Shown one piece after another: positions 1 through 64,000 of a stretch of DNA of 64,000 nt (position 1 is its first letter; each line of letters starts with the position of its first letter). The notes under the pieces are model-generated. The model did no database searches. It worked only from the letters and a program-made list of their open reading frames with translations, and was not told the origin of the DNA. The stretch is from assembly GCA_963769425.1 (NCBI GenBank), contig CAVYLP010000005.1, positions 1 to 64,000 on the forward strand, read 5' to 3'. The position numbers and the translations under genes are program-made. Origin of the DNA: Candidatus Bathyarchaeota archaeon. GTDB taxonomy: Archaea; Thermoproteota; Bathyarchaeia; TCS64.

Positions 1-93
1 ATCCTTTTAATAAAGAGTTGAGAGCCAACAGAAGAAAATTAATTGAGGATTGCCAAACTCAGGTCCAAGCTCGGAAAACGGGACTAGCTATTT

Positions 94-1285
94 GGTTCTG
101 TCAAGTCTTCGGTTGGTCAGGGGGTTGTTCCCTCAACAAGAACCTATACCAATGAATTTAGCATCACTTTTAGAATTTCTCAAAACATACGTACCGCATA
201 TACAGTTTTTATACTCGGCGGGTAAGTCCACGGGAAACCGTGCCCAAATGGGCGAGAGAGAAAAACAGCTACTTTAAATCCTTGATTCCCTTGATGAGGG
301 CATCAGTCATCTTATTTGGAAGGCTGTCGATTGACTTTTTCAGTTCGTCCACCGAACTCTTCATCCCACCCATCGAGCTTTTTAACTCTTTCTTGGTGGC
401 GACCAGCTCCTTCGATATGTTACCGTACTTCTTTTCCATGATTTGGAAATTATCATTGGTGTCACTTCTCAATAGGGCAACCTCACCTTGAAGTCTGGAG
501 AAGTTCAGTTTGGCCATCTCAAACGATTCGAGTGATTCCTGTTCATATGGCGAATACGATCTGTCATCCCCATAGTCAATCTCGAATCCTTTATACTCTT
601 TCCAAGTTGGTGAATAACCTTCTTCTCCTTCCCAATAAGGCTCTATTTTGCGGACGTTAAGGCTGAACGGGTCTTCTGGTTTCCCCTTTACTTCAACTGT
701 TTTCAACAAACGTTCTATACTGTTCTTGTCGCCTTCGCAATAGATTTCGACCCTGCCTCTTTCCACGTTGCGGATGAGACCTTTTACGCTGTATAAGGTT
801 GCGATGTGTTTAACCAAAGCCCTATAGCCGACGCCTTGGACCGTCCCTTCGACAAGCACTCTAGCCTTAGCCATTCTGCCTACCTTCGGTTGGTATACAA
901 TAAAGCTTTGCCCGATCTGCCAAGCGGCTTCATACCATCTATGCTAATTTGTCAACTAACACTATATAAAATGACAGCATACTGATTTGTCAGTGAAGAA
1001 GGCGCTTTGCTTGGTCATGACTTGGATTGTGCCTTTTCCGCAGAAAGGGCATGGCCAATAATCGTAATCCAGAGGTATAAGCGTATTTTTTTAATTAATA
1101 AGGTGATGTGGATTTATTGGGAAAGATTATGGAACCATTTTTACGGCTCACCGATCAACCGAAAGGTTCACAACCCTATGGAAAGGACGGATCGACTAAA
1201 GAGGTAATAAAACCGAAGAACCTATCCATCTAATCTATCAACTGATTCTTTATAACCCCTGATCAACCGAAGACTTGACAGAACC
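94..1285. mobile_element. Non-autonomous element with IS6-like terminal inverted repeats carrying an acylphosphatase gene
   Basis: Left end 94-126 is GGTTCTGTCAAGTCTTCGGTTGGTCAGGGGGTT. The reverse complement of 1254-1285 is GGTTCTGTCAAGTCTTCGGTTGATCAGGGGTT (1 mismatch, 1 indel). The GGTTCTGT start resembles IS6-family termini. No intact transposase and no target-site duplication are visible. Confidence 0.7.
269..874 (-). CDS. Acylphosphatase with C-terminal coiled-coil extension
   Basis: VEGTVQGVGYR and IRN..G.VE acylphosphatase motifs, followed by a ~100-aa heptad-rich tail. Confidence 0.85.
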   Translation of the reverse strand: MAKARVLVEGTVQGVGYRALVKHIATLYSVKGLIRNVERGRVEIYCEGDKNSIERLLKTVEVKGKPEDPFSLNVRKIEPYWEGEEGYSPTWKEYKGFEIDYGDDRSYSPYEQESLESFEMAKLNFSRLQGEVALLRSDTNDNFQIMEKKYGNISKELVATKKELKSSMGGMKSSVDELKKSIDSLPNKMTDALIKGIKDLK

Positions 1286-1450
1286 CAACTTTCTCATTCT
1301 CGTTATCTAAAAGCAGTTCCACTGCGTTATTCTTCAAATTATGTGCATATTTTTTTGTTATTCCACTTTCTAGGGCTTTCTCACGAAGAAAAAGCCTATA
1401 ACCTATCTCTTTACTTTCGGCCCTTCGATGAGAACTCTCTTAGTGACCAC
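1286..1450 (-). pseudogene. 5' fragment of a second acylphosphatase-family gene, frameshifted and truncated by the right inverted repeat
   Basis: Manual translation from GTG at 1450 (GGTGA RBS at 1465-1461) gives MVTKRVLIEGPKV, then a frameshift, then EIGYRLFLREKALESGITKKYAHNLKNNAVELLLDNENEKV. Not in the ORF track. Confidence 0.7.
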
Positions 1451-1774
1451 CTTTTAACACTCACCGAATCGGTCTTCTACAAGTAAAGCAGGCCATAGAT
1501 TAAAGTTATCTTTCATTATAGGTAAATTATGCTTACGGTAAACTGATGATTATTATTGTACACACTTTAGTGATTAATGATTGAAATAAAAATGATGGGA
1601 ATTGTAGGTCCCTAAAAATTCGCTCTCGTTGCTTCCATCCATAATTGTAAATTTTCCATCCTAAGGTAGTCTTTGGTTATATTTTCTGTAGGGGTCGCTT
1701 TATCTGTTGGATCCTCCAGCATATTTAACGCCAGATTAAGGAGCTGAATCAGGCTGTCTAGTGACGTATCTGAA

Positions 1775-3313
1775 ATGATGCGCGGCTCGGCCCGGGGGAG
1801 CCTGATGCTCCTAGTGGGCCAGATAGTCACAGCCATCATCTCGACTTTCACAGTCATCTGGATGGCCAGGTTCCTAGGCCCCACAGCCTACGGCCAATAC
1901 ACAATCGCGTTACTACCCATCTCAATCGCCCTACTCTTCCAAGACCTCGGAATGAACACCGCATTGATGAGATTCTGCGCCCTATATCGACACGAGAGAC
2001 GACACTCTGAACTCAAGACAATCGTCGTAACCGGGTTAGTCTTCAGCATATTTACAAGCATCATAATCAGCGCGGCAATGTACCTATTCGCCGACCCAAT
2101 CGCCACAGTCTTCCTAAAGAGACCCGAGGTAACGCCGCTGGTTCAGGCTTCGGCCCTAGCTGTGCTAGGCGGTGGAGGCCTCCTGACAACGATTCAGGCT
2201 ATACTCGTCGGCTACGAGATGATGGGGGTCAGGAGCTTCACCCAGATCTTCTGGTCACTCATGCGAACAGTCTTCACAGTAGCACTACTACTAATTGGAC
2301 TCGGTGCTTTTGGGGCTGTATTAGCCTACACAGCTTCCCAGATTGTCGCCGGGTTGGTCGGAGTTCTTCTTGTCTTCTTAGTCATCAAATTCGAGGGAGG
2401 AAAAACGAGTCTCAGCTGGACCGTATTAAGGAAATTTCTCAGTTATGGACTCCCTGTCTCCATGGGATCTCTAATCGGCGGAGTCCTATCCCAATTATTC
2501 AACAGCCTAATGGTCATATATGTAGCCACTGACCTAATCGGAAACTACGGTGCGGCCACAAACTTCGGCGTCCTCGTATCCTTCCTAACCGTCCCCATCT
2601 CAACGACCCTCTTCCCACTCTTCAGCAAGTTCAAGAAGAATGACGTAGAGCTAAAGGCGATCTTCCGCTTAGCCGTCAAGTACACTGCGATGATAACGAT
2701 ACCCGTGGTCCTAGTAATCATAGCACTCTCAGCACCACTCACCCGGATCATCTACGGAGTCGACTATCCATACGTGGCCGAATACCTCAACCTATACATC
2801 CTGACCTTCGCCTGGGAAGGCTTAGGCGGCATCTCCCTCGGAAATGCAATCAGCGGAGTCGGCGAGTCAAAGGTAAGCTTCCGAGCAAGCGTCTACACAT
2901 TCATCACAGGAACAATCCTAGTATTCGCCCTCGGCCCAACCTATGGAATAGTTGGAATACTGATTACAATGATAATTTGCCCTAGAGCTGGCTGGATCTA
3001 TCAGATCACCTGGGCGAAGAAAAACATGAATCTGACTGTGGATTGGGGCTCGACGGTAAAAATATACTTAACCGCATTCGCAGCATTCGCAGCCACATAC
3101 CTATTGGTTTCAGTATTGAGTCTGAAAGGTTGGATAGCATTAGTCGCTGGAGGGTTAACGTATTTACTAATCTATGCCTTTGGACTTCCTCTCAGTGGTG
3201 CAATAAAGAAAAGTGACCTCTCTCAACTTGGAGTCCTTGTTGAGGGATTAGGTCCGATAGGACGAATCGGTAGATCGCTTCTCTCGATTTTGGGCAGATT
3301 CACAAAAGACTGA
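1775..3313 (+). CDS. Oligosaccharide flippase (Wzx/MOP superfamily)
   Basis: 512 aa, about 14 TM segments, ARFLGPTAYGQY and DLGMNTALMRF motifs. Confidence 0.85.
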   Translation: MMRGSARGSLMLLVGQIVTAIISTFTVIWMARFLGPTAYGQYTIALLPISIALLFQDLGMNTALMRFCALYRHERRHSELKTIVVTGLVFSIFTSIIISAAMYLFADPIATVFLKRPEVTPLVQASALAVLGGGGLLTTIQAILVGYEMMGVRSFTQIFWSLMRTVFTVALLLIGLGAFGAVLAYTASQIVAGLVGVLLVFLVIKFEGGKTSLSWTVLRKFLSYGLPVSMGSLIGGVLSQLFNSLMVIYVATDLIGNYGAATNFGVLVSFLTVPISTTLFPLFSKFKKNDVELKAIFRLAVKYTAMITIPVVLVIIALSAPLTRIIYGVDYPYVAEYLNLYILTFAWEGLGGISLGNAISGVGESKVSFRASVYTFITGTILVFALGPTYGIVGILITMIICPRAGWIYQITWAKKNMNLTVDWGSTVKIYLTAFAAFAATYLLVSVLSLKGWIALVAGGLTYLLIYAFGLPLSGAIKKSDLSQLGVLVEGLGPIGRIGRSLLSILGRFTKD

Positions 3314-3322
3314 TTTCGAAGG

Positions 3323-4570
3323 CTAACCCGTGTCTAAGCTATTGATTCTTGTGACTGTCATTGTCGCGAGAAACGTGATTGCCGAAGCGATGATGAATCC
3401 CACCGAGTAACCGTACAATGTTATCAGGATTCCCCCAACTGCGGAGCCGATTGCTGCAGCAATTGCTGTTGCCGATATGAGTTGGCCAACCACGCTGCTC
3501 TTCCGATCCTCAGGTGCCTGCGAAATAGCGAAGCTACTTAGAGGTAGCCACAGCATCGCGTAGAATACGTTGATCATGGCTGAGATGATTAGGGGGAAGA
3601 TGAAGACGTAACTAGGTGGGCTTGGGATTAAGAAGGGGAGAGGAGCCCAACATAGAACGAGGAGTGCACGAGCTGAGATTAGATCCTTCAAGTGTTGAGG
3701 ACCAGTTTTTGCTCGAGGGGCTATCCAGATGAAGGATACAGCTGCAGCTATGCCGTTGCCAACGTTTAGGGCGAGAATAAGGCTGTCACTTAGGCCGAGG
3801 GCCTTCATGAGCGGAGTCATCCCTACGGAGTAGATGCTTATCCCCGTCCAGTGAATGAAGGCAGTGATCATGAGTAGCTGAATCGAGCTCAACCTATTCA
3901 GGCTGGTTGGTAGCCTGATTTTCCGAATGTCAATATGTTGGAGTAGAGGTCTTGGTGATAAAAGTCCTTCAACGTCATGTAGCATTTGGCTAAATGAGTG
4001 CCTCTCGAATGTAATCACCGGCTCCTTCCCAAGTCTCCACAAGAAAAGTGCAGCCAATAAGCAGACGCCGGCTGAGATGTAGAAGAGGCTCTGTGTAGGA
4101 TAGTAATTAGCTGCAAAAGTGAATGCTAATAGGCCGACTATGTTTCCGATGCTCATTATTGAATTAAGCCGTGCAATCTCCCCTGACCAGTTTTTACCCA
4201 TGCAGCATTCAACGGTGTACATCACGGCGATTGGGGCGACGCCGCTACTCACGGCTATCACGAGTGTGTAGAGAATTGTGATCTGGGGAATCCCATTCAC
4301 TATACTCAAGGCTGCAAAAAGGGGAACGAGGATAACCGAGAAGAAAAGTAGGTAGATCTTCCTCTGAGAGGAAACGTCCGATAGGCGCCCCCAAACCATG
4401 GAGAGAACGAAGCTGGCCGCTGAGCCCGCTGCGCTGATCGCGCCCACCTCCGCAACACTTGCACCTAATGAAAGCGCGACAAGTGTAACTAGCAAGCCGG
4501 GGTTCCCAATGGCCATGTAGAGGGGAATCATAGAGAGATGCCAGCGCGTCTCCTTCTTGTCACGAGACAT
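3323..4570 (-). CDS. MFS transporter
   Basis: About 12 TM segments; motif A-like WGRLSD..SQRK. Confidence 0.85.
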   Translation of the reverse strand: MSRDKKETRWHLSMIPLYMAIGNPGLLVTLVALSLGASVAEVGAISAAGSAASFVLSMVWGRLSDVSSQRKIYLLFFSVILVPLFAALSIVNGIPQITILYTLVIAVSSGVAPIAVMYTVECCMGKNWSGEIARLNSIMSIGNIVGLLAFTFAANYYPTQSLFYISAGVCLLAALFLWRLGKEPVITFERHSFSQMLHDVEGLLSPRPLLQHIDIRKIRLPTSLNRLSSIQLLMITAFIHWTGISIYSVGMTPLMKALGLSDSLILALNVGNGIAAAVSFIWIAPRAKTGPQHLKDLISARALLVLCWAPLPFLIPSPPSYVFIFPLIISAMINVFYAMLWLPLSSFAISQAPEDRKSSVVGQLISATAIAAAIGSAVGGILITLYGYSVGFIIASAITFLATMTVTRINSLDTG

Positions 4571-4741
4571 TAACTGATGATTCCCTCACACAGCCCACAT
4601 CTTTAGGGGTTATAAATAAAGTAACCATTAGCGTTGATGCTAAAACTCTTTACATACTGAATGTTATCGATTTTTTACTCAGGAATATGCTAAGTAGGCC
4701 ATCTATAAAGGTACTTAACTAGGTAAAATGTCCCAGTAATT

Positions 4742-5140
4742 ATGGATTTACCCACTTTAAGCCTCCTCCTACAGCTACTAATCTTCGCTATGCTAGTTTT
4801 CGGGTATCTCCGATTCAGAGCTGGTGACCTTAAAGGCCATGGATTGGTTCTAGCTACAGCTACGGTCATTCACATTGGAGTGATTATTCTCAGGATGATA
4901 CCTGCAATGGCAGCCGATCCCGAGTTTACGTATATCACCCTCGATCCCGTGAGTCTAATTCACTGGGGACATGTTGCTCTGGGTCTTCTCGCCCCAGCCC
5001 TAGGAGTTTACATATCCCTGAGGTGGTTTGTGCATGGCTCCGATCCTCGTTTTTGCAGGGGTAAATGGCTGATGAGGATCACGTTCGTAACTTGGTTAGT
5101 GTCCCTACTGTTTGGCATTGTTATGTATTTTATAGGCTAG
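4742..5140 (+). CDS. DUF420-like 4-TM membrane protein with several His residues
   Basis: Four TM segments; HG, IH and HWGH His residues; W..S...G ending. Confidence 0.55.
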   Translation: MDLPTLSLLLQLLIFAMLVFGYLRFRAGDLKGHGLVLATATVIHIGVIILRMIPAMAADPEFTYITLDPVSLIHWGHVALGLLAPALGVYISLRWFVHGSDPRFCRGKWLMRITFVTWLVSLLFGIVMYFIG

Positions 5141-5166
5141 TTTTTTCACCTAGCATACTCGTACGT

Positions 5167-5928
5167 CTACAGAAATAGATCTTTCTCCCTAGGCCAAACC
5201 AAGTCCGCGGCCTTCGATGCCTCATCAAACCGAACCGTGTAACCTCGTATGATCGCTGCAGGCGTCCCCTCCGAAGCTTGCCCGATCACCAGCTCAGCTG
5301 CCGCCGCTAACTCATCAGCGATGGCAATCCTCTTCACCTTCAACTCGTACCCGAAGAGGTCCGTCTCCCCCCTCCTGTCGAGAATAACGGATAACCCCGA
5401 TGCTCCGATGGCGACGTTCACCTCGCCGTCCTTGTGAGCTCGACCATGTGTATCTGATATAATCACAGAGACCTTTTTTCCGGATAACTCCTCCAACCTA
5501 AGGCGTATAGCCCTCGCTGAAGCATCGGGGTCCAAGGGTAACAACGCCACCTTCTCACCACCCTCAACATTTGACTTATCGATGCCCGAGTTTGCACAGA
5601 CGAATCCATTCTTCGTCTCGGTAATGAGGATGCCCGGTGCCATTCTCCTCACGGCCCTTGATTCCCTCAAGACTACTTCTACGACTCTTGGATCCTTTCC
5701 CGTGTACGCTGCAAAGTTGTTCGCTGGACCGGACGGTGAGACAGTAGCGAGATCGATAAGTCTGTTCTCAGCTTTTGATACGATCTTATGGGTTACGACG
5801 ATAATGTCGCCGTCACATATTGGGTTTCCGAGCTTATTCGAGGCCTCTATTAATAACATAGGGACATCGTCCCAAGCCTTAATCATGGGTAGACCTGTCA
5901 GGGGGATGATTTGGATGCTCATTGACAT
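5167..5928 (-). CDS. cofE: Coenzyme F420-0:L-glutamate ligase
   Basis: KIVSKAE, CANSGIDKSN, LLPLDPDASA, SDTHGR, DELAAAA and IIRG motifs. Confidence 0.92.
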   Translation of the reverse strand: MSMSIQIIPLTGLPMIKAWDDVPMLLIEASNKLGNPICDGDIIVVTHKIVSKAENRLIDLATVSPSGPANNFAAYTGKDPRVVEVVLRESRAVRRMAPGILITETKNGFVCANSGIDKSNVEGGEKVALLPLDPDASARAIRLRLEELSGKKVSVIISDTHGRAHKDGEVNVAIGASGLSVILDRRGETDLFGYELKVKRIAIADELAAAAELVIGQASEGTPAAIIRGYTVRFDEASKAADLVWPREKDLFL

Positions 5929-6044
5929 TTACTGAATAGAGATAACTATTAACAAGTTTGTTCGATTACGAATTCAATTATTAGAAAAATATTGTAGTCT
6001 ATCGGAAAAAAACTTTTAATTTTTTGTATAGATGCTCTCCGTTT

Positions 6045-6842
6045 CTAATATTTCTCGATGCTCATTATCAGAAATCCGTACACAAAGATCATTGACTCCG
6101 CCATCACGATCACGTCGTAGAAGGGTCCACCCCTAATGAACAGTATACCTCCCGTTCCTGATACCCAGACAAATACTAGGGCGGCAAGGATGAAGAATCG
6201 CGCACTCGCACTCTTCCTAAGAGAGATGAAAAGTGAGGCTATAATTAGTACTCCAGTAAAGAATGCTAAAACGAAGTGCACATACCAAATAGTGCCAAAG
6301 AGGGCGCTGAAAATCGATGTGACACCAAATAAAACGTGGAAGGAAATCGACGCTAACGCTGCATAGACCAATTTTAGTTTAAGATCCTTTGGGTCAGTTC
6401 TTATTCGGCCCAGACTGTTCGCTACTTTAGCTAAGGATATTCCCGTGATGGGTATTCCTACCCCGATTGTGGCGGTCATAGCGAGGTTGATCAGGTCCAT
6501 GTTGGCCGTGGTGGGGTTCCCCAGGAAAATCCAGCCTGTGGATCCACCAAATATTGCTACGAGAAAGAGCCCAACGTTGAGCAGGTAAATACCCCTGAAT
6601 CCGCGTAAACGAGCGAGAACCCCCACCGTTCCGCTGACGACCGCGAAGCTAGCCGCTAGAAATCCGTGCAGCATAACGATTGGCGAGGTGACAGCTGCTT
6701 CCTGAATAACCAAGGCCTGCCATACCCCAACCGAATAAGTTAGAATCAGCAGGAAGGCCTGGAGGTAGATCAGACTGACGAGCAACTCCCCACCTTCCAC
6801 TAACTGACGCGTGGAGTTCTTTGGCTGTGATGCTTGGCTCAT
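6045..6842 (-). CDS. Uncharacterised 8-TM membrane protein (two 4-TM repeats, each with His and Met)
   Basis: Likely start MSQASQ at 6842, overlapping the upstream stop. Paralogous to 6839..7855. Confidence 0.75.
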   Translation of the reverse strand: MSQASQPKNSTRQLVEGGELLVSLIYLQAFLLILTYSVGVWQALVIQEAAVTSPIVMLHGFLAASFAVVSGTVGVLARLRGFRGIYLLNVGLFLVAIFGGSTGWIFLGNPTTANMDLINLAMTATIGVGIPITGISLAKVANSLGRIRTDPKDLKLKLVYAALASISFHVLFGVTSIFSALFGTIWYVHFVLAFFTGVLIIASLFISLRKSASARFFILAALVFVWVSGTGGILFIRGGPFYDVIVMAESMIFVYGFLIMSIEKY

Positions 6843-7855
6843 CTTTTCCCCTCCCCAAAGATCTGCTTCATCGTAATGGCTTGAACCACATCGAGGGTCG
6901 CGTAGTAGGCGAGGAAAAACGCGAGCATGAAGATCAGCGACATAACCCATCCACCGACCAGTGTCAACGAGCCAGTTGCCCTGCCCCCACCGGTTGCGAG
7001 GAATAAGAGTCCACCTACAGAACTCACAGATATGGACGCGAGGGCTCCGAAGCTGAAGAACGCGGCTCTCCTCATCCCATAAACGTAGGCAGCGATCATC
7101 ACGAAGAATGAGAAACCAAAGTTCAGTGTCGTGAGAATCATGTGCAGAATGTTAGTCGGGTCGCCTATGTTGATGGTATTGACGCCCGACGTTATCCAGA
7201 TGTTAATGTACATGCCTGTAAAGTAGAGGAATAGATAGACTACGAAGTTTAGGTAGCACACGTTGAGGATGATCTTGAGGTTGGGGAGGCTCAATCCACT
7301 TGATGCCTTTAGCGGTTTCTCTGCCCCAATGTGTTGCTTACCCAGAACTTTGCCGGATGCGTCTAGTAATCCGTACTTGAGGAGAACATCCTCACGGTAG
7401 ACAAAGATCCTGCTCAGGAAGGTAAGTGTGACTGCTATCATGAAGACTGAGGCCATGATGAAGCTAGAAACGTTCCCATAAGTACTCAGGCTAACGGCCT
7501 GGGTGGAGTAATATATGAAGAGTGGCCCTCCTATGAATCCCCCACTCCTGACTGAGATTGCGGCGACGTGCAGCCACGAGACCTTATTTAGGCCTAGTTT
7601 CCTGGCTGCGGGAATAATGGGTATACTCATGCCTGTGCTTAGGACTGCAAAGAGCCCATGGGCGAGTAGCAGCGGGGATGTGAGCATCTCGGTTAGAATG
7701 CTCGTTGCAGTTGGTTGGAGTGTACCCGGCACCTGGTAGTAGTAGTTTACTACCATCCCCATCGCGATGGTGCCCCAGTAGAAGAAGAATTGAAGGTATA
7801 GCCATATGTGGATATTGTGTAGTATCTTAGAAGCATCGACTTTTTTTCCACTCAT
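6839..7855 (-). CDS. Uncharacterised 8-TM membrane protein (two 4-TM repeats, each with His and Met)
   Basis: Internal duplication: GMVVN/GMYIN, LAHG/ILHM, GGPLF/GGLLF, FIMA/WVMS. Confidence 0.8.
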   Translation of the reverse strand: MSGKKVDASKILHNIHIWLYLQFFFYWGTIAMGMVVNYYYQVPGTLQPTATSILTEMLTSPLLLAHGLFAVLSTGMSIPIIPAARKLGLNKVSWLHVAAISVRSGGFIGGPLFIYYSTQAVSLSTYGNVSSFIMASVFMIAVTLTFLSRIFVYREDVLLKYGLLDASGKVLGKQHIGAEKPLKASSGLSLPNLKIILNVCYLNFVVYLFLYFTGMYINIWITSGVNTINIGDPTNILHMILTTLNFGFSFFVMIAAYVYGMRRAAFFSFGALASISVSSVGGLLFLATGGGRATGSLTLVGGWVMSLIFMLAFFLAYYATLDVVQAITMKQIFGEGKR

Positions 7856-7927
7856 TCAATTAAACTAATTGAAGAAATGAATTTAAACCGATAACAAAAA
7901 GGGGAAAATTTTATTGGATTTCCGAGA

Positions 7928-8432
7928 TTATTTCACTATAACCATACCCCACATGCCCAGGTCGGTGTGTCCAGGGACTGGGCAGAGGTAGTAATAGGTA
8001 CCTGCTTGATCCGGTGTGAAGGTTACTGAGCCACTCTGCCCCGGTGTTATTGGGTTCGACGCGGATCCAACAGCTGCGTTCCACATCGTCGTCGCAGTTG
8101 CGCTGTTGGCGTTCTTGATGACTAATGCGTGCGGGAACTGACCAACATCGTAGAAAGTCAATGTGTACGTGATCCCAACTGTCATGTTAAGAGTCGGACC
8201 CGGTGACTTCAGAGCGCTCTGAGTTAGACCGAATCCATAGACCGACGCAGAGACCTCGCCCCCGTAGATGGAGATCGAAGCAGTCATTGTTGATCCTGTT
8301 GTTGACCCTGGGGTTGACCCCGGTGGTGGTGGAATGCTCGTTTGAGTCCCCATCCAATAATAGTAGCCACCTACAAGTTACAACAATTACTACCACGGCA
8401 ACAGCCGCGTAGACAACCGTTTTAGATGCCAT
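7928..8432 (-). CDS. Membrane-anchored type-1 blue copper protein (sulfocyanin/rusticyanin-like cupredoxin), frameshifted near 8375
   Basis: Copper ligands FPHAL and YLCPVPGHTDLGM (C-x4-H-x4-M). The N-terminal anchor MASKTVVYAAVAVVVIVV is in another frame. Pro/Thr linker between anchor and domain. Confidence 0.85.
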
Positions 8433-8588
8433 TCATAACACCTCTTAACGATCGAACTTTTTTTCCTCAACTATTCCTCAGGAATGTTTCTTTTTAAACC
8501 CGTAACAAATTGCGTTGTTTTTAAGGCTATTCAAAGTTCAACTGTTTATAATCAAAGTTTTAGTAGAAAATCTATTGCGAGTAAGATC

Positions 8589-9555
8589 ATGGGCGAAAAA
8601 AAATCGAATAAAAAAAATGATATGAAAGCCAAAAAGCCTGACGAGAGTCGACGTAACTTCTTGAAGTACGCCGGAGTTGGAGCAGCTGGAATAGCTGTCG
8701 GTGCGATCGTAGAGTATCCTTTCCTGAACGGTGAGGTTCAGAGCGCGAACAGCCAACTGCAGACTGCGAACAGCCAGCTGCAAACAGCCAACCAGAAGAT
8801 CTCCACCCTGAACTCTCAGCTTCAAACAGACACCTCACAAATATCCAGTCTCCAGGCACAGGTTGCAGAGAGTTCAGCATTCATCTCCTTGAATCTAAAG
8901 GAACAATCACTCCTCGAGTCGATTGTTGAGAGCCATCGTCCCCACGGACGCAAATGGGCCGGGGGCAAAAGAGGCAGGGGTCATCTACTTCATCGACAAA
9001 CAGCTCGCGACTGATTATGGCAAGAGTGCTAACGATGTACGATGAAGGGTCCATTCATCCCACAGGGAATGAGTGGCCCGATCACCGTTGGAGGCATTAC
9101 GTATCCTGGTGGGACCCCCTCGGTCCCATTTGCTGGTGGGCAGCGTCTCCAGTACTCGATGGCTATGAAGGAGTTCTGGCGGTACGGTCTGCTTGCCCTT
9201 CAGGCTTATGCAAACTCAGCTTATGGATCCGACTTCGAGAAGCTGACTGGTCCTCAGAAGACTCAGGTTTTGACTGACCTCTTCAACAATAAGCCCACGA
9301 GCTTCAACTCGATCATGCCACAGGACTTCTTCAACGAGCTGATCTTCATGGCTTGGTCCGGCTTCCCTAATGGACCCCTCATACGGGGGGAACATCAATA
9401 TGGTCGGTTGGAAGCTAGTGGCATTCAACGGTACTAACATGGGCAACTTCTACGGGGAGGGGCTTCACTCCGTGGATCTCATGGTAGCTAACAAGCCGAC
9501 GCGGCTGCAACCCGCGAGTCTTGGGCAGTTCCAGAAAGGAGGGGGGGTGATGTAA
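8589..9555 (+). CDS. Gluconate 2-dehydrogenase subunit 3 (gamma) family protein with TAT signal and coiled-coil stalk; about 3 frameshifts
   Basis: SRRNFLK twin-arginine motif. Joined frames give IVPTDANGPGAKEAGVIYFIDKQL ... GF.MDPSYGGNINMVGWKLVAF, typical of this family. Confidence 0.8.
8745..8795 (+). repeat. 21-bp coding tandem repeat (ANSQLQT heptads, about 2.4 copies)
   Basis: gcgaacagccaactgcagact / gcgaacagccagctgcaaaca / gccaaccag. Confidence 0.85.
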
Positions 9556-11383
9556 ATGAGTAATGTAATTCAGCATCCGGAGGTCGACGTACGTCGTCCT
9601 TGGCTTAGGCGCTATGGGTGGAGTGGTGGCGACTGAGATCGCGAAGGCGGGCTTCAAGACGGTAGGCCTAGAGAGAGGGCCCTACTGGGACTTCGTCAGC
9701 GATTTCACAACCACGAAGTACGACGAGTGGGGCATCGGCTTCATGCGCAAATACGACCACTCCTTCGCGGTGTCAGCGCCGACTCTTAGAAATGATCGAT
9801 CGCAGTTTGCTTTGCCCGTGAGAAGGAGCACCGCAGGCGGCGCCGGTCAGTACATATCTGAGGGCTTCGGTGTCGGCGGGATGACGCAGCACTACGGGGG
9901 CCTCATGGGGAGATTCCCACCATGGGTCTACCAGATGTACTCTGAGACGGTTAACAAATACGGGCTGGATTTCCTCAACAAGACGATACCCCACCAGGAC
10001 ATCAACGATTGGCCGATGACCTACGACGACTACGTACCATACTATAACAGATGGGAAAAGATGTGGGTGTGTAACTGGCACCGACAGAGGGTCCACTGGT
10101 CCCTGGACTAACAGGTTACCCACTACCTCCCTCCCCCCCGACACCGGTAGGAACCATGTACCGTGACGCCGCTGAGTCGCTCGGCTACCACACTTACCCC
10201 ACACCCACATCCCTAGCGACGCAACCATTTACCAACGAGTATGGAGTACAATGCAATGCGTGCGTCTACGACGGCTGGTGCGGGGCAGCTTGCAACTACG
10301 TCTGCGAGACGGGTGCCAAGGCGAACCCCGCGAACAGGACTATACCCGCAGCCCTGCAGACTGGGAACTTCGACATGAGGACTGGAAGCTGGGTCTACAG
10401 GCTAGACACAGACTCAACAGGTAAAGTAACCGCAGCACGATACCTAGATCTAGAAGGGAACGTGCACGTCCAACCCGCGAAGGTCTTCTTCAACGGCCTC
10501 TGGGGATACAACCTAATCAGGATGATGCTACTCTCAGGCATAGGGAAGCTACCTACGACCCAGTGAACATCAAGGGCTCACTCGGAAGGGGAGCTGCAAA
10601 CGGTGTACCAGCCGCAACTGTTCGGAGCATCTCGGGTACACTCGACACCGTCGGAGGAAACGCATATTCCGCTGGAAACGCCCTCGCGGGTGGCTTCACC
10701 ATCATGGAGTTCGCCGACGACTTCGTAGACCACACAGGTCTAGACTTCATCGGAGGTGCCTACCCCTTTGGCATCGGAGGCTACCTTGGTGGCGGCCCCG
10801 GCAATTTCAACCTCTACGCGAATGGACCCGACACTACCATGATGGGGAGCGCTTTCAAGGCAAGCCTCAAGGACACCTTCCTGCCTCAGAAGCTGACGAT
10901 AAACATAGCACCATACGGTATGTGGCCTCCGACGACCGACTGGTTCATCGACATCGACCCACACTACACCGACGCATACGGCGACCCAGTAGCTAGGATG
11001 ACACTCGACTACGGCCTCAACACCTTCAAGTGCGCCAACTACTTCGCACCCAAATACGCTGATATACTGACAAAGATGGGGGCGACGAACGTAACGGTCT
11101 CTGATCCGGTCTCAGGCGAGGACCAGCACATGTTCACATTCCCAGCGCACATAAGGGGTGATGCCAGGCTTGAACGGATCCAACCATCTCCGTCTTGAAC
11201 AAGTGGCACCAGTGTTGGAAGAGCGAGAACCTCTTCGCAGCGGGCGAGGTCACCGACCCTGTAGGTGACAACACGACTGTTGGCTAGACTGGCATCGAGG
11301 AACCCACCCAGCTCGGGGCGGCGAGCTACGTCGCAGCAGAGGGGATTAAGAAGTATCTCCAGAGTCCAGGAATGCTCGTTTAA
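9556..11383 (+). CDS. GMC oxidoreductase, gluconate 2-dehydrogenase flavoprotein-like; multiple frameshifts
   Basis: VDVVVLGLGAMGG dinucleotide fold, LERGP, GVGG, DWPMTYDD, Cys cluster CVYDGWCGAACNYVC, DIDPHYTDAYGDP, C-terminus YLQSPGMLV. Split across ORFs at 9614, 10156 and 10563. Confidence 0.82.
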
Positions 11384-11497
11384 AATCCGGGTCGATTATC
11401 TTTCCTTGATAGATTATTTGCCACTCATTTTAATGCCAGATAGATTTGAAGTTTCTACACCATTACTTATTATAAAAGCGACGAAGAAATCCTATCT

Positions 11498-11698
11498 CTA
11501 ATTCGTTTCTTCATGCCCCTGATTTGTCTTGTTTTTCGATCTTCTGTCCTGAACGAAGAGTATCGCGAGGACTAACGCAACGAGGATTCCGTATACCCAC
11601 CATATCGATGGATTTGTCGATATTATATCGAGGCCGGTGATTGCGATCACGGCAAGTATGATGAGAATTCGCAGATTACGTGTGAGTCCCTCGTCCAT
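11498..11698 (-). CDS. Small 2-TM hypothetical protein
   Basis: Two hydrophobic segments and a basic tail. Confidence 0.55.
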   Translation of the reverse strand: MDEGLTRNLRILIILAVIAITGLDIISTNPSIWWVYGILVALVLAILFVQDRRSKNKTNQGHEETN

Positions 11699-11823
11699 GC
11701 CTCAGATGTTATCGAGGTTGTTCATAGGTTCTTCCCCATAATAGGCGCGCAACCTTGTCTTTAAATTGACAACAGACGCTAAGAAATCTCACCAATCCCG
11801 TTGAATACTCTTTCACATACTCA

Positions 11824-11835
11824 GCTATATATAGC
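11824..11835. promoter_or_regulatory. Palindromic TATA box (GCTATATATAGC)
   Basis: Perfect 12-bp palindrome with a TATATATA core, upstream of the candidate ncRNA. Confidence 0.45.
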
Positions 11836-11856
11836 GAAGTCGTCGGGGACGCGTCG

Positions 11857-12060
11857 CCGGAACCATCTGAAACGTGTCAAAAACCATTGAATATCCATTG
11901 AAAACCGTTGCATTCCGGGTGCCTTCAACATCCATTGAAGGGAGTGGATCGCGGTTCATTGAACGATGTGAATGGAGGCGTTGTGAGTGGACGCCATTCA
12001 ATCTAAGGCGTAACACTGTATGGATTTGTTCATTCATCGGTGTGAAGGCGTCCCGTGGAA
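11857..12060 (+). ncRNA. Candidate structured ncRNA (long rod with internal bubble)
   Basis: 11913-12060 folds by hand into a long imperfect hairpin with 9 G-U pairs on the + strand. TATA box upstream; no credible ORF. The 5' end is estimated from TATA spacing. Confidence 0.5.
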
Positions 12061-12114
12061 ACACCTTATTAGTGGTTACCACTTACAGTTGCCCCAAAAA
12101 CTCAAGGATTAGCA

Positions 12115-13405
12115 TCATCCAGGTGGGGGTCTTACACCTAGAGTGACTGCGATGTTGGTGGGAGTATTACTTCTCAGGATATTGAAGGTAATAGTATCGC
12201 CCGGTTTCTTGTTGCGCTCAATGTAGACCATAAGGTTGTAGAAAGTCTTCAACGGATGGCCGTCTGCGCCAGTGATGACATCGCCACCTATGGAGAGCGG
12301 TGCGCCGTCGACGGTTACTGTGCTCGTCCCACCCCTTAGACCCGCATTACCAGACGGTCCACCGGAGACGACCGAGGTAACGAGGGTACCATATGTGCCC
12401 GCTGGGAGATTCATAGCAGAAACCACTCCCCGGGTCACGTCGACTCCGCTGATTCCGAGGTACGGGTGATTGTAACCCCCTGTTGCTATGAGGCTGGGTG
12501 CCTCACGTGTCACAGTATCACTGGGTACCGCGAAGTTCAGGCCAGAGGATGTCGACGTCGCCCCAGCTGTATTAATCCCGACGACTTCTCCCCGTGAGTT
12601 GAGTAACGGGCCACCACTGTTTCCTGGGTTAACAGCTGCATCAGTTTGGAGCACGTCCACAATGAGATACCCCGCGCCCTCATCTAGCGTTCGCCCAACT
12701 GCACTGATTATCCCCTGTGTCAAAGTGTCTGTTAGTTGGTAGGGGTTCCCAAGAGCGTATACCTGGTCACCCACGACTAAGGCTGATGAAACGCCAATCT
12801 TAAGAGGTTTGAGGAGCGCCGCTGGAGCTGTAACCTTTATGATCGCAATGTCTGAGTAGGGGTCAGCTCCAACAAGAGTGGCGTCGAGGGTTGTTCCATT
12901 TAAAAAGGTGACTGTTATTCCCCCACCTGATGTCGCCCCGGCGATCACGTGGTTATTAGTCACAATACGCCCAGTTGAGTCGTAAACAAATCCACTTCCC
13001 TGGTCAACGCCACCGGCTACAGGCACTTCAATCAACACGACGCTGTTGGCTGTCTGGTTGTAGATCTGTTGGGGGGTGAGTCCTGTCGGAGGTGGTGTTC
13101 CTCCACCTGAGCCTCCACCAGTGCTTATTCCTGCAACTGTGGATTCAAGTGTAGTGATTTTCGTGTTTAAATCTGTTATTTTTGAGTCTAGGGTCGATAG
13201 CTGCGTGTTTGTCTGTTGCACTGTCGAAGCCAAGGTCGACGTTTGAGCAGTAAAAGTGCTAACTTGGTTTCCTACACTAATAAAGACGTACGCTGAGAAG
13301 CCGATTGCGATGATGGCAATTATTATCGCAACAGCTGCCAGCGTGTTTCCTCCTCCCCTCACAGGGGCTGTGTTCTTAATCTCAGGTTCAACAGACGTTT
13401 TTCAT
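12115..13405 (-). CDS. Membrane-anchored HtrA/DegP-type serine protease with PDZ domain
   Basis: TNNHV, SDIA and NPGNSGGPL catalytic triad motifs; PDZ domain; TM plus coiled coil. The true start is probably near 13405, with an indel in the T5 run at 13398-13402. Confidence 0.92.
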
Positions 13406-13664
13406 TCACTTCCTCTTACCAGTCTTTTTTTCTCCAAGGATCGAGAAATGAAGGGCTGCTTATGAACCCCTAAGAAGATGAACTAATAAAAATTCAAATT
13501 CAATGGCTGAGGGTGTACTAAATAGCCAAAAGCTGAAGCCTTTCCTCGACTTTCCACTGAGAGCCAAAATGAATCCAATCCTTGAATCTTTATGAAACGA
13601 TCTGTGATCTAGGGACCACCTTACTAAATTGAATAACCTCGGTAAATCATACAATACCCGGAGC

Positions 13665-14135
13665 ATGACTCACCTAACGAGAATCAGTTTCGGCGTAACA
13701 TCAGCCATCGTCACCAGCTTAGCCTTCATAGTCAGCCTAAGCGGAAATGTAGAGCCGCGGATGCCGATAGTCGGCTCTCTACTGGTATTTGCGATAGCTG
13801 ATAACATATCAGACTCCCTAGGAATACACATCTTTCAAGAATCCGACCTCAAGAAGCCAGGCATCATTAACACATCCACTTTCTCCAATTTCATCGTCAG
13901 ATTCGTCGTCATACTCTCATTCGTCGCAGCTGTTTACTTTTTACCAATCCAACTGGCGGTGATCTCTTCAGTGATCTGGGGGATCTCGATCTTGATGGCT
14001 CTAACATACCTAATAGCAATCGAGCGTAAAACAAAGCCCCTACCAGCAATGCTAGAGCATCTTCTGATAGCTGCACTAGTTGTCGTTGCGAGTTTCCTTT
14101 TCCGATCCTGGATATCTACCTTATTCAACATGTGA
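13665..14135 (+). CDS. VIT1/CCC1-like membrane protein
   Basis: SFG.TSAIVT and AIADNISDSLGIH..QE pattern; about 5 TM segments. Confidence 0.55.
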   Translation: MTHLTRISFGVTSAIVTSLAFIVSLSGNVEPRMPIVGSLLVFAIADNISDSLGIHIFQESDLKKPGIINTSTFSNFIVRFVVILSFVAAVYFLPIQLAVISSVIWGISILMALTYLIAIERKTKPLPAMLEHLLIAALVVVASFLFRSWISTLFNM

Positions 14136-14195
14136 GAACTTGAGAGACCCTCGTTACAAAAATCATCGATTTTAAAAAAATTGGAAAAAGCCCCA

Positions 14196-16808
14196 TCATC
14201 TAGGTTTTAGGTATTTGGCGGCCTCGATCCAGATCGTCGCGACGAATGAGGCGACTATCACCGTCGCCCAGTCGAACCAACCCAGCGCAGTGACCTTAAC
14301 CAGCCCCTGCAGGAAGGGAACGTATACAACCGCGAGTAGCAGACCGACTGCAGAGATGGCCCAGAGAACCATCACCCGATTAGAAAATAGCCCCCTCTTG
14401 AGGAGTGGTTCCTTCTCGGATCTCCTCACGAAGGCGAGGAGGATGTGGCTCACTATCCAAGCTGAGAAAGCGACCGTCTGCGCGTACACTAGGTCTCCGC
14501 TACGGTAGTAGGCCGTTAGGTAGCAGAAGCTCACAGCCACGAATAGGCTCAGGGCACTCGCAAAGATCCCCGTCAGCGTACCCCTATCAAGGAACTTCAT
14601 CGACGGATTCCTCGGGGGCCTAGACATCAGATCCGACTCGAAGCCCTCCGCGACGAAGCCACTGGACGCGGCCAAGTCCATGAACATCTCGAGCAATATG
14701 ATCTGGATCGGGGCAAAGGGAAGCGGGACATCGAGGATTATTGGTAACGTGAAGATGAGGACGAGCGCCACCTTAACAGCGAGGTAGTACTTTACCCCCT
14801 TCCTGAGGTTATCAAAGATCTTCCTACCCTCCCGTACAGCGCTACCGATGCTCACAAAGTTGTCATCGGTGAGGACTATATCGGCGGCCTCCTTCGCCGC
14901 GTCCGTCCCCCTGACACCCATCGCGATTCCTATCGCGGCCTCCTTGAGCGCCGGCGCATCATTGACGCCGTCGCCGGTGACCGCCACCACCTCACCACTC
15001 TCCTTTAGAACCCTCACAATCCTGAGCTTATGCTCAGGCGTGATGCGTGAGAAGACTGAGGTCGTCTTCACCGCCCTCCCCAACTCCTCGTCGCTCATAG
15101 CCGTAATATCCGGGCCAGTCAGAACCTCGTGAGCGTCGATGCCAACCTGAGACGCTATCGCCTTAGCCGTCTCAGGGTGGTCACCAGTCAGCATGATGAC
15201 CCTGATCCCAGCCTCCTTACACATCTTGACCACGTCTGGGACCTCCTTCCTCGGGGGGTCAATGAAACTGAGTATCCCCGCGAACACTAACCCGCCCTCA
15301 GGAGTCTTGTCAACATCCTCATCATCGATGTCCCTGTAGGCTACGGCGAGTGCGCGTTCACCCATCTGAGCAATTTTCTCAATCGCCTCGTTGACCCTGC
15401 CTCGAACCGAGGCACTTAAGGCGACGGCTCGCTCCCCCTTCAATATCTTGGTGGACCTAGCAAGGACCGCCTCAGGTGCGCCACTGGTGTAGACGCGGAG
15501 CTTGGTACCTTCCCTATAGACGTAGGAGGCCGTCTTCGACCTTGTGTCAAAGCTGAACTCGTTGACGAGACTCCTCTTAGCCAGATCCTCCGTCGAGACA
15601 CCGGAGCTGGTGGCCGCATCAACAACCGCGGCCCCCATAGGGTTGAAGCCCCTGAACCTGTCACTGGTAAGCGTAGTCTGGCCGCGAGTAGCTAAGACAC
15701 CCATCTCGAGGATCCCCCGCTCCGACGCGTCAGCCTTTGGCTCCGATAATTCACCCTGCGAATATATGTGGCCCAGCCTCATCACACTCTCGGTGATGGT
15801 GCCCGTCTTGTCGGTTGCAATGATCGTCACGCTTCCAAGGGTCTCTGAGGCCCTCAGGCGCTTGACCAGAGCCCCACGTTGACTCAACGCGTACGTGCCG
15901 ACCGCGAGGACCATCGTGATGATGATGGGTAACTCCTCCGGAATCACCGCGAATGAGAGTGACAGCCCAGTCAGGATCATAGTCTGCAGCGGCTGACCCC
16001 TCAAGTATCCGAGGGCAGGAATCGAGACGCTGAATATGAGAGCGATCCAAACAAGCGTCTTCGACAGCTGCTCCATCGCCTCCTGAAGAGGCGTCTTCTC
16101 CTCCTTGACCTCTTCAGTCAACGTCGCGATGTGGCCAAGCTCCGTGTTACGCCCAGTCGTCGCGACGATTGCAGCACCCTCTCCCTGAACAATGAGGGTC
16201 CCAGCTAGGACCATGTTTGTAAGTTCGGTGACCTGCGTACCCTCGGGCAGCACGACGTCAGCGGCCTTCGGCACAGGCATAGACTCGCCTGTGAGGCTCG
16301 ACTCATCGAGTTGAAGCCCGAACGATCTGTATAGCCGCGAGTCGGCGGGGATCCTCTCCCCGACGCTGAGCGGTAGCACATCACCAGGCACAAGCTCAGC
16401 TGACTCAACCTCACCAACCTTACCATCACGCAGAACTAGGGGCCTAGGTGTCGTGAGCTCCTTCAGCGAATCGATGCCCTGCTCCGCTTTCCACTCATTG
16501 TAAACCTCACTAAGGACCAGCACCGCGATAACCGTGAAGATCGTCGCAGCGTCGAGGATACTACCCCAGATACTATAAAGCACACCCACCCCAATCAGGA
16601 GGAGGATCATCGGTTCACGACTCTCCTCCTTGAGTGCATCCCAGAAGGTCTCCTTCTCCTCCTCACCGAGCGTATTCTCACCGAACTTCTCCAAACGCAG
16701 CTTCACCTCATCCGAGGTGAGGCCCCTCTCAGGGTCAGTTCCAAGCTCTTTGATGAACTCATCGAACTCCTTCGACGCGGCCTTCGCCGTCTCCGATGCC
16801 TTACTCAT
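14196..16808 (-). CDS. Cation-transporting P-type ATPase (type II-like)
   Basis: TGES, IPEELP, DKTGT, MLTGD and TGDGVNDAPAL motifs. Confidence 0.95.
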   Translation of the reverse strand: MSKASETAKAASKEFDEFIKELGTDPERGLTSDEVKLRLEKFGENTLGEEEKETFWDALKEESREPMILLLIGVGVLYSIWGSILDAATIFTVIAVLVLSEVYNEWKAEQGIDSLKELTTPRPLVLRDGKVGEVESAELVPGDVLPLSVGERIPADSRLYRSFGLQLDESSLTGESMPVPKAADVVLPEGTQVTELTNMVLAGTLIVQGEGAAIVATTGRNTELGHIATLTEEVKEEKTPLQEAMEQLSKTLVWIALIFSVSIPALGYLRGQPLQTMILTGLSLSFAVIPEELPIIITMVLAVGTYALSQRGALVKRLRASETLGSVTIIATDKTGTITESVMRLGHIYSQGELSEPKADASERGILEMGVLATRGQTTLTSDRFRGFNPMGAAVVDAATSSGVSTEDLAKRSLVNEFSFDTRSKTASYVYREGTKLRVYTSGAPEAVLARSTKILKGERAVALSASVRGRVNEAIEKIAQMGERALAVAYRDIDDEDVDKTPEGGLVFAGILSFIDPPRKEVPDVVKMCKEAGIRVIMLTGDHPETAKAIASQVGIDAHEVLTGPDITAMSDEELGRAVKTTSVFSRITPEHKLRIVRVLKESGEVVAVTGDGVNDAPALKEAAIGIAMGVRGTDAAKEAADIVLTDDNFVSIGSAVREGRKIFDNLRKGVKYYLAVKVALVLIFTLPIILDVPLPFAPIQIILLEMFMDLAASSGFVAEGFESDLMSRPPRNPSMKFLDRGTLTGIFASALSLFVAVSFCYLTAYYRSGDLVYAQTVAFSAWIVSHILLAFVRRSEKEPLLKRGLFSNRVMVLWAISAVGLLLAVVYVPFLQGLVKVTALGWFDWATVIVASFVATIWIEAAKYLKPR

Positions 16809-17048
16809 GAAATCGCCTTGAATGTGATGTTAATGGTCAATCCGCTGTTCGACGATATATCAGTATCACAATAATGCTCAAAAACCCTGCTTGGCTAGAT
16901 GTGTTATTGATGTTCGGCGTGCTCGAAGAACCTCAAAATAATCTATTCAGCGACAGACTATCCTCGTAAATGATCTTGCTGGAAACATTGACGTCCCCAG
17001 AGGACCCCATGACGTCCTTATCGAGAAAAAGAAGAAAATTGAAACAAA

Positions 17049-17447
17049 CTACTTCAGTTTCGTCTTCGATAACTGCCTAGCTAGGAGGAAGACGATGAGC
17101 GCGATGACTAAGAAATTAATCAACACGCCGATGAAGTCCCCGTACTTTATTGCCTGTGTACCGATGGGGATCGACGCAGTCCTCCAATCGCCACCTGGAA
17201 GGAATACAGTGATCACGGGCATCAGTAGGTCGCCCACTAAAGCGCTCACTAGTGCCCCCGCGGCGCCACCTATGATGAAACCTATCGCTAGGCCAACTAC
17301 CCCGTACTTGTTTAGAAAGTCCATGAACTCCTCGCTGAAGGTCTTCTTAGCGGGAGGTGGAGGAGGAGGCGCAGGCTTAGGCGTCAAAAGCTCCTTGATC
17401 TCAGTTAGCCTCTCAAGCATCTGATCCTCGGTCTGCTTCTTTGACAT
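17049..17447 (-). CDS. mscL: Large-conductance mechanosensitive channel
   Basis: EFMDFL...VVGLAIGFIIGGA...LV.DLLMP and YGDFI..LINFLVIA motifs. Confidence 0.9.
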   Translation of the reverse strand: MSKKQTEDQMLERLTEIKELLTPKPAPPPPPPAKKTFSEEFMDFLNKYGVVGLAIGFIIGGAAGALVSALVGDLLMPVITVFLPGGDWRTASIPIGTQAIKYGDFIGVLINFLVIALIVFLLARQLSKTKLK

Positions 17448-17576
17448 ATCCTCACCAGATTGTATGATGTTTTTAAAGGATATTTAACATACACGGGGAA
17501 GAAATATGAATTATTTCGTATATGCCGATTATAGATATTTTTGTAACTATATGAAATAACTAAAAAATTGGTACAT

Positions 17577-17960
17577 TTAATCCTTGCAGAATAACTGACA
17601 ACCATCCCTGCAGAAATAACTCTTAGGATTACCCTCGCGGAGCCCATGCTTGATGAAAGTAGGACACCCACTACACTCACACATACGGAGCGTGTCAATG
17701 TCCTCACAGTCGCTCTTTCCACCGGCGCAGTAGAGGGCGGGTAAGAGCTCCGGCCTAGATACCAACGAACTCCACGAACTAGTCGTCACATCACCCAATT
17801 TGGTCCTCTTATCCCCGACACAAGTACTGCCTGACTGGACCATGCAGCCTGGACATAAACAGCTGCTATAATTTTCAAATGTGAATGGAACGACTGTAAT
17901 GGCCTTTTTCTCCTCGATTATATTATGAATGGTCAAACCAATAATTCGACGGGAATTCAA
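17577..17960 (-). CDS. DUF2769-like Cys-rich protein
   Basis: CLCPGC..Q..S.C, LYCA.GKS.C, CECSGCP and YFC.DG; start uncertain. Confidence 0.65.
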   Translation of the reverse strand: MNSRRIIGLTIHNIIEEKKAITVVPFTFENYSSCLCPGCMVQSGSTCVGDKRTKLGDVTTSSWSSLVSRPELLPALYCAGGKSDCEDIDTLRMCECSGCPTFIKHGLREGNPKSYFCRDGCQLFCKD

Positions 17961-18220
17961 GTTAATAAATTAACCAATAATAAACTAGGATAATAAAACG
18001 AGCAACTCATTTTTAACATACCCTATATCATCACTGGACATAGAGAAGAATCGCCTAGGAATCACATGAAAACTGAGTAAATGATGAAAGGAAAATTACC
18101 AACCTATCATCCGGCTAAATAAAGAAAAACACCGAGAGCAGACTGAAATTTAACAAAAACAAATCATAAATATAATTCTAAAAAATCTTCAAAAATCCAT
18201 CAAACAAAAAACAAGTGATT

Positions 18221-18377
18221 ATGTTACTAGTAACATGATCAGTAACATCCTGTTATAAATAGAGAAAGGTACTCCAAATCATATCGAATTTTAACACAAA
18301 TACTCAATTCACATAGAACATAAACTAATCTAAGAACAGGTTCATTGAAGGAATAGCATGTTACTTGTTACTAGTAC
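18221..18377. promoter_or_regulatory. Cluster of TGTTAC half-sites, including the perfect palindrome ATGTTACTAGTAACAT
   Basis: Palindrome at 18221-18236; further copies at about 18242, 18251, 18359 and 18366. Confidence 0.45.
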
Positions 18378-18478
18378 CCCCCCTCCCCCCTTACACACGA
18401 CACCCATAGCACCGACATATAGTCGCGATACAGGTATATCGCACGTCAACCCAAAACCCCCCCAACGAGGTAACCACG

Positions 18479-18765
18479 TTGAACATCACCGCGGAACACA
18501 GGGACGCCCTGCTGACTGACCTGTACCAGCTGACGATGAACGCCTCCTACATCGACAACAACAAGATGGACGAGGTAGCCTCATTCGAGATGTTTATCTG
18601 AGCCCTACCCACCGACTGGGCTACCCCATAGCCGTAGGGGTAGACGAGGCCATCGACTACGCATGCGGCATACGATTCACAGACGACGACATCACATACC
18701 TCCAAAGCCTAAACACATTCAGCGACGAATACCTCGACTACCTACGCCACTTAAAATTCAATAAC
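18479..18765 (+). pseudogene. pncB: Nicotinate phosphoribosyltransferase 5' remnant
   Basis: Manual translation gives ALLTDLYQLTM...ASFEMFI*ALP, a frameshift, then VGVDEAIDY...RFTDDDITYLQSLNTFSDEYLDYL. In-frame TGA, frameshift and truncation. Confidence 0.85.
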
Positions 18766-18995
18766 GGAAGCAAGAAGTACGATGATGGAAGGAAGGTGAT
18801 TTCTGGCAGGGAAACACCCCCTATAGAGGAGGATCGACACCCACCTCCAAACTCCGTAACAACCACGTGCGCCCCTTTTTCCTACAAAACAACTTACGTT
18901 TCAAGAAACCCATCTCCGTGAAAGATATTAGTTTACATTTTACGGAAAAGTTAGCTAAACGGGGAGAGAGACGTCAGCCACCGGACGAATCTTAA

Positions 18996-19733
18996 ATGAC
19001 AATACCGACGGATCCAAACCAAGGCCTCGCCCTCGACCACGCCCTCCTACTCAAGGCCCACGACTCAAAATACTGCGCCACTATAAGATTCTGGAGCAAC
19101 CCCTGCTCCGTAATATTAGGACGGGGACAAACCCTGAGTGAAGAAGTGAACCAACAATTTTGCAGGGAAAACCAGATCCCAATCGCGAGGAGAATATCCG
19201 GCGGTGGAACCGTCTACCACGATGAAGGAAACCTCAACATCAGCCTATTCGTCCCGAAAACAGCAATCAAAAACCCCGACGACATCAAATCCACAACATC
19301 AAGCTTAACCCACATACTCAAACGGAGTATAGAAGAGACCGGAATACACGAGATCCAAGCCGACGATTCCAATAACCTCCTCTATCGGGACCTCAAAGTG
19401 TCCGGAGCGGCATCGTACTTCACCAAGGACACCATCCTCCACCACTCAACCCTACTGTTATCAGCAGATCTGTCGAAGCTCGAAGGAAGCCTCATCCACC
19501 ACAAGGAACCGCAGAAAGGAAGAAGCAAATACACACCAACAACTAACCTCAAAGACCTCAAACTTGAAGCCTGGAAAAAGAAATACATCGAGCTGTTAGA
19601 GGAAACATTCCATACCCGATTCCAGCCCGGAAGCTTAACCTCAGAGGAGAACGCCCTCGCGACGAGACTCAAGGATATAATGTACAGCGATCCAAGCTGG
19701 ATAATCGATGGGGAACGACCAACAAACCTGTAA
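18996..19733 (+). CDS. lplA: Lipoate-protein ligase A
   Basis: RRISGGGTVYHDEGNLN, KVSGAA and HHSTLL motifs. Confidence 0.9.
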   Translation: MTIPTDPNQGLALDHALLLKAHDSKYCATIRFWSNPCSVILGRGQTLSEEVNQQFCRENQIPIARRISGGGTVYHDEGNLNISLFVPKTAIKNPDDIKSTTSSLTHILKRSIEETGIHEIQADDSNNLLYRDLKVSGAASYFTKDTILHHSTLLLSADLSKLEGSLIHHKEPQKGRSKYTPTTNLKDLKLEAWKKKYIELLEETFHTRFQPGSLTSEENALATRLKDIMYSDPSWIIDGERPTNL

Positions 19734-19820
19734 ACTCCACTGACTGGGGCGTAAATTTGTCGACGAAAAAGACACTATTTAAAAAAACAAATTACCCATC
19801 CTCTTTGAGGATCACCCGCG

Positions 19821-20906
19821 ATGCTTAGCGACGAGTTTAATCCCCTCGAAGGAAAGATGCTACAGATAATCAGCCCCGACGGAACCGTCGACAAGAGGCT
19901 TGAACCAAGCCTCGACGACGACCTACTCCTACGAGCCTACAAGACGATGATCCTCGCACGAGTAGCCGACGACAAAGCCGTGAAACTCCAGAGACAGGGA
20001 CGCATCGGCGCCTACCCCCCCAGCCGAGGCCAGGAGGCGAGCCAGATCGGCCCCGCCCTCGCCCTAGGACAGGAGGACTGGGTGATCCCCGGATTCAGGG
20101 AACTAACGGCCCTGCTGTGGAGGGGTGTCCCCCTCTTCAACCTCTTCCTCTACTGGTCAGGAAACGAGGAAGGCAACAACTACCCGGAGGGGGTGAGGGT
20201 GACTCCGGGCGTAATCCCGGTCAGCGATCAGATCCCCCACGCCGTCGGAGTAGCATATGCTTCCAAGCTGAGGGGCGAGAAGGTCGTCTCGATGACCTAC
20301 TTCGGCGACGGAGGCTCCTCTGAGGGAAGCTTCCACGAAGGCCTGAACCTGGCGGGGGTCCTTAAGACGCCGACCATCTTCGTCTGCCAGAACAATCAAT
20401 ACGCCATCTCCCTACCCAGAGCAAAGCAGACAGCATCGAAGACCATAGCGCAAAAAGCAATCGGGTATGGATTCCCCGGAATAATCGTCGACGGCAACGA
20501 CGTGCTGGCTCTATACGCCGCGGCTAAGGAAGCTGTTGAGCGAGCCCGGGGAGGGGAGGGGCCCACACTCATCGAGTCCTACACGTACCGACTCGGGGAC
20601 CACACCACATCGGACGACGCGACGAGGTACCGCGACGAGGCCGAGCTGAGAGAGTGGGAAGCGAAGGACCCCCTGAAGAGGTTCAGGATCTACCTCGAGA
20701 AAAAGGGACTGTGGAACGACAACTTGGAGAAAGCCACATTTGAGGAAACCAGTAGCAGGGTAGATGAGGAATCCCAGAAGGCGCTGGATCACCCCCCACC
20801 ACAACTCGATGACGTATTCAGATACACGTACAAAACCATGCCCTCGGGGCTCCAAAACCAGCTAAGCTTCTTCAAAAAGGACCTCGGACTAGGAGGCTCA
20901 CCCTAA
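19821..20906 (+). CDS. pdhA: 2-oxoacid (pyruvate) dehydrogenase E1 alpha
   Basis: LQRQGR, GQEA, ThDP motif GDG...NNQYAIS, YRLGDHTTSDD. Confidence 0.93.
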   Translation: MLSDEFNPLEGKMLQIISPDGTVDKRLEPSLDDDLLLRAYKTMILARVADDKAVKLQRQGRIGAYPPSRGQEASQIGPALALGQEDWVIPGFRELTALLWRGVPLFNLFLYWSGNEEGNNYPEGVRVTPGVIPVSDQIPHAVGVAYASKLRGEKVVSMTYFGDGGSSEGSFHEGLNLAGVLKTPTIFVCQNNQYAISLPRAKQTASKTIAQKAIGYGFPGIIVDGNDVLALYAAAKEAVERARGGEGPTLIESYTYRLGDHTTSDDATRYRDEAELREWEAKDPLKRFRIYLEKKGLWNDNLEKATFEETSSRVDEESQKALDHPPPQLDDVFRYTYKTMPSGLQNQLSFFKKDLGLGGSP

Positions 20907-21883
20907 TGGTCACAATGAACATGGTCCAGGCAATCGGAAACGCGCTGGCCGTGGAGATGGCTAAGGACCCATCCGTCGTGGTCTTAGGCGAAGACGTAGG
21001 GATCGACGGAGGAGTCTTCAGGGTCACCGAGGGACTCTACGAAAAATTCGGCCCGACGAGGGTCATCGACACCCCCCTGTCTGAGGCCTGCATAGTTGGG
21101 GCATCAATCGGGATGGCCATGAACGGGCTTAAACCCGTCGCCGAGATCCAGTTCCTAGGATTCTCCTACTTCACACTCGACCAGATGATATGCCACGCCG
21201 CCCGCATAAGGAACCGCTCCAGGGGTCACCTCGAGGTACCTATGGTCCTCAGGACACCATACGGCGCAGGCGTCAAGGCCCTGGAGCACCACTCTGAGAG
21301 CACCGAGGCGCTATACGCACAGATACCGGGGCTGAAGGTCGTCGTACCGGCGACGCCCCGCGAGGCAAAGGGACTACTAATCTCGGCAATAAGGGACCCC
21401 GACCCGGTGGTCTTCCTCGAGCCCACCAGAAACTACCGCCTCATCAAGGAGGACGTGGAGGAGGGGGACTACACGATCCCCATCGGCCAAGCTAGGATGG
21501 TGAAGGAGGGTCGAGACGTGACCGTCGTAGGCTGGGGAGCGATGATGCCAATCATACAGGAGGCCGCGTCGAAGGCCGAAGCCGACGGAACCTCCGTGGA
21601 GATAATAGACCTTCGCACCCTCGCCCCGATGGACACCGACTCGGTGATCGACTCCGTCAAGAAGACAGGTAGAGCCGTCATAGTCCACGAGGCCCCCAGG
21701 ACATGCGGGGTCGGGGCAGAGATAGCCGCGAGGATAGGCGAGCAAGCACTCCTATCCCTAAAAGCACCGGTGGAACGGGTAACCGCCCCGGACGTGACGG
21801 TGCCCCTGCCTAAAGGGGAACACTTCTACTACGTAGACCCAGATAGGGTACACAGGGCAATTCGGAGAGTAGTATCATTCTGA
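20906..21883 (+). CDS. pdhB: 2-oxoacid (pyruvate) dehydrogenase E1 beta
   Basis: GEDVG..GGVFR, DTPLSE, HHSES and DLRTL motifs. Confidence 0.93.
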   Translation: MVTMNMVQAIGNALAVEMAKDPSVVVLGEDVGIDGGVFRVTEGLYEKFGPTRVIDTPLSEACIVGASIGMAMNGLKPVAEIQFLGFSYFTLDQMICHAARIRNRSRGHLEVPMVLRTPYGAGVKALEHHSESTEALYAQIPGLKVVVPATPREAKGLLISAIRDPDPVVFLEPTRNYRLIKEDVEEGDYTIPIGQARMVKEGRDVTVVGWGAMMPIIQEAASKAEADGTSVEIIDLRTLAPMDTDSVIDSVKKTGRAVIVHEAPRTCGVGAEIAARIGEQALLSLKAPVERVTAPDVTVPLPKGEHFYYVDPDRVHRAIRRVVSF

Positions 21884-21889
21884 GGTGAT

Positions 21890-23143
21890 TTGATGGTAAC
21901 TGAGTTTAAACTACCGGACCTCGGCGAGGGAATAACCGAGGGCGAGGTTAGAAAGTGGCTCGTCAAAGAGGGTGACTCCGTCAAGCGGGACCAGTCACTA
22001 GCCGAACTCGAGACCGACAAAGCCGTCGTCGAGATGCCCTCCCCCGCCGCGGGGAAGATACTGAAGATACACCACCCAGAGGGCAGCGTAGTCAAGGTCG
22101 GAGAGGTGCTCGTCACAATCGGGGCCGAAGGGGAGACCGCTGCGACCTCTGAGGCTAGGAAGCCATCAGTATCGGTCGTTGGTGAGCTACCTGAGGCCCC
22201 TGAAGCAATACCCCCCGAAGCCCCGGTAGTGGCCAAGCAGGTACCCTCCACAGAGAAAGCTATTCTAGTCCTCCCCGCCGTCCGCCAACTAGCCTCGGAG
22301 CTTGGTGTAGATCTTGCCTCTGTGAAGGGTACCGGACCTGAAGAGCGAATCACAGAGGATGACGTACGTAAGTCCCAGGTCCCCCCTAAAACGCGTCCGA
22401 GGATTGTGCCCAAGTTTGACGTCTTCGGGTACGTGGAGAGGCGACCAATAAGGGGCGTGAGGCGGACCACCGCGAAGAGGATGGTTGAGTCGCTGGCTAA
22501 GGCGGCTCAGGTAACCGCCATGGAGGTCGTCGACGTGACTGAGCTCGTGGCTCTACGCGAGAGGGAGAAGGTGGCCCTCAAGGAGTCTAAGAACATCCAC
22601 CTCACATACATGCCCTTCATCATCAAGGCGGTCGTCGAGGCGCTCAGAGAGACGCCGATCATGAACTCCTCATATGATGAAGAGTCGGAGGAGGTGGTCA
22701 TCAAGAAGTACTACAACATAGGATACGCGGTGGCAACAGAGGACGGGTTGCTCGTCCCAGTCCTCAAGGGCGCGGACCAGAAGAGCATAGTGGAGCTCGC
22801 CCAGGAGGTGGAGAGGCTCACTGAGCTGTCCAACTCACGGAAGATCGACCTCGGCGACCTCAAAGGTGGTACATTCACCATTACAAACTACGGCGTCTTC
22901 GGGGGAACCTACGGTACGCCGATAATCAACTACCCCGAGGTAGCGATCCTAGGCACCGGCAAAATAGCTGACACTCCCCTCGTCGTCGGAACGGAGATCA
23001 AGATAAGAAAAACAATGCACCTCAGCCTATCATTCGACCACAGAGTCATGGACGGCGCAGACGCGGCTAAATTCATGAACAGCCTCAAAAAATACCTCGA
23101 GGACCCTGAACTCCTACTCATCTCGATGGAGAGCTCGGAGTAG
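21890..23143 (+). CDS. pdhC: Dihydrolipoamide acyltransferase E2
   Basis: Lipoyl domain ETDKA, E3-binding GTGP..RI, catalytic DHRVMDG. Confidence 0.93.
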   Translation: MMVTEFKLPDLGEGITEGEVRKWLVKEGDSVKRDQSLAELETDKAVVEMPSPAAGKILKIHHPEGSVVKVGEVLVTIGAEGETAATSEARKPSVSVVGELPEAPEAIPPEAPVVAKQVPSTEKAILVLPAVRQLASELGVDLASVKGTGPEERITEDDVRKSQVPPKTRPRIVPKFDVFGYVERRPIRGVRRTTAKRMVESLAKAAQVTAMEVVDVTELVALREREKVALKESKNIHLTYMPFIIKAVVEALRETPIMNSSYDEESEEVVIKKYYNIGYAVATEDGLLVPVLKGADQKSIVELAQEVERLTELSNSRKIDLGDLKGGTFTITNYGVFGGTYGTPIINYPEVAILGTGKIADTPLVVGTEIKIRKTMHLSLSFDHRVMDGADAAKFMNSLKKYLEDPELLLISMESSE

Positions 23144-23150
23144 ACCAGAC

Positions 23151-23960
23151 TCAGCCCGAGGCCCAGCTCTTCAGCTTCTCCAGAGACACCGTACCACAAA
23201 CAGCGTTTCCTGTCTTCTCATTATAGAAGGCTGGAACGCCGAGGTCTCCCCCACACACCTTCTTGATGGTGTCCCCATACCCGCGCATTACCTTGGCGTT
23301 GTCCTCGCTGTGCCAAACCTCCAGCTCTGTTATCTTTTTACCCGTCTCCGCCTGGAACTGCTCCACAATAGGGCGAAGACGTTTACAGTGCACGCACTCT
23401 CTTCCACTAAACCAGATCAGTCGATCTCCTGAACTCATTGTTTTTCCCTCTTTACGAATAGTCTGTTGCGACGCTCCCTGCGCTACGCTTACATCTGCGG
23501 TTTTCTCCCTCTTCACGAATAATCCGCACCAACACTCCCCACGATCCACGTAGGTCTGCTGGACCTGGAAATTGCACGGGCAGATGAGCTTCAGATCCTG
23601 GACGAAGTCCCCCTGAGCGAGCCTACACGGACAGTATCTGAGCCCGTGAACCTTCTGATTCGCCAGGACCCCCTCGGCGAGCCCGTTGACCATCTCGGCG
23701 TCCTCAACGAGCTTATACTCGTCACTGAACTTGGCGAAGCCCTTCCAAGCCTCTATTATTTCCTCGGTCGTAGTGAGAGCTCCCCCTCTCTCCCCCACTA
23801 TCTTCAACGCCTCATCCCTGTCGACTTGGACGAATGCCCTGCTGGCTCCGCAGGTCGGGCAGATGAGTGGTGGACCAGCCCCGTAGTGGAGGTCGTTACA
23901 CACGTGACACCTCCACAGACGCTTCACGCCGATGTCGTACTCTTTCCTCAAGACGCTCAT
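23151..23960 (-). CDS. Rubredoxin-like + ferredoxin:thioredoxin reductase catalytic domain + thioredoxin-fold ORF
   Basis: CHVC...CPTC; YCPCR, ICPC and CWC FTR motifs; C-terminal CVHC and cis-Pro VP. Confidence 0.8.
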   Translation of the reverse strand: MSVLRKEYDIGVKRLWRCHVCNDLHYGAGPPLICPTCGASRAFVQVDRDEALKIVGERGGALTTTEEIIEAWKGFAKFSDEYKLVEDAEMVNGLAEGVLANQKVHGLRYCPCRLAQGDFVQDLKLICPCNFQVQQTYVDRGECWCGLFVKREKTADVSVAQGASQQTIRKEGKTMSSGDRLIWFSGRECVHCKRLRPIVEQFQAETGKKITELEVWHSEDNAKVMRGYGDTIKKVCGGDLGVPAFYNEKTGNAVCGTVSLEKLKSWASG

Positions 23961-24007
23961 GCCAAAAACTCCGTATCCCTAATTCTCAAATAAAATCTGA
24001 AAAGCGT

Positions 24008-24034
24008 AATGGAAAAACCTACGTCTTTTCCATT
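24008..24034. promoter_or_regulatory. Inverted repeat AATGGAAAA-N9-TTTTCCATT between divergent genes
   Basis: Perfect 9-bp arms in the intergenic region. Confidence 0.45.
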
Positions 24035-24112
24035 CGAAGCCGAGGAGAAGGATTGATGTTCCCCGATTCCAACCACGTAAACGGAGGCTCAATAGGTCCC
24101 CGGAGTGGGTTT

Positions 24113-24757
24113 ATGTTCACAGACAGGCGTGACGCAGGGATTCAACTCGCCTCGGCTTTATCCAGATACGAGGGGAAGCCAGGCGTGGTAGTGATCGGCA
24201 TCCCTAGGGGCGGCGTGGTCGTGGCGAGCGAGGTAGCGAAGAGCTTGGGCGCCCCCTTAGAGGTTGTGATAATAAAGAAGCTTGGATACCCAGGGAACCC
24301 CGAGCTCGCCCTAGGTGCCGCGAGCCCAGACGCATTCTATCTCAACGAGGACCTCGCGAGCACAGTCCCCAAGAGCTACATCGACGAGGAGGTCAAGGCA
24401 AAGCAGCTGGAGGCCCGCGAGCGCGTATCAACGCTGAGGGGCATCCACAAACCAATCGACCTCGAGGGGAAAGTCGCAATTGTTGTCGACGATGGTATCG
24501 CGACGGGCGCATCCATGATGATGGCCATCAAGGTCCTCAGAAGCATGAAGCCCGCCTCAATCGTCGTCGCCGTCCCTGTGGCTCCACCGGAAAGCGTCAT
24601 TGAACTTAAGCAGCTGGCCGATGACGTAATCGTAATCATGCAGCCTAGGGACTTCTTCGCCATCGGTCAGTTCTACATTGACTTCACGCAGGTTTCAGAC
24701 GAGGAGACAAAGAAGATCCTTGAGGAAGGAGGCGATGGCAAACGGTCAAGTCAGTAA
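24113..24757 (+). CDS. Type I phosphoribosyltransferase
   Basis: FTDRRDAG, GIPRGG and VVDDGIATG PRPP-binding motif. Confidence 0.88.
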   Translation: MFTDRRDAGIQLASALSRYEGKPGVVVIGIPRGGVVVASEVAKSLGAPLEVVIIKKLGYPGNPELALGAASPDAFYLNEDLASTVPKSYIDEEVKAKQLEARERVSTLRGIHKPIDLEGKVAIVVDDGIATGASMMMAIKVLRSMKPASIVVAVPVAPPESVIELKQLADDVIVIMQPRDFFAIGQFYIDFTQVSDEETKKILEEGGDGKRSSQ

Positions 24758-25374
24758 TCGTAGGCTCGGGGGAGATCAGGCTCCTCGGAGAATTCAACGC
24801 ACCAGCAGGCGCAAATGGAGTGATCCTCTTCGCACACGGTAGCGGAAGCGGGAGACTCAGTCCAAGGAACAATCAGGTCGCGAACCGCTTCAACCAAGCT
24901 GGTTTCTCAACCCTCCTCGTAGACCTCCTCACGGAGGAAGAAGCGGCCAAGGACTCAGTAACTATGGAATACCGATTTGAGGTACAACTACTCGGATCGA
25001 GACTCATAATGGCGGCGGAGTGGCTTAATACCAGATCCAAGCAGCCCATCGGTTACTACGGCGCGAGCACAGGGGCCTCAGCAGCACTGATCGCAGCGGC
25101 TGAAAGACCAGAGTTGGTCTCCGCCATCGTCTCGAGAGGCGGCAGACCAGACCTAGCTGGACCGAACCTACCAAAGGTGAAGGCCCCAACCCTCCTCATA
25201 GTCGGTGGGCTAGACTACGAGGTGCTTGAAATGAATAAAGCGGCTCAGAGGCAGATGAAAGCGGCGACAGAACTAAAGGTCGTGGAGGGGGCAACTCACC
25301 TCTTCGAGGAACGGGGGAAGCTCGAAGAAGTAGCCAAACTCTCGATAGATTGGTTCAAGAAGTACCTCAAATGA
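24735..25374 (+). CDS. Dienelactone hydrolase-family alpha/beta hydrolase (5' end frameshifted, possibly fused to the upstream PRT)
   Basis: FAHGSGS.R.SPRN, GASTG, SRGGRPDL and HLFEE motifs. The frame is open upstream of 24820 (KSVIVGSGEIRL). Confidence 0.85.
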
Positions 25375-25465
25375 GCCTCTGAATACCCTAGCCCCAACTC
25401 CTATTCCGCATCCCGCCTGGGATATCAGATACAATTATATCACCTAACCCCAACGAGAAACCAAC

Positions 25466-26185
25466 ATGACCCTAACAGAGAAAGAGATCATCGCGAGACT
25501 CGAGAAGATCGACACCCCAACGATCAGCAACGTGGTAGCAACCTACCCCCGCTCCGACAACTGCATGAAGCTCTACGACGCCTGGTACGGGGAGTGGTAC
25601 ACGGACTCAACAATCCACTGCGTCTATCCCGAGATGGGGCCGAAGGTCGGCTACGTCGCCACCGTCGTATTTTGTGAGCGCTCCGATAAATTCACGGGCA
25701 TGGGCAGATGGATTCTCCCCGAACACATCGATAAAACAAAGAAGCCCGTCGTCCTCGTCGCCGAGCAGCAGTTTCCACCCGAACTCGACAACAGAGTCGG
25801 CCTATTCGGGGAGATAATGACGACCCAGTACAAGGCTCAGGGAGTCATCGGGGTCATAACAAACGGCCCAATGAGGGACATAGACGCGATAAAACCCTTG
25901 AACTTCCAATACTACTCAACTGGAGTAACACCCGGACACGGAGACTTCATGATCAAGGCTGTCGGTGTACCAGTCAAGGTCGGCGGCATGACCGTGATGC
26001 CTAGCGACATGGTCCACATGGACATGCACGGAGCCGTAAAGTTCCCAGCAGAAAAGCTGGCCGAGGTTCTCGAACGAGCTGAGAAACTACTCGAATCCGA
26101 GGGCGCGACCATGAAGATCTACAGGGACCCAGAGTTCAGTTTAAAGAAGTGGAAGCAAACCGTAGAGGGAAACAAGACATACTGA
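25466..26185 (+). CDS. RraA/HMG-aldolase family protein
   Basis: DTPTISN, FGEIM, TNGPMRDI and DMVHMDMHG motifs. Confidence 0.8.
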   Translation: MTLTEKEIIARLEKIDTPTISNVVATYPRSDNCMKLYDAWYGEWYTDSTIHCVYPEMGPKVGYVATVVFCERSDKFTGMGRWILPEHIDKTKKPVVLVAEQQFPPELDNRVGLFGEIMTTQYKAQGVIGVITNGPMRDIDAIKPLNFQYYSTGVTPGHGDFMIKAVGVPVKVGGMTVMPSDMVHMDMHGAVKFPAEKLAEVLERAEKLLESEGATMKIYRDPEFSLKKWKQTVEGNKTY

Positions 26186-26195
26186 GGTGTATTTG

Positions 26196-27185
26196 ATGAA
26201 GGTACTATTCGTCGCGGGCCGCTGGGCCCAGGACATCCAGAAATCTGAGAAACTCAAGGAGCTGAGGAAGCTCGCCGACGTGGAAATATCCGAGAACGGG
26301 GACGAGAAGACACTCCTCGGCAAGGTAAAGGGGGTCGACGTCATCATAACCGGCGGCCCAATCACGGCCCCCGTGATCAACGCGGCCGATAAGTTGAAGC
26401 TGATACAGACCACCAGCGTCGGCTACGAGTACATAGACGAGGCCGCTGCAGCAGCCAAAGGAGTCATCATCTGCAACGTCGCCGGCGTCAACGCCAACAG
26501 CGTCGTCGAGCTCGCCTTCGGGATGATCCTCGACATAGCTAGAAGGATCGGCGCCCACAACCGCCTGATGCGCGAGGGCGGATGGGCACGCGTCGACATC
26601 GAGAGGCAGGTCGAGATCAGGAACAGCACTATAGGAATCATAGGCCTAGGAGCCATCGGCAGCAGGATGGCCCAATTCGCAAAGCACGCCTTCAACATGG
26701 ACGTACTCACCTACGACCCATACATCACGGAGGCGAGGGCCCAGCAGTTCAACGCCAAGCTCGTAGACCTCGAAACCCTGCTCAAGAAATCCGACATAGT
26801 CACCATCCACGTCCCGCTTAACGACGAGACACGCCACATGATAGGCGCGAAGGAGCTGAGCCTACTCAAGCCCACGGCCATATTCGTCTCATCGGCGAGG
26901 GGGCCCGTCGTCGACGAGAAGGCACTCATTAAAGTCCTTCAGGAGAAGCGGATAAGCGGTGCCTGCCTCGACGTCTACGAAGTCGAGCCCCTCCCCAAGG
27001 ACAGCCCTCTCAGAACACTCGACAACATCACCTTGGTCCCACACATCGGTAGCACGCCAGGGATCATGGGTGAGATGCGCGAAACCGCTGTGTGGAACGT
27101 CATCAGGGTGGCGAAGGGGCAGCCGCCGATGAACATCCAGACACCCAAAGTATACTATACCAGCTCGAAGTGGCAGAAACAATAG
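26196..27185 (+). CDS. D-2-hydroxyacid dehydrogenase
   Basis: GIIGLGAIG, ARGPVVDE, LDVYEVEP and PHIG motifs. Confidence 0.92.
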   Translation: MKVLFVAGRWAQDIQKSEKLKELRKLADVEISENGDEKTLLGKVKGVDVIITGGPITAPVINAADKLKLIQTTSVGYEYIDEAAAAAKGVIICNVAGVNANSVVELAFGMILDIARRIGAHNRLMREGGWARVDIERQVEIRNSTIGIIGLGAIGSRMAQFAKHAFNMDVLTYDPYITEARAQQFNAKLVDLETLLKKSDIVTIHVPLNDETRHMIGAKELSLLKPTAIFVSSARGPVVDEKALIKVLQEKRISGACLDVYEVEPLPKDSPLRTLDNITLVPHIGSTPGIMGEMRETAVWNVIRVAKGQPPMNIQTPKVYYTSSKWQKQ

Positions 27186-27377
27186 CTTAGCCCAATATTA
27201 TTTACTAGACTAGTTTTCTTACCCCATCTGCCCTGATTTCTTCTACCCCCGAACTAAATACGTAATAAAAACTATCAAGCTCGCCTTCCTAGGCTGCGGA
27301 AAACTGGGCGAAGCCCAGCCCACATTCATCGCGGCTTTCAGGATCCGGGCAGTCACGACCTATCCAGTTAGCGTTCT

Positions 27378-28295
27378 CTAGCCTATGCCCGCGAGGTGCC
27401 CGAGAAGAATAAAACTCGAGACAACGTAGCCAAGGATGGCCCCACTACATAGGAACGGGAGACCCGCCTGCGGCCTGCCGCTCGCCACGAATACGGAGAG
27501 GACGACGAAGCCGACTAGAGTCCCCAGGATCACTGAGGCGACTATCGGAAGACCAGCCGCACCCATGGCCCCGTAGATCGAGACGACGAGACAACCAGGG
27601 ATGACGAGGTCCCCAAGGCCCATGTAGAAGGCGTTACGCTCGCTGCCCGGCGCCGGTGCATCCTTCTGAATCTTGATTGCCTTCGGCTCCCTGTAATCGA
27701 AGCTCTTAGGCACGACCACCATGAGGGGCAGCCCCGAGTTAAGGATCGATTCCGCCAGGGTGAGCATGTGGCCCGTCTTGTAGACCGCGATCGCGTCGTA
27801 GACAGCCAACCCGAGCAGGAGCACCGAGACCAGCGGTGGACTGAGGCTGATCCCGAGCACAGACGTCGAGACCGCGCCTAAAAGGAGGGCCGCGGCGTCG
27901 ATCAGGTACCACCTTTGCCACCTAACGAGCGCTGCTATCAGGGCCAGCGACCCGACGAAGGAGACCCCCGTGGCCAGAGGATCGTAGACGACGAATAACG
28001 CGAGCGAGTAGAGCGTCGAGAACATAGAGAACCAAATCGTCCCGGTGAGCACCCACCTAACGAATTTGCCACCCCTGAACCTGGCGAGGGCGAGAATCAC
28101 GCCGGTCGCGACCAGCATCATGGCCACGAAGTAGACGATGTCCAGTGGGTTCCCCGAGTCGGAGAAGGCGAAGAGCCCCGCGTCGCTGAAGGGCGTGACG
28201 AGCAACAAGGCTAAGAGATCAACGACTAGAAACAAGCCCCCCATCGCGATGAAGGGCATCAGACTAGATAGTGAAATCGGCTTACGCGTGACCAC
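27378..28295 (-). CDS. Presenilin-family intramembrane aspartyl protease
   Basis: YD (AVYDAIAVY), GLGD and PQAGLP motifs. Confidence 0.9.
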   Translation of the reverse strand: MVTRKPISLSSLMPFIAMGGLFLVVDLLALLLVTPFSDAGLFAFSDSGNPLDIVYFVAMMLVATGVILALARFRGGKFVRWVLTGTIWFSMFSTLYSLALFVVYDPLATGVSFVGSLALIAALVRWQRWYLIDAAALLLGAVSTSVLGISLSPPLVSVLLLGLAVYDAIAVYKTGHMLTLAESILNSGLPLMVVVPKSFDYREPKAIKIQKDAPAPGSERNAFYMGLGDLVIPGCLVVSIYGAMGAAGLPIVASVILGTLVGFVVLSVFVASGRPQAGLPFLCSGAILGYVVSSFILLGHLAGIG

Positions 28296-28357
28296 AAGCC
28301 CTAGACCGCGACGACTCCTTATTGACCTTACGGCGGCTATGCCTACCCTTCCTCGTC

Positions 28358-28837
28358 TCAGAACTTTGGCATACTCTTCTTCATATCCTCAGCCTTCGAG
28401 CCCCGCAGGAGCCTCGCTGAGACCGGACGGACCTTCATGATCGTCCTCTCAGGGTGCTCCCCTACATGTGACTCCCAGTACCTCTCCGCCTGATGCGGGT
28501 GCCAGTAGAGCCACCACCAGACCCACTTCTCGTTGACCTCCTCCCCGTTCGCGAGGTAACCCTCCCCCTCGAGCTCGTAGTACATATCAGGCTCCGCCGC
28601 GGGGAAGAGAAGCAGCACCCTCTTGTTCCCCTTGATGTCCTCCACCTTCCTCGTCTTCGTCGCCGTCGGAAACCACATCACATCGTACGGGTTCTCGTTG
28701 AGGTTCGTCATCGCCCTGCTGTGCTCCTCGCCCCCCTCCGTAAAGGTGATCATGAATAGAATCCTCGACTTCCGGAACGCCTCCGCGAGGCCAACTATCT
28801 CCTCGAACGGGGCGTCCGCGTCCTTGATGTTCAACAA
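28358..28837 (-). CDS. Pyridoxamine 5'-phosphate oxidase-like split-barrel flavin-binding protein
   Basis: HSRAMT, WFPT...TRKV.DI..N.RV; paralog of 54546..54974. Confidence 0.75.
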   Translation of the reverse strand: MLNIKDADAPFEEIVGLAEAFRKSRILFMITFTEGGEEHSRAMTNLNENPYDVMWFPTATKTRKVEDIKGNKRVLLLFPAAEPDMYYELEGEGYLANGEEVNEKWVWWWLYWHPHQAERYWESHVGEHPERTIMKVRPVSARLLRGSKAEDMKKSMPKF

Positions 28838-28896
28838 CGTGGATCAACTAGATTTTTGGAAACGTTTGAATAAAAACCTGCAACTCTCGGCGGAGG

Positions 28897-29325
28897 TTAG
28901 ACGACGAGCGCCTTAACCTTCTTACCCGCAGAGACCCTGTCCGCGACGGAGCCCGCGCGCTTCACACCGGCGCCGACGACTATGAGATCGTAGCCCTCGG
29001 CCTCCGCGATCCTCATGATGGCCTTCGCCTCGTCGTTTCCCTCGTCAGTGCGGAAATCATAGTCTACGCCGGCCTTCATGAGCTTCGCCTCGACGTCTCG
29101 GAAGACCCTATTGCCCACGTCCGCCTCCGAGTTCTCCGTCATCTCAATCATCTTGTCCGACTTCGCTATCGTCGGGTCGTAGTAGATGTAGAGGACCGTC
29201 ATCGCCGCATTCGACGACTTCGCTATCTCGGTCGCCCTGTCTAGGGCCGCGTTCGAGGACATCGAGCCGTCCCAACCGACCAGGATCTTACCACCGGCCT
29301 TCACCGTATCCGCTTTTTTCTCCAT
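28897..29325 (-). CDS. Universal stress protein
   Basis: KILVG.DGS, DLIVVG and GSVA motifs. Confidence 0.88.
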   Translation of the reverse strand: MEKKADTVKAGGKILVGWDGSMSSNAALDRATEIAKSSNAAMTVLYIYYDPTIAKSDKMIEMTENSEADVGNRVFRDVEAKLMKAGVDYDFRTDEGNDEAKAIMRIAEAEGYDLIVVGAGVKRAGSVADRVSAGKKVKALVV

Positions 29326-29395
29326 GTTTTCACGCTGTGGAGGCGTGGGAATCCCCGATGAATATATGTTTCATTTTAGCTAAAATCAACTAGGG

Positions 29396-30640
29396 CTACT
29401 CGGTCGTCTTCAGCTTTAACGTCTCCGGGATGGATGTGAGGATGACGCCACTGATGGCTGTAGAGGCGATGAGGAAGATAAGAACTGACGTGGGCTGGAT
29501 CGAGTTCCAAAGAACCCCCGCGGATATGGGGACAATTATGCCCACGACACCGCCAAATAAGCCGAGGAGCCCGCTCCAGCTCCCCAGGAGCGAGATGGGG
29601 ACGAGCTCAGCCCTCATCGCGTTCCCCGTGACCATGCCGAGCATGTAGAAGCCCTGGAAGACACCGGAGACGATTATCATGAGGGAGTTACCGACGGGGG
29701 CGAGCGCCAGGATCACGAGTGAGGCGCAGTAAAGGGGCATGCAGAGGTAGACGACCCTCTTCCGCCCGAAGACATCTGCAAGCCTCCCCGAAGGCACGGA
29801 CAGAATCAGGGGCACGAGGAGTGAAGCCGTCGCCATCCCACCCAGCGTGAACGCGTCCACCCCCTTCACCTGCGACGCGTAGAGGGGGATGTATATGGCG
29901 TTTAGGTAGAATGGAACCGTCATCACACTCTGGTAGAGGAGAAACCGCTTCACAGCCACGCCCTTCGCCACGACCTCCCGAATGCCCCCCGCGAGGCTCC
30001 TGCGAGGCTGAGCACCCAACCTGCTCTTGGGGTTCGAGAACCACCGCAAGACTATCACTAACTCTATTGCGAGGACGACTAGCTGGATGTAGAAGAGTGG
30101 GCGTATCCCCTCCGCGTTCATCCCCCCTGAGACCGCGATGACCGCCGCGCCGACTATAGGGGCGATGATACCCGAGATCGCGGCGAGGCTGTCGCAGAAC
30201 TGCATCCCAACTGCCCTGTCCTCGTTTACGAGGGCACTCCCACAGACGACTGGGCAACTCGTCTGATTGACCCTCGCGGCGAGTGTGAAGATGAACATCG
30301 CGGGAATTGTGAGGAGCCAGTTGTTTGCGAGGCCGTATATGAGGGAGCCGATCGCCATGAAAATAATCCCGAAAGAAAACGTCTTCTTCAACCCGTACCT
30401 GTCGATGGCCCACCCCGCGGGTAGGGAGGTGAGGGTTGTGCCCACCCCAGCGATGCTGTTTACGAGGCCCACCTGCACGGAATTTGCGCCGAGCGCTATT
30501 AGGTAGATGGACTGGTACTGCTGGACGAGCATGTTGGCGAAGTTCTCGACGCTCCGCCTAACCATGTTCACATTGTAGGCAGCCTCCTGCCTCTTCAGGA
30601 AGCCGACAGCCCTGGAGACTAGACTCTCTGAACTGCTCAT
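29396..30640 (-). CDS. MFS transporter
   Basis: GWAIDRYGLK and GRLADVFGRK motif A copies. Confidence 0.9.
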   Translation of the reverse strand: MSSSESLVSRAVGFLKRQEAAYNVNMVRRSVENFANMLVQQYQSIYLIALGANSVQVGLVNSIAGVGTTLTSLPAGWAIDRYGLKKTFSFGIIFMAIGSLIYGLANNWLLTIPAMFIFTLAARVNQTSCPVVCGSALVNEDRAVGMQFCDSLAAISGIIAPIVGAAVIAVSGGMNAEGIRPLFYIQLVVLAIELVIVLRWFSNPKSRLGAQPRRSLAGGIREVVAKGVAVKRFLLYQSVMTVPFYLNAIYIPLYASQVKGVDAFTLGGMATASLLVPLILSVPSGRLADVFGRKRVVYLCMPLYCASLVILALAPVGNSLMIIVSGVFQGFYMLGMVTGNAMRAELVPISLLGSWSGLLGLFGGVVGIIVPISAGVLWNSIQPTSVLIFLIASTAISGVILTSIPETLKLKTTE

Positions 30641-30996
30641 TTTTTAGACCTTAGGTACCCTTCGGGGTGCGATAAAGGGAAGAACGTCTCCCTTGGAATA
30701 TAATGTTCGCGCTAATGACCCGTGTTTAAACCTCGTATCATACTGAGAACCTTGAGATCAAGCCACACATAGATGATCATATAGTCAAAATCTAGGGTCT
30801 CTCATTTCGGATCTTCACCCACTGGCAAAGACTGTATTTAAACACATATTCTTCTTAACTAAAATTAAAATGTAGTAATTATTATCTGGTATTTCCTGTT
30901 ATAGATTGATAACTTACAAGATAACGATTATTTATCAAGTGAGTAGAGTCGCTACCATAATATATAATGTTAATATAGAGACGTTCCGCACTGGAT

Positions 30997-31326
30997 TTGA
31001 TGGTCCCAAGTTGCCACAATGAGCTATGCCTCTTCCAGCACGAGGTTGGGTGCATGGAATGTAAAGCGTGTGCTTACTGTGGCGAATCCATCGGAGACGC
31101 CGGCACCAAGCCCCGGTGGATGGATGTGTCCCTTCACTCGTTACTCGACGCCTGTAATACGACGGTGCCGACATGTAACAACTGCCGGGCGTCAAAAGGG
31201 TCTCTGAGGCTGAAGGACTGGCTCATCAAGGTGAAGCGAACGGACCCGGAGCGCTACGATGTTATTGTCAGGTACCATAAACCTTTACACAATACAATCA
31301 GCCTCGTCTTGAAACGGATGAGCTAA
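30997..31326 (+). CDS. Cys-rich HNH-like zinc-binding protein
   Basis: CAYCG...VPTCNNCRASKG...L.DW, the HNH scaffold without the DH dyad. Confidence 0.55.
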   Translation: MMVPSCHNELCLFQHEVGCMECKACAYCGESIGDAGTKPRWMDVSLHSLLDACNTTVPTCNNCRASKGSLRLKDWLIKVKRTDPERYDVIVRYHKPLHNTISLVLKRMS

Positions 31327-31389
31327 ACCCGGGGCCGAATCTGCAACCCTGGGCTAAAGGAATAATAAAAAGGCTATTCTTATTCGGTT

Positions 31390-32460
31390 GTGGACAAGCA
31401 CGCGATCATTTACCACGAGGGTATAGCGGAGTACGACTTCGGCGAAGAGTACTCCCTCAGAGGGGACCGTTTCCCACGCTACATACATCTCCTCGAATCC
31501 GAGGGGGTGATGGATACGCTTGGGGTTGAGCTTCTCGTCCCTGAGCCAGCGGATGATGACGACCTCCGCCTCGTCCACACTTCCGAGTATATTAAAAGGG
31601 TTAACGAGGTCGCCGAGGCTCGCGGCTATCTGTCGGACGATACACCGATTACGCCATCGATAGTTAGGGCGGTTAGGCTGATTGTAGGTGCCGCCCTGAT
31701 GGCGGGTGACGCAGTTGCGAATAAGGGATACGCGATGGCGCAGGGGGTGGGTGGGGGGCTACACCATGCTGGGAAGGACTACGGGGAGGCGTGGTGCGTC
31801 TTCAACGACGTTGCCATCTGCGCCCGAGCGATGACGGAGCGTCACGGGTTGAGGCGGGTCCTGATATTCGACACCGACGCCCACGCCGGTAACGGTACGA
31901 TGGATATCTTCTACAATGACCCCCAGGTTCTCTATCTAACGGTTCACCAGGACCCCATGACCCTCTACCCGAACACAGGTTTCCCCGAGCAGATCGGGGA
32001 AGGGGAAGGGACAGGCTACACGATAAACGTACCCCTACCAAAGAGAGCCGACGACGCCTGCATGACGCTCGTACTCGAACGCGTCTTCAAGCCCATTGTT
32101 CGACAGTTCAAGCCACAAGTCATAATCAGAAACGGTGGCGCTGATCCACACTACCAAGACGAGTTGGCGGAACTAGGTTTGAGCTACGATGGTCTCTGGT
32201 CCATAGGTAGGGCAGTCGCTGAAGCCGCTAAGGAGACGAATTGTGGCTTCGTGGACCTTCTCTGTGGTGGTTACAACCCGGGTCGCGAGGAGAAGGGACT
32301 ATACGCCCTATTCTCAGGAGAGTATGGGCTACCACAAACGCAGAAGGAGGATGTGCCCCCTCCGAGCCACGATCCATTGGTCCTCCCAAAAACGGAGACT
32401 ATAATCAACCGGCTGAGCGATCTGCTCGCCGATTACTGGGAAATCGAGAAAACTGTGTAG
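31390..32460 (+). CDS. Histone deacetylase family protein (AcuC-like)
   Basis: GGGLHHA, CVFND, DTDAHAGNG, GADPH and GGY motifs. Confidence 0.92.
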   Translation: MDKHAIIYHEGIAEYDFGEEYSLRGDRFPRYIHLLESEGVMDTLGVELLVPEPADDDDLRLVHTSEYIKRVNEVAEARGYLSDDTPITPSIVRAVRLIVGAALMAGDAVANKGYAMAQGVGGGLHHAGKDYGEAWCVFNDVAICARAMTERHGLRRVLIFDTDAHAGNGTMDIFYNDPQVLYLTVHQDPMTLYPNTGFPEQIGEGEGTGYTINVPLPKRADDACMTLVLERVFKPIVRQFKPQVIIRNGGADPHYQDELAELGLSYDGLWSIGRAVAEAAKETNCGFVDLLCGGYNPGREEKGLYALFSGEYGLPQTQKEDVPPPSHDPLVLPKTETIINRLSDLLADYWEIEKTV

Positions 32461-32475
32461 GATGATTACATAAAC

Positions 32476-32961
32476 ATGACCGATCCGAATCGTAACCTGA
32501 GTGAGGAGCTTCGTGAGTTCTGGGGCACCAGTCCCGAGTCAAAGATAATCATAGTCGGTATCGGTAGAACGATCCGTGGAGATGAGTCTACGGGCCTCCT
32601 AATCGCCGAGGAGTTGGCGAAAACGAGTCACCGTAACACCTTGGTAATTAAGGCAGAGGATCGACCCGAGAACTACACCGAGCAGATACGCCACTTCAAC
32701 CCAACCCACATACTCTACTTACTCACAACCCGATCAGGGAGAACCCCCGGCGAGACCCATCTAATCACCTTAGAGGAACACAGCAGAACCAGCCTACACG
32801 AGTCCCCGTTGACGACTCTTGACCATTACCTATCTGCTATACTGAGCGTCGAGACCCGGTTGCTAATCGTTGAGCCCTGGACCGAGATGGGTGAACCATC
32901 CAGACTTCTAAAGGAAGCAGCTAGAAGGATAGCCGCGGAGATCAACAAATCACTCCAATAG
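32476..32961 (+). CDS. Degenerate HycI-like hydrogenase maturation protease homolog
   Basis: VGIG..IRGDE, RPENY, FNPTH and SLH; lacks the usual DA motif. Confidence 0.65.
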   Translation: MTDPNRNLSEELREFWGTSPESKIIIVGIGRTIRGDESTGLLIAEELAKTSHRNTLVIKAEDRPENYTEQIRHFNPTHILYLLTTRSGRTPGETHLITLEEHSRTSLHESPLTTLDHYLSAILSVETRLLIVEPWTEMGEPSRLLKEAARRIAAEINKSLQ

Positions 32962-33017
32962 TCCGATACTAGATAGCATGTGATCTGTTTATACTGAAAC
33001 TTATCTAACCTCAAAAC

Positions 33018-33929
33018 ATGCCAATTATCAGCGTCGATGGCGTTAGCTTATACTACGAAGAGAAGGGTGCGGGTGAGCCAGTCGTCTTCAGCCACGGAAT
33101 ACCCACGGACTACCGCGCGTGGGAGAACCAGATGGACGACTTCTCAAAGAAATACCGAGCCATCACCTACAGCAGGCGCTACGCCTTCCCAAATAAGCGC
33201 GAAGGGGACCTATTGGACAGCACAATAGAGAACAACGCCTCTGATCTGAAGGGTCTGATAGACGTACTCGGCATAGCCCCTGTTCACCTCATTGGGCACA
33301 GCTACGGAGGTTTCATTGCCGCTTACCTAGCGGCGAAGTACCCCGGTTACATCCGCTCACTCGTACTCGTCGAACCTGCCATCACAACCATCCTCATCGA
33401 GGACGAAAATAGCACATCCCAGATGCTATCCCTACTGCTAAACCACCCGTCTGTAGCCCTCGCAGCTCGTAGATTCCAGTCGAAATCACTCAAGCCCGCC
33501 ATCGCGGCGCTAGACGCGGGGCAACTGGAGGTAGCCGCGGAGCTAAATGTGGAGGGCATCCAGGGAATACAAGGCGCCTTTTTGGCACTCCCCGAACCCG
33601 CCAAAAAGATGATGATCGATAACGCCCAAACAATAGGGGAGCTTCGAACGAAGTTGCCCCCGTTCAAAGACCAATTGGGCAAGATAACTTGTAGAACCCT
33701 CATCATCAACGGCGAGAATAGCCCAGCCTGGTCCCACAGAATCGGAGACATACTCGCAAAGTCACTGAAGAGTGTCGAAGCGAAGAGGATTCGGGGTGCG
33801 AGGCACTTCCCACACATGGAAAAGCCGAGGGATTTCAACGAGACAGTCCTCGCTTTCATAGCCAGGGGAGAGGCCACCGCAACCACCCCTCGCGATGGTA
33901 CAAAACAATTTATCAGCCAGCCACAGTAA
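33018..33929 (+). CDS. Alpha/beta hydrolase
   Basis: HG, GHSYGG nucleophile elbow and ARHFP. Confidence 0.9.
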   Translation: MPIISVDGVSLYYEEKGAGEPVVFSHGIPTDYRAWENQMDDFSKKYRAITYSRRYAFPNKREGDLLDSTIENNASDLKGLIDVLGIAPVHLIGHSYGGFIAAYLAAKYPGYIRSLVLVEPAITTILIEDENSTSQMLSLLLNHPSVALAARRFQSKSLKPAIAALDAGQLEVAAELNVEGIQGIQGAFLALPEPAKKMMIDNAQTIGELRTKLPPFKDQLGKITCRTLIINGENSPAWSHRIGDILAKSLKSVEAKRIRGARHFPHMEKPRDFNETVLAFIARGEATATTPRDGTKQFISQPQ

Positions 33930-33936
33930 GCAACCC

Positions 33937-35301
33937 ATGAAACTCGTCGTCGTCGGGATGGGCTACGTCGGGACACCAGTGGCCGCACTCTTCGCCGATG
34001 TCCCAGGGTTTAAAGTCACAGGGATGCAGCGTCGCTCCATCAGATCAGCGTGGAAGATCGACGCCCTCAACCAGGGTAAGTCGGTGATAGAGGCAGAGGA
34101 GCCGGGACTACCCGAGCTCATCAAGCGTGTCCACGACAAGGGCACCTTCCATGTCACAGACGACGTGGTTGAGTACCGCGACGCAGACGCCATAATCATC
34201 GCCGTCCAGACCCCCGTCGACAAGAACCATGTCCCCCAGTACGAATCACTAAGGCAGGTCCTCGCCGACGTAGGTAACAATATGCGGAAAGGGGCGCTCA
34301 TCTGCCTAGAGTCCACTGTCGCCCCCGGAACGACGAACCACCTCGCAAAGCCCATCCTCGAGAAGCAAAGCGGCATGAAGGCAGGCAAGGACTTCGGCCT
34401 CCTGTTTAGCTATGAACGCGTCATGGTCGGGAGGCTGATCCACAACCTCACGATGTACGACCGAATTGTGGGCGGCGTAGACGCTGAGTCCACGCAGCGC
34501 GGCATCGAACTCTACAAAAACATAGTCAAGGCGAAGCTCCACCCTACTGATGCCCTCACAGCCGAGGTAGCGAAGGTCACGGAGAACGCTTACCGCGACG
34601 TGAACATAGCTTTCGCAAACGAGGTCGCCCTCATATGCGAGAGCCTCGGGGTCAACGTCCACGATGTCCGCGGCTTCGTAAACAGCCTCCCCAACGACAA
34701 CAGCAATCCATCCGCGAACCCCTATCGCAACATGCACGTACCCGGCGCCGGGGTCGGAGGCCACTGCCTCCCCAAGGACAGCTGGCTCCTAAAGTACGGC
34801 CTCGACACATACGGCTCCTTCAAGTTCGACCCCGAGATAATCACGGGGAGCAGGTACCTCAACGACTCGATGCCCCAACACATGAAGCGCCTAACAGAGG
34901 AGGCGCTTGCCGAGAAGGGCCTGAAGCTGAAGGACGCGAAGATTACGATCCTCGGCGTCGCCTTCCTCGAGAACAGCGACGACACCCGTAACACCCCCGC
35001 GGAGCCCCTCTACAAGGCGCTCGTGGGCAACTGCTCAGAGGTTATAGCTCACGACCCCTATGTGAAGGAGTTTGAGGAAATGTGCATCACGAATAACCTC
35101 AAAAAAGCAATCGAGGGAAGTGATTGCTTGATAGTTGTCACTCGCCACAAGGAGTATCAAGTACTGAAGCCGAGCGCCCTCAAGGCCAAGATGAGGACCC
35201 CTGTCATTGTCGACGGGAGAAACGTCTTCAGCCAAGACGAATGCCTGTTGAAGGGATTCGCCTTTAGGGGCGTAGGTCTGCCCATAAAGAAGAGCAGTTA
35301 A
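33937..35301 (+). CDS. Nucleotide-sugar dehydrogenase (UDP-HexNAc dehydrogenase family)
   Basis: VGMGYVG, ESTVAPGTT, KVTENAYRDVNIAFANE and GGHCLPKD motifs. Confidence 0.92.
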   Translation: MKLVVVGMGYVGTPVAALFADVPGFKVTGMQRRSIRSAWKIDALNQGKSVIEAEEPGLPELIKRVHDKGTFHVTDDVVEYRDADAIIIAVQTPVDKNHVPQYESLRQVLADVGNNMRKGALICLESTVAPGTTNHLAKPILEKQSGMKAGKDFGLLFSYERVMVGRLIHNLTMYDRIVGGVDAESTQRGIELYKNIVKAKLHPTDALTAEVAKVTENAYRDVNIAFANEVALICESLGVNVHDVRGFVNSLPNDNSNPSANPYRNMHVPGAGVGGHCLPKDSWLLKYGLDTYGSFKFDPEIITGSRYLNDSMPQHMKRLTEEALAEKGLKLKDAKITILGVAFLENSDDTRNTPAEPLYKALVGNCSEVIAHDPYVKEFEEMCITNNLKKAIEGSDCLIVVTRHKEYQVLKPSALKAKMRTPVIVDGRNVFSQDECLLKGFAFRGVGLPIKKSS

Positions 35302-35302
35302 G

Positions 35303-36646
35303 TTAACCAGTCCTCACGCCGAGGGTCACGGATACGGCCATTTCGGTGCCGCCCCTGATTATCGTCAGGGCGATCGTGTCACCGGGCCTCTTGTTCCTCT
35401 GCATGTAGAGGATGAGGTCGTAGATGCCCTTCATGGCCTGACCGTCTGCCTTCGTTATTACGTCCCCGCCGACAGGGGTGTAGGCGCCGTCGACTATTTG
35501 GTAGCTTGTCCCACCTCTTAGGCCGGCGGTCACCGCCGGGCCTGAGACCGTCGTCAGAAGCACGCCGTGAGTCCCCGCCGGAAGATTCATGGTGGTGACG
35601 ATCCCGGGCGTAACGTCGGTGCCCTGGATGCCTATGTAGACCTGGTCGTACTTGCCCGTGGAGATGAGGCTCGCTATCTCTCTAGAGATCGTGTTGCTCG
35701 GGACTGCGAACCCTATGCCCGATGATGTCTGCGAGGGGATGGCGGTGTTGATCCCCACAACCTCCCCGCTAAGGTTGAGGAGGGGCCCCCCGCTGTTCCC
35801 GGGGTTGATGGCCGCGTCCGTCTGGATCACGTCCACTATCGGGTAGCCACTAGCGGAGTCCATCTCACGCCCCGTCGCGCTGATGATCCCCGTCGTCAGC
35901 GTGTCAGCCAACCCGTACGGGTTCCCGATAGCAAGCACCTCCTGCCCTACCTTCAGCGCGGAGGAGTCGCCCAGCCTCAGCGGCTTTAGAAGTGCCGCGG
36001 GGGCTGAGACCTGGATCACCGCGATGTCAGAGTAGGGGTCGGCGCCCACAACCGTCGCGGGTACTATGGTCCCATTGATGAAGGTGACAGTGATGCTGTT
36101 TGCTCCGTCTATAACGTGGTTGTTCGTCACGATCCTCCCCTGAGTGTCGTAGATGAAGCCGCTGCCCGTAGCCGTCCCGAGGGGGAGCGTCGACTTAATC
36201 AGAACCACGCTGTCCTTTACACTGTCGTAGAGTGTCGAGACATCTGTTGTGCCCCCACCCGTCGACCCGCCAGACCCCTGAGATAGGGCGCTTACTGCCT
36301 GGCTAAGCTGGGCTATCTGAGAGTTGGAGCTGAAGAGACTCGTGCTAAGACCCTGAACCGATGATGTCAGCGAAGAGACTTGGCTTGTAAGGTCGCCTAT
36401 TCGGCGGCTGCTGTCGAAGTAGATGTATCCCGAAAATCCCACGGTCAGGATGAGGAGAATAATTATGCCGCCGAGTAAAGCGTTGCTACCACCCCTTCTG
36501 GGTGGCTTCTGCTCGACCTTTAATTCGGGTGAGGGGGCTGACTCCGGCTTAGGTTCGGTCTGCGGCGCCTCGGGCGTCCTAGGTTCAGTTGGTTGTTCCG
36601 GTTGCGTCCCCGTCTGTGGTTCTTCACGATTATCCTCAGTCATCAA
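35303..36646 (-). CDS. Membrane-anchored HtrA/DegP-type protease with PDZ domain (paralog of 12115)
   Basis: TNNHV, SDIA, NPGNSGGPL and a PDZ domain. Confidence 0.92.
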   Translation of the reverse strand: MMTEDNREEPQTGTQPEQPTEPRTPEAPQTEPKPESAPSPELKVEQKPPRRGGSNALLGGIIILLILTVGFSGYIYFDSSRRIGDLTSQVSSLTSSVQGLSTSLFSSNSQIAQLSQAVSALSQGSGGSTGGGTTDVSTLYDSVKDSVVLIKSTLPLGTATGSGFIYDTQGRIVTNNHVIDGANSITVTFINGTIVPATVVGADPYSDIAVIQVSAPAALLKPLRLGDSSALKVGQEVLAIGNPYGLADTLTTGIISATGREMDSASGYPIVDVIQTDAAINPGNSGGPLLNLSGEVVGINTAIPSQTSSGIGFAVPSNTISREIASLISTGKYDQVYIGIQGTDVTPGIVTTMNLPAGTHGVLLTTVSGPAVTAGLRGGTSYQIVDGAYTPVGGDVITKADGQAMKGIYDLILYMQRNKRPGDTIALTIIRGGTEMAVSVTLGVRTG

Positions 36647-36799
36647 ACTTCACCATGTTCAGACTTATCAGATCATGATGAGTGTAGCTATTCATAAACG
36701 ATTTTTCAGGATTATACCATAATTTCCTCAGATTCCTGCACATACACCATTTAAAGGGGGGTTCAATAAACTGTACTTTAACCCGACGGGGATTAGCCG

Positions 36800-37123
36800 A
36801 TGGCCCTCTCAAGACGATCCTTCAAGCAGCTCCTACTCTGGCTGATCGAGGGGTCCCGTGGGGGGGTCAACAGGGGGAAGATAATCGAGGCCGTGAAGGA
36901 GGGGCCACTCAACGCCAACCAGCTCTGCAACCTCCTAGGCGTAGATTACCGGACCATCCGCCATCACCTGGACGTGCTGGAGAAGAACCACCTCATAGTC
37001 GCTGTGGGGGAGCACTACGGCAAGGTCTACTTCCTCAGCCAGGACCTCGAGATGAACTACGAAGATTTTGAAGAGATTTGGGATAAAATTGCGAAAAGGT
37101 TGAAAAACGATGGAAGAAAATGA
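36800..37123 (+). CDS. ArsR-like winged-helix transcription regulator
   Basis: LLWLI.GSRGG.NR, NANQL and DYRTIRHHLDVL. Confidence 0.85.
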   Translation: MALSRRSFKQLLLWLIEGSRGGVNRGKIIEAVKEGPLNANQLCNLLGVDYRTIRHHLDVLEKNHLIVAVGEHYGKVYFLSQDLEMNYEDFEEIWDKIAKRLKNDGRK

Positions 37124-37583
37124 GAAGAAGATGCAGAAGACGCCATGGGCATCGATAGTGATAGTCGGCCTACTAGTCGTGATCATAGTGGTGCTCATCG
37201 GCCCCCTGAACACGCTCAACTCCATCTTCAGTAACCCGGGCCGCCCCTTCCTCGAGCGCCTCACCCCCCAGCAACTCGAGGAGATCAGCAACCTCCTCGT
37301 CTTCTACATAAAGGGGCGCACAGTGCTCGCCCTCATCAACACGGGGCTCCTACTATACCTCATCGCCCTCTACGTCGGCATCTACCGGGAAACGAAGTCC
37401 AACTTCAGCCTCTGCCTCGTCCTCTTCTCCGCGACGCTGCTCCTCTACTCCGTGACGAGCAACCCCATACTGATATGGCTCAACGGGTTCCAGGAGGCAA
37501 ACATACTCAGCATATTCAACTTCCTCCCAGACATATTTACGACGCTCGCCTCCGCCATACTGATCTACCTCAGCAGGCAGTGA
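37110..37583 (+). CDS. Membrane protein co-transcribed with the wHTH regulator
   Basis: About 4 TM segments; IN..LL..L...Y..IY..TKS.F pattern. Confidence 0.75.
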   Translation: MEENEKKMQKTPWASIVIVGLLVVIIVVLIGPLNTLNSIFSNPGRPFLERLTPQQLEEISNLLVFYIKGRTVLALINTGLLLYLIALYVGIYRETKSNFSLCLVLFSATLLLYSVTSNPILIWLNGFQEANILSIFNFLPDIFTTLASAILIYLSRQ

Positions 37584-38260
37584 GGCATCAAACCGGCCTT
37601 TAATCGACTCGGGAGCCTCTCATAGACCGATTCGATGAGCTTCGGGTACGAGCAGATCAGGAGGGCGCATCCGGCGCCCAACAGGGCCCCGCCGGCGACG
37701 TCAGTAGGGAAGTGTACACCGACGTAGATTCTGGAGAACGCTACGAGAGAGGCCTCGGCGGTCAGGACGACGGCATAACCCCTTCTAAGGTAGAGCCAAG
37801 CGACCACGATCCCTCCAGAAACGATGAGAGTATGACCAGAGGGGAAGGCGTAGTCGGACTCCCTCGCGATCAACAGACGGACGCCGTCGAGGACATCGTA
37901 GGGCCGGGCCCTCATGTCAATCGCCTTCATACCGTAGCCTACACCCGTAAGGATCAGAAACGTGAGGCCGAGGGTTATGGCCGCCTTCTTCTCCCTCTCC
38001 CCCCCGAGAAAGAAGAGCACAGTCATTGCTCCACCCCACACGAGTTCCCTACCATAAAGACTGAAAAGAACCATCACGGAGTCTAGCAGCGGCGAGGGGG
38101 ACCAAGAGTTCACGGCTCTGAATAACCCAACATCGAACCCCTGCGTGAACCCGCTGTTGACGGAGATATTTAGGGCCACGAATAAGGCGATTAAAGTTAT
38201 CCCTACTAGGTGTAGCCTCCTGATGCGGATCCCCTCTCCCCCCTCCATGACTCGAGCCAT
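37565..38260 (-). CDS. PAP2-family phosphatase
   Basis: K.....RP, FPSGH and SRIYVGVHFPTDV motifs. Confidence 0.92.
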   Translation of the reverse strand: MARVMEGGEGIRIRRLHLVGITLIALFVALNISVNSGFTQGFDVGLFRAVNSWSPSPLLDSVMVLFSLYGRELVWGGAMTVLFFLGGEREKKAAITLGLTFLILTGVGYGMKAIDMRARPYDVLDGVRLLIARESDYAFPSGHTLIVSGGIVVAWLYLRRGYAVVLTAEASLVAFSRIYVGVHFPTDVAGGALLGAGCALLICSYPKLIESVYERLPSRLKAGLMPHCLLR

Positions 38261-38344
38261 ACAGATGGACTAGACCTATGAGCGAAGTAAAAAAACGATC
38301 TACCTCTCCGAACACTCATATCCAGTGAATCCCGTTGTCTACCC

Positions 38345-39997
38345 GTGGTATTCAGCATGGTTGACACAGAGAGGATCGAGAACTTCATCTCAGCAGAACT
38401 AGAGGGGAGAAGGCACCCAGGCTCATCCGTCTCCGTAGTGAAAGGGGACGAGGTGGTCTGGTCAAGGGGATTCGGATACAGCGATCTAAAAAACGACAAG
38501 CGGGCAACACCCGAGACCATCTACGGCTGCGCCTCTGTCACCAAACCCGTCGTGACCACCGGGTTCCTTCAACTCATGGAGCAGGAAAAATTCAGCCTCG
38601 ATGACGGGGTCAACGAGCACCTAGACGTGAAGATCAGGGACATCAAGGGGGAGGAACCAACAATTAGAGACCTCCTGACCCACTACACTGGGATGCCGAC
38701 GCGTGTACCACCCCTCTACCTCCTCGGCGAGGCACCCATGGACACAAAGAGGTACATCAGTGAGGCGGCGAGGATGGTCCGACCCAGGGGGGAGGAGTGG
38801 GCCTACTGCAACACCGCCTTCACGATCGTCGGCCACCTCATCGAAACAATCACTGGCACACCCTACAACGAATACGTCAAGGAGCACGTCCTTAAGCCTC
38901 TGGAGATGACATCAAGCGACTTCGAGATATCCCCGATGGTCGAGGCACGGCTCGCCCAGGGATACAAGAGAGGCGGGGGACCTGAGAAGCCACTCATACC
39001 CTGCCCACGCTACTACCTGGGGATGAGGCCCGCGGACGCGGCGGGGAGCCTCTACTCGACGGTCCTCGACCTCGCCAAGTTCGTCTCCATGAACCTCAAC
39101 CATGGTACATACCACTCGAGAAGACTCCTCAAGGAAGAGACGATCGCGGAGATGCACAGACTACAAGCCCCGACGGGTAAGTCGAGTAGCGGTATGGGAT
39201 TGACTTGGTTCCGAACCATCCACGACGGGCGCGTGATGCTCTACCACACGGGCGGCCTCCCCGACTTCACGAACCACGTCTGCTTCTACCCCGAGGAAGG
39301 GCTCGGCGTCTGCTGGCTGAGCAACATGCAGGACGGCTCAAACTGGCGGCCACCAGCGCCAACCGTGCTTAGAATGGCACAGGGGGACGAACCCCCGCAT
39401 GGATCGCTCCAATCCACTCCAAGCAACTGGGCTAAGATCGTGGGCATCTACGGGGACGAGATACATCAATCCGTAATCAGGGTCGTGAACGGCTATCTGG
39501 TCCTAGACGAGAAGTTCCTACTGGAAAGGCTGGACGACTCCACCTACCGGGTTCACGGCCCATCGAGCGACGGGGAGGATATAACCTTCGAATATGGTGA
39601 GGACGGGAACGTCCGCCAGTTCGACCTCGGCACAAGCTTCCATCTGAGATACACGCCGACGGTCCCAAGGGTCGATAACGGCGCCGATCTGGTGGGGACG
39701 TGGATCGGTGAGTACGTCGATGCGTACGGATTCCACGATATGGAGCTTAGGATACAGGGCCGGGGGAGTGGCGTAGCGAACGGCCTCAACGGCGAGTATG
39801 TTAAACTCGACGGGTTCCGAGCCGAATTAGGCGAGGTTAAGGGGCGGGGAAGTTTCAGGATACCCCGCGAGTACGCGCTCTGGGGGACGAGCGACTACGC
39901 CGAGGTCGAGCTGAGCCTCAAGTCTGTAGAAGGAAAGCTCGTTGGGATCCTGACGAGTAATTTCGGAGCCACGAAGATCGAGTTAAAAAGGAAATGA
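38345..39997 (+). CDS. Serine hydrolase, beta-lactamase class C-like, with C-terminal extension
   Basis: SVTK, YCN, LLTH and HTG motifs. Confidence 0.88.
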   Translation: MVFSMVDTERIENFISAELEGRRHPGSSVSVVKGDEVVWSRGFGYSDLKNDKRATPETIYGCASVTKPVVTTGFLQLMEQEKFSLDDGVNEHLDVKIRDIKGEEPTIRDLLTHYTGMPTRVPPLYLLGEAPMDTKRYISEAARMVRPRGEEWAYCNTAFTIVGHLIETITGTPYNEYVKEHVLKPLEMTSSDFEISPMVEARLAQGYKRGGGPEKPLIPCPRYYLGMRPADAAGSLYSTVLDLAKFVSMNLNHGTYHSRRLLKEETIAEMHRLQAPTGKSSSGMGLTWFRTIHDGRVMLYHTGGLPDFTNHVCFYPEEGLGVCWLSNMQDGSNWRPPAPTVLRMAQGDEPPHGSLQSTPSNWAKIVGIYGDEIHQSVIRVVNGYLVLDEKFLLERLDDSTYRVHGPSSDGEDITFEYGEDGNVRQFDLGTSFHLRYTPTVPRVDNGADLVGTWIGEYVDAYGFHDMELRIQGRGSGVANGLNGEYVKLDGFRAELGEVKGRGSFRIPREYALWGTSDYAEVELSLKSVEGKLVGILTSNFGATKIELKRK

Positions 39998-40002
39998 GGG
40001 CG

Positions 40003-41157
40003 CTAGCCCCTCCACTTTATCTTGGGCATAATGGACTCCTTCTTCTCCTCTATCCTGCCCTTGTACTTCATCAGTTTCGGGATCGTCAGCCTCAGCTCGG
40101 TGTTCAGGTCGTTCGTTGGCTTGAAGCCTAGGGCGGGAAGCTTCTCGCGATCCGGGTGATAGTAGTGCTCCTCCTTTTCGAGACGGGGATTCTCGATGCT
40201 CCAAATCTTCGCGCTAATCCCGAACTCGCCCGAGACCTCCACTACATGCTTCGCGAGATCGTTGACGGAGTAGGTCTCATCGAACTGGTTCAGGACGCGG
40301 TACTCCCCATCCTTCGGTGGGTTCTCCGCGGCGAGGGTCATGCATTGGACGCTGTCGCGTAGGGCTATATACCCACGTGTCTGCCCACCCTTCCCATATG
40401 GGGTGAGCTCGTGTCCGATGACGGCCTGAGCGCAGAACCTATTCAGGGCGGTGCCCCACGCTTCGTCGAAGTCGAAGCGGGTGAGGAGGTCGTCGCTAAC
40501 CATCTCATCTGTGACGATGCCGTGGACGACGCCTTGCATGATGTCGGTGCTCCGGAGCCCCCAGATCTTGCAGGCGAACATGATGTTGTGGCTGTCGTGG
40601 ACCTTGCTCAGGTGGTACCAGCTCCCCGCTTGCCTTGGGAAGGGGAGGGTATCCTTCCTGCCCCTGTACTCAATCTCGAAGAAGCCTTCCGGGATGTCGA
40701 TATTAGGGGTCCCGTACTCACCCATCGTACCGAGTTTAAGGAGGTGACACTTAGGGGCGTGCTTCTTCATGGCGAAGAGGATGTTGTTAGTTCCCACAAT
40801 GTTATTTATCTGAGTGTGGTTGCAGTGCTCGACGTCGATCATGCTGTATGGAGCTGAGGATATCTCGCCTAGGTGGACTATACAATCGGGCCTCTCATCG
40901 GCGATGACCCTGTCGGTAAAGTCGGTCTTGGCGAGGTCCCCCTCGTGGAAGGCGATTTTCCTCCCTGAAGCCTTCTGATATGCCTTGAGTCTCTCGGCCA
41001 TCGGCTTGATCGGTGTGGCTGACTGGGACTTCAGTTCCTCGACGTTTCTACGTCTGCTGAAGTTGTCGACGCCGGTGACCTCGTGGCCCCTGGCGCTGAG
41101 GTGCATTGCGAGTGGCCACCCTAGGTAGCCGTCCATACCCATGATCATGACTTTCAT
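40003..41157 (-). CDS. agl3: UDP-sulfoquinovose synthase (Agl3/SqdB family)
   Basis: GMDGYLGWP, SAPYSM, KLGTMGEYG, YHLSKVHDS and ENPR.EKEEHYY motifs. Confidence 0.88.
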   Translation of the reverse strand: MKVMIMGMDGYLGWPLAMHLSARGHEVTGVDNFSRRRNVEELKSQSATPIKPMAERLKAYQKASGRKIAFHEGDLAKTDFTDRVIADERPDCIVHLGEISSAPYSMIDVEHCNHTQINNIVGTNNILFAMKKHAPKCHLLKLGTMGEYGTPNIDIPEGFFEIEYRGRKDTLPFPRQAGSWYHLSKVHDSHNIMFACKIWGLRSTDIMQGVVHGIVTDEMVSDDLLTRFDFDEAWGTALNRFCAQAVIGHELTPYGKGGQTRGYIALRDSVQCMTLAAENPPKDGEYRVLNQFDETYSVNDLAKHVVEVSGEFGISAKIWSIENPRLEKEEHYYHPDREKLPALGFKPTNDLNTELRLTIPKLMKYKGRIEEKKESIMPKIKWRG

Positions 41158-41260
41158 CGGTGGTAACCGCCCACTTCCAACAATGATCCGGGTATGACAG
41201 TTTTAAAGATACGGGACCTAAATAATTTGAGGAGGGAATGAACCCCTCACCAAGGCTGTC

Positions 41261-41485
41261 TTAATCTATAACCATCATCGTCAGAGTCGATCTGACGTTC
41301 TTCATGCGCCTGATCTTGTTCGTGATGGCGTCCTTTAGCTGCTCCATAGTTTCTGCCTCGAGTCTCACGACGTAGTCATACACACCGTAAACTCCGTAGA
41401 ACTCCTTGACCTCACGGATATCCTTTAGCTCCTTGGTGAGATCCGACCCCATCTCCGCGTTAATCAGTACAAATGCTGTGTTCAT
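41261..41485 (-). CDS. Stand-alone Lrp/AsnC ligand-binding domain protein
   Basis: AFVLIN, VYGVYD and IR....V.STLT. Confidence 0.85.
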   Translation of the reverse strand: MNTAFVLINAEMGSDLTKELKDIREVKEFYGVYGVYDYVVRLEAETMEQLKDAITNKIRRMKNVRSTLTMMVID

Positions 41486-41619
41486 TATCCTCCCCTATAT
41501 TATGAGTGTTCGAATCCTCCTTTAACACCTTCTAATTGTTGTGGTCGTTGTGGGAAAACAGCTTAAGAACGGGGTAAACTTAAACGCATCCTCGACCGCG
41601 AGGTAGTCAACCCGCGCAG

Positions 41620-42427
41620 TTGATCCAATTGAGCAGCGAACAGCCCCCAACTGGAAAGTCTGAGCGCCACGTCCTCGGAACCCTCACCATCTCCCATGTC
41701 GCGCAACACTTCTTCTCGGGTGCGCCCATCCTCTACGAGAGCATCAAGCAGGACCTCAGTCTAAGCTACAAGCAGATCGGCGTGATGGTAGGTGTAGCCA
41801 ACATTCTAGGAGGATTCCTTCAGATGATCTACAGCATCGCTGGGTGATGGATCTCCCGGCGGCTGCTTCTGAGCAACTCCAACTTCTTCATGTCAATTGG
41901 GTGTGCCATGACGGGGTTAGCGGGCAGCTTCGAAGCAGTGATATCTGGCAACGTCGTTGCCGGGGTCGGTCAGGCAGGCACGCACCCTGTGAGTAGCTCG
42001 ATAATTGGAAGCAAGTTCGAGAGGAAGGGGGTCAATTACGCCCTCTCGACGTTCTACGGCCTCGGGCCCCATTCTCCTATCAGGAGTAGCAGTCCTCTCT
42101 GGATGGAGATCAGCCTTCTATCTACTAGCTCTCCTCTTCGTTGTTACTGGGATCATCGCATCTCCATGACCACTTTCAGCATGAGCAGCCTCCTCCAAGC
42201 CCACCTCGCCAGAACCGCATCTGCGGCAGAGCGTGACATACTGCTCGGGCTCTTCTTCACATTCGGCTTCGGCGTAAGCTCCATTTTGGTCGACGCTGCT
42301 CGGTGCAGTGATTGACGCCTATTCCTTTAACCTCGTCTGGTATACGATGGTGGGGGCCGGCGTGGGTGCGCTCATTTGTCTCGTCATCGCCGCCAGAGGG
42401 GCACCTTCGCAGACGACTCCGATGTAA
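41620..42427 (+). pseudogene. Decayed MFS transporter
   Basis: In-frame TGA at 41845-41847, apparent internal deletions and a frameshift; MFS-like pieces (SH...HF, GQAGTHP, GLFFTFGFG). Confidence 0.7.
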
Positions 42428-42489
42428 ATCGTAAAGCCATTTAACGCGGCGCCCTTATATTTACTGGAACTACGCGGAGAAGAAAACCC

Positions 42490-43641
42490 ATGGTGAAATT
42501 AGCAATCGAAGGCGGAAAACCCGTATCCGAGAAGAAGATACCCCTTGTAAAACCAACATTTAGCCAAAAGGACATCGACGACGTCGCGAAGGTATTGAAG
42601 TCGGCATACGTACGCATGGGGCCCTACACGAAGGAGTTTGAGGAGAAGTTTGCAGCGAGGGTGGGCACGAAGTACGCCTATGCCGTATCGAACGGGACCG
42701 CTGCACTCCACTGTGCATACCTATCGACCCTCAAGCCCGGGGACGAGGTCATCGCCCCCGCATTCACCTTCATAGCCACAATAAGCACAATCATCTACAG
42801 TAACGCTAAGCCGGTGCTCGCTGACGTGGATGCGGACACATTCCTCCTCGACCCAGAGAAGGTGAAGGAGAAGATCACGAAGAAGACCAGGGCTATCGCC
42901 CCCGTCCACCTCTTCGGTAATAGCTGCGATATGAAGGTCCTGACCGAGATAGCGAAGGATCACAAACTCCTAATCATCAACGACTGCGCGCAGGCACACG
43001 GGACCGAGTACGAAGGCAGGGACCTCGGCTCGTGGCCGAACGTAAGCTGCTACAGCTTCTACCCGACGAAGACGATGACGACTGGGGAGGGAGGCATCGT
43101 GACCACCGATGACCCCGAGATTAACCGCCTCGGCTCCCTGATCCGCAGCCACGGCGATGACGGGCGATATCACCACGTAGTCCTCGGGCTCAACTACAGG
43201 ACAACCGACATAATGTCGGTGATTGGGCTCAACCAACTCGCCCAACTCGACGACTTCCTCGCGAAGCGCCGACACAACGGAGAGAAGCTCGTAAAGGGGT
43301 TGAGGGGCCTCAACGAGGTCAAGCCACAGGTCATAACCCCGGGGACGAACCCGAGCTACAGCTACTTCAGCGTCGCCCTCGAACTCTCGAAGTTACACTG
43401 TACACGCGACGAGTTTATGAAGGCCCTCATGGCGGAGAACATCGACTGCGGCGTCCACTATCCGGCCCCGCTGACGGAACAACCGATAGTGAAAGAGCTG
43501 CTAAAGCCTAAACCATGCCCAGTCTCAGAGGATCTGTCGAGGAGAATAATGAGCCTCCCCATGCATCCCTACCTCAGCGACGATGACCTTGGGAAGGTCG
43601 TCGAAGGGGTTAGAAAGGTGGCAGATAACTACTCCAAGTAG
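42490..43641 (+). CDS. DegT/DnrJ/EryC1/StrS sugar aminotransferase
   Basis: SNGTAALH, DCAQAHG and SFYPTK...TGEGG motifs. Confidence 0.93.
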   Translation: MVKLAIEGGKPVSEKKIPLVKPTFSQKDIDDVAKVLKSAYVRMGPYTKEFEEKFAARVGTKYAYAVSNGTAALHCAYLSTLKPGDEVIAPAFTFIATISTIIYSNAKPVLADVDADTFLLDPEKVKEKITKKTRAIAPVHLFGNSCDMKVLTEIAKDHKLLIINDCAQAHGTEYEGRDLGSWPNVSCYSFYPTKTMTTGEGGIVTTDDPEINRLGSLIRSHGDDGRYHHVVLGLNYRTTDIMSVIGLNQLAQLDDFLAKRRHNGEKLVKGLRGLNEVKPQVITPGTNPSYSYFSVALELSKLHCTRDEFMKALMAENIDCGVHYPAPLTEQPIVKELLKPKPCPVSEDLSRRIMSLPMHPYLSDDDLGKVVEGVRKVADNYSK

Positions 43642-43653
43642 GAACCCGTGTAT

Positions 43654-44688
43654 TTAATCTGTTGTTGACGTTGGAGCCCTAGATCGACGCTTCTTCAAAT
43701 GCGTCTTTATTATCCCTGAGACTCTCTCCGCGCCCCGGCCGTCGACCAGTTTTTGGCCTGCCGCGCTCATCTGCCTAATTCTATCTCTGTCTAAAAGTAG
43801 TTCTCTGATTGTCTTGGCGAGTCTCACGCCGTCGTAGTTCCCCGAGTAGCCGAGGTTCACGCAGGTGCCATAAGCCTCCAGCCTATCCGCGGTCTCGACC
43901 TCGAAGACCTCCTCGCATAGTACTATGGCGGGGGTCCCTGTCGCGGCGAGTTCGAAGAGGGTGTTGCCCCCGGCGCTGACGGCGATGTCCGAGTCGGCCA
44001 TGGCCCGCCACATCTCAGCGATGTTGTGCCTGATGTCGACCCGCCTCCGAAGTCCCCCAATTGTCTCCTCAAGCTCTTCGTGGTGCTTGAAAGCGGGACC
44101 GATCACTGTCGTAACCTCGAACTCCTCTGCCATGGAGTCTAGGGTCCTAAGCACGTGAGGCGTCAGTCCGAGGGTGTCCGCGCCCCCGAGGGTTACCAGT
44201 ACTCGTGTCAACCTGTGGCTCTCCCTCCTCTTTACAGTTGAAAAACGTGGATTGATGATGGCATAGCTCGGGTCCGTGTAGAATACAATGTTCTTTTCCT
44301 TCCGAGGGAGGCAGTGGTAGAGGACGTTGAATGCGAGGTCCGACTCGTAGACTCCCTCGCCGCAATCGTCAAATGAGACGAGGAGGTCGCAGATGCCCTT
44401 GAGGTGCCCCATATATGCGGCTTCGGTGTTCAGCTTGTCGACGATTATTGCGGCGTTACGGGTCCCCCCCAGGGCAGTGAACTCTTCCTCCTTGTCGGTC
44501 ACCGTCGTCGGGTACTTCTCAGACATCTTCGCAGCGGCTATCTCGTCCCCCATGGTGAGGAAGTGGACGTCCGCCCACATGCTCAACGCGTCCGCGAGGT
44601 TGAGACCCCTGTAGACATGTCCCATGCCGAGGGCGTTGCTCCCGTCGGCCCGGATCATCACCCTCGGGCGGTTCTCCCCCACCCTCAA
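43654..44688 (-). CDS. PseG/SpsG-family nucleotide-sugar hydrolase
   Basis: RADG...GMGH..R, TLGGAD and AGGNTLFE motifs. Confidence 0.85.
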   Translation of the reverse strand: MRVGENRPRVMIRADGSNALGMGHVYRGLNLADALSMWADVHFLTMGDEIAAAKMSEKYPTTVTDKEEEFTALGGTRNAAIIVDKLNTEAAYMGHLKGICDLLVSFDDCGEGVYESDLAFNVLYHCLPRKEKNIVFYTDPSYAIINPRFSTVKRRESHRLTRVLVTLGGADTLGLTPHVLRTLDSMAEEFEVTTVIGPAFKHHEELEETIGGLRRRVDIRHNIAEMWRAMADSDIAVSAGGNTLFELAATGTPAIVLCEEVFEVETADRLEAYGTCVNLGYSGNYDGVRLAKTIRELLLDRDRIRQMSAAGQKLVDGRGAERVSGIIKTHLKKRRSRAPTSTTD

Positions 44689-45392
44689 CCCCCCTGCGCC
44701 AAGGAAGGATCACTGTCGAGCAGGCGCACCACCTCCCTGAGATCGACTATCTCTCCCTCGCGGTAGAGGCGCTCGTAAATGTGCGTCATGAAGCGGAGGT
44801 CTTCAGAAGTGTCGACGGTGAGTCGGTAGTCCCGCTTGAGGTCTGGGTCGCATTCGAGGGCCTGTATCCTGAACTCCTCGGGGTGGTCGAGGATGTACTC
44901 GTCTGGGTGCTCCCTGTATCTCGGCTCCTTGCCGATCGATTCGGCGCAGGATCGTTTGAGTGCCTCGGCCTTTATTACGCAGTTGCCGGGTCCTGTGCCC
45001 CATGGCATGTCCTTCGTATATGTGAGATCCGTGCCCACCTTGAGCTGTGCCTCGATCATCTCGTCGAAGTTGTCTGGATCTATTAGGGGATCGTCGCAGG
45101 TGAACCTGACGACCTGGTCTGCCCGGTGCCTCTCCGCCGCCCCACAGAACCTGTCGAGGACATCCCTCTCGGAGCCCCTAAAGACGCTTACCCCTAGCCC
45201 ACTGCAGAATTTCTCAAGCACGTCGTCTTCAGGGTTTGTCGTGGTGGCAATGACTATCTCGTCGACACTGCAGCATCTTTTCACCCTCTCGATGACGTGC
45301 TGGATGAGGGGCTTGCCCACGATGGGCATCATCGTCTTACCGGGGAGCCTCGTGGAGCCCATCCTCGCCTGCCCTATGGCCACGACCTTCAA
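44685..45392 (-). CDS. SpsF-family cytidylyltransferase
   Basis: QARMGSTRLPGK, RGSE.DVL.R and RLTVDT.ED motifs. Confidence 0.9.
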   Translation of the reverse strand: MKVVAIGQARMGSTRLPGKTMMPIVGKPLIQHVIERVKRCCSVDEIVIATTTNPEDDVLEKFCSGLGVSVFRGSERDVLDRFCGAAERHRADQVVRFTCDDPLIDPDNFDEMIEAQLKVGTDLTYTKDMPWGTGPGNCVIKAEALKRSCAESIGKEPRYREHPDEYILDHPEEFRIQALECDPDLKRDYRLTVDTSEDLRFMTHIYERLYREGEIVDLREVVRLLDSDPSLAQGG

Positions 45393-45404
45393 GTCGCCCC
45401 TCTC

Positions 45405-46442
45405 CTAGATATCTTCCCACGTTATCGGCTGGTCGCGCTTTATGGCTCTGGCGGCGTTTCTACCGATCACGACGTCGATGAGCTCGGGGGAGAGGCCGTG
45501 GGCGGGCCTCTTGACTATCACATCCTCCTTTGAGATCGTGGCGCCTTTCTTGATGTCGCGGCGAGCTATGACGCTCTTCCGCGTCTCGGTCCTCATCCTC
45601 TCCTCGGTGTGGGCGGGGCGCTTAACACCATCGCCGAGGCCCTTCTCGACTTCCCTGATTCCCCTGACGATGGTGGCGAGTTCGCGGGGGTCCGCGGAGA
45701 ATACGGCATCGGAGATGGGGAGCGTCTTGGAGATGGTGAAGTGCCGCTCGATGACGTTGGCACCTAGGGCGACTGCCGCGATGGGGATGGAGATGCTCTC
45801 GGTATGGTCGCTGAAGCCGACGGGGACGCCGAAGACCCTCCTCATCGAATCCATCGCCCTCAGGTTCACCGTCGAGAGGTCCTTGATGGGGTAGTTGGAG
45901 ACGCACTGAAGGAGGATTAGCTGATTGTTTTCCGTCGCCTTCACGGCGTCTACGGCCCTCGCCACCTCCGCCATCGTCCCCATGCCCGTTGACATGATGA
46001 CCGGCCGCCCCTTCCCCGCGACATATCTGATGAAGGGGAGGTTCGTGAGGTCGTCCGAGCCGATCTTGTAGACCTTCACCCCCATCCCCTCAAGGAGGTC
46101 GGCATCGTCGAAGTAACTGGGGGTCGAGAACGCGGTTAACCCCCTCTCCTCGGCGTAGGCGAAGATAGCGCGGTGGTCCTCCACAGATATCTCGCTCTTC
46201 TTGAACGCCTCAAACTGGTGGGTGCCACCCGCTTCGCTCGGGAACCAAGCGCTCTCGGTGACGAGGGTCTCCGCCTTGTACGTCTGTATCTTTATGGCGT
46301 CCGCCCCCGCCTTCGCGGCCTCGTCGACGCTTCTCCTCGCCTGGTCGAGGTTCTCGAAGCTTACTCCGAGCTCCGCGATGATGTATGTGGGCTCGCCTTC
46401 GCCGACTCTCTTTTCACCGATGTTGACGTGCAAACGTGGCAC
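45405..46442 (-). CDS. Nonulosonic acid synthase (NeuB/PseI/LegI family) with SAF domain
   Basis: IIAELG, KIGSDD, STGM, GFSDHT, IERHFT and a C-terminal SAF domain. Confidence 0.92.
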   Translation of the reverse strand: MPRLHVNIGEKRVGEGEPTYIIAELGVSFENLDQARRSVDEAAKAGADAIKIQTYKAETLVTESAWFPSEAGGTHQFEAFKKSEISVEDHRAIFAYAEERGLTAFSTPSYFDDADLLEGMGVKVYKIGSDDLTNLPFIRYVAGKGRPVIMSTGMGTMAEVARAVDAVKATENNQLILLQCVSNYPIKDLSTVNLRAMDSMRRVFGVPVGFSDHTESISIPIAAVALGANVIERHFTISKTLPISDAVFSADPRELATIVRGIREVEKGLGDGVKRPAHTEERMRTETRKSVIARRDIKKGATISKEDVIVKRPAHGLSPELIDVVIGRNAARAIKRDQPITWEDI

Positions 46443-46492
46443 CCCGGGGGTCTAACCTGATAGTGGGCGATCCGATTAAAGCCCTTTCCTGC

Positions 46493-47662
46493 CTAGGGTA
46501 GGTGTGCCAGCCAGTCCCTCATGACGAGGTGGTGCATCTGGAAGGTCTCCTCTAGGCCGAGGTAGCTGCTGAAGCCCGATTCCTTCTCCTCCTCAAGCAT
46601 CTTCCTTAGGGTGGGGACAGCCTCCCTGTTCCCCGTCATCCAGAGCCCCTGCGACCATCGGAGGGACGGGCTGTTCGAGACTACTCGGGTGACCTTGTTG
46701 AGGAGGTTGTACTTGTGAATCCAGTTGCCGACGTTGTAGGTAGTCTCTGCGAGTGGGCCTGTACTCCACGCCTGCACGCCGGGGAGGCCTATAGTGTCGG
46801 CGAATCCCTGCCCCCTCGCGTCGATGTTGAGCAACACACTCGGTTTCCTCATGCTGAGGAAGTCTATGTGGCCGTGGAGCCTGTAGCCGACATGCAGGTC
46901 GCATCCCTCGTAGAAGTCAATCTTGGAGAGCTCGTAGCTGGCGTCAACGATTTCAAAGCCCCTCTTCGTCGCGGCGTCCCTGACAGCGGTAAGTCTCGGC
47001 TCCTCCTCCTCAGCCGTGAACTCGTCCGCTTGTAGCCCACGGTGGAAGGAGCAGTAGATCTTCGCGCCGCCGAACAGCTCGGTTAATACGTCCATTACTT
47101 GGATGCACTGCTCGTCGTAGAGCCTCGGCATCGTGTGGAATTGTGGAGTTGTGAAGACTATCTTCTCGATCTTCTCGGGGATCTTGAACTTCTCGTCTAG
47201 GTGGTCAAGGTTGTACCAGACGGGGCACCCAGTCATGGTGCTCCTGAAGCCGTTCTTCTGTAGGACCTCGACGGTCTGGTTGTCCCTGCAGCTTATAGCG
47301 GCGCACCTCTTCAGAGCCTTCCTCGACTGTTTTGTGAAGTTGTAGGTCTCCCTCTGCCTCGTGGTGCCGGGTATCTCATTCCACCCGCCGCCAAGTAGGT
47401 ACATGGGTGCCTTGACGTCGTCGAGGTTCTCTGTGAGAGGGTAGACGTCGGGGTAGAATGTCTTGCTGACATTTGGGCCTCCGCAGAAGATCATGGCGTC
47501 CGAGGCGTTGACCTCGTCTAGATGGTCCCCGAGGGGCTCCCAGCCGTTTATAATGACCAACTTGTGCTCAGGGCGGTACCTCTCGAGGAGCTTCTTGGCC
47601 CTATCAAGGATCAAGAAGTCACCTATGTTTTTCTTCGCCCTGGAGAGCAGAACATAGGTCAT
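46493..47662 (-). CDS. Polysaccharide pyruvyl transferase family protein
   Basis: NIGD, GGP, SCRD, GCP and GYRLHGH motifs. Confidence 0.85.
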   Translation of the reverse strand: MTYVLLSRAKKNIGDFLILDRAKKLLERYRPEHKLVIINGWEPLGDHLDEVNASDAMIFCGGPNVSKTFYPDVYPLTENLDDVKAPMYLLGGGWNEIPGTTRQRETYNFTKQSRKALKRCAAISCRDNQTVEVLQKNGFRSTMTGCPVWYNLDHLDEKFKIPEKIEKIVFTTPQFHTMPRLYDEQCIQVMDVLTELFGGAKIYCSFHRGLQADEFTAEEEEPRLTAVRDAATKRGFEIVDASYELSKIDFYEGCDLHVGYRLHGHIDFLSMRKPSVLLNIDARGQGFADTIGLPGVQAWSTGPLAETTYNVGNWIHKYNLLNKVTRVVSNSPSLRWSQGLWMTGNREAVPTLRKMLEEEKESGFSSYLGLEETFQMHHLVMRDWLAHLP

Positions 47663-47705
47663 GGCGTCGATTATCCTCCAGTCTGCACCTTAAAAAGGGG
47701 AGCGA

Positions 47706-48413
47706 TCAGATTCCAAGCCGCCACCCGTCACAGACAAGCTCGATCCCCTCCGCCCCGCAGTTGAATAGAAGATCGACGCCTGCGAGGTCGGGGACGAAGG
47801 GCTCATAGACCTGCCTGTACATTGGGTGGTGGAAGTCCTGGTATACTACCCCTATCCCCGCTTCCTCGAAGAGTCTCTCGTCGAGGTAGTCCCTACCGAA
47901 CCTGCCCGAGAGGTAGGTCTCGGCGCCAAGCTCCTTGCATATCCCTAGTAGGAGCTCCGAGCTGGTACCGGTCGCCCTTAGCTTCGACGCCAGGATGATC
48001 TCGGTTTGAATGCCTAGAGAATCGGCTATGTATCTGATTATCCACACGTTTAGCTCGGCGAGTTTGTTCCACTTCTCGGCGTAGAGTCTATTTAGGAACT
48101 CCTCGTGTTCGCGGAAGTGGGGGGCCTTCGAGTAGTTCTGGCTTAGGCCCTTCAGGTGGGTCTCCCCCCATAACTTCGAGTCGTCCACCTCGATATCCAT
48201 GATAGGGGTCTCCAGAGGCGCCTTCTTCACCGGGACCGTGAGCCACGACCAGCCGGTTGCCGTCCTTATCCTGTTGCGGTTCTGGAAGTAGTTCCTCCTA
48301 TATTGGACGTTGTCGAGGAGGACGAATGCGTCGCTATTGGCGAGCTTGTTGAGGAACCCCATCCAGGGGAGGTACTCGGGTTGGTGGATGCCTACTACCC
48401 TTCTACTTGCCAT
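47706..48413 (-). CDS. WbqC family protein
   Basis: IHQP.YLPW.G, LDNVQY, NRNRI, WLTVP and YLSG..G.DY motifs. Confidence 0.9.
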   Translation of the reverse strand: MASRRVVGIHQPEYLPWMGFLNKLANSDAFVLLDNVQYRRNYFQNRNRIRTATGWSWLTVPVKKAPLETPIMDIEVDDSKLWGETHLKGLSQNYSKAPHFREHEEFLNRLYAEKWNKLAELNVWIIRYIADSLGIQTEIILASKLRATGTSSELLLGICKELGAETYLSGRFGRDYLDERLFEEAGIGVVYQDFHHPMYRQVYEPFVPDLAGVDLLFNCGAEGIELVCDGWRLGI

Positions 48414-48425
48414 TGTGCCGCACAC

Positions 48426-49061
48426 CTACATGAGCCACTTAACGACCTCGAAGCTCTCGGCGTACGGCACGCCGATCTCCGTGCCGTCGTTCCTATTCTG
48501 GTTGACTACAAAGTCGATCCACTCGTCGCCCCGCCGCTCATACTCCGACTTGTGTGCTTTGATGGCCTCGATCTTCTTCTTCAGCTCCGCGGAGATGTCG
48601 GAGTAGAAGCGCTTGTTGAAGAGCTCGTCCGTGGCGTACCAGTTGCTCCGGTACATGAGTATCTTGGGAATATGCCTCGCAGCGTTGATGGTGGCTTTCC
48701 CAATGGCGTTATGGTCTTGGTGCATGTCGTGGGACCAGTGGGTGTAGACGAGGTCAATCTGGTGGCTGTCGATTATCTCGTTCAGGTACTCGATGAGCTC
48801 GACGCCGTAGACCACCTGCTTCGTCTTGAAGGGACCTATTAGGAGGTCGCCTCCCACTATCTTGGCGGCCATCTTCCCCTCCTCGAGGGCCGTCTCCTTC
48901 CCCCTGATGAGGGTGCCATCGTAATTGCCGTACTCGGAGTCGGTGAGGACTATCATGTGGACCTTGTCCCCATGTTTGACGTGCTTGATGAGTGTGCCAC
49001 CGCAGCCGAGCTCTATATCGTCGAAGTGGGCGCCTATCGCGAGGATGTTCAAGGATGCCAC
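48426..49061 (-). CDS. PIG-L family N-deacetylase
   Basis: GAHFDDIE.GCGG, HQDH and AHKSE motifs. Confidence 0.9.
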   Translation of the reverse strand: MASLNILAIGAHFDDIELGCGGTLIKHVKHGDKVHMIVLTDSEYGNYDGTLIRGKETALEEGKMAAKIVGGDLLIGPFKTKQVVYGVELIEYLNEIIDSHQIDLVYTHWSHDMHQDHNAIGKATINAARHIPKILMYRSNWYATDELFNKRFYSDISAELKKKIEAIKAHKSEYERRGDEWIDFVVNQNRNDGTEIGVPYAESFEVVKWLM

Positions 49062-49108
49062 CTACCTCAGATTGGGCTGTGCTCGTTTTATAACACCATC
49101 GAGGCGGG

Positions 49109-50209
49109 CTAGTCGGGGGAGGTAGCATATTCTCGGACTATCTCTGCGCACTTCTTCACCTTCTCCTCATCGATGTATGGCCAGAGGATGAGCTGCCGCT
49201 TGTAAATGTACTCCGAGTTCTCGAACAGCTTCGGGGACTCCTCGGGGTTGAACATGTTATTAACTGGCGGGATCAGTTCATTCGAGTCGAAGCCGATCCC
49301 CCGGAGCCTCGGTCCCAGTGAGTCAGAGTTCCCAACCAGAACAGGGTATCTGACGTAACTACCCTTACCAGTGTACCTCGGGGTTCTTACCTTGCTCCCC
49401 TTCAAGGTTTTCGCGTAGATTGCGGTTGCCCTTCTCCTCGCCTCAACATTCTCTTTCAAATGCCCGAGCTCAGCTTCTAGCATGCCCCATTTGAGGCCCC
49501 TCAGCGACCTTACATACCAGTTCTTGAACGTCTCGACGAATGACGCATACTGCTTGAACTTGGCTGGGTCATGGAGGGCGGCTTCGCGGACGGCGTAGAA
49601 GAGCGACCTGTGCACCCTGTAGTAGATGCACTCGTCGACGTTCTCGTATGGGTACGTCTCGATGAGTTGCTGGAGTCTACCCGATAGATTTGGGTCGTCC
49701 GTGGCGACGGCCCCGCCTCCCCCCTCTATCTCGACCGGTTTCCCCCTGCCGAAGCTGAATATAGATACCTCGCCGAACTCACCAACCGACCGGGAACCCA
49801 CTTTTACACCTAAGGCTTTGGCGGAGTCCTCTAAGAGAGGCACTTTGTGTCGCTGGCTGATCTCCTCGATCGTCTCGATGTCGCAAGGCTCTCCATGCTC
49901 GTGAACGGCTATGATGCACCCCGTCTTGTTCGTGATGGATGCCTCGAGGGATTCTGGGGAGACGTTGTAGGTGTCCCTCTCCACGTCGCAGAAAGCCGGT
50001 CTGCAGCCTGCATAGATGGCGGCGGAGCCGGGGTTGACGCAGAGGAGCGCGGGCATCAATACTTCGCCCTCGCACTTGAGCGCCCTGAGGGCGAAGAGGA
50101 TCGCAGACGTACCCGAACCGCAGAGGTGCACGTACCTCCGCCCCGTTGCCTCTCTGAGCACCTCAACCGCCTTATCCTCCGCCGATGATGCCAAAGAGCA
50201 AGCCTTCAT
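49109..50209 (-). CDS. DegT-like PLP-dependent aminotransferase
   Basis: SGTSA, LEDSA and SFGRGK motifs. Confidence 0.82.
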   Translation of the reverse strand: MKACSLASSAEDKAVEVLREATGRRYVHLCGSGTSAILFALRALKCEGEVLMPALLCVNPGSAAIYAGCRPAFCDVERDTYNVSPESLEASITNKTGCIIAVHEHGEPCDIETIEEISQRHKVPLLEDSAKALGVKVGSRSVGEFGEVSIFSFGRGKPVEIEGGGGAVATDDPNLSGRLQQLIETYPYENVDECIYYRVHRSLFYAVREAALHDPAKFKQYASFVETFKNWYVRSLRGLKWGMLEAELGHLKENVEARRRATAIYAKTLKGSKVRTPRYTGKGSYVRYPVLVGNSDSLGPRLRGIGFDSNELIPPVNNMFNPEESPKLFENSEYIYKRQLILWPYIDEEKVKKCAEIVREYATSPD

Positions 50210-50282
50210 CTCACACTCTCATCACTAAACTTAATTCCTTTCCGAGACACAGACACCTCAAAACCCCCGAGCGCGCCCCGTT

Positions 50283-51969
50283 ATGAGACCCAAGAAGGAT
50301 GAGGTGAGAGACAAGGGCGCCGGGGCGGGGGAGCCGAACATCGAGTTCGTGAGGAAGCTCATCCACACCCCCCTCTCGGACGGGCTCAACATACTCCAAC
50401 TCGCGACCTTCGGCGGTGTCTCCTACTGGTGGAACGTCGACACGAGCTTCTACGAAAGTGTTCTCAACCAGACGAGCTACAGGCCGCCGAGGGGGCTGAA
50501 GAGGGTCTTCCCGCGACTCTACAGGAGGTTTGGGGGGCTGCCCCAGCTCCTATACGATCTCTTCGTCTGGAAGCTTTCACGGATGCTTAGTTGGGGGGTC
50601 GAAGCGAAGAAGGGGGCGATAGTCCTCATCACGCAGGACGTCGAATGGAGGAGGATACGCAACTACGAAGCTGGCGGTTACGTGAAGACGGACGCCTTCT
50701 TTCACAACGTAATCAAGAGGCTCCCAAACACACTCCTCTCCTCCTACCCCCTCGACGTCTCCATACCGGGGGGCCTTAAAGTGGCCCTCGAAAAGAGGGG
50801 TTGGTCCGTGCCGCATCATCCTATTAACCAATACTGGGGTATGGGGGCTTGGCTCAGGGAGCGAGACGCGTCGCGCCACTTCGCGGCTAACTGGGAAAGG
50901 ATCGCATATGACCCCCAGCTGAGAGCGCTATGCCAACATCAGGGGCGGGATCTCTACCCCGTTGTCCGCGACAAACTCGAATCCATCTTCCTCTACGTCC
51001 TCCCCCAGGCCGTGAAGATGCACGAGGAATCGGGGAGAATGTTCGAGATGGAGAAACTCTCACTGCTTCTGCTCCAGAACGAGTATGGATGGAGGGAGAG
51101 AAGCCTAGTCGTGGCCGCCAAGGAGCTTGGAGTACCTGTTCTGGCAATCCAGCACGGCATCATCATCCCCGGGCACAAGGGGTACATGTACAGACGCGAC
51201 GAAGTCTCCACTAAATTCTCGGTCCTCATCCCCTTACTGTGCCCTCCCCGATTACACAGCCGTATTTGGGGAGAGCTACAGGGACCTACTAGTCAAACAA
51301 AGCGCGTACCCATCCGGAAGTGTCGTGGTGACCGGCCCGCCCCGATACGACCACCTGATCAATGCGGGAAAAATCTACAATAGAGCCAGCTTCTTAAAGA
51401 AGTACAACATTGCTGAGGGGCAGAAGCTCGTCCTCTGGGCGACCCAGAGCCACAGCCTGAGCGACGAAGAGAACATCGCTAACATCGAGGCCGTACTCGG
51501 GGCAGCGAATACCCTAGATGGCATGACTATCATCATCAAGCAGCACCCAGCGGAGGCACCGAGATACACGAAGATGCTCCAGGACGCCGCTTCGAGCCAC
51601 GGCGGCAAGGTGATAATCGTGCCGAAGGACTCGGACACCTTCGAGCAACTCTACGCCTGCGACCTGTTGATAACAAAGAACTCAACGACGGCTGTAGAGG
51701 CCGTCGCACTGGGGAAGCCGGTCATCGTGCTCAACCTGGGCGGGACACCTGATGCTGTGGACTACGTTACGGAGGGCGTGGCGGTCGGGGTCTACTCCCC
51801 CGAGAACCTCACTGAAACGGTAACCAAACTCCTAGTTGACGACTCTCCTCTAGCCGCAAAGAGGCCAGATTATATCAGCAGGAACATCTACAGGAGCGAT
51901 GGCCGCGCCTCAGAGCGCGTCGCTGAGCTTGTAAAACGTATTATATCAGAGAGCCCCAAGAGAACCTAA
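50283..51969 (+). CDS. GT-B fold protein (capsule synthesis/CDP-glycerol transferase-like), single frameshift near 51226
   Basis: AIQHG, TGPPRYD, KQHP.E and STTAVEAV.LGKP. The two ORFs join if one C is removed. Confidence 0.75.
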
Positions 51970-51992
51970 AATAGGCAAAAGGTGAATCAGCG

Positions 51993-52949
51993 TTGCCAGA
52001 TGAAGCTGCCAGGGGGAGCCACAGGGAGTTCTGCAAAAACAAAGGGGGTCTCCCCCTGTTCCTGCAGGACTGGTGGCTGGACGCCGTCTGCGGTGAGAGC
52101 TGGGGCGCGGCCATCGCCGAGAAGGGGGGAGAGATCGTCGCGACGCTCCCCTACTACCTGGCGAACAGGCACGGCTTTAGGGTCATCACGATGCCGAAGC
52201 TGACCCAGTCGATGGGGCCGTGGATCAGGTACCCCGGGGGGCAGAAGAGGACGACTAGGCTCGCCTACGAGAAGGGTGTCTGCGGGGATCTCGTTGACGC
52301 CCTCCCCCCGCACGCCATGTTCAACCAGACCTTCCACTACACCATCGGCAACTGGCTCCCGTTTCACTGGAAGGGCTTCAAGGAGACGACGCGGTACACC
52401 TACGTCCTTCGGGACCTATCCGCAATCGACGATGTCTACGCCGGGATCCAGAAGAATATCCGCACAGAGATCAGGGACGCCGAGGCTGGCGGCATAGTCG
52501 TCAAGGAGACCGATGACCTCGATGAGCTCTACAGGGTCTGCAGCCTCACCTTTGGGAACAGGGAGTTATCAACCCCCTTCCCTGTCGACCTCCTGAGACG
52601 GATAGACACCGAGGCGTCGAAGCGTGGGTGCAGGCGCATACTGCTGGCGAAGGACTCCCAGGGGGTCACCCACGCCGCCGTCTACATTGTGTGGGACGAC
52701 AACACCGCCCACTACATCCTCGGTGGCTCGGACCCAGCCCACAGGGACTCGGGGGCCCCTAGCCTCGCGCTCTGGAAAGCAATAGAGGGGGCATCGAAAC
52801 TCGGTAAGGCGCTCAACTTCGAAGGGAGCATGATCGAGTCCATCGAGCAGTACTTCAGGGGCTTCGGTGGAGAGCCCATGCCCTACTTCCACATCACGAA
52901 GGTGAACTCTGGACTCCTTCGACTACTCCTCACATTACGTGGGCGCTAG
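51993..52949 (+). CDS. FemAB-like GNAT acyltransferase
   Basis: F.QDWWLDAV, P.LT..MGP, RYTY, FEGSM and F..FGG motifs. Confidence 0.85.
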   Translation: MPDEAARGSHREFCKNKGGLPLFLQDWWLDAVCGESWGAAIAEKGGEIVATLPYYLANRHGFRVITMPKLTQSMGPWIRYPGGQKRTTRLAYEKGVCGDLVDALPPHAMFNQTFHYTIGNWLPFHWKGFKETTRYTYVLRDLSAIDDVYAGIQKNIRTEIRDAEAGGIVVKETDDLDELYRVCSLTFGNRELSTPFPVDLLRRIDTEASKRGCRRILLAKDSQGVTHAAVYIVWDDNTAHYILGGSDPAHRDSGAPSLALWKAIEGASKLGKALNFEGSMIESIEQYFRGFGGEPMPYFHITKVNSGLLRLLLTLRGR

Positions 52950-53993
52950 ATCTGGTCTCTCACGACTTTAACGATCTCTGAGCAGCCCGCCATCCAAGCT
53001 CCCCTCTCCACGCCGTAGTCGAGTATCTTCCCGTAGAGCCTTCCCCACTTCCCCCACATGAAGACGTTGTGCCAGATCAGGGTGGCGACACCCCCGTAGC
53101 GCTCGGTCACGTCTATTACCGTCTTGATCCTCTCCCAGGCGGCTTCTGGCCCGAGCCCGTTGTACGATTCTAGGGTCCTGTCCATGGCGGCTATGGGTAA
53201 CTCCACGATCCTCCTAGCCTTACCCGTTTCCTCGTCGTATGGGTTGAAGGGGTGGCAGAGGCCGTTCCTGAACCCGGCGGCGTTTGGGAACCCGAAGGTG
53301 GAGTCGTACTCGAAGCCCTCCTCTCTCAAGCATCCCCCACGTGGAGCGAGTGTCGAAAAGTAGATAGTGGTTCCTGTACCCAACAACGCTACTGTTAAGC
53401 GACTTCTCTAATCGCTTCTTCTCCCTTGCTAGGATGATTCTGTCCCTGTAGGCCTCCCAACCGCCGTGTAACCCGATTTCGAAGCCCCTGTCCAAAACAA
53501 CTGATGTATAACTCTGTAAGTCCTCGACACTGTAGTTGTAGTCCTTCTCCCCCGGCTCGAGGGAAAGAAGAAAGAAGGTTGACTTCGCGCCGTGCTCTTC
53601 CTCTAGATTCATTATCTTGTCGAAGTTGCAGTTTGGGCGATCCGATGAGGCGATATCATCGAGGCATTCGCTGAACGTCCTGCCGCCGAGGCGGCCCCTC
53701 GCCATGTTGAGGATCTTCCTGCCAGCCCCCACGTGAGCCTTGTCGATGTCGTGGGTTAGGCAGAGGGCGAACCTCTTTCCCTTAGGATAGTCGATCCTGA
53801 AGCCCTTTTCGGCTAGGTACCTCGATGTTTTCGGGTCGGTGACGTCCCTGCCGCGTGCCAGAGCCCTCCCCCACTCGTCCAGATCACCCTCACCCTCCTC
53901 CTTCAGGGTGTAGGCTCCCCAGTAATCGGAGCCCCTCAGCAGGTCATGGATTCGAGGCAACTTCGACCCCTCAGCTAGGGTGAGGCTTCCCAC
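52946..53993 (-). CDS. Polysaccharide deacetylase family protein, single frameshift near 53325
   Basis: LTHDID, EIGLHG, GYRNHYL, then YDSTFG..GFRNG.C.PF and LIWH in the second frame. Confidence 0.85.
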
Positions 53994-54460
53994 GCGCTCT
54001 TCTTCTCTAGATACTCGGCGAGAGTCATCCTCGGCTTCGCGGGGTTGCCGAAGACGACGGTATCCGGTGGAACGTCCCTAGTCACGACTGAGCCGAATCC
54101 TACTACGGCCTTCTTCCCTATTGTGACCCCCGCTTTCAGCATGGAGCCGGCGCAGATGATGGCGCCGTCCCTTACCTTCACGCCCACCATCTTCGGCGAC
54201 ATCGGGTAGGGGTCGTTCGTGAATATGACGCCGGGGCCGACGAAGACGTCGTCCCCGATAACGGTGAGCGGGGGGATGTAGGCGGAGCCCTCGATCTTGC
54301 ATCGGCTCCCGATCTTCACGCCGTAGTCTATGTGGACGAGTGAGCCGATCTTGGTGTCGTCCCCGATCTCGGTGTTGTCCCCGACGTAGGTGAAGTGCCA
54401 CATACGCACGTTCCTGCCGAGCTTTACGTTCTTCCCTATGTGCTGAATGACGTCTGCCAT
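53975..54460 (-). CDS. Hexapeptide-repeat N-acetyltransferase (WbpD-like)
   Basis: Left-handed beta-helix repeats, GPGVIFTND and GNPA; likely start MADVIQH. Confidence 0.88.
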   Translation of the reverse strand: MADVIQHIGKNVKLGRNVRMWHFTYVGDNTEIGDDTKIGSLVHIDYGVKIGSRCKIEGSAYIPPLTVIGDDVFVGPGVIFTNDPYPMSPKMVGVKVRDGAIICAGSMLKAGVTIGKKAVVGFGSVVTRDVPPDTVVFGNPAKPRMTLAEYLEKKSAWEASP

Positions 54461-54545
54461 CGCTTCTCTAACCCATCTAGGCGTCCAATCTGGGTAATAA
54501 CGATTCCAGCCCGGTGAGGGGAAAAACGGATCGAGACCTTTTTCT

Positions 54546-54974
54546 CTAGTTGTTTTTAGGGGCATCGACCAGCTTCACAGATTGAGGATCGATGTCTATT
54601 ATCTTTCTATGATCGACGTAAGACCCGGAGCCTATCAGCCCCCAGCCGTTTTCTTCAGCCTCGGGGTGCCAGTATAGGTACCACCACCGCCACTTAGCCG
54701 AGACTTCCTCATCCGTCTCAAACCCCGCCACCCCCTCAATCTCCCAGAACTTGCCCTCCATATAGCTCGGGAAGCTAATGACCACCCTGTGGTTCCTCTC
54801 TATGTCCTTCACCTTCTTCGTCGTGCTGTAGGTTGGGAACCACATCTTGCCATAGGGGTCCTCGTTGAAGTTGGTCATCGGCCTGCTCCTCTTTGAGCCA
54901 TCCTCCGAGTAAGTGATCATGTTCACCATCTTCGCTGCGAGAAAGTCGTGTACTAGACCCTGCATCTTCTCCAT
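54546..54974 (-). CDS. Pyridoxamine 5'-phosphate oxidase-like split-barrel protein
   Basis: SRPMT, WFPT...KKV.DI..N.RV. Confidence 0.75.
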   Translation of the reverse strand: MEKMQGLVHDFLAAKMVNMITYSEDGSKRSRPMTNFNEDPYGKMWFPTYSTTKKVKDIERNHRVVISFPSYMEGKFWEIEGVAGFETDEEVSAKWRWWYLYWHPEAEENGWGLIGSGSYVDHRKIIDIDPQSVKLVDAPKNN

Positions 54975-55096
54975 TCTACACCATCTAGTTTTGGTCTATG
55001 AAGCGTTTTATATTAAGAATAATAGTGGTATAAAATAAAATAAGCACGGGAACGCAATTATTAACTTAAAATTTTAATTGCAAGTTGTTGAGGAGC

Positions 55097-56170
55097 CTAT
55101 CCGAGGACCTTTATGGCCTCGTAGAGGCTCTCCTTGATATTGGAGAGGGTTTCATCCTTTGATATCTGTAGGGCGTCTAGGGTGTTGTACTCCAGGCTTG
55201 CTAGTTCCCTTAGCTCCTTCAGCTCCTCCTTGGACATGGCGCCACCAACGTCCTCGAGGTACGTGATCCTGTTCTTCTTATCAGCGACGAGGAAGTCGAA
55301 GTGGTCGATGTCCCACCTGTAGCCTGGGGCCTTTGCTTCGTACTCCAGCTTGGAGACGTCACCTATCGACCTCTTAATCTCTAGGAACTCCAAAGCCTCA
55401 GAGGCGTTCGAGTATGCGTCCTCCATCTCCTCAACGTCGGTTGAGTGCTTCTTGAGAAGTTCCTCGCGGCGGCTCGACCAGATCTTCCCCTCCCTCAAGT
55501 ACTCGTCGAATATCTTTGTGAATGTCTCCTCCTTGACTACACCGTCCCTGTAGAGCTTTACTAGCTTGAGCTTGAGGGCGATGTTCTTCGCGAGGTTTTC
55601 TACTAGGTCCTTCGAGAGTGGGTCGGGGACGTATCCCTTGCCCTGGGTCTCTTCCTGGTACTCCTCCACCATCTCAGCCGTCTCGATCTTTGAAGCCTCG
55701 GCACCCGTAGATAAGGGCTCGCTCGGGGTCTCAACTGGCGCCGCTTGTGGCATCGATGGTGCTGGCGGGGTGGTCTCAACTGGCTTGGGCTCCTCGACCA
55801 CCATAGGGGTGGGCTCGGGTGCCTTCTCCTCCGCTTTCACCTCGACTACTGGTGGTTCAGGTGTCGGTTCAACCTGTACGGGGGGTATAGTAATGATTGG
55901 CTCGACCGGCTCAACCTCTTGAGGTGACTCGGGGACTGGCTCCGGCGCCGGCTCGGGTTTCGCCATCTCCTCGGTCGGCTCGTCCACAACTATGACCGCA
56001 TCCTCGTCGGGGACGACGAGCTTCTTAGTCTCGGGCTGCTCCGCCTTTTCCTCTTTCGGCTGCTCCTCTTTGTAGAGGGGGAAGCCACAGTTCAGGCAAT
56101 ACAGTGTCTTTGGTACGTCCTCCTTGCAGTTGGGGCAATGAACGACCTCGCCGGAAGCTCCGCTCGCCAT
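55097..56170 (-). CDS. Zinc ribbon + Pro/Glu-rich linker + CdvA-like helical domain protein
   Basis: CPNC...CLNC, a long PE-rich spacer, and L..LY..G.V.E.TF and LE....IGDVS..EY helical motifs. Confidence 0.6.
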   Translation of the reverse strand: MASGASGEVVHCPNCKEDVPKTLYCLNCGFPLYKEEQPKEEKAEQPETKKLVVPDEDAVIVVDEPTEEMAKPEPAPEPVPESPQEVEPVEPIITIPPVQVEPTPEPPVVEVKAEEKAPEPTPMVVEEPKPVETTPPAPSMPQAAPVETPSEPLSTGAEASKIETAEMVEEYQEETQGKGYVPDPLSKDLVENLAKNIALKLKLVKLYRDGVVKEETFTKIFDEYLREGKIWSSRREELLKKHSTDVEEMEDAYSNASEALEFLEIKRSIGDVSKLEYEAKAPGYRWDIDHFDFLVADKKNRITYLEDVGGAMSKEELKELRELASLEYNTLDALQISKDETLSNIKESLYEAIKVLG

Positions 56171-56695
56171 ATTCACATCATCCACTCGATAACGATCAAT
56201 TCTCCCCTTTCATAGATTTAATCATTTTCGGCCAGAATACAGACCGGTATTGCTTGAAAAGGGTTAATTGCAGTCTAAACCTACTATAGCCTAACAGATT
56301 TCAAGTCATCATCGGCTTGTTGGCCTAAACCAGTCTAAAATAACTTGGATGGTTTAACTACGATGTGTAAATCTCTCCTGGGAAAAGTGCTTCTCAAAGA
56401 TGACGTCGACGGTCAAATGCTCTCGGCGCTATTGTACATACGGTCGTGTTTCTCTACGATCCTGCGTAGTAGATGAACAGCAATCCCGTCGGGATGACGC
56501 TTATCCCGTGAAACAGGTATGCCCTGAGGCTGTCGAATGGCGACCAGATCGAGCTGATGATGAGTTTGTAGTTGTATGAAGTACTCGACTTCATGGTGGT
56601 CTTCGCGGAGTGTGAATGTTTTGCGGGGAGATAGCTCTTCACTAAATGGCAGAAACGGGTGTATTCTTTTCAATAACCGCGGTGCTCTCTGATCC

Positions 56696-57754
56696 ATGGC
56701 GCTCCCCAACGGCAGCCTCACGCCCGATGAACTAGCCTACTATTCACGCCAGCTCGTGCTAGCCGAGATAGGGTCGATCGGACAAAGGAGGCTCAAGGGA
56801 GCGCGTGTACTCGTCGCGGGGGTCGGTGGGCTAGGGTGTCAGCTCTCCGTCCAGCTGGCCTCGATGGGTGTGGGGTATCTCCGACTCGTCGACAGGGACG
56901 TGGTGGAGATGAGCAACCTCCAGAGGCAGCACCTCTACGGATTCGACGTTGTAGGTTACCCGAAGGTCGAGGCGGCGGAGATGAGGCTCCGCAAGGTGAA
57001 CCCCTTCATCGACATCGAGGCGATCCCCGCCTCGGTGAACAACAGGACCGCTCCGAAGCTGGTGGAGGGGGTCGACCTCGTCGTCGACGGTCTGGACCGG
57101 CTGACGCCACGCCTCGCCCTCAACAGGGCGTGTGTGGAGCGGGGAATCCCCTACGTCTACGGGGCCGTTATAACCCACGTAGGGAATGTGTCAACCATCA
57201 TTCCCGGTGAGACGCCCTGCCTAGAGTGCTGGCAGGGAAACATCGACGAGGCGAGCGTCCCGACGTGCGCCACTGTCGGCGTCATGCCATCAGCCATCAG
57301 CGTCATCGCCAGCATACAGGTATCCGAGGCGGTGAGGATCATCCTCGGGAAGAAGCCAAACCTAGCCGGGAAGCTCCTCTTCTTCGACCTCGATGAGCTG
57401 AGCCTCGAGAAGATCAACCTTGCGAAGGCGGAGGCGTGCAATGTGTGTGGCATCCCGTCAGCATCTCCCGACGTAGATGATCCCGTCGAGGAGATATGCG
57501 GGCGAAGCGGAAAGCGTGTCTTCACAATTACTCCCAAGGAACTACTCGACCTGAACCTGGGTCAAATCGAGGAGAAGCTGACTCGCCTTAATCTTAAGAA
57601 AAGTCTGGCAACTCGCCTCGGGTTGACGTTCAACGACGGTCATGGGATGAATGGGAGCATCTTCAGGACCGGTGTGGCCGTCTTTGAGGGTGTGGAGTCT
57701 AGGGTAAACGCCACTGATCTATACCGAACGCTGACCGGGGTCGGAATCGAATAG
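56696..57754 (+). CDS. ThiF/MoeB/UbaA-family E1-like adenylyltransferase
   Basis: YSRQ, GVGGLG, DRDVVE.SNLQRQ, CLEC, TC...G and CNVC motifs. Confidence 0.92.
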   Translation: MALPNGSLTPDELAYYSRQLVLAEIGSIGQRRLKGARVLVAGVGGLGCQLSVQLASMGVGYLRLVDRDVVEMSNLQRQHLYGFDVVGYPKVEAAEMRLRKVNPFIDIEAIPASVNNRTAPKLVEGVDLVVDGLDRLTPRLALNRACVERGIPYVYGAVITHVGNVSTIIPGETPCLECWQGNIDEASVPTCATVGVMPSAISVIASIQVSEAVRIILGKKPNLAGKLLFFDLDELSLEKINLAKAEACNVCGIPSASPDVDDPVEEICGRSGKRVFTITPKELLDLNLGQIEEKLTRLNLKKSLATRLGLTFNDGHGMNGSIFRTGVAVFEGVESRVNATDLYRTLTGVGIE

Positions 57755-57784
57755 ATTTTAATCCCCGGATTCGAGCCCTAACGC

Positions 57785-58270
57785 GTGTCTCTAAGAGCGG
57801 AGCTTGAGATTTTCCTTGGTGAGCCGGAAGGAAGGAGGGTCGTCCTCGTCGGCATCGGGAGCTCGATAAGGCACGACGACGTGGTCGGCCTCAAAGTACT
57901 CGTACTTTTGGAAGGGAAGCTCCCACCGAGTGTCCTGCTTCTCCTGACGGAGACGGTTCCCGAGAGTTACACTGGTGCAATCCGGGACTTTGCACCCACC
58001 CATGTTCTCCTCCTCGACGCGGCGCATTTCAACGGTGCCCCGGGTGAGGGAAGAATTATACCGACGAAGATGATTGCCAACGTCTCCGTTTCCACGCACA
58101 GCCTCCCCCTGCCCCTCTTCATAAACTACATCGAGAAGTCGATCTGCCCGAGGGTTGCCCTGCTCGGAATCCAGGGTGTGAACATAGAATTGGGGGAGGG
58201 GATCACCTCTGAGGTCGAGGAAGGAGCCAACATTATAGCTCAAATTCTAATAGATTTGCTAAACATTTAA
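57785..58270 (+). CDS. hycI: Hydrogenase maturation endopeptidase (HycI family)
   Basis: GIG..IR.DD, TVPE, LDAA and STH.LPL motifs; directly upstream of the hydrogenase operon. Confidence 0.85.
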   Translation: MSLRAELEIFLGEPEGRRVVLVGIGSSIRHDDVVGLKVLVLLEGKLPPSVLLLLTETVPESYTGAIRDFAPTHVLLLDAAHFNGAPGEGRIIPTKMIANVSVSTHSLPLPLFINYIEKSICPRVALLGIQGVNIELGEGITSEVEEGANIIAQILIDLLNI

Positions 58271-58394
58271 GTTCTAATTGGAACTTTTTTACACCCTTTT
58301 CCCCTGATTTTCGTTCCTTCATGTATTTAACATAAAAACCCACGAGGCGTGAATGTTTATATCCTCGAACCAAACGATGGTTTGAGGGACCGTA

Positions 58395-58730
58395 TTGCTT
58401 GAAGGTCTAACCGGATTCGTGTTAATTTTGGTTGTAGCCCTGGTCGTCGCCCTCATCATAATGGCGATCGGTAACGACCTGGCTCCCAAGAGTCCGGACA
58501 CACCCGGCAAGCTGGCACCTTACGCCTGCGGTGAGGATATTCCTCCCACCAGGGTTAGGGTGAACGTCGAGAACTTCTTCATCTACGCAGTCTACTTCAT
58601 GATATTCGACGTGTTGGGCTTCGTCCTCGCGACGACGCTCGCCAGACCGGCGAACGTGATGCTCCCGCTAGCCTACGCGGCTGCATCGCTTGTGTCCATC
58701 GTGATACTGACCGCGAAGTGGAGGAAGTAG
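58395..58730 (+). CDS. NuoA-like membrane subunit
   Basis: PYACGE, YA.YFMIFDV; 3 TM segments. Confidence 0.85.
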   Translation: MLEGLTGFVLILVVALVVALIIMAIGNDLAPKSPDTPGKLAPYACGEDIPPTRVRVNVENFFIYAVYFMIFDVLGFVLATTLARPANVMLPLAYAAASLVSIVILTAKWRK

Positions 58731-58731
58731 A

Positions 58732-59151
58732 ATGGGTCTAGTTACATGGGCCAGAACTCGCTCCCCTTGGCTGATACACTTCAACGGTGCCGCATGCAAC
58801 GCCTGTGACATCGAGATTGTGGCCGCACTAACGCCGCGTTTCGATGTCGAGCGTTTCGGCGCGCTGCTCAAGGGGTCTCCAAGACACGCCGATGTCATAG
58901 TGGTCTCGGGCTCCATCTCGAGGAAGCTGAAGAGCAGACTCAAGAGGATATACGAGCAGATGCCCGAGCCAAAGTTCGTCGTGGCTGTCGGCAGCTGCGC
59001 CAACACCGGGGGCACCTTCCAGGACTGCTACAACGTCATGGAGGGCGTCGATAAGGTCATCCCCGTCAACGCATACGTGGTGGGTTGCCCGCCGAAGCCT
59101 GAGGCGATCCTCGACGGCGTCGTCAAGCTACTGAAGAGCGCGGGGTACTGA
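58732..59151 (+). CDS. Group 4 hydrogenase small subunit (NuoB/EchC-like)
   Basis: CNACDIE, SPRHAD, GSCA..GG and GCPP motifs. Confidence 0.92.
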   Translation: MGLVTWARTRSPWLIHFNGAACNACDIEIVAALTPRFDVERFGALLKGSPRHADVIVVSGSISRKLKSRLKRIYEQMPEPKFVVAVGSCANTGGTFQDCYNVMEGVDKVIPVNAYVVGCPPKPEAILDGVVKLLKSAGY

Positions 59152-59161
59152 GGTGAATTGA

Positions 59162-59653
59162 ATGAGTTACGCTGAAGAGAATAAGAAGACCCTCGAGAGG
59201 CTCGTTGAGGCCATCGGGAAGGAGAACGTCATCGACTCCAAGATCCCGAAGGAGAAGAGAGTCTACGTCACCATAAAGACCGACAAGCTGAGGGACGCCA
59301 TCACCTTCCTCAAGGAGAAGGAGGGGTTGTTCCACCTCTCCACGATCACCGGGATTGACCTCGGCGAGGAGAGGGAGCTAAACTATCACCTCAACCGCCC
59401 CAACCTGATCTTCACAATCAAGGTGCGGATCCCGGGTGACAAGCCCGTGGTCCCATCAATCACCGATATAATCGGCGGGGCCGTACTCTACGAGAGGGAG
59501 GTCAACGACCTGCTCGGGGTCTTCCCCGAGGGTCACCCGAACCCGAAGAGGCTCCTCATGACTGAGGAGTGGCCCGAGGGAGTTTATCCGCTCCTCAAGA
59601 AGTGGGATGTCAAGTCCCTGAGGAAGGCGGTCGACGGGGAGGAATGGACATGA
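59162..59653 (+). CDS. NuoC/EchD-like subunit
   Basis: HLSTITG.D, YERE..DL.G...GHP and YPL.K motifs. Confidence 0.9.
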   Translation: MSYAEENKKTLERLVEAIGKENVIDSKIPKEKRVYVTIKTDKLRDAITFLKEKEGLFHLSTITGIDLGEERELNYHLNRPNLIFTIKVRIPGDKPVVPSITDIIGGAVLYEREVNDLLGVFPEGHPNPKRLLMTEEWPEGVYPLLKKWDVKSLRKAVDGEEWT

Positions 59654-60846
59654 GCGGCACAGAGTTCAGCATACCTATAGGCCCGCAGCACCCGGCTCTA
59701 AAGGAGCCGGCGAGCTTTCTCTTCAAAGTCGACGGCGAGGTCGTCGTCGACGTCGAGCCTCGTGTGGGGTACAACCACAGGGGCATCGAGAAGGCGATGG
59801 AGGCACGCACATACATACAGAACCTATACCTCACGGAGAGGGTCTGCGGCATCTGCAGCAACGCCCACCAGACGCTCTACGCGATAAACGTGGAGGACGT
59901 CGCGGACATAACCATCCCGCCGAGGGCGAAGTACCTGCGCACACTCGTACACGAGTTCGAGAGGATACACAGCCACCTCCTCTGGGTTGGAGTAGCCGCC
60001 CACGAGATCGGCTTCGACACCCTCTTCTATTACGTCTGGCGCGACCGCGAGATCATCCTCGACATCCTCGAGGAGATAAGCGGGAACAGGGTCAACTACG
60101 CTTGGAACGCCATAGGTGGAGTCCGCAGGGACATCCCCGCCGATAAGATTCCCAAGTTCCAGAAGATGCTCGACACCCTCGCGGAGCGCACAAAGTACTA
60201 CACGAAGGTCGCGACGACCGAGGCCACGATCGCAAACAGGGCGGCCGGCGTCGGCTACTGCAGCAAGTCTGACATGATCCGCCTCTGCGGTTGCGGCCCA
60301 CACGCACGCGCTAGCGGCGTCAACAAGGACACACGCCGAGACAACCCCTACCTCGCCTACGACGAGATCCCCGACTGGCACGTCATCACCGCCGAGAGCG
60401 GAGACGTCCTAGGGAACGTCGTGGTCCGCGTTGGCGAGCTCGTGGAGAGCGTCGGGATTGCCAAGTATGTACTCGACCACCTCCCGGACGGGCCGATCAG
60501 GGAGAAGTTCAACCCCCTGCAGAAGATCCCCGAGGGCGAGGCCACGAACATGGTCGAGGCTCAGCGCGGCGAGGACATCCACTACCTCTGTAGCAAGGGC
60601 GACAACAAGCCCTACAGGTACAAGATCAGGGCTCCGACACTCGCGAACATCCCGTCCCTCGCCGTTAAGCTCAAGGGAGGATACATAGCCGACATCCCAA
60701 TCGTCCTCGCGGGCATCGACCCGTGCTTCAGCTGCACGGACCGCATGGTCTTCGTCGACGAGCACAAGGAGAAGACCTGGGAGATGACGGACGAGGAGCT
60801 CAGGAGATACGGTATCAGGTGGTATGCTCATGGTCTCAATAAGTGA
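59650..60846 (+). CDS. Group 4 [NiFe]-hydrogenase large subunit
   Basis: GPQHP, intact RVCGIC and DPCFSCTDR nickel-binding motifs, and a C-terminal extension after TDR. Confidence 0.93.
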   Translation: MSGTEFSIPIGPQHPALKEPASFLFKVDGEVVVDVEPRVGYNHRGIEKAMEARTYIQNLYLTERVCGICSNAHQTLYAINVEDVADITIPPRAKYLRTLVHEFERIHSHLLWVGVAAHEIGFDTLFYYVWRDREIILDILEEISGNRVNYAWNAIGGVRRDIPADKIPKFQKMLDTLAERTKYYTKVATTEATIANRAAGVGYCSKSDMIRLCGCGPHARASGVNKDTRRDNPYLAYDEIPDWHVITAESGDVLGNVVVRVGELVESVGIAKYVLDHLPDGPIREKFNPLQKIPEGEATNMVEAQRGEDIHYLCSKGDNKPYRYKIRAPTLANIPSLAVKLKGGYIADIPIVLAGIDPCFSCTDRMVFVDEHKEKTWEMTDEELRRYGIRWYAHGLNK

Positions 60847-61840
60847 CGTATTCAGCATAGTCGTATTCCCGGGGGCGATCTTCATCGTATTCTACGCCCT
60901 CTACTGCAACTGGCTCAGCCGGAAGACCGTGGCGCGCCTCCAGAACAGGAGGGGCCCGATGCACACCGGCTACGCCGGGATGCTCCAGCCATTCGCGGAC
61001 ATAGTGAAACTCCTCGCTAAGGAGGACATCACACCGGGCGCAGCGAACAAGGCGTTGTTCTCAGCTGCCCCCGTCGCGATCTTCGCGCTCGCCCTCGCAG
61101 CCGTCTTCCTCATCCCAATCCAGTCTATCACGAGCCTCTACTCCTACACGCCGATCGCGAACTTCGAGGGGGACCTAGTAATCGTCCTCCTCATCTTCAG
61201 CCTCATAGTCCTAAGCGTATTCCTCGCGGGGTGGAGCAGCGCGAACATCTTCGGCGCCGTCGGCGCGACGAGGGTCGCGTTGATGACACTCGCCTACGAG
61301 ATACCCCTCGTTCTACTGACTCTCGGCCCCGCAATAATGGCAGGCAGCCTCAGCATCAACAACATAGTCGCCTGGGAGGTGGGAAGCGTCCAGAGCTTCC
61401 TCGCCGCGCCGACCCTCTGGGGTCTGCTGCTCGGCGTGGTGATGTTCATCGGCTTCGCCATCTGCATACTCAGCCTCCTCGCGGAGACGGAGATGCGCCC
61501 CTTCGACATGGCCGAGGCAGAGACAGAGATCGTCCACGGCTGGCAGGTGGAGTTCAGCGGCAAGAAGCTGGCCCTTCTAACCCTCGGTAGGGACGTGAAG
61601 ATCGTGCTAGCCTCCGCTCTGCTGACCTCACTCTTCCTGGGAGGACCAGCCGGTCCGATCCTACCCCCGATTATATGGTTCGTACTCAAAACCACCTTCT
61701 GCGTCCTCGTCCTGAGCAACCTCAGCGCGGTATTCGCTAGGTTCAGGATCGACGTGATGCTGAGGTGGGCCTGGCAGTATCTGGTGCCCCTCGCCGTCCT
61801 TCAGGTGATGGCGATCGTGGCGCTCAGCGGAGTGATATGA
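60824..61840 (+). CDS. NuoH/EchB-like membrane subunit
   Basis: RK..ARLQ.R.GP, QPFADIVKL..KE and PFD..EAETE motifs. Confidence 0.92.
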   Translation: MLMVSISDVFSIVVFPGAIFIVFYALYCNWLSRKTVARLQNRRGPMHTGYAGMLQPFADIVKLLAKEDITPGAANKALFSAAPVAIFALALAAVFLIPIQSITSLYSYTPIANFEGDLVIVLLIFSLIVLSVFLAGWSSANIFGAVGATRVALMTLAYEIPLVLLTLGPAIMAGSLSINNIVAWEVGSVQSFLAAPTLWGLLLGVVMFIGFAICILSLLAETEMRPFDMAEAETEIVHGWQVEFSGKKLALLTLGRDVKIVLASALLTSLFLGGPAGPILPPIIWFVLKTTFCVLVLSNLSAVFARFRIDVMLRWAWQYLVPLAVLQVMAIVALSGVI

Positions 61841-61841
61841 G

Positions 61842-62243
61842 ATGGCGATGGAAAGAGAGCTTCTGAAGAACGCGTTTAGCAAGCCGTGTACCCTCATCTA
61901 TCCCTTCGAAAAGAGGGAGATGCCGAAGGGTACCCGCGGCAAGCATGAGTACGACGAGGCTAAGTGCACCGGGTGCGGCATGTGCAGCCGGGTGTGCCCC
62001 AGCTTCGCCATCGAGCTCAAGGGTCTCGGCCCGAAGTGCGAGGGCCTGAGGGTAAACCTTGGGGCTTGCCTCTTCTGCCAGCAGTGCGAGGAGAGCTGCC
62101 CCACCAACGCCATCCGCTTAACCGTCGTTTACGAGCTCGCGGTTATAAACAAGGCGGACGAGATCCTTGACTTCAAGAGGACCCCTCGCCCACCAGCGGT
62201 CCCCACGGCTAAGCCCGCGGCACCCGTGGAGGTGAAGAAGTGA
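61842..62243 (+). CDS. NuoI/EchF-like 2[4Fe-4S] subunit
   Basis: CTGCGMCSRVCP and CLFCQQCEESCP. Confidence 0.92.
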   Translation: MAMERELLKNAFSKPCTLIYPFEKREMPKGTRGKHEYDEAKCTGCGMCSRVCPSFAIELKGLGPKCEGLRVNLGACLFCQQCEESCPTNAIRLTVVYELAVINKADEILDFKRTPRPPAVPTAKPAAPVEVKK

Positions 62244-62491
62244 TGGCGTCCGAGCTAGTCCAGTTCGGGATACTCGCGATGACCATCGCCTTCGCCCTCG
62301 GCGCGGCGGGTCTCAAGAACCTACTATACGCAGCGCTCAGTCTCGGCGCGATGTGCATCAGCCTCGGAGCCCTATATTGGGTGCTCTACGCACCCTACGT
62401 GGGCCTGTTCCAGATGCTCATCTACGGAGGCGCCGTTGTTGTGCTGTTCGTATCTGTGATAATGTTCGTAAAGGGTGAGGGCAATGAGTGA
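62240..62491 (+). CDS. NuoJ N-terminal-half-like subunit
   Basis: L.APYV...Q.LIY.GAV.VLF. Confidence 0.8.
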   Translation: MMASELVQFGILAMTIAFALGAAGLKNLLYAALSLGAMCISLGALYWVLYAPYVGLFQMLIYGGAVVVLFVSVIMFVKGEGNE

Positions 62492-62756
62492 GAACGGCGG
62501 AGCGGTCAAGGTAGCCGGAGTCGCCGTCGCGGCCCTCCTCTTCCTATCCTTCATTTACGTCGTGTCTAGCACACCCTTCCCCCACGCGTCGTATCGGAGC
62601 AGAGAGCTCCTCCCCACCGAGCCATCGGACAGGCTCGGGTCGGAGATGAGCGGCTTCCTCTGGAACTTCAGGGGGCTCGACCTATTGATGCAGACACTCA
62701 TCCTATTCGCCACGGCGATCAGCTGCCTGGCGCTCCTCAGGGAGGAGAAAAACTGA
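62484..62756 (+). CDS. NuoJ C-terminal-half/MrpB-like subunit
   Basis: LW.FRG.DL..Q..ILF motif. Confidence 0.7.
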   Translation: MSENGGAVKVAGVAVAALLFLSFIYVVSSTPFPHASYRSRELLPTEPSDRLGSEMSGFLWNFRGLDLLMQTLILFATAISCLALLREEKN

Positions 62757-63070
62757 TGGCAAACGACGTTATTTTCCTTGGAGCCATCTTCGCGATGGTG
62801 AGCATCGGCCTCTACTGCGTCACGCAGAAGAGCATGATTCGCATCCTACTCGGCGTCGAGATAATACTCAACGCCGGCAACTTCGCGTTCGTCTACTTCG
62901 CATCCTACAGGGTCGCCGAGGGCTTCGTCGACCCGCTCGGCCAGAGCCTCGCCTTCATGTCCATAATCCTGGGGGGAAGCGTGATCGCGGTCGGACTGGC
63001 CCTTATAGTCAACGCCTACAAGCAGTTCAAGACCACTGAGGTCGACAAGATGAGGAGGCTGAAGTGGTGA
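62756..63070 (+). CDS. NuoK/MrpC-like subunit
   Basis: IGLY, ILLGVEI.LNA and AVGLAL motifs. Confidence 0.88.
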   Translation: MANDVIFLGAIFAMVSIGLYCVTQKSMIRILLGVEIILNAGNFAFVYFASYRVAEGFVDPLGQSLAFMSIILGGSVIAVGLALIVNAYKQFKTTEVDKMRRLKW

Positions 63071-64000
63071 TGGGCCTAGAACTGCTCTTCATGTTCAGCC
63101 CCTTCGCAGTTGTGCTGTTCGGGCTGCTCGGCGAGAAGTTCAAGGTGGCGAAGCTCAGGGAGGTCGTCGCGATCATCCTGAGCGCCTTCACACTCGTGAG
63201 CGTCTGGCTCCTATACAATCTGCAGCAGGCTAGCCCCACGAAGATACTCGTGGTGACGCTCGGTGGCGCTCCACCGCTCGGCGCCTGCTTCGAGATCGAC
63301 ATGCTCAGCATCTACATGGCCTTCAGCGCAGCACTGCTCGGCCTCTTCGCGACCATCTACAGCTACAGCTACATGAAGCACGACACACGCCTCACCGAGT
63401 ACTACACACTCCTGTCAGCCCTCGTGACCGGCATCATCGGCGTCAGCTTCGCGGGCGACTTCTTCACGTTCTTCATCTTCTGGGAGCTAATGGGCATCGC
63501 GAGCTACGTGCTCGTCGCCTTCCGGAAGGAGAACTGGGGACCAGTCGAGGCGGGCTTCAAGTACATGGTGATGGGAGCCGTCGGCTCCACCATGCTGCTG
63601 CTGGGCATCAGCCTCATCTACGGCATGGCGGGGACGGTGAACTTCGCACAGATCAGCAATAGCCTCCACACCAGCGGCGCGAGCCTCTGGATGATGGTCG
63701 CTATGCTCGTCTTCGTCGTGGGCTTCGGCGTGAAGTCGGCCATCGTGCCACTCCACACCTGGCTCCCCGACGCGCACCCCGAGGCACCTAGCCCAATCAG
63801 CGCGATGCTGTCGGGCATACTCATCGAGACTGCCCTCTACGGGCTAACTAGAATACTCTACATCATCTACCCTGCGGCTGACTTCAGCCTGATGATCGCG
63901 GGCCTCGCCGTCGTAACGATGAGCTTCGCCAACATTGTGGCGGTGCTCCAGACGGACGTTAAGAGGATGCTCGCCTACAGCAGCATAAGCCAGATGGGCT
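63070..64000 (+). CDS. Antiporter-like subunit (NuoN/M, MrpD family), truncated by the window end
   Basis: Manual translation: FFIFWELM, EAGFKY, KSAIVPLHTWLPDAHPEAPSPISAMLSG and KRMLAYSSISQMG. Confidence 0.9.
   Translation, partial: MGLELLFMFSPFAVVLFGLLGEKFKVAKLREVVAIILSAFTLVSVWLLYNLQQASPTKILVVTLGGAPPLGACFEIDMLSIYMAFSAALLGLFATIYSYSYMKHDTRLTEYYTLLSALVTGIIGVSFAGDFFTFFIFWELMGIASYVLVAFRKENWGPVEAGFKYMVMGAVGSTMLLLGISLIYGMAGTVNFAQISNSLHTSGASLWMMVAMLVFVVGFGVKSAIVPLHTWLPDAHPEAPSPISAMLSGILIETALYGLTRILYIIYPAADFSLMIAGLAVVTMSFANIVAVLQTDVKRMLAYSSISQMG

What the first reader, a model, noticed from the sequence alone, without database searches (positions are those of the whole stretch)
6045..11383. Candidate new archaeal electron-transfer system: exported GMC sugar-acid dehydrogenase paired with a blue copper protein and two novel membrane proteins instead of cytochrome c
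Seen: two divergent operons share a ~155-bp spacer. Rightward are a TAT-signal gamma subunit and a gluconate-2-dehydrogenase-like flavoprotein. Leftward are an anchored type-1 copper protein and two overlapping 8-TM proteins. Known: bacterial gluconate 2-dehydrogenases have a third, multiheme cytochrome c subunit, and no CxxCH cytochrome gene is present here. Inference: electrons pass from FAD/Fe-S to the cupredoxin and then to the membrane heterodimer, a heme-c-free route. That would be surprising in an archaeon that also encodes an anaerobic group 4 hydrogenase.
Basis: partly seen in the sequence, partly recalled or inferred. Interest (0 to 1): 0.78.

Follow-up and report, generated by a model that had tools for sequence, protein, structure and literature searches.

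The report
Broken copper-linked sugar dehydrogenase, orphan membrane pair
The five genes are real but form two unrelated modules: a sugar dehydrogenase that uses a blue copper protein where bacteria use cytochrome c, unreadable here in an archaeon that has lost its oxygen-reducing enzyme, and an intact pair of new membrane proteins that in other archaea always sits in a Rieske/cytochrome b operon.

Summary

(1) The cupredoxin, the TAT-signal gamma subunit and the GMC flavoprotein are cut by 11 single-base frame breaks (1+3+7) within 2.9 kb. None can be made full-length from the sequence as assembled. I put real decay at about 0.6. The rest is mis-assembly, because 13 of 111 conserved genes elsewhere in this assembly are also split.

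(2) The layout cupredoxin | gamma-GMC is conserved. It occurs in 34 of 58 evaluable metagenome loci. The closest intact relatives sit beside a CuA-type haem-copper oxidase operon. So "blue copper instead of cytochrome c" is supported in relatives. This genome, however, has no oxidase subunit I, a truncated subunit II, a DUF420 gene with two stop codons, and no cytochrome b.

(3) The two 8-TM proteins are intact, belong to a tiny family and fold like haem A synthase. In 12 of 12 other genomes they head a Rieske/cytochrome b operon. None of 80 GMC loci carries them, and 0 of 5 tested genomes that carry them has the GMC enzyme.

The proposed step from cupredoxin to the membrane pair is therefore unsupported.

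The parts
4742..5140 (+). DUF420 membrane protein gene, a neighbour and possibly part of the same oxidase-related gene set
   Evidence: It matches PF04238 with E 1.8e-6, just below the curated cut-off. A DUF420 gene also flanks the oxidase operon of G400.
6045..6842 (-). memB: intact 265-aa, 8-helix membrane protein with no Pfam family
   Evidence: ORF. Its ATG at 6842-6840 overlaps the memA TGA at 6841-6839. No Pfam match even at E <= 10. It lies next to memA in 12 of 12 loci. Invariant residues H59, H189 and E249. The model has pLDDT 74.8, and its best full-length fold matches are haem A synthases: 8aw5_A (Z 15.1, 235 aligned, rmsd 4.8) and 6ied_A (Z 15.1, 244 aligned, rmsd 5.5). They tie in Z with half-length four-helix bundles.
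6839..7855 (-). memA: intact 338-aa, 8-helix membrane protein from a very small family
   Evidence: ORF. 15 proteins, this one included, among 5.77 billion. 13 among 1.84 billion representatives with a profile. The model has pLDDT 79.9. Fold matches to haem A synthase: Foldseek 6a2j E 8.6e-3; VIA 6ied_A Z 17.5 (269 aligned, rmsd 5.1) and 8aw5_A Z 17.1 (244 aligned, rmsd 4.5), with the next row at Z 13.4 covering half the model.
7928..8432 (-). Type-1 copper protein (cupredoxin). Its N-terminal membrane anchor (8432 to about 8378) is out of frame with the copper domain (8353-7928).
   Evidence: PF00127 E 2.1e-9 and SoxE E 1.3e-6. One extra base near 8378 relative to G400's 166-aa cupredoxin. 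Intact relatives are 157-165 aa, and the best is 83% identical. It is the only PF00127 match in the genome.
8433..8589 (.). 157-bp A+T-rich spacer between the divergent start codons
   Evidence: Read directly. It holds TTTTTAAA and TTTATAA stretches. Reading these as archaeal TATA-like boxes is from my own knowledge and was not tested.
8590..9555 (+). Gamma (small, TAT-signal) subunit, with three frame breaks near 8934, 9032 and 9366
   Evidence: PF10518 and PF13618. Frame-aware alignment to G400's 286-aa gamma gives 169 of 286 identical residues.
9556..11383 (+). GMC-type FAD dehydrogenase alpha subunit, with seven frame breaks near 9592, 10067, 10086, 10550, 11173, 11286 and 11314
   Evidence: Four tblastn pieces in three frames cover residues 1-600 of intact 600-aa relatives. 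Frame-aware alignment gives 401 of 598 identical residues to P0034, with no in-frame stop once the frames are followed. The four Cys that are invariant in 14 relatives are present.

Best explanation
The region is a mosaic of two modules that are neighbours only in this genome.

Module A is cupredoxin | gamma-alpha. It is an archaeal form of the exported FAD/Fe-S sugar dehydrogenases (fructose dehydrogenase and FAD-glucose dehydrogenase type). In this form one or two anchored blue copper proteins stand where bacteria have a three-haem cytochrome c subunit.

In intact relatives the inferred route is: sugar, then FAD, then the Fe-S cluster, then cupredoxin, then the CuA site of a haem-copper oxidase, then O2. 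Only the gene arrangement is shown here. The electron path is inferred.

In this Bathyarchaeia genome the oxidase is gone. Subunits I, III and IV are absent, and subunit II is cut before its CuA site. Module A itself is unreadable because of 11 single-base frame breaks. I read it as a decaying relic (about 0.6). Otherwise it is a locally mis-assembled stretch (about 0.4).

Module B is memA-memB, an intact and translationally coupled pair of distantly related 8-helix proteins with a haem-A-synthase-like fold. Elsewhere the pair always leads a Rieske/cytochrome b operon. It most likely works as haem-handling or haem-binding subunits of that complex. That role is inferred from the fold, the conserved His residues and the operon. 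The pair is not the acceptor of the dehydrogenase.
For: Frame breaks:
- locate 1+3+7 breaks.
- The 63 other window ORFs scanned mostly give full-length Pfam matches; two or three junctions look like possible breaks and were not examined.

Module A is conserved elsewhere:
- Gamma lies next to alpha in 74 of 80 loci.
- A cupredoxin lies upstream of gamma in 34 of 58 evaluable loci: 26 of 26 in the 47-52% identity clade, 3 of 11 at 55-62%, 5 of 15 at 68-89%, and 0 of 6 at 30-32%.
- Oxidase genes lie beside alpha in G400 and in L019, L023, L024, L025, L029, L030, L033 and L080. Pfam confirms COX2, COX1+COX3, COX4_pro, UbiA, DUF420 and two cupredoxins in G400.
- G400's subunit II has the CuA motif.
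- PF00033 (cytochrome b) was not found in G400.

Loss of the chain in this genome and its relatives:
- PF00115 and PF00033 were not found in the own genome.
- COX1 was found in 0 of 41 relatives.
- On own contig C6 the order is thermosome, a DUF420 gene with 2 in-frame stop codons, an intact UbiA gene, then a 141-aa CoxII stump without a COX2 domain.
- Same-genus genome G006 holds two GMC relics, one with an in-frame TAG and one lacking about the first 200 codons and lacking gamma.

Module B:
- The order memA-memB-(small)-Rieske-cytochrome b-small holds in 12 of 12 loci.
- memA/memB occur in 0 of 80 GMC loci.
- 0 of 5 memAB genomes have the GMC enzyme, and 5 of 5 have COX1.
- Both proteins have the haem-A-synthase fold.
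- hhalign of memA against memB gives probability 51.7%, E 1.5e-4.
- Complex prediction for memA+memB gave weak support: score 0.60 against a best control of 0.00. That mark was reached by 58 of 80 solved complexes and 2 of 110 mismatched pairs. At 0.60 or under it was reached by only 7 of those 80 and by both mismatches that passed. The runs agree in at least 89% of contacts, and the partner's pLDDT is at least 66.
Against: The breaks may be technical.
- 13 of 111 conserved genes of this assembly are split over frames relative to same-genus genome G001.
- 12 of the 13 junctions I checked are extra bases in non-homopolymer contexts.
- The 11 breaks here are also single bases (7 extra, 4 missing), with no in-frame stop and no large deletion.
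- The read-through alpha protein shows little amino-acid decay. It departs at 3 of about 129 columns that are at least 95% conserved (rank 25 of 90). Its branch length is 0.308 against 0.22-0.30 for its four sisters.
- If the genes are in fact intact, the cupredoxin needs an acceptor in a genome without an oxidase, and memA-memB lie 72 nt downstream of it on the same strand.

Other limits:
- The genome is 91% complete, so absences are not proven.
- The genome loci all have memA 49-61% identical to the window's. The closest database relatives of memA (64-68% identical) could not be placed in their genomic context.
- Related loci are not independent samples.
Confidence: 0.62

Rival explanations
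1. All five genes form one working, haem-c-free chain: the dehydrogenase reduces the cupredoxin, which reduces the memA/memB heterodimer in the membrane. The frame breaks are assembly errors.
For: - Cupredoxin, memA and memB are co-oriented, with a 72-nt gap and then a 4-nt overlap.
- The genome has no oxidase to take electrons from the cupredoxin.
- memA and memB have a haem-enzyme fold and conserved His residues.
- The assembly has background single-base errors.
- The alpha protein is well conserved when read through the breaks.
Against: - 0 of 80 GMC loci have memA/memB.
- 0 of 12 memAB loci have GMC, gamma or cupredoxin within 8 kb.
- 0 of 5 memAB genomes have the GMC enzyme.
- G400, with the intact module, had no memA match in the phylum sample.
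- No contig length is shared between the memA hits and the cupredoxin hits, whereas two are shared between cupredoxin and GMC hits. This is a crude test.
- The break density is about 25 times the assembly's background, and the breaks fall only in these three genes.
Confidence: 0.1
2. Module A is intact in the organism (the breaks are assembly artefacts) and works with an unknown acceptor other than memAB. Examples would be an extracellular or humic acceptor, or an oxidase in the unassembled 9% of the genome.
For: - The background of extra-base errors: 13 of 111 genes split, and 12 of 13 junctions are extra bases.
- No stop codons and no amino-acid decay in the read-through proteins.
- Completeness is 91%.
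- A CcmF-like gene and a 738-aa protein with one CxxCH motif lie on C2.
Against: - The CoxII stump abuts the UbiA gene, so the oxidase genes are deleted rather than merely unassembled.
- The neighbouring DUF420 gene has two nonsense codons, which is not this assembly's usual error type.
- COX1 was found in 0 of 41 relatives.
- The two GMC copies of G006 are broken by a stop codon and by truncation.
- 4 of the 11 breaks here are missing bases, against 1 of 13 in the background.
Confidence: 0.2
3. The whole block, memA/memB included, is a dead remnant of a lost aerobic respiratory chain. memAB are simply not yet hit by mutations.
For: - Their usual partners, Rieske and cytochrome b, were not found in the genome.
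- The window's memB is the outlier of its family. It is 33-35% identical to the others (mean column identity of the alignment 64%), and it lacks a loop of about 13 residues and the C-terminal tail.
Against: - There are zero breaks in 1.8 kb of memAB, next to a stretch with 3.7 breaks per kb. At that density about 6 to 7 would be expected.
- The window's copies keep every residue that is invariant in the alignments, as they must, being members of those alignments.
- The ATGA coupling and the purine-rich stretch before memB are intact.
Confidence: 0.08

Closest known systems
Fructose dehydrogenase of Gluconobacter japonicus (PDB 7W2J and relatives) and FAD-glucose dehydrogenase of Burkholderia cepacia (PDB 6A2U). 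Organism names and subunit make-up are from my own knowledge.
   Same: The alpha profile matches their large subunits (E 6.1e-23 and 5.6e-17). A small TAT-signal subunit of family PF13618 is encoded just upstream. The Cys-rich stretch is kept; its assignment to a 3Fe-4S cluster is recalled. Alpha has no signal peptide of its own, so it is probably exported with gamma. That export mechanism is also recalled.
   Different: There is no multihaem cytochrome c subunit gene. Instead, one or two cupredoxin genes are transcribed divergently (34 of 58 loci). Gamma carries a Q/N/S-rich coiled-coil stretch after the TAT signal. The closest relatives adjoin a haem-copper oxidase operon. In this window the genes are broken.
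Blue-copper-based respiratory chains of Nitrososphaerales and Ca. Angelarchaeales (PMC9038741; I read passages only)
   Same: Plastocyanin-like proteins, not cytochrome c, are proposed to carry electrons to the terminal oxidase. Blue copper protein genes are co-located with the oxidase and complex III loci.
   Different: In that paper the donor is a Rieske/cytochrome b complex. Here the copper protein is paired with an exported flavoprotein dehydrogenase, and no cytochrome b was found in G400.
Haem A synthase CtaA/COX15 (PDB 6A2J/6IED from Bacillus subtilis, 8AW5 from Aquifex aeolicus)
   Same: memA and memB share the 8-helix fold made of two four-helix bundles (Z 17.5/17.1 and 15.1/15.1). memA shows an internal repeat with a His in helix 2 and in helix 6. 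In 9 of 12 loci memA is split into two halves of about 170 aa. This recalls the compact half-size archaeal CtaA, which I know from memory only.
   Different: There is no sequence match to PF02628, even at E <= 10. Only one conserved His per bundle is seen, not two; the CtaA ligand pattern is recalled. The genomes with memAB also have ordinary compact CtaA-like genes elsewhere (5 of 5 at E <= 0.01, 3 of 5 over the cut-off). The pair is encoded with Rieske/cytochrome b genes, not with the oxidase.
The cbsAB-soxLN-odsN operon of Sulfolobus (recalled from memory, not checked here)
   Same: Two extra membrane or haem protein genes precede the Rieske and cytochrome b genes, and a small gene follows them. 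The gene order is the same as memA-memB-x-Rieske-cytochrome b-small.
   Different: No homology was tested or seen. The memA profile found nothing in 400 other genomes of the phylum sample.

Membership tests
Membrane-bound FAD dehydrogenase complexes of the gluconate 2-dehydrogenase / fructose dehydrogenase / FAD-glucose dehydrogenase type | GMC-fold FAD-binding large subunit | tested here: met
   Read through its breaks, the gene aligns over residues 1-600 of intact 600-aa relatives, with 401 of 598 residues identical. The relatives' profile matches the fructose dehydrogenase large subunit (E 6.1e-23) and FAD-glucose dehydrogenase (E 5.6e-17). Pfam matches on single fragments are weak: GMC_oxred_N E 0.0032.
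Membrane-bound FAD dehydrogenase complexes of the gluconate 2-dehydrogenase / fructose dehydrogenase / FAD-glucose dehydrogenase type | Small subunit of family PF13618 with a twin-arginine signal, encoded just upstream | tested here: met
   PF10518 E 2.2e-5 and PF13618 E 1.3e-9. Gamma lies next to alpha in 74 of 80 related loci.
Membrane-bound FAD dehydrogenase complexes of the gluconate 2-dehydrogenase / fructose dehydrogenase / FAD-glucose dehydrogenase type | Cys cluster of the large subunit (the Fe-S site; this assignment is recalled) | tested here: met
   C235, C241, C245 and C249 are invariant in 14 relatives, and all four are present in the window's reading.
Membrane-bound FAD dehydrogenase complexes of the gluconate 2-dehydrogenase / fructose dehydrogenase / FAD-glucose dehydrogenase type | Multihaem cytochrome c third subunit | tested here: not met
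   No CxxCH motif in a credible ORF within 1-20000. No ORF in the genome has two or more CxxCH motifs.
Membrane-bound FAD dehydrogenase complexes of the gluconate 2-dehydrogenase / fructose dehydrogenase / FAD-glucose dehydrogenase type | Open reading frames able to give full-length subunits | tested here: not met
   Three breaks in gamma and seven in alpha. Whether the breaks exist in the organism could not be tested, because no sequencing run was listed.
Type-1 copper proteins (plastocyanin/azurin family, PF00127) | Cupredoxin domain with His, Cys, His and Met ligands | tested here: met
   PF00127 at 38.1 bits, over the cut-off of 21.2. The pattern C-x4-H-x4-M, and the upstream His in FPHA, are shared with G400's two cupredoxins.
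Type-1 copper proteins (plastocyanin/azurin family, PF00127) | Export or anchor segment in frame with the copper domain | tested here: not met
   The hydrophobic N-terminus (8432 to about 8378) is in another frame. There is one extra base near 8378. The gene call on record for this contig is an 85-aa fragment (P0128).
Haem A synthase (COX15/CtaA, PF02628), considered for memA and memB | Eight-helix fold made of two four-helix bundles | tested here: met
   memA: Z 17.5 (269 aligned, rmsd 5.1) and Z 17.1 (244 aligned, rmsd 4.5), with the next row at 13.4 covering half the model. memB: Z 15.1 and 15.1 over 235-244 residues, tied in Z with half-length bundles.
Haem A synthase (COX15/CtaA, PF02628), considered for memA and memB | Sequence membership in PF02628 | tested here: not met
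   No match at E <= 10 for any of the 10 memA or 9 memB sequences.
Haem A synthase (COX15/CtaA, PF02628), considered for memA and memB | Two conserved His per bundle (haem ligands; the pattern is recalled) | tested here: inconclusive
   memA has invariant H66 and H96, plus a conserved His in helix 6. memB has invariant H59 and H189. No residue-level structural alignment to CtaA was available.

The most novel reading that the evidence does not exclude
memA/memB are a new class of haem-binding membrane subunits with a haem-A-synthase fold, and they dock blue copper proteins. On this reading, in Rieske/cytochrome b operons they would be the missing counterpart of cytochrome c1, passing electrons from the Rieske protein to a cupredoxin. 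In this genome, if the frame breaks are assembly errors, they would run the other way and accept electrons from the cupredoxin reduced by the GMC dehydrogenase. That would give an oxidase-free, haem-c-free route into the membrane of an otherwise anaerobic Bathyarchaeon.
Probability: 0.1. Interest if true: 0.8.

Novelty: new variant of a known kind. Interest (0 to 1): 0.45.

Why it matters
Three things could be followed up.

First, a conserved pairing of exported FAD sugar dehydrogenases with blue copper proteins in archaea. In the closest relatives it lies next to a CuA-type oxidase, in a genome where no cytochrome b was found. This suggests a very short aerobic chain: sugar, then flavoprotein, then cupredoxin, then oxidase. 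The chain needs neither quinone, nor a bc complex, nor haem c. I found no paper describing it. It can be tested with three recombinant proteins.

Second, memA/memB are a tiny, unnamed family with a haem-A-synthase-like fold that is welded to Rieske/cytochrome b operons. They are candidates for the unknown electron exit, or the haem supply, of archaeal bc-type complexes.

Third, this genus of Bathyarchaeia shows an aerobic chain caught in the course of being lost. The traces are a truncated CoxII, a DUF420 gene with nonsense codons, and GMC relics in two of 18 genomes.

For this window itself the lesson is more sober. The five-gene system is a chance neighbourhood, and its enzyme part is not readable.

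Tried and rejected
- Sequencing runs: none was listed for 6000-11500. No RNA holder was listed.
- ESM Atlas search for memA: best score 0.83 to unnamed clusters, so no lead.
- Pfam at E <= 10 for memA and memB: nothing meaningful.
- memA as a single protein in 40 relatives, and as a profile in 400 genomes of the phylum sample: found in the own genome only.
- Coverage by long ORFs per 3.5-kb window: the region ranks 183 of 5063. This does not discriminate.
- A codon-usage and overlap heuristic for genome-wide frame switches gave 907 candidates. It was far too noisy and I dropped it.
- Strictly invariant columns: the window departs at 1 of 35, which is uninformative.
- Comparing the C3 and C6 near-duplicates to gauge assembly error: 126 mismatches and 9 gaps, mostly between genes, so not informative.
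- None of the 266 sampled G001 ORFs matches the window, so the window's own background of breaks could not be measured that way.
- In one search the script counted 19 junctions. For one search I dropped L145 and the extra pieces of L133 as matches to paralogues, and I scored 13 junctions in 12 genes.
- Reading the in-frame TAG near 11286 as a nonsense codon. I rejected this in favour of two frame breaks, because the conserved GTHPA motif lies in the other frame.
- Pyrrolysine or another genetic code as the cause of the breaks. I rejected this because the breaks are frame shifts, not stop codons.
- A complex of the dehydrogenase with the cupredoxin was not sent for prediction.

Full report
**What is there**

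The window is the first 64 kb of contig C5 of a 2.55-Mb, 6-contig genome that is 91% complete. Earlier notes of this scan call it Bathyarchaeia.

On the minus strand lie three genes:
- memB, 6045-6842, 265 aa.
- memA, 6839-7855, 338 aa.
- A cupredoxin, 7928-8432.

On the plus strand lie two more, after a 157-bp A+T-rich spacer:
- A TAT-signal gamma subunit, 8590-9555.
- A GMC flavoprotein alpha subunit, 9556-11383.

The memB ATG overlaps the memA TGA as ATGA, behind a purine-rich stretch. Each membrane protein has about eight helices.

**The three redox genes are broken**

Intact relatives of alpha are about 600 aa long (98 hits). In the window, alpha is spread over four tblastn pieces in three frames. 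A frame-aware alignment places single-base breaks near 9592, 10067, 10086, 10550, 11173, 11286 and 11314. Gamma has three, near 8934, 9032 and 9366. The cupredoxin has one, near 8378, between its anchor and its copper domain.

Seven of the breaks are extra bases and four are missing bases. None lies in a long homopolymer, and the C8 and G8 runs in the region read correctly. Once the frames are followed, there is no in-frame stop.

memA and memB have no break. The 63 other ORFs of the window that I scanned mostly give full-length Pfam matches.

**Real decay or mis-assembly?**

*Evidence for artefact*
- I took 111 ORFs of at least 200 aa from same-genus genome G001 that have an orthologue at 55% identity or more in this genome. 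Ninety-eight align as one full-length piece. Thirteen are split over frames.
- Of 13 junctions in 12 of those genes, 12 are extra bases, again in non-homopolymer contexts. So the assembly carries about 0.1 single-base errors per kb of coding sequence.
- The read-through alpha protein is barely decayed. It departs at 3 of about 129 well-conserved columns. Its branch length is 0.308, against 0.22-0.30 for its sisters.

*Evidence for real decay*
- The density here is 11 breaks in 2.9 kb, about 25 times that background. It is confined to the three genes of one functional module.
- The share of missing-base breaks is higher here: 4 of 11, against 1 of 13 in the background.
- The rest of the aerobic chain is demonstrably lost. 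On C6 the order is thermosome, a DUF420 gene with two in-frame stop codons, an intact UbiA-type haem O synthase-like gene, and a 141-aa CoxII stump that ends before the CuA site.
- Neither PF00115 nor PF00033 was found in the genome. COX1 was found in 0 of 41 relatives.
- Same-genus genome G006 holds two GMC relics. One has an in-frame TAG. The other lacks about its first 200 codons and lacks gamma. Both are otherwise 69-72% identical to an intact relative. So good conservation does not argue against relic status in this genus.

I put real decay at about 0.6. No sequencing run could be listed to settle the matter.

**Module A in relatives**

In G400, a genome of the same class, intact gamma (286 aa) and alpha (600 aa) lie next to a full oxidase locus. 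Its genes are DUF420, a cupredoxin, COX2, fused COX1+COX3, COX4_pro, a second cupredoxin, and UbiA. The COX2 protein has the CuA motif. No cytochrome b (PF00033) was found in that genome, which is 94% complete.

Among 80 metagenome loci found with the alpha profile:
- Gamma precedes alpha in 74.
- UbiA/CtaB-like genes lie nearby in 8 loci, COX1 in 7 and COX2 in 5. Many contigs are too short to show such neighbours.
- memA, memB, Rieske and cytochrome b were found in none.

With a cupredoxin HMM, 34 of the 58 loci that have at least 700 bp upstream of gamma carry a divergently transcribed cupredoxin within 1.5 kb. By clade of alpha identity:
- 47-52%: all 26, each with two cupredoxin genes in tandem.
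- 55-62%: 3 of 11.
- 68-89%: 5 of 15.
- 30-32%: 0 of 6 (Pfam confirmation on five loci).

Two cupredoxin hits share their contig length with GMC hits (930924 and 19681). None shares one with a memA hit. This is a crude test.

The closest solved relatives of alpha are the large subunits of fructose dehydrogenase and FAD-glucose dehydrogenase. From my own knowledge, both of those enzymes work with a three-haem cytochrome c subunit. The archaeal loci have a copper protein in that place. This matches the known use of blue copper carriers in archaeal chains (PMC9038741; I read passages only). I found no paper on this pairing.

**Module B**

memA belongs to a tiny family: 15 proteins, its own included, among 5.77 billion, and 13 among 1.84 billion representatives with a profile. 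It was not found in 40 relatives, nor in 400 genomes of the phylum sample.

All 12 loci found in species-representative genomes show the same order on one strand: memA, memB, a small gene, Rieske, a 470-aa cytochrome b, and a 90-aa gene. The records are named as Nitrososphaerales or Nitrososphaerota/Thaumarchaeota (8), Bathyarchaeia (2), 'uncultured archaeon' (1) and 'bacterium' (1). memA is split into halves in 9 of the 12.

Of five of these genomes, 5 have COX1. All 5 have a compact CtaA-like gene elsewhere at E <= 0.01, and 3 of those pass the curated cut-off. None has the GMC enzyme.

The models of memA (pLDDT 79.9) and memB (pLDDT 74.8) both match haem A synthase best over their full length. 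There is no sequence match to PF02628. A profile comparison suggests that the two are distant paralogues.

Complex prediction for the pair gave weak support. The score was 0.60 and the best control 0.00. That mark was reached by 58 of 80 solved complexes and 2 of 110 mismatched pairs. At 0.60 or under it was reached by only 7 of those 80 and by both mismatches that passed. The runs agree in at least 89% of contacts, and the partner's pLDDT is at least 66.

I infer a haem-binding or haem-handling role within the Rieske/cytochrome b complex. In this genome the pair is an orphan, since no Rieske or cytochrome b gene was found.

**Verdict**

The five genes are a chance neighbourhood of two modules.

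There, however, the sink is a CuA-type oxidase and not the membrane pair.

In this window the enzyme part is unreadable. It is probably a relic of an aerobic chain that this genus has lost.

Noticed in passing
whole genome, e.g. C6:83402-83413, C6:805357-805472, C6:820255-820260, C4:227578-227585: About 12% of conserved genes (13 of 111 compared with a same-genus genome) are split by single-base frame shifts. 12 of the 13 junctions checked are extra bases, and they do not lie in homopolymers. This looks like an assembly-wide error mode, and it should be kept in mind for every finding on this genome.
   Followed up: partly
G000 C6:1000512-1004106 (locus L153:512-4106): Remnant of a haem-copper oxidase locus next to a thermosome gene. 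It holds a DUF420 gene with two in-frame stop codons, an intact UbiA-type (CtaB-like) gene and a 141-aa CoxII stump without the CuA site. Subunits I, III and IV and the cupredoxin seen in G400 are missing.
   Followed up: partly
G000 C3:47191-52075 and C6:1003708-1008587: An inverted near-duplicate of about 4.9 kb, 97% identical, with 126 mismatches and 9 gaps. It includes the CoxII stump, an alanine racemase gene and other genes. It could be a true duplication or two strains in one bin.
   Followed up: partly
G000 C2:88389-92532: A CcmF/CcsA-like gene (PF01578) that appears split into two overlapping ORFs of 200 and 474 aa. Next to it is a 738-aa protein with a signal-like N-terminus and a single CxxCH motif. 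So the genome may still make one c-type haem protein.
   Followed up: no
loci L002, L003, L004, L006, L008 (memA junction); also L010 and L013: Where memA is split into two halves, the first half ends in a conserved Gly/Arg-Arg-TAG context. In five genomes the second half continues in the same frame one codon later. I did not test whether the TAG is ever read through to give the fused form seen in the window.
   Followed up: no
window 8720-8870, and gamma genes of G400, L025-L030: The gamma subunits of this archaeal clade carry a Q/N/S-rich heptad-like stretch (weak coiled-coil Pfam matches) between the TAT signal and the PF13618 domain. The signal may stay as a membrane anchor, with the stretch acting as a stalk.
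   Followed up: no
loci L062, L057, L066 and relatives (47-52% clade): Near gamma-alpha and the two cupredoxins lie a GH15 glucoamylase, an amylase-like enzyme with CBM48, a HAD phosphatase and a lactonase-like gene. This hints that glucose, giving gluconolactone, is the substrate. A thermosome gene follows alpha in most loci and also in G006.
   Followed up: no
window 62240-62756 and 50283-51969: Pairs of overlapping same-strand ORFs, which may be further single-base frame breaks of the background kind. One pair is a NuoJ-like fragment of 83 aa followed by a 93-aa ORF. The other is a 366-aa ORF overlapped by a 280-aa ORF.
   Followed up: no
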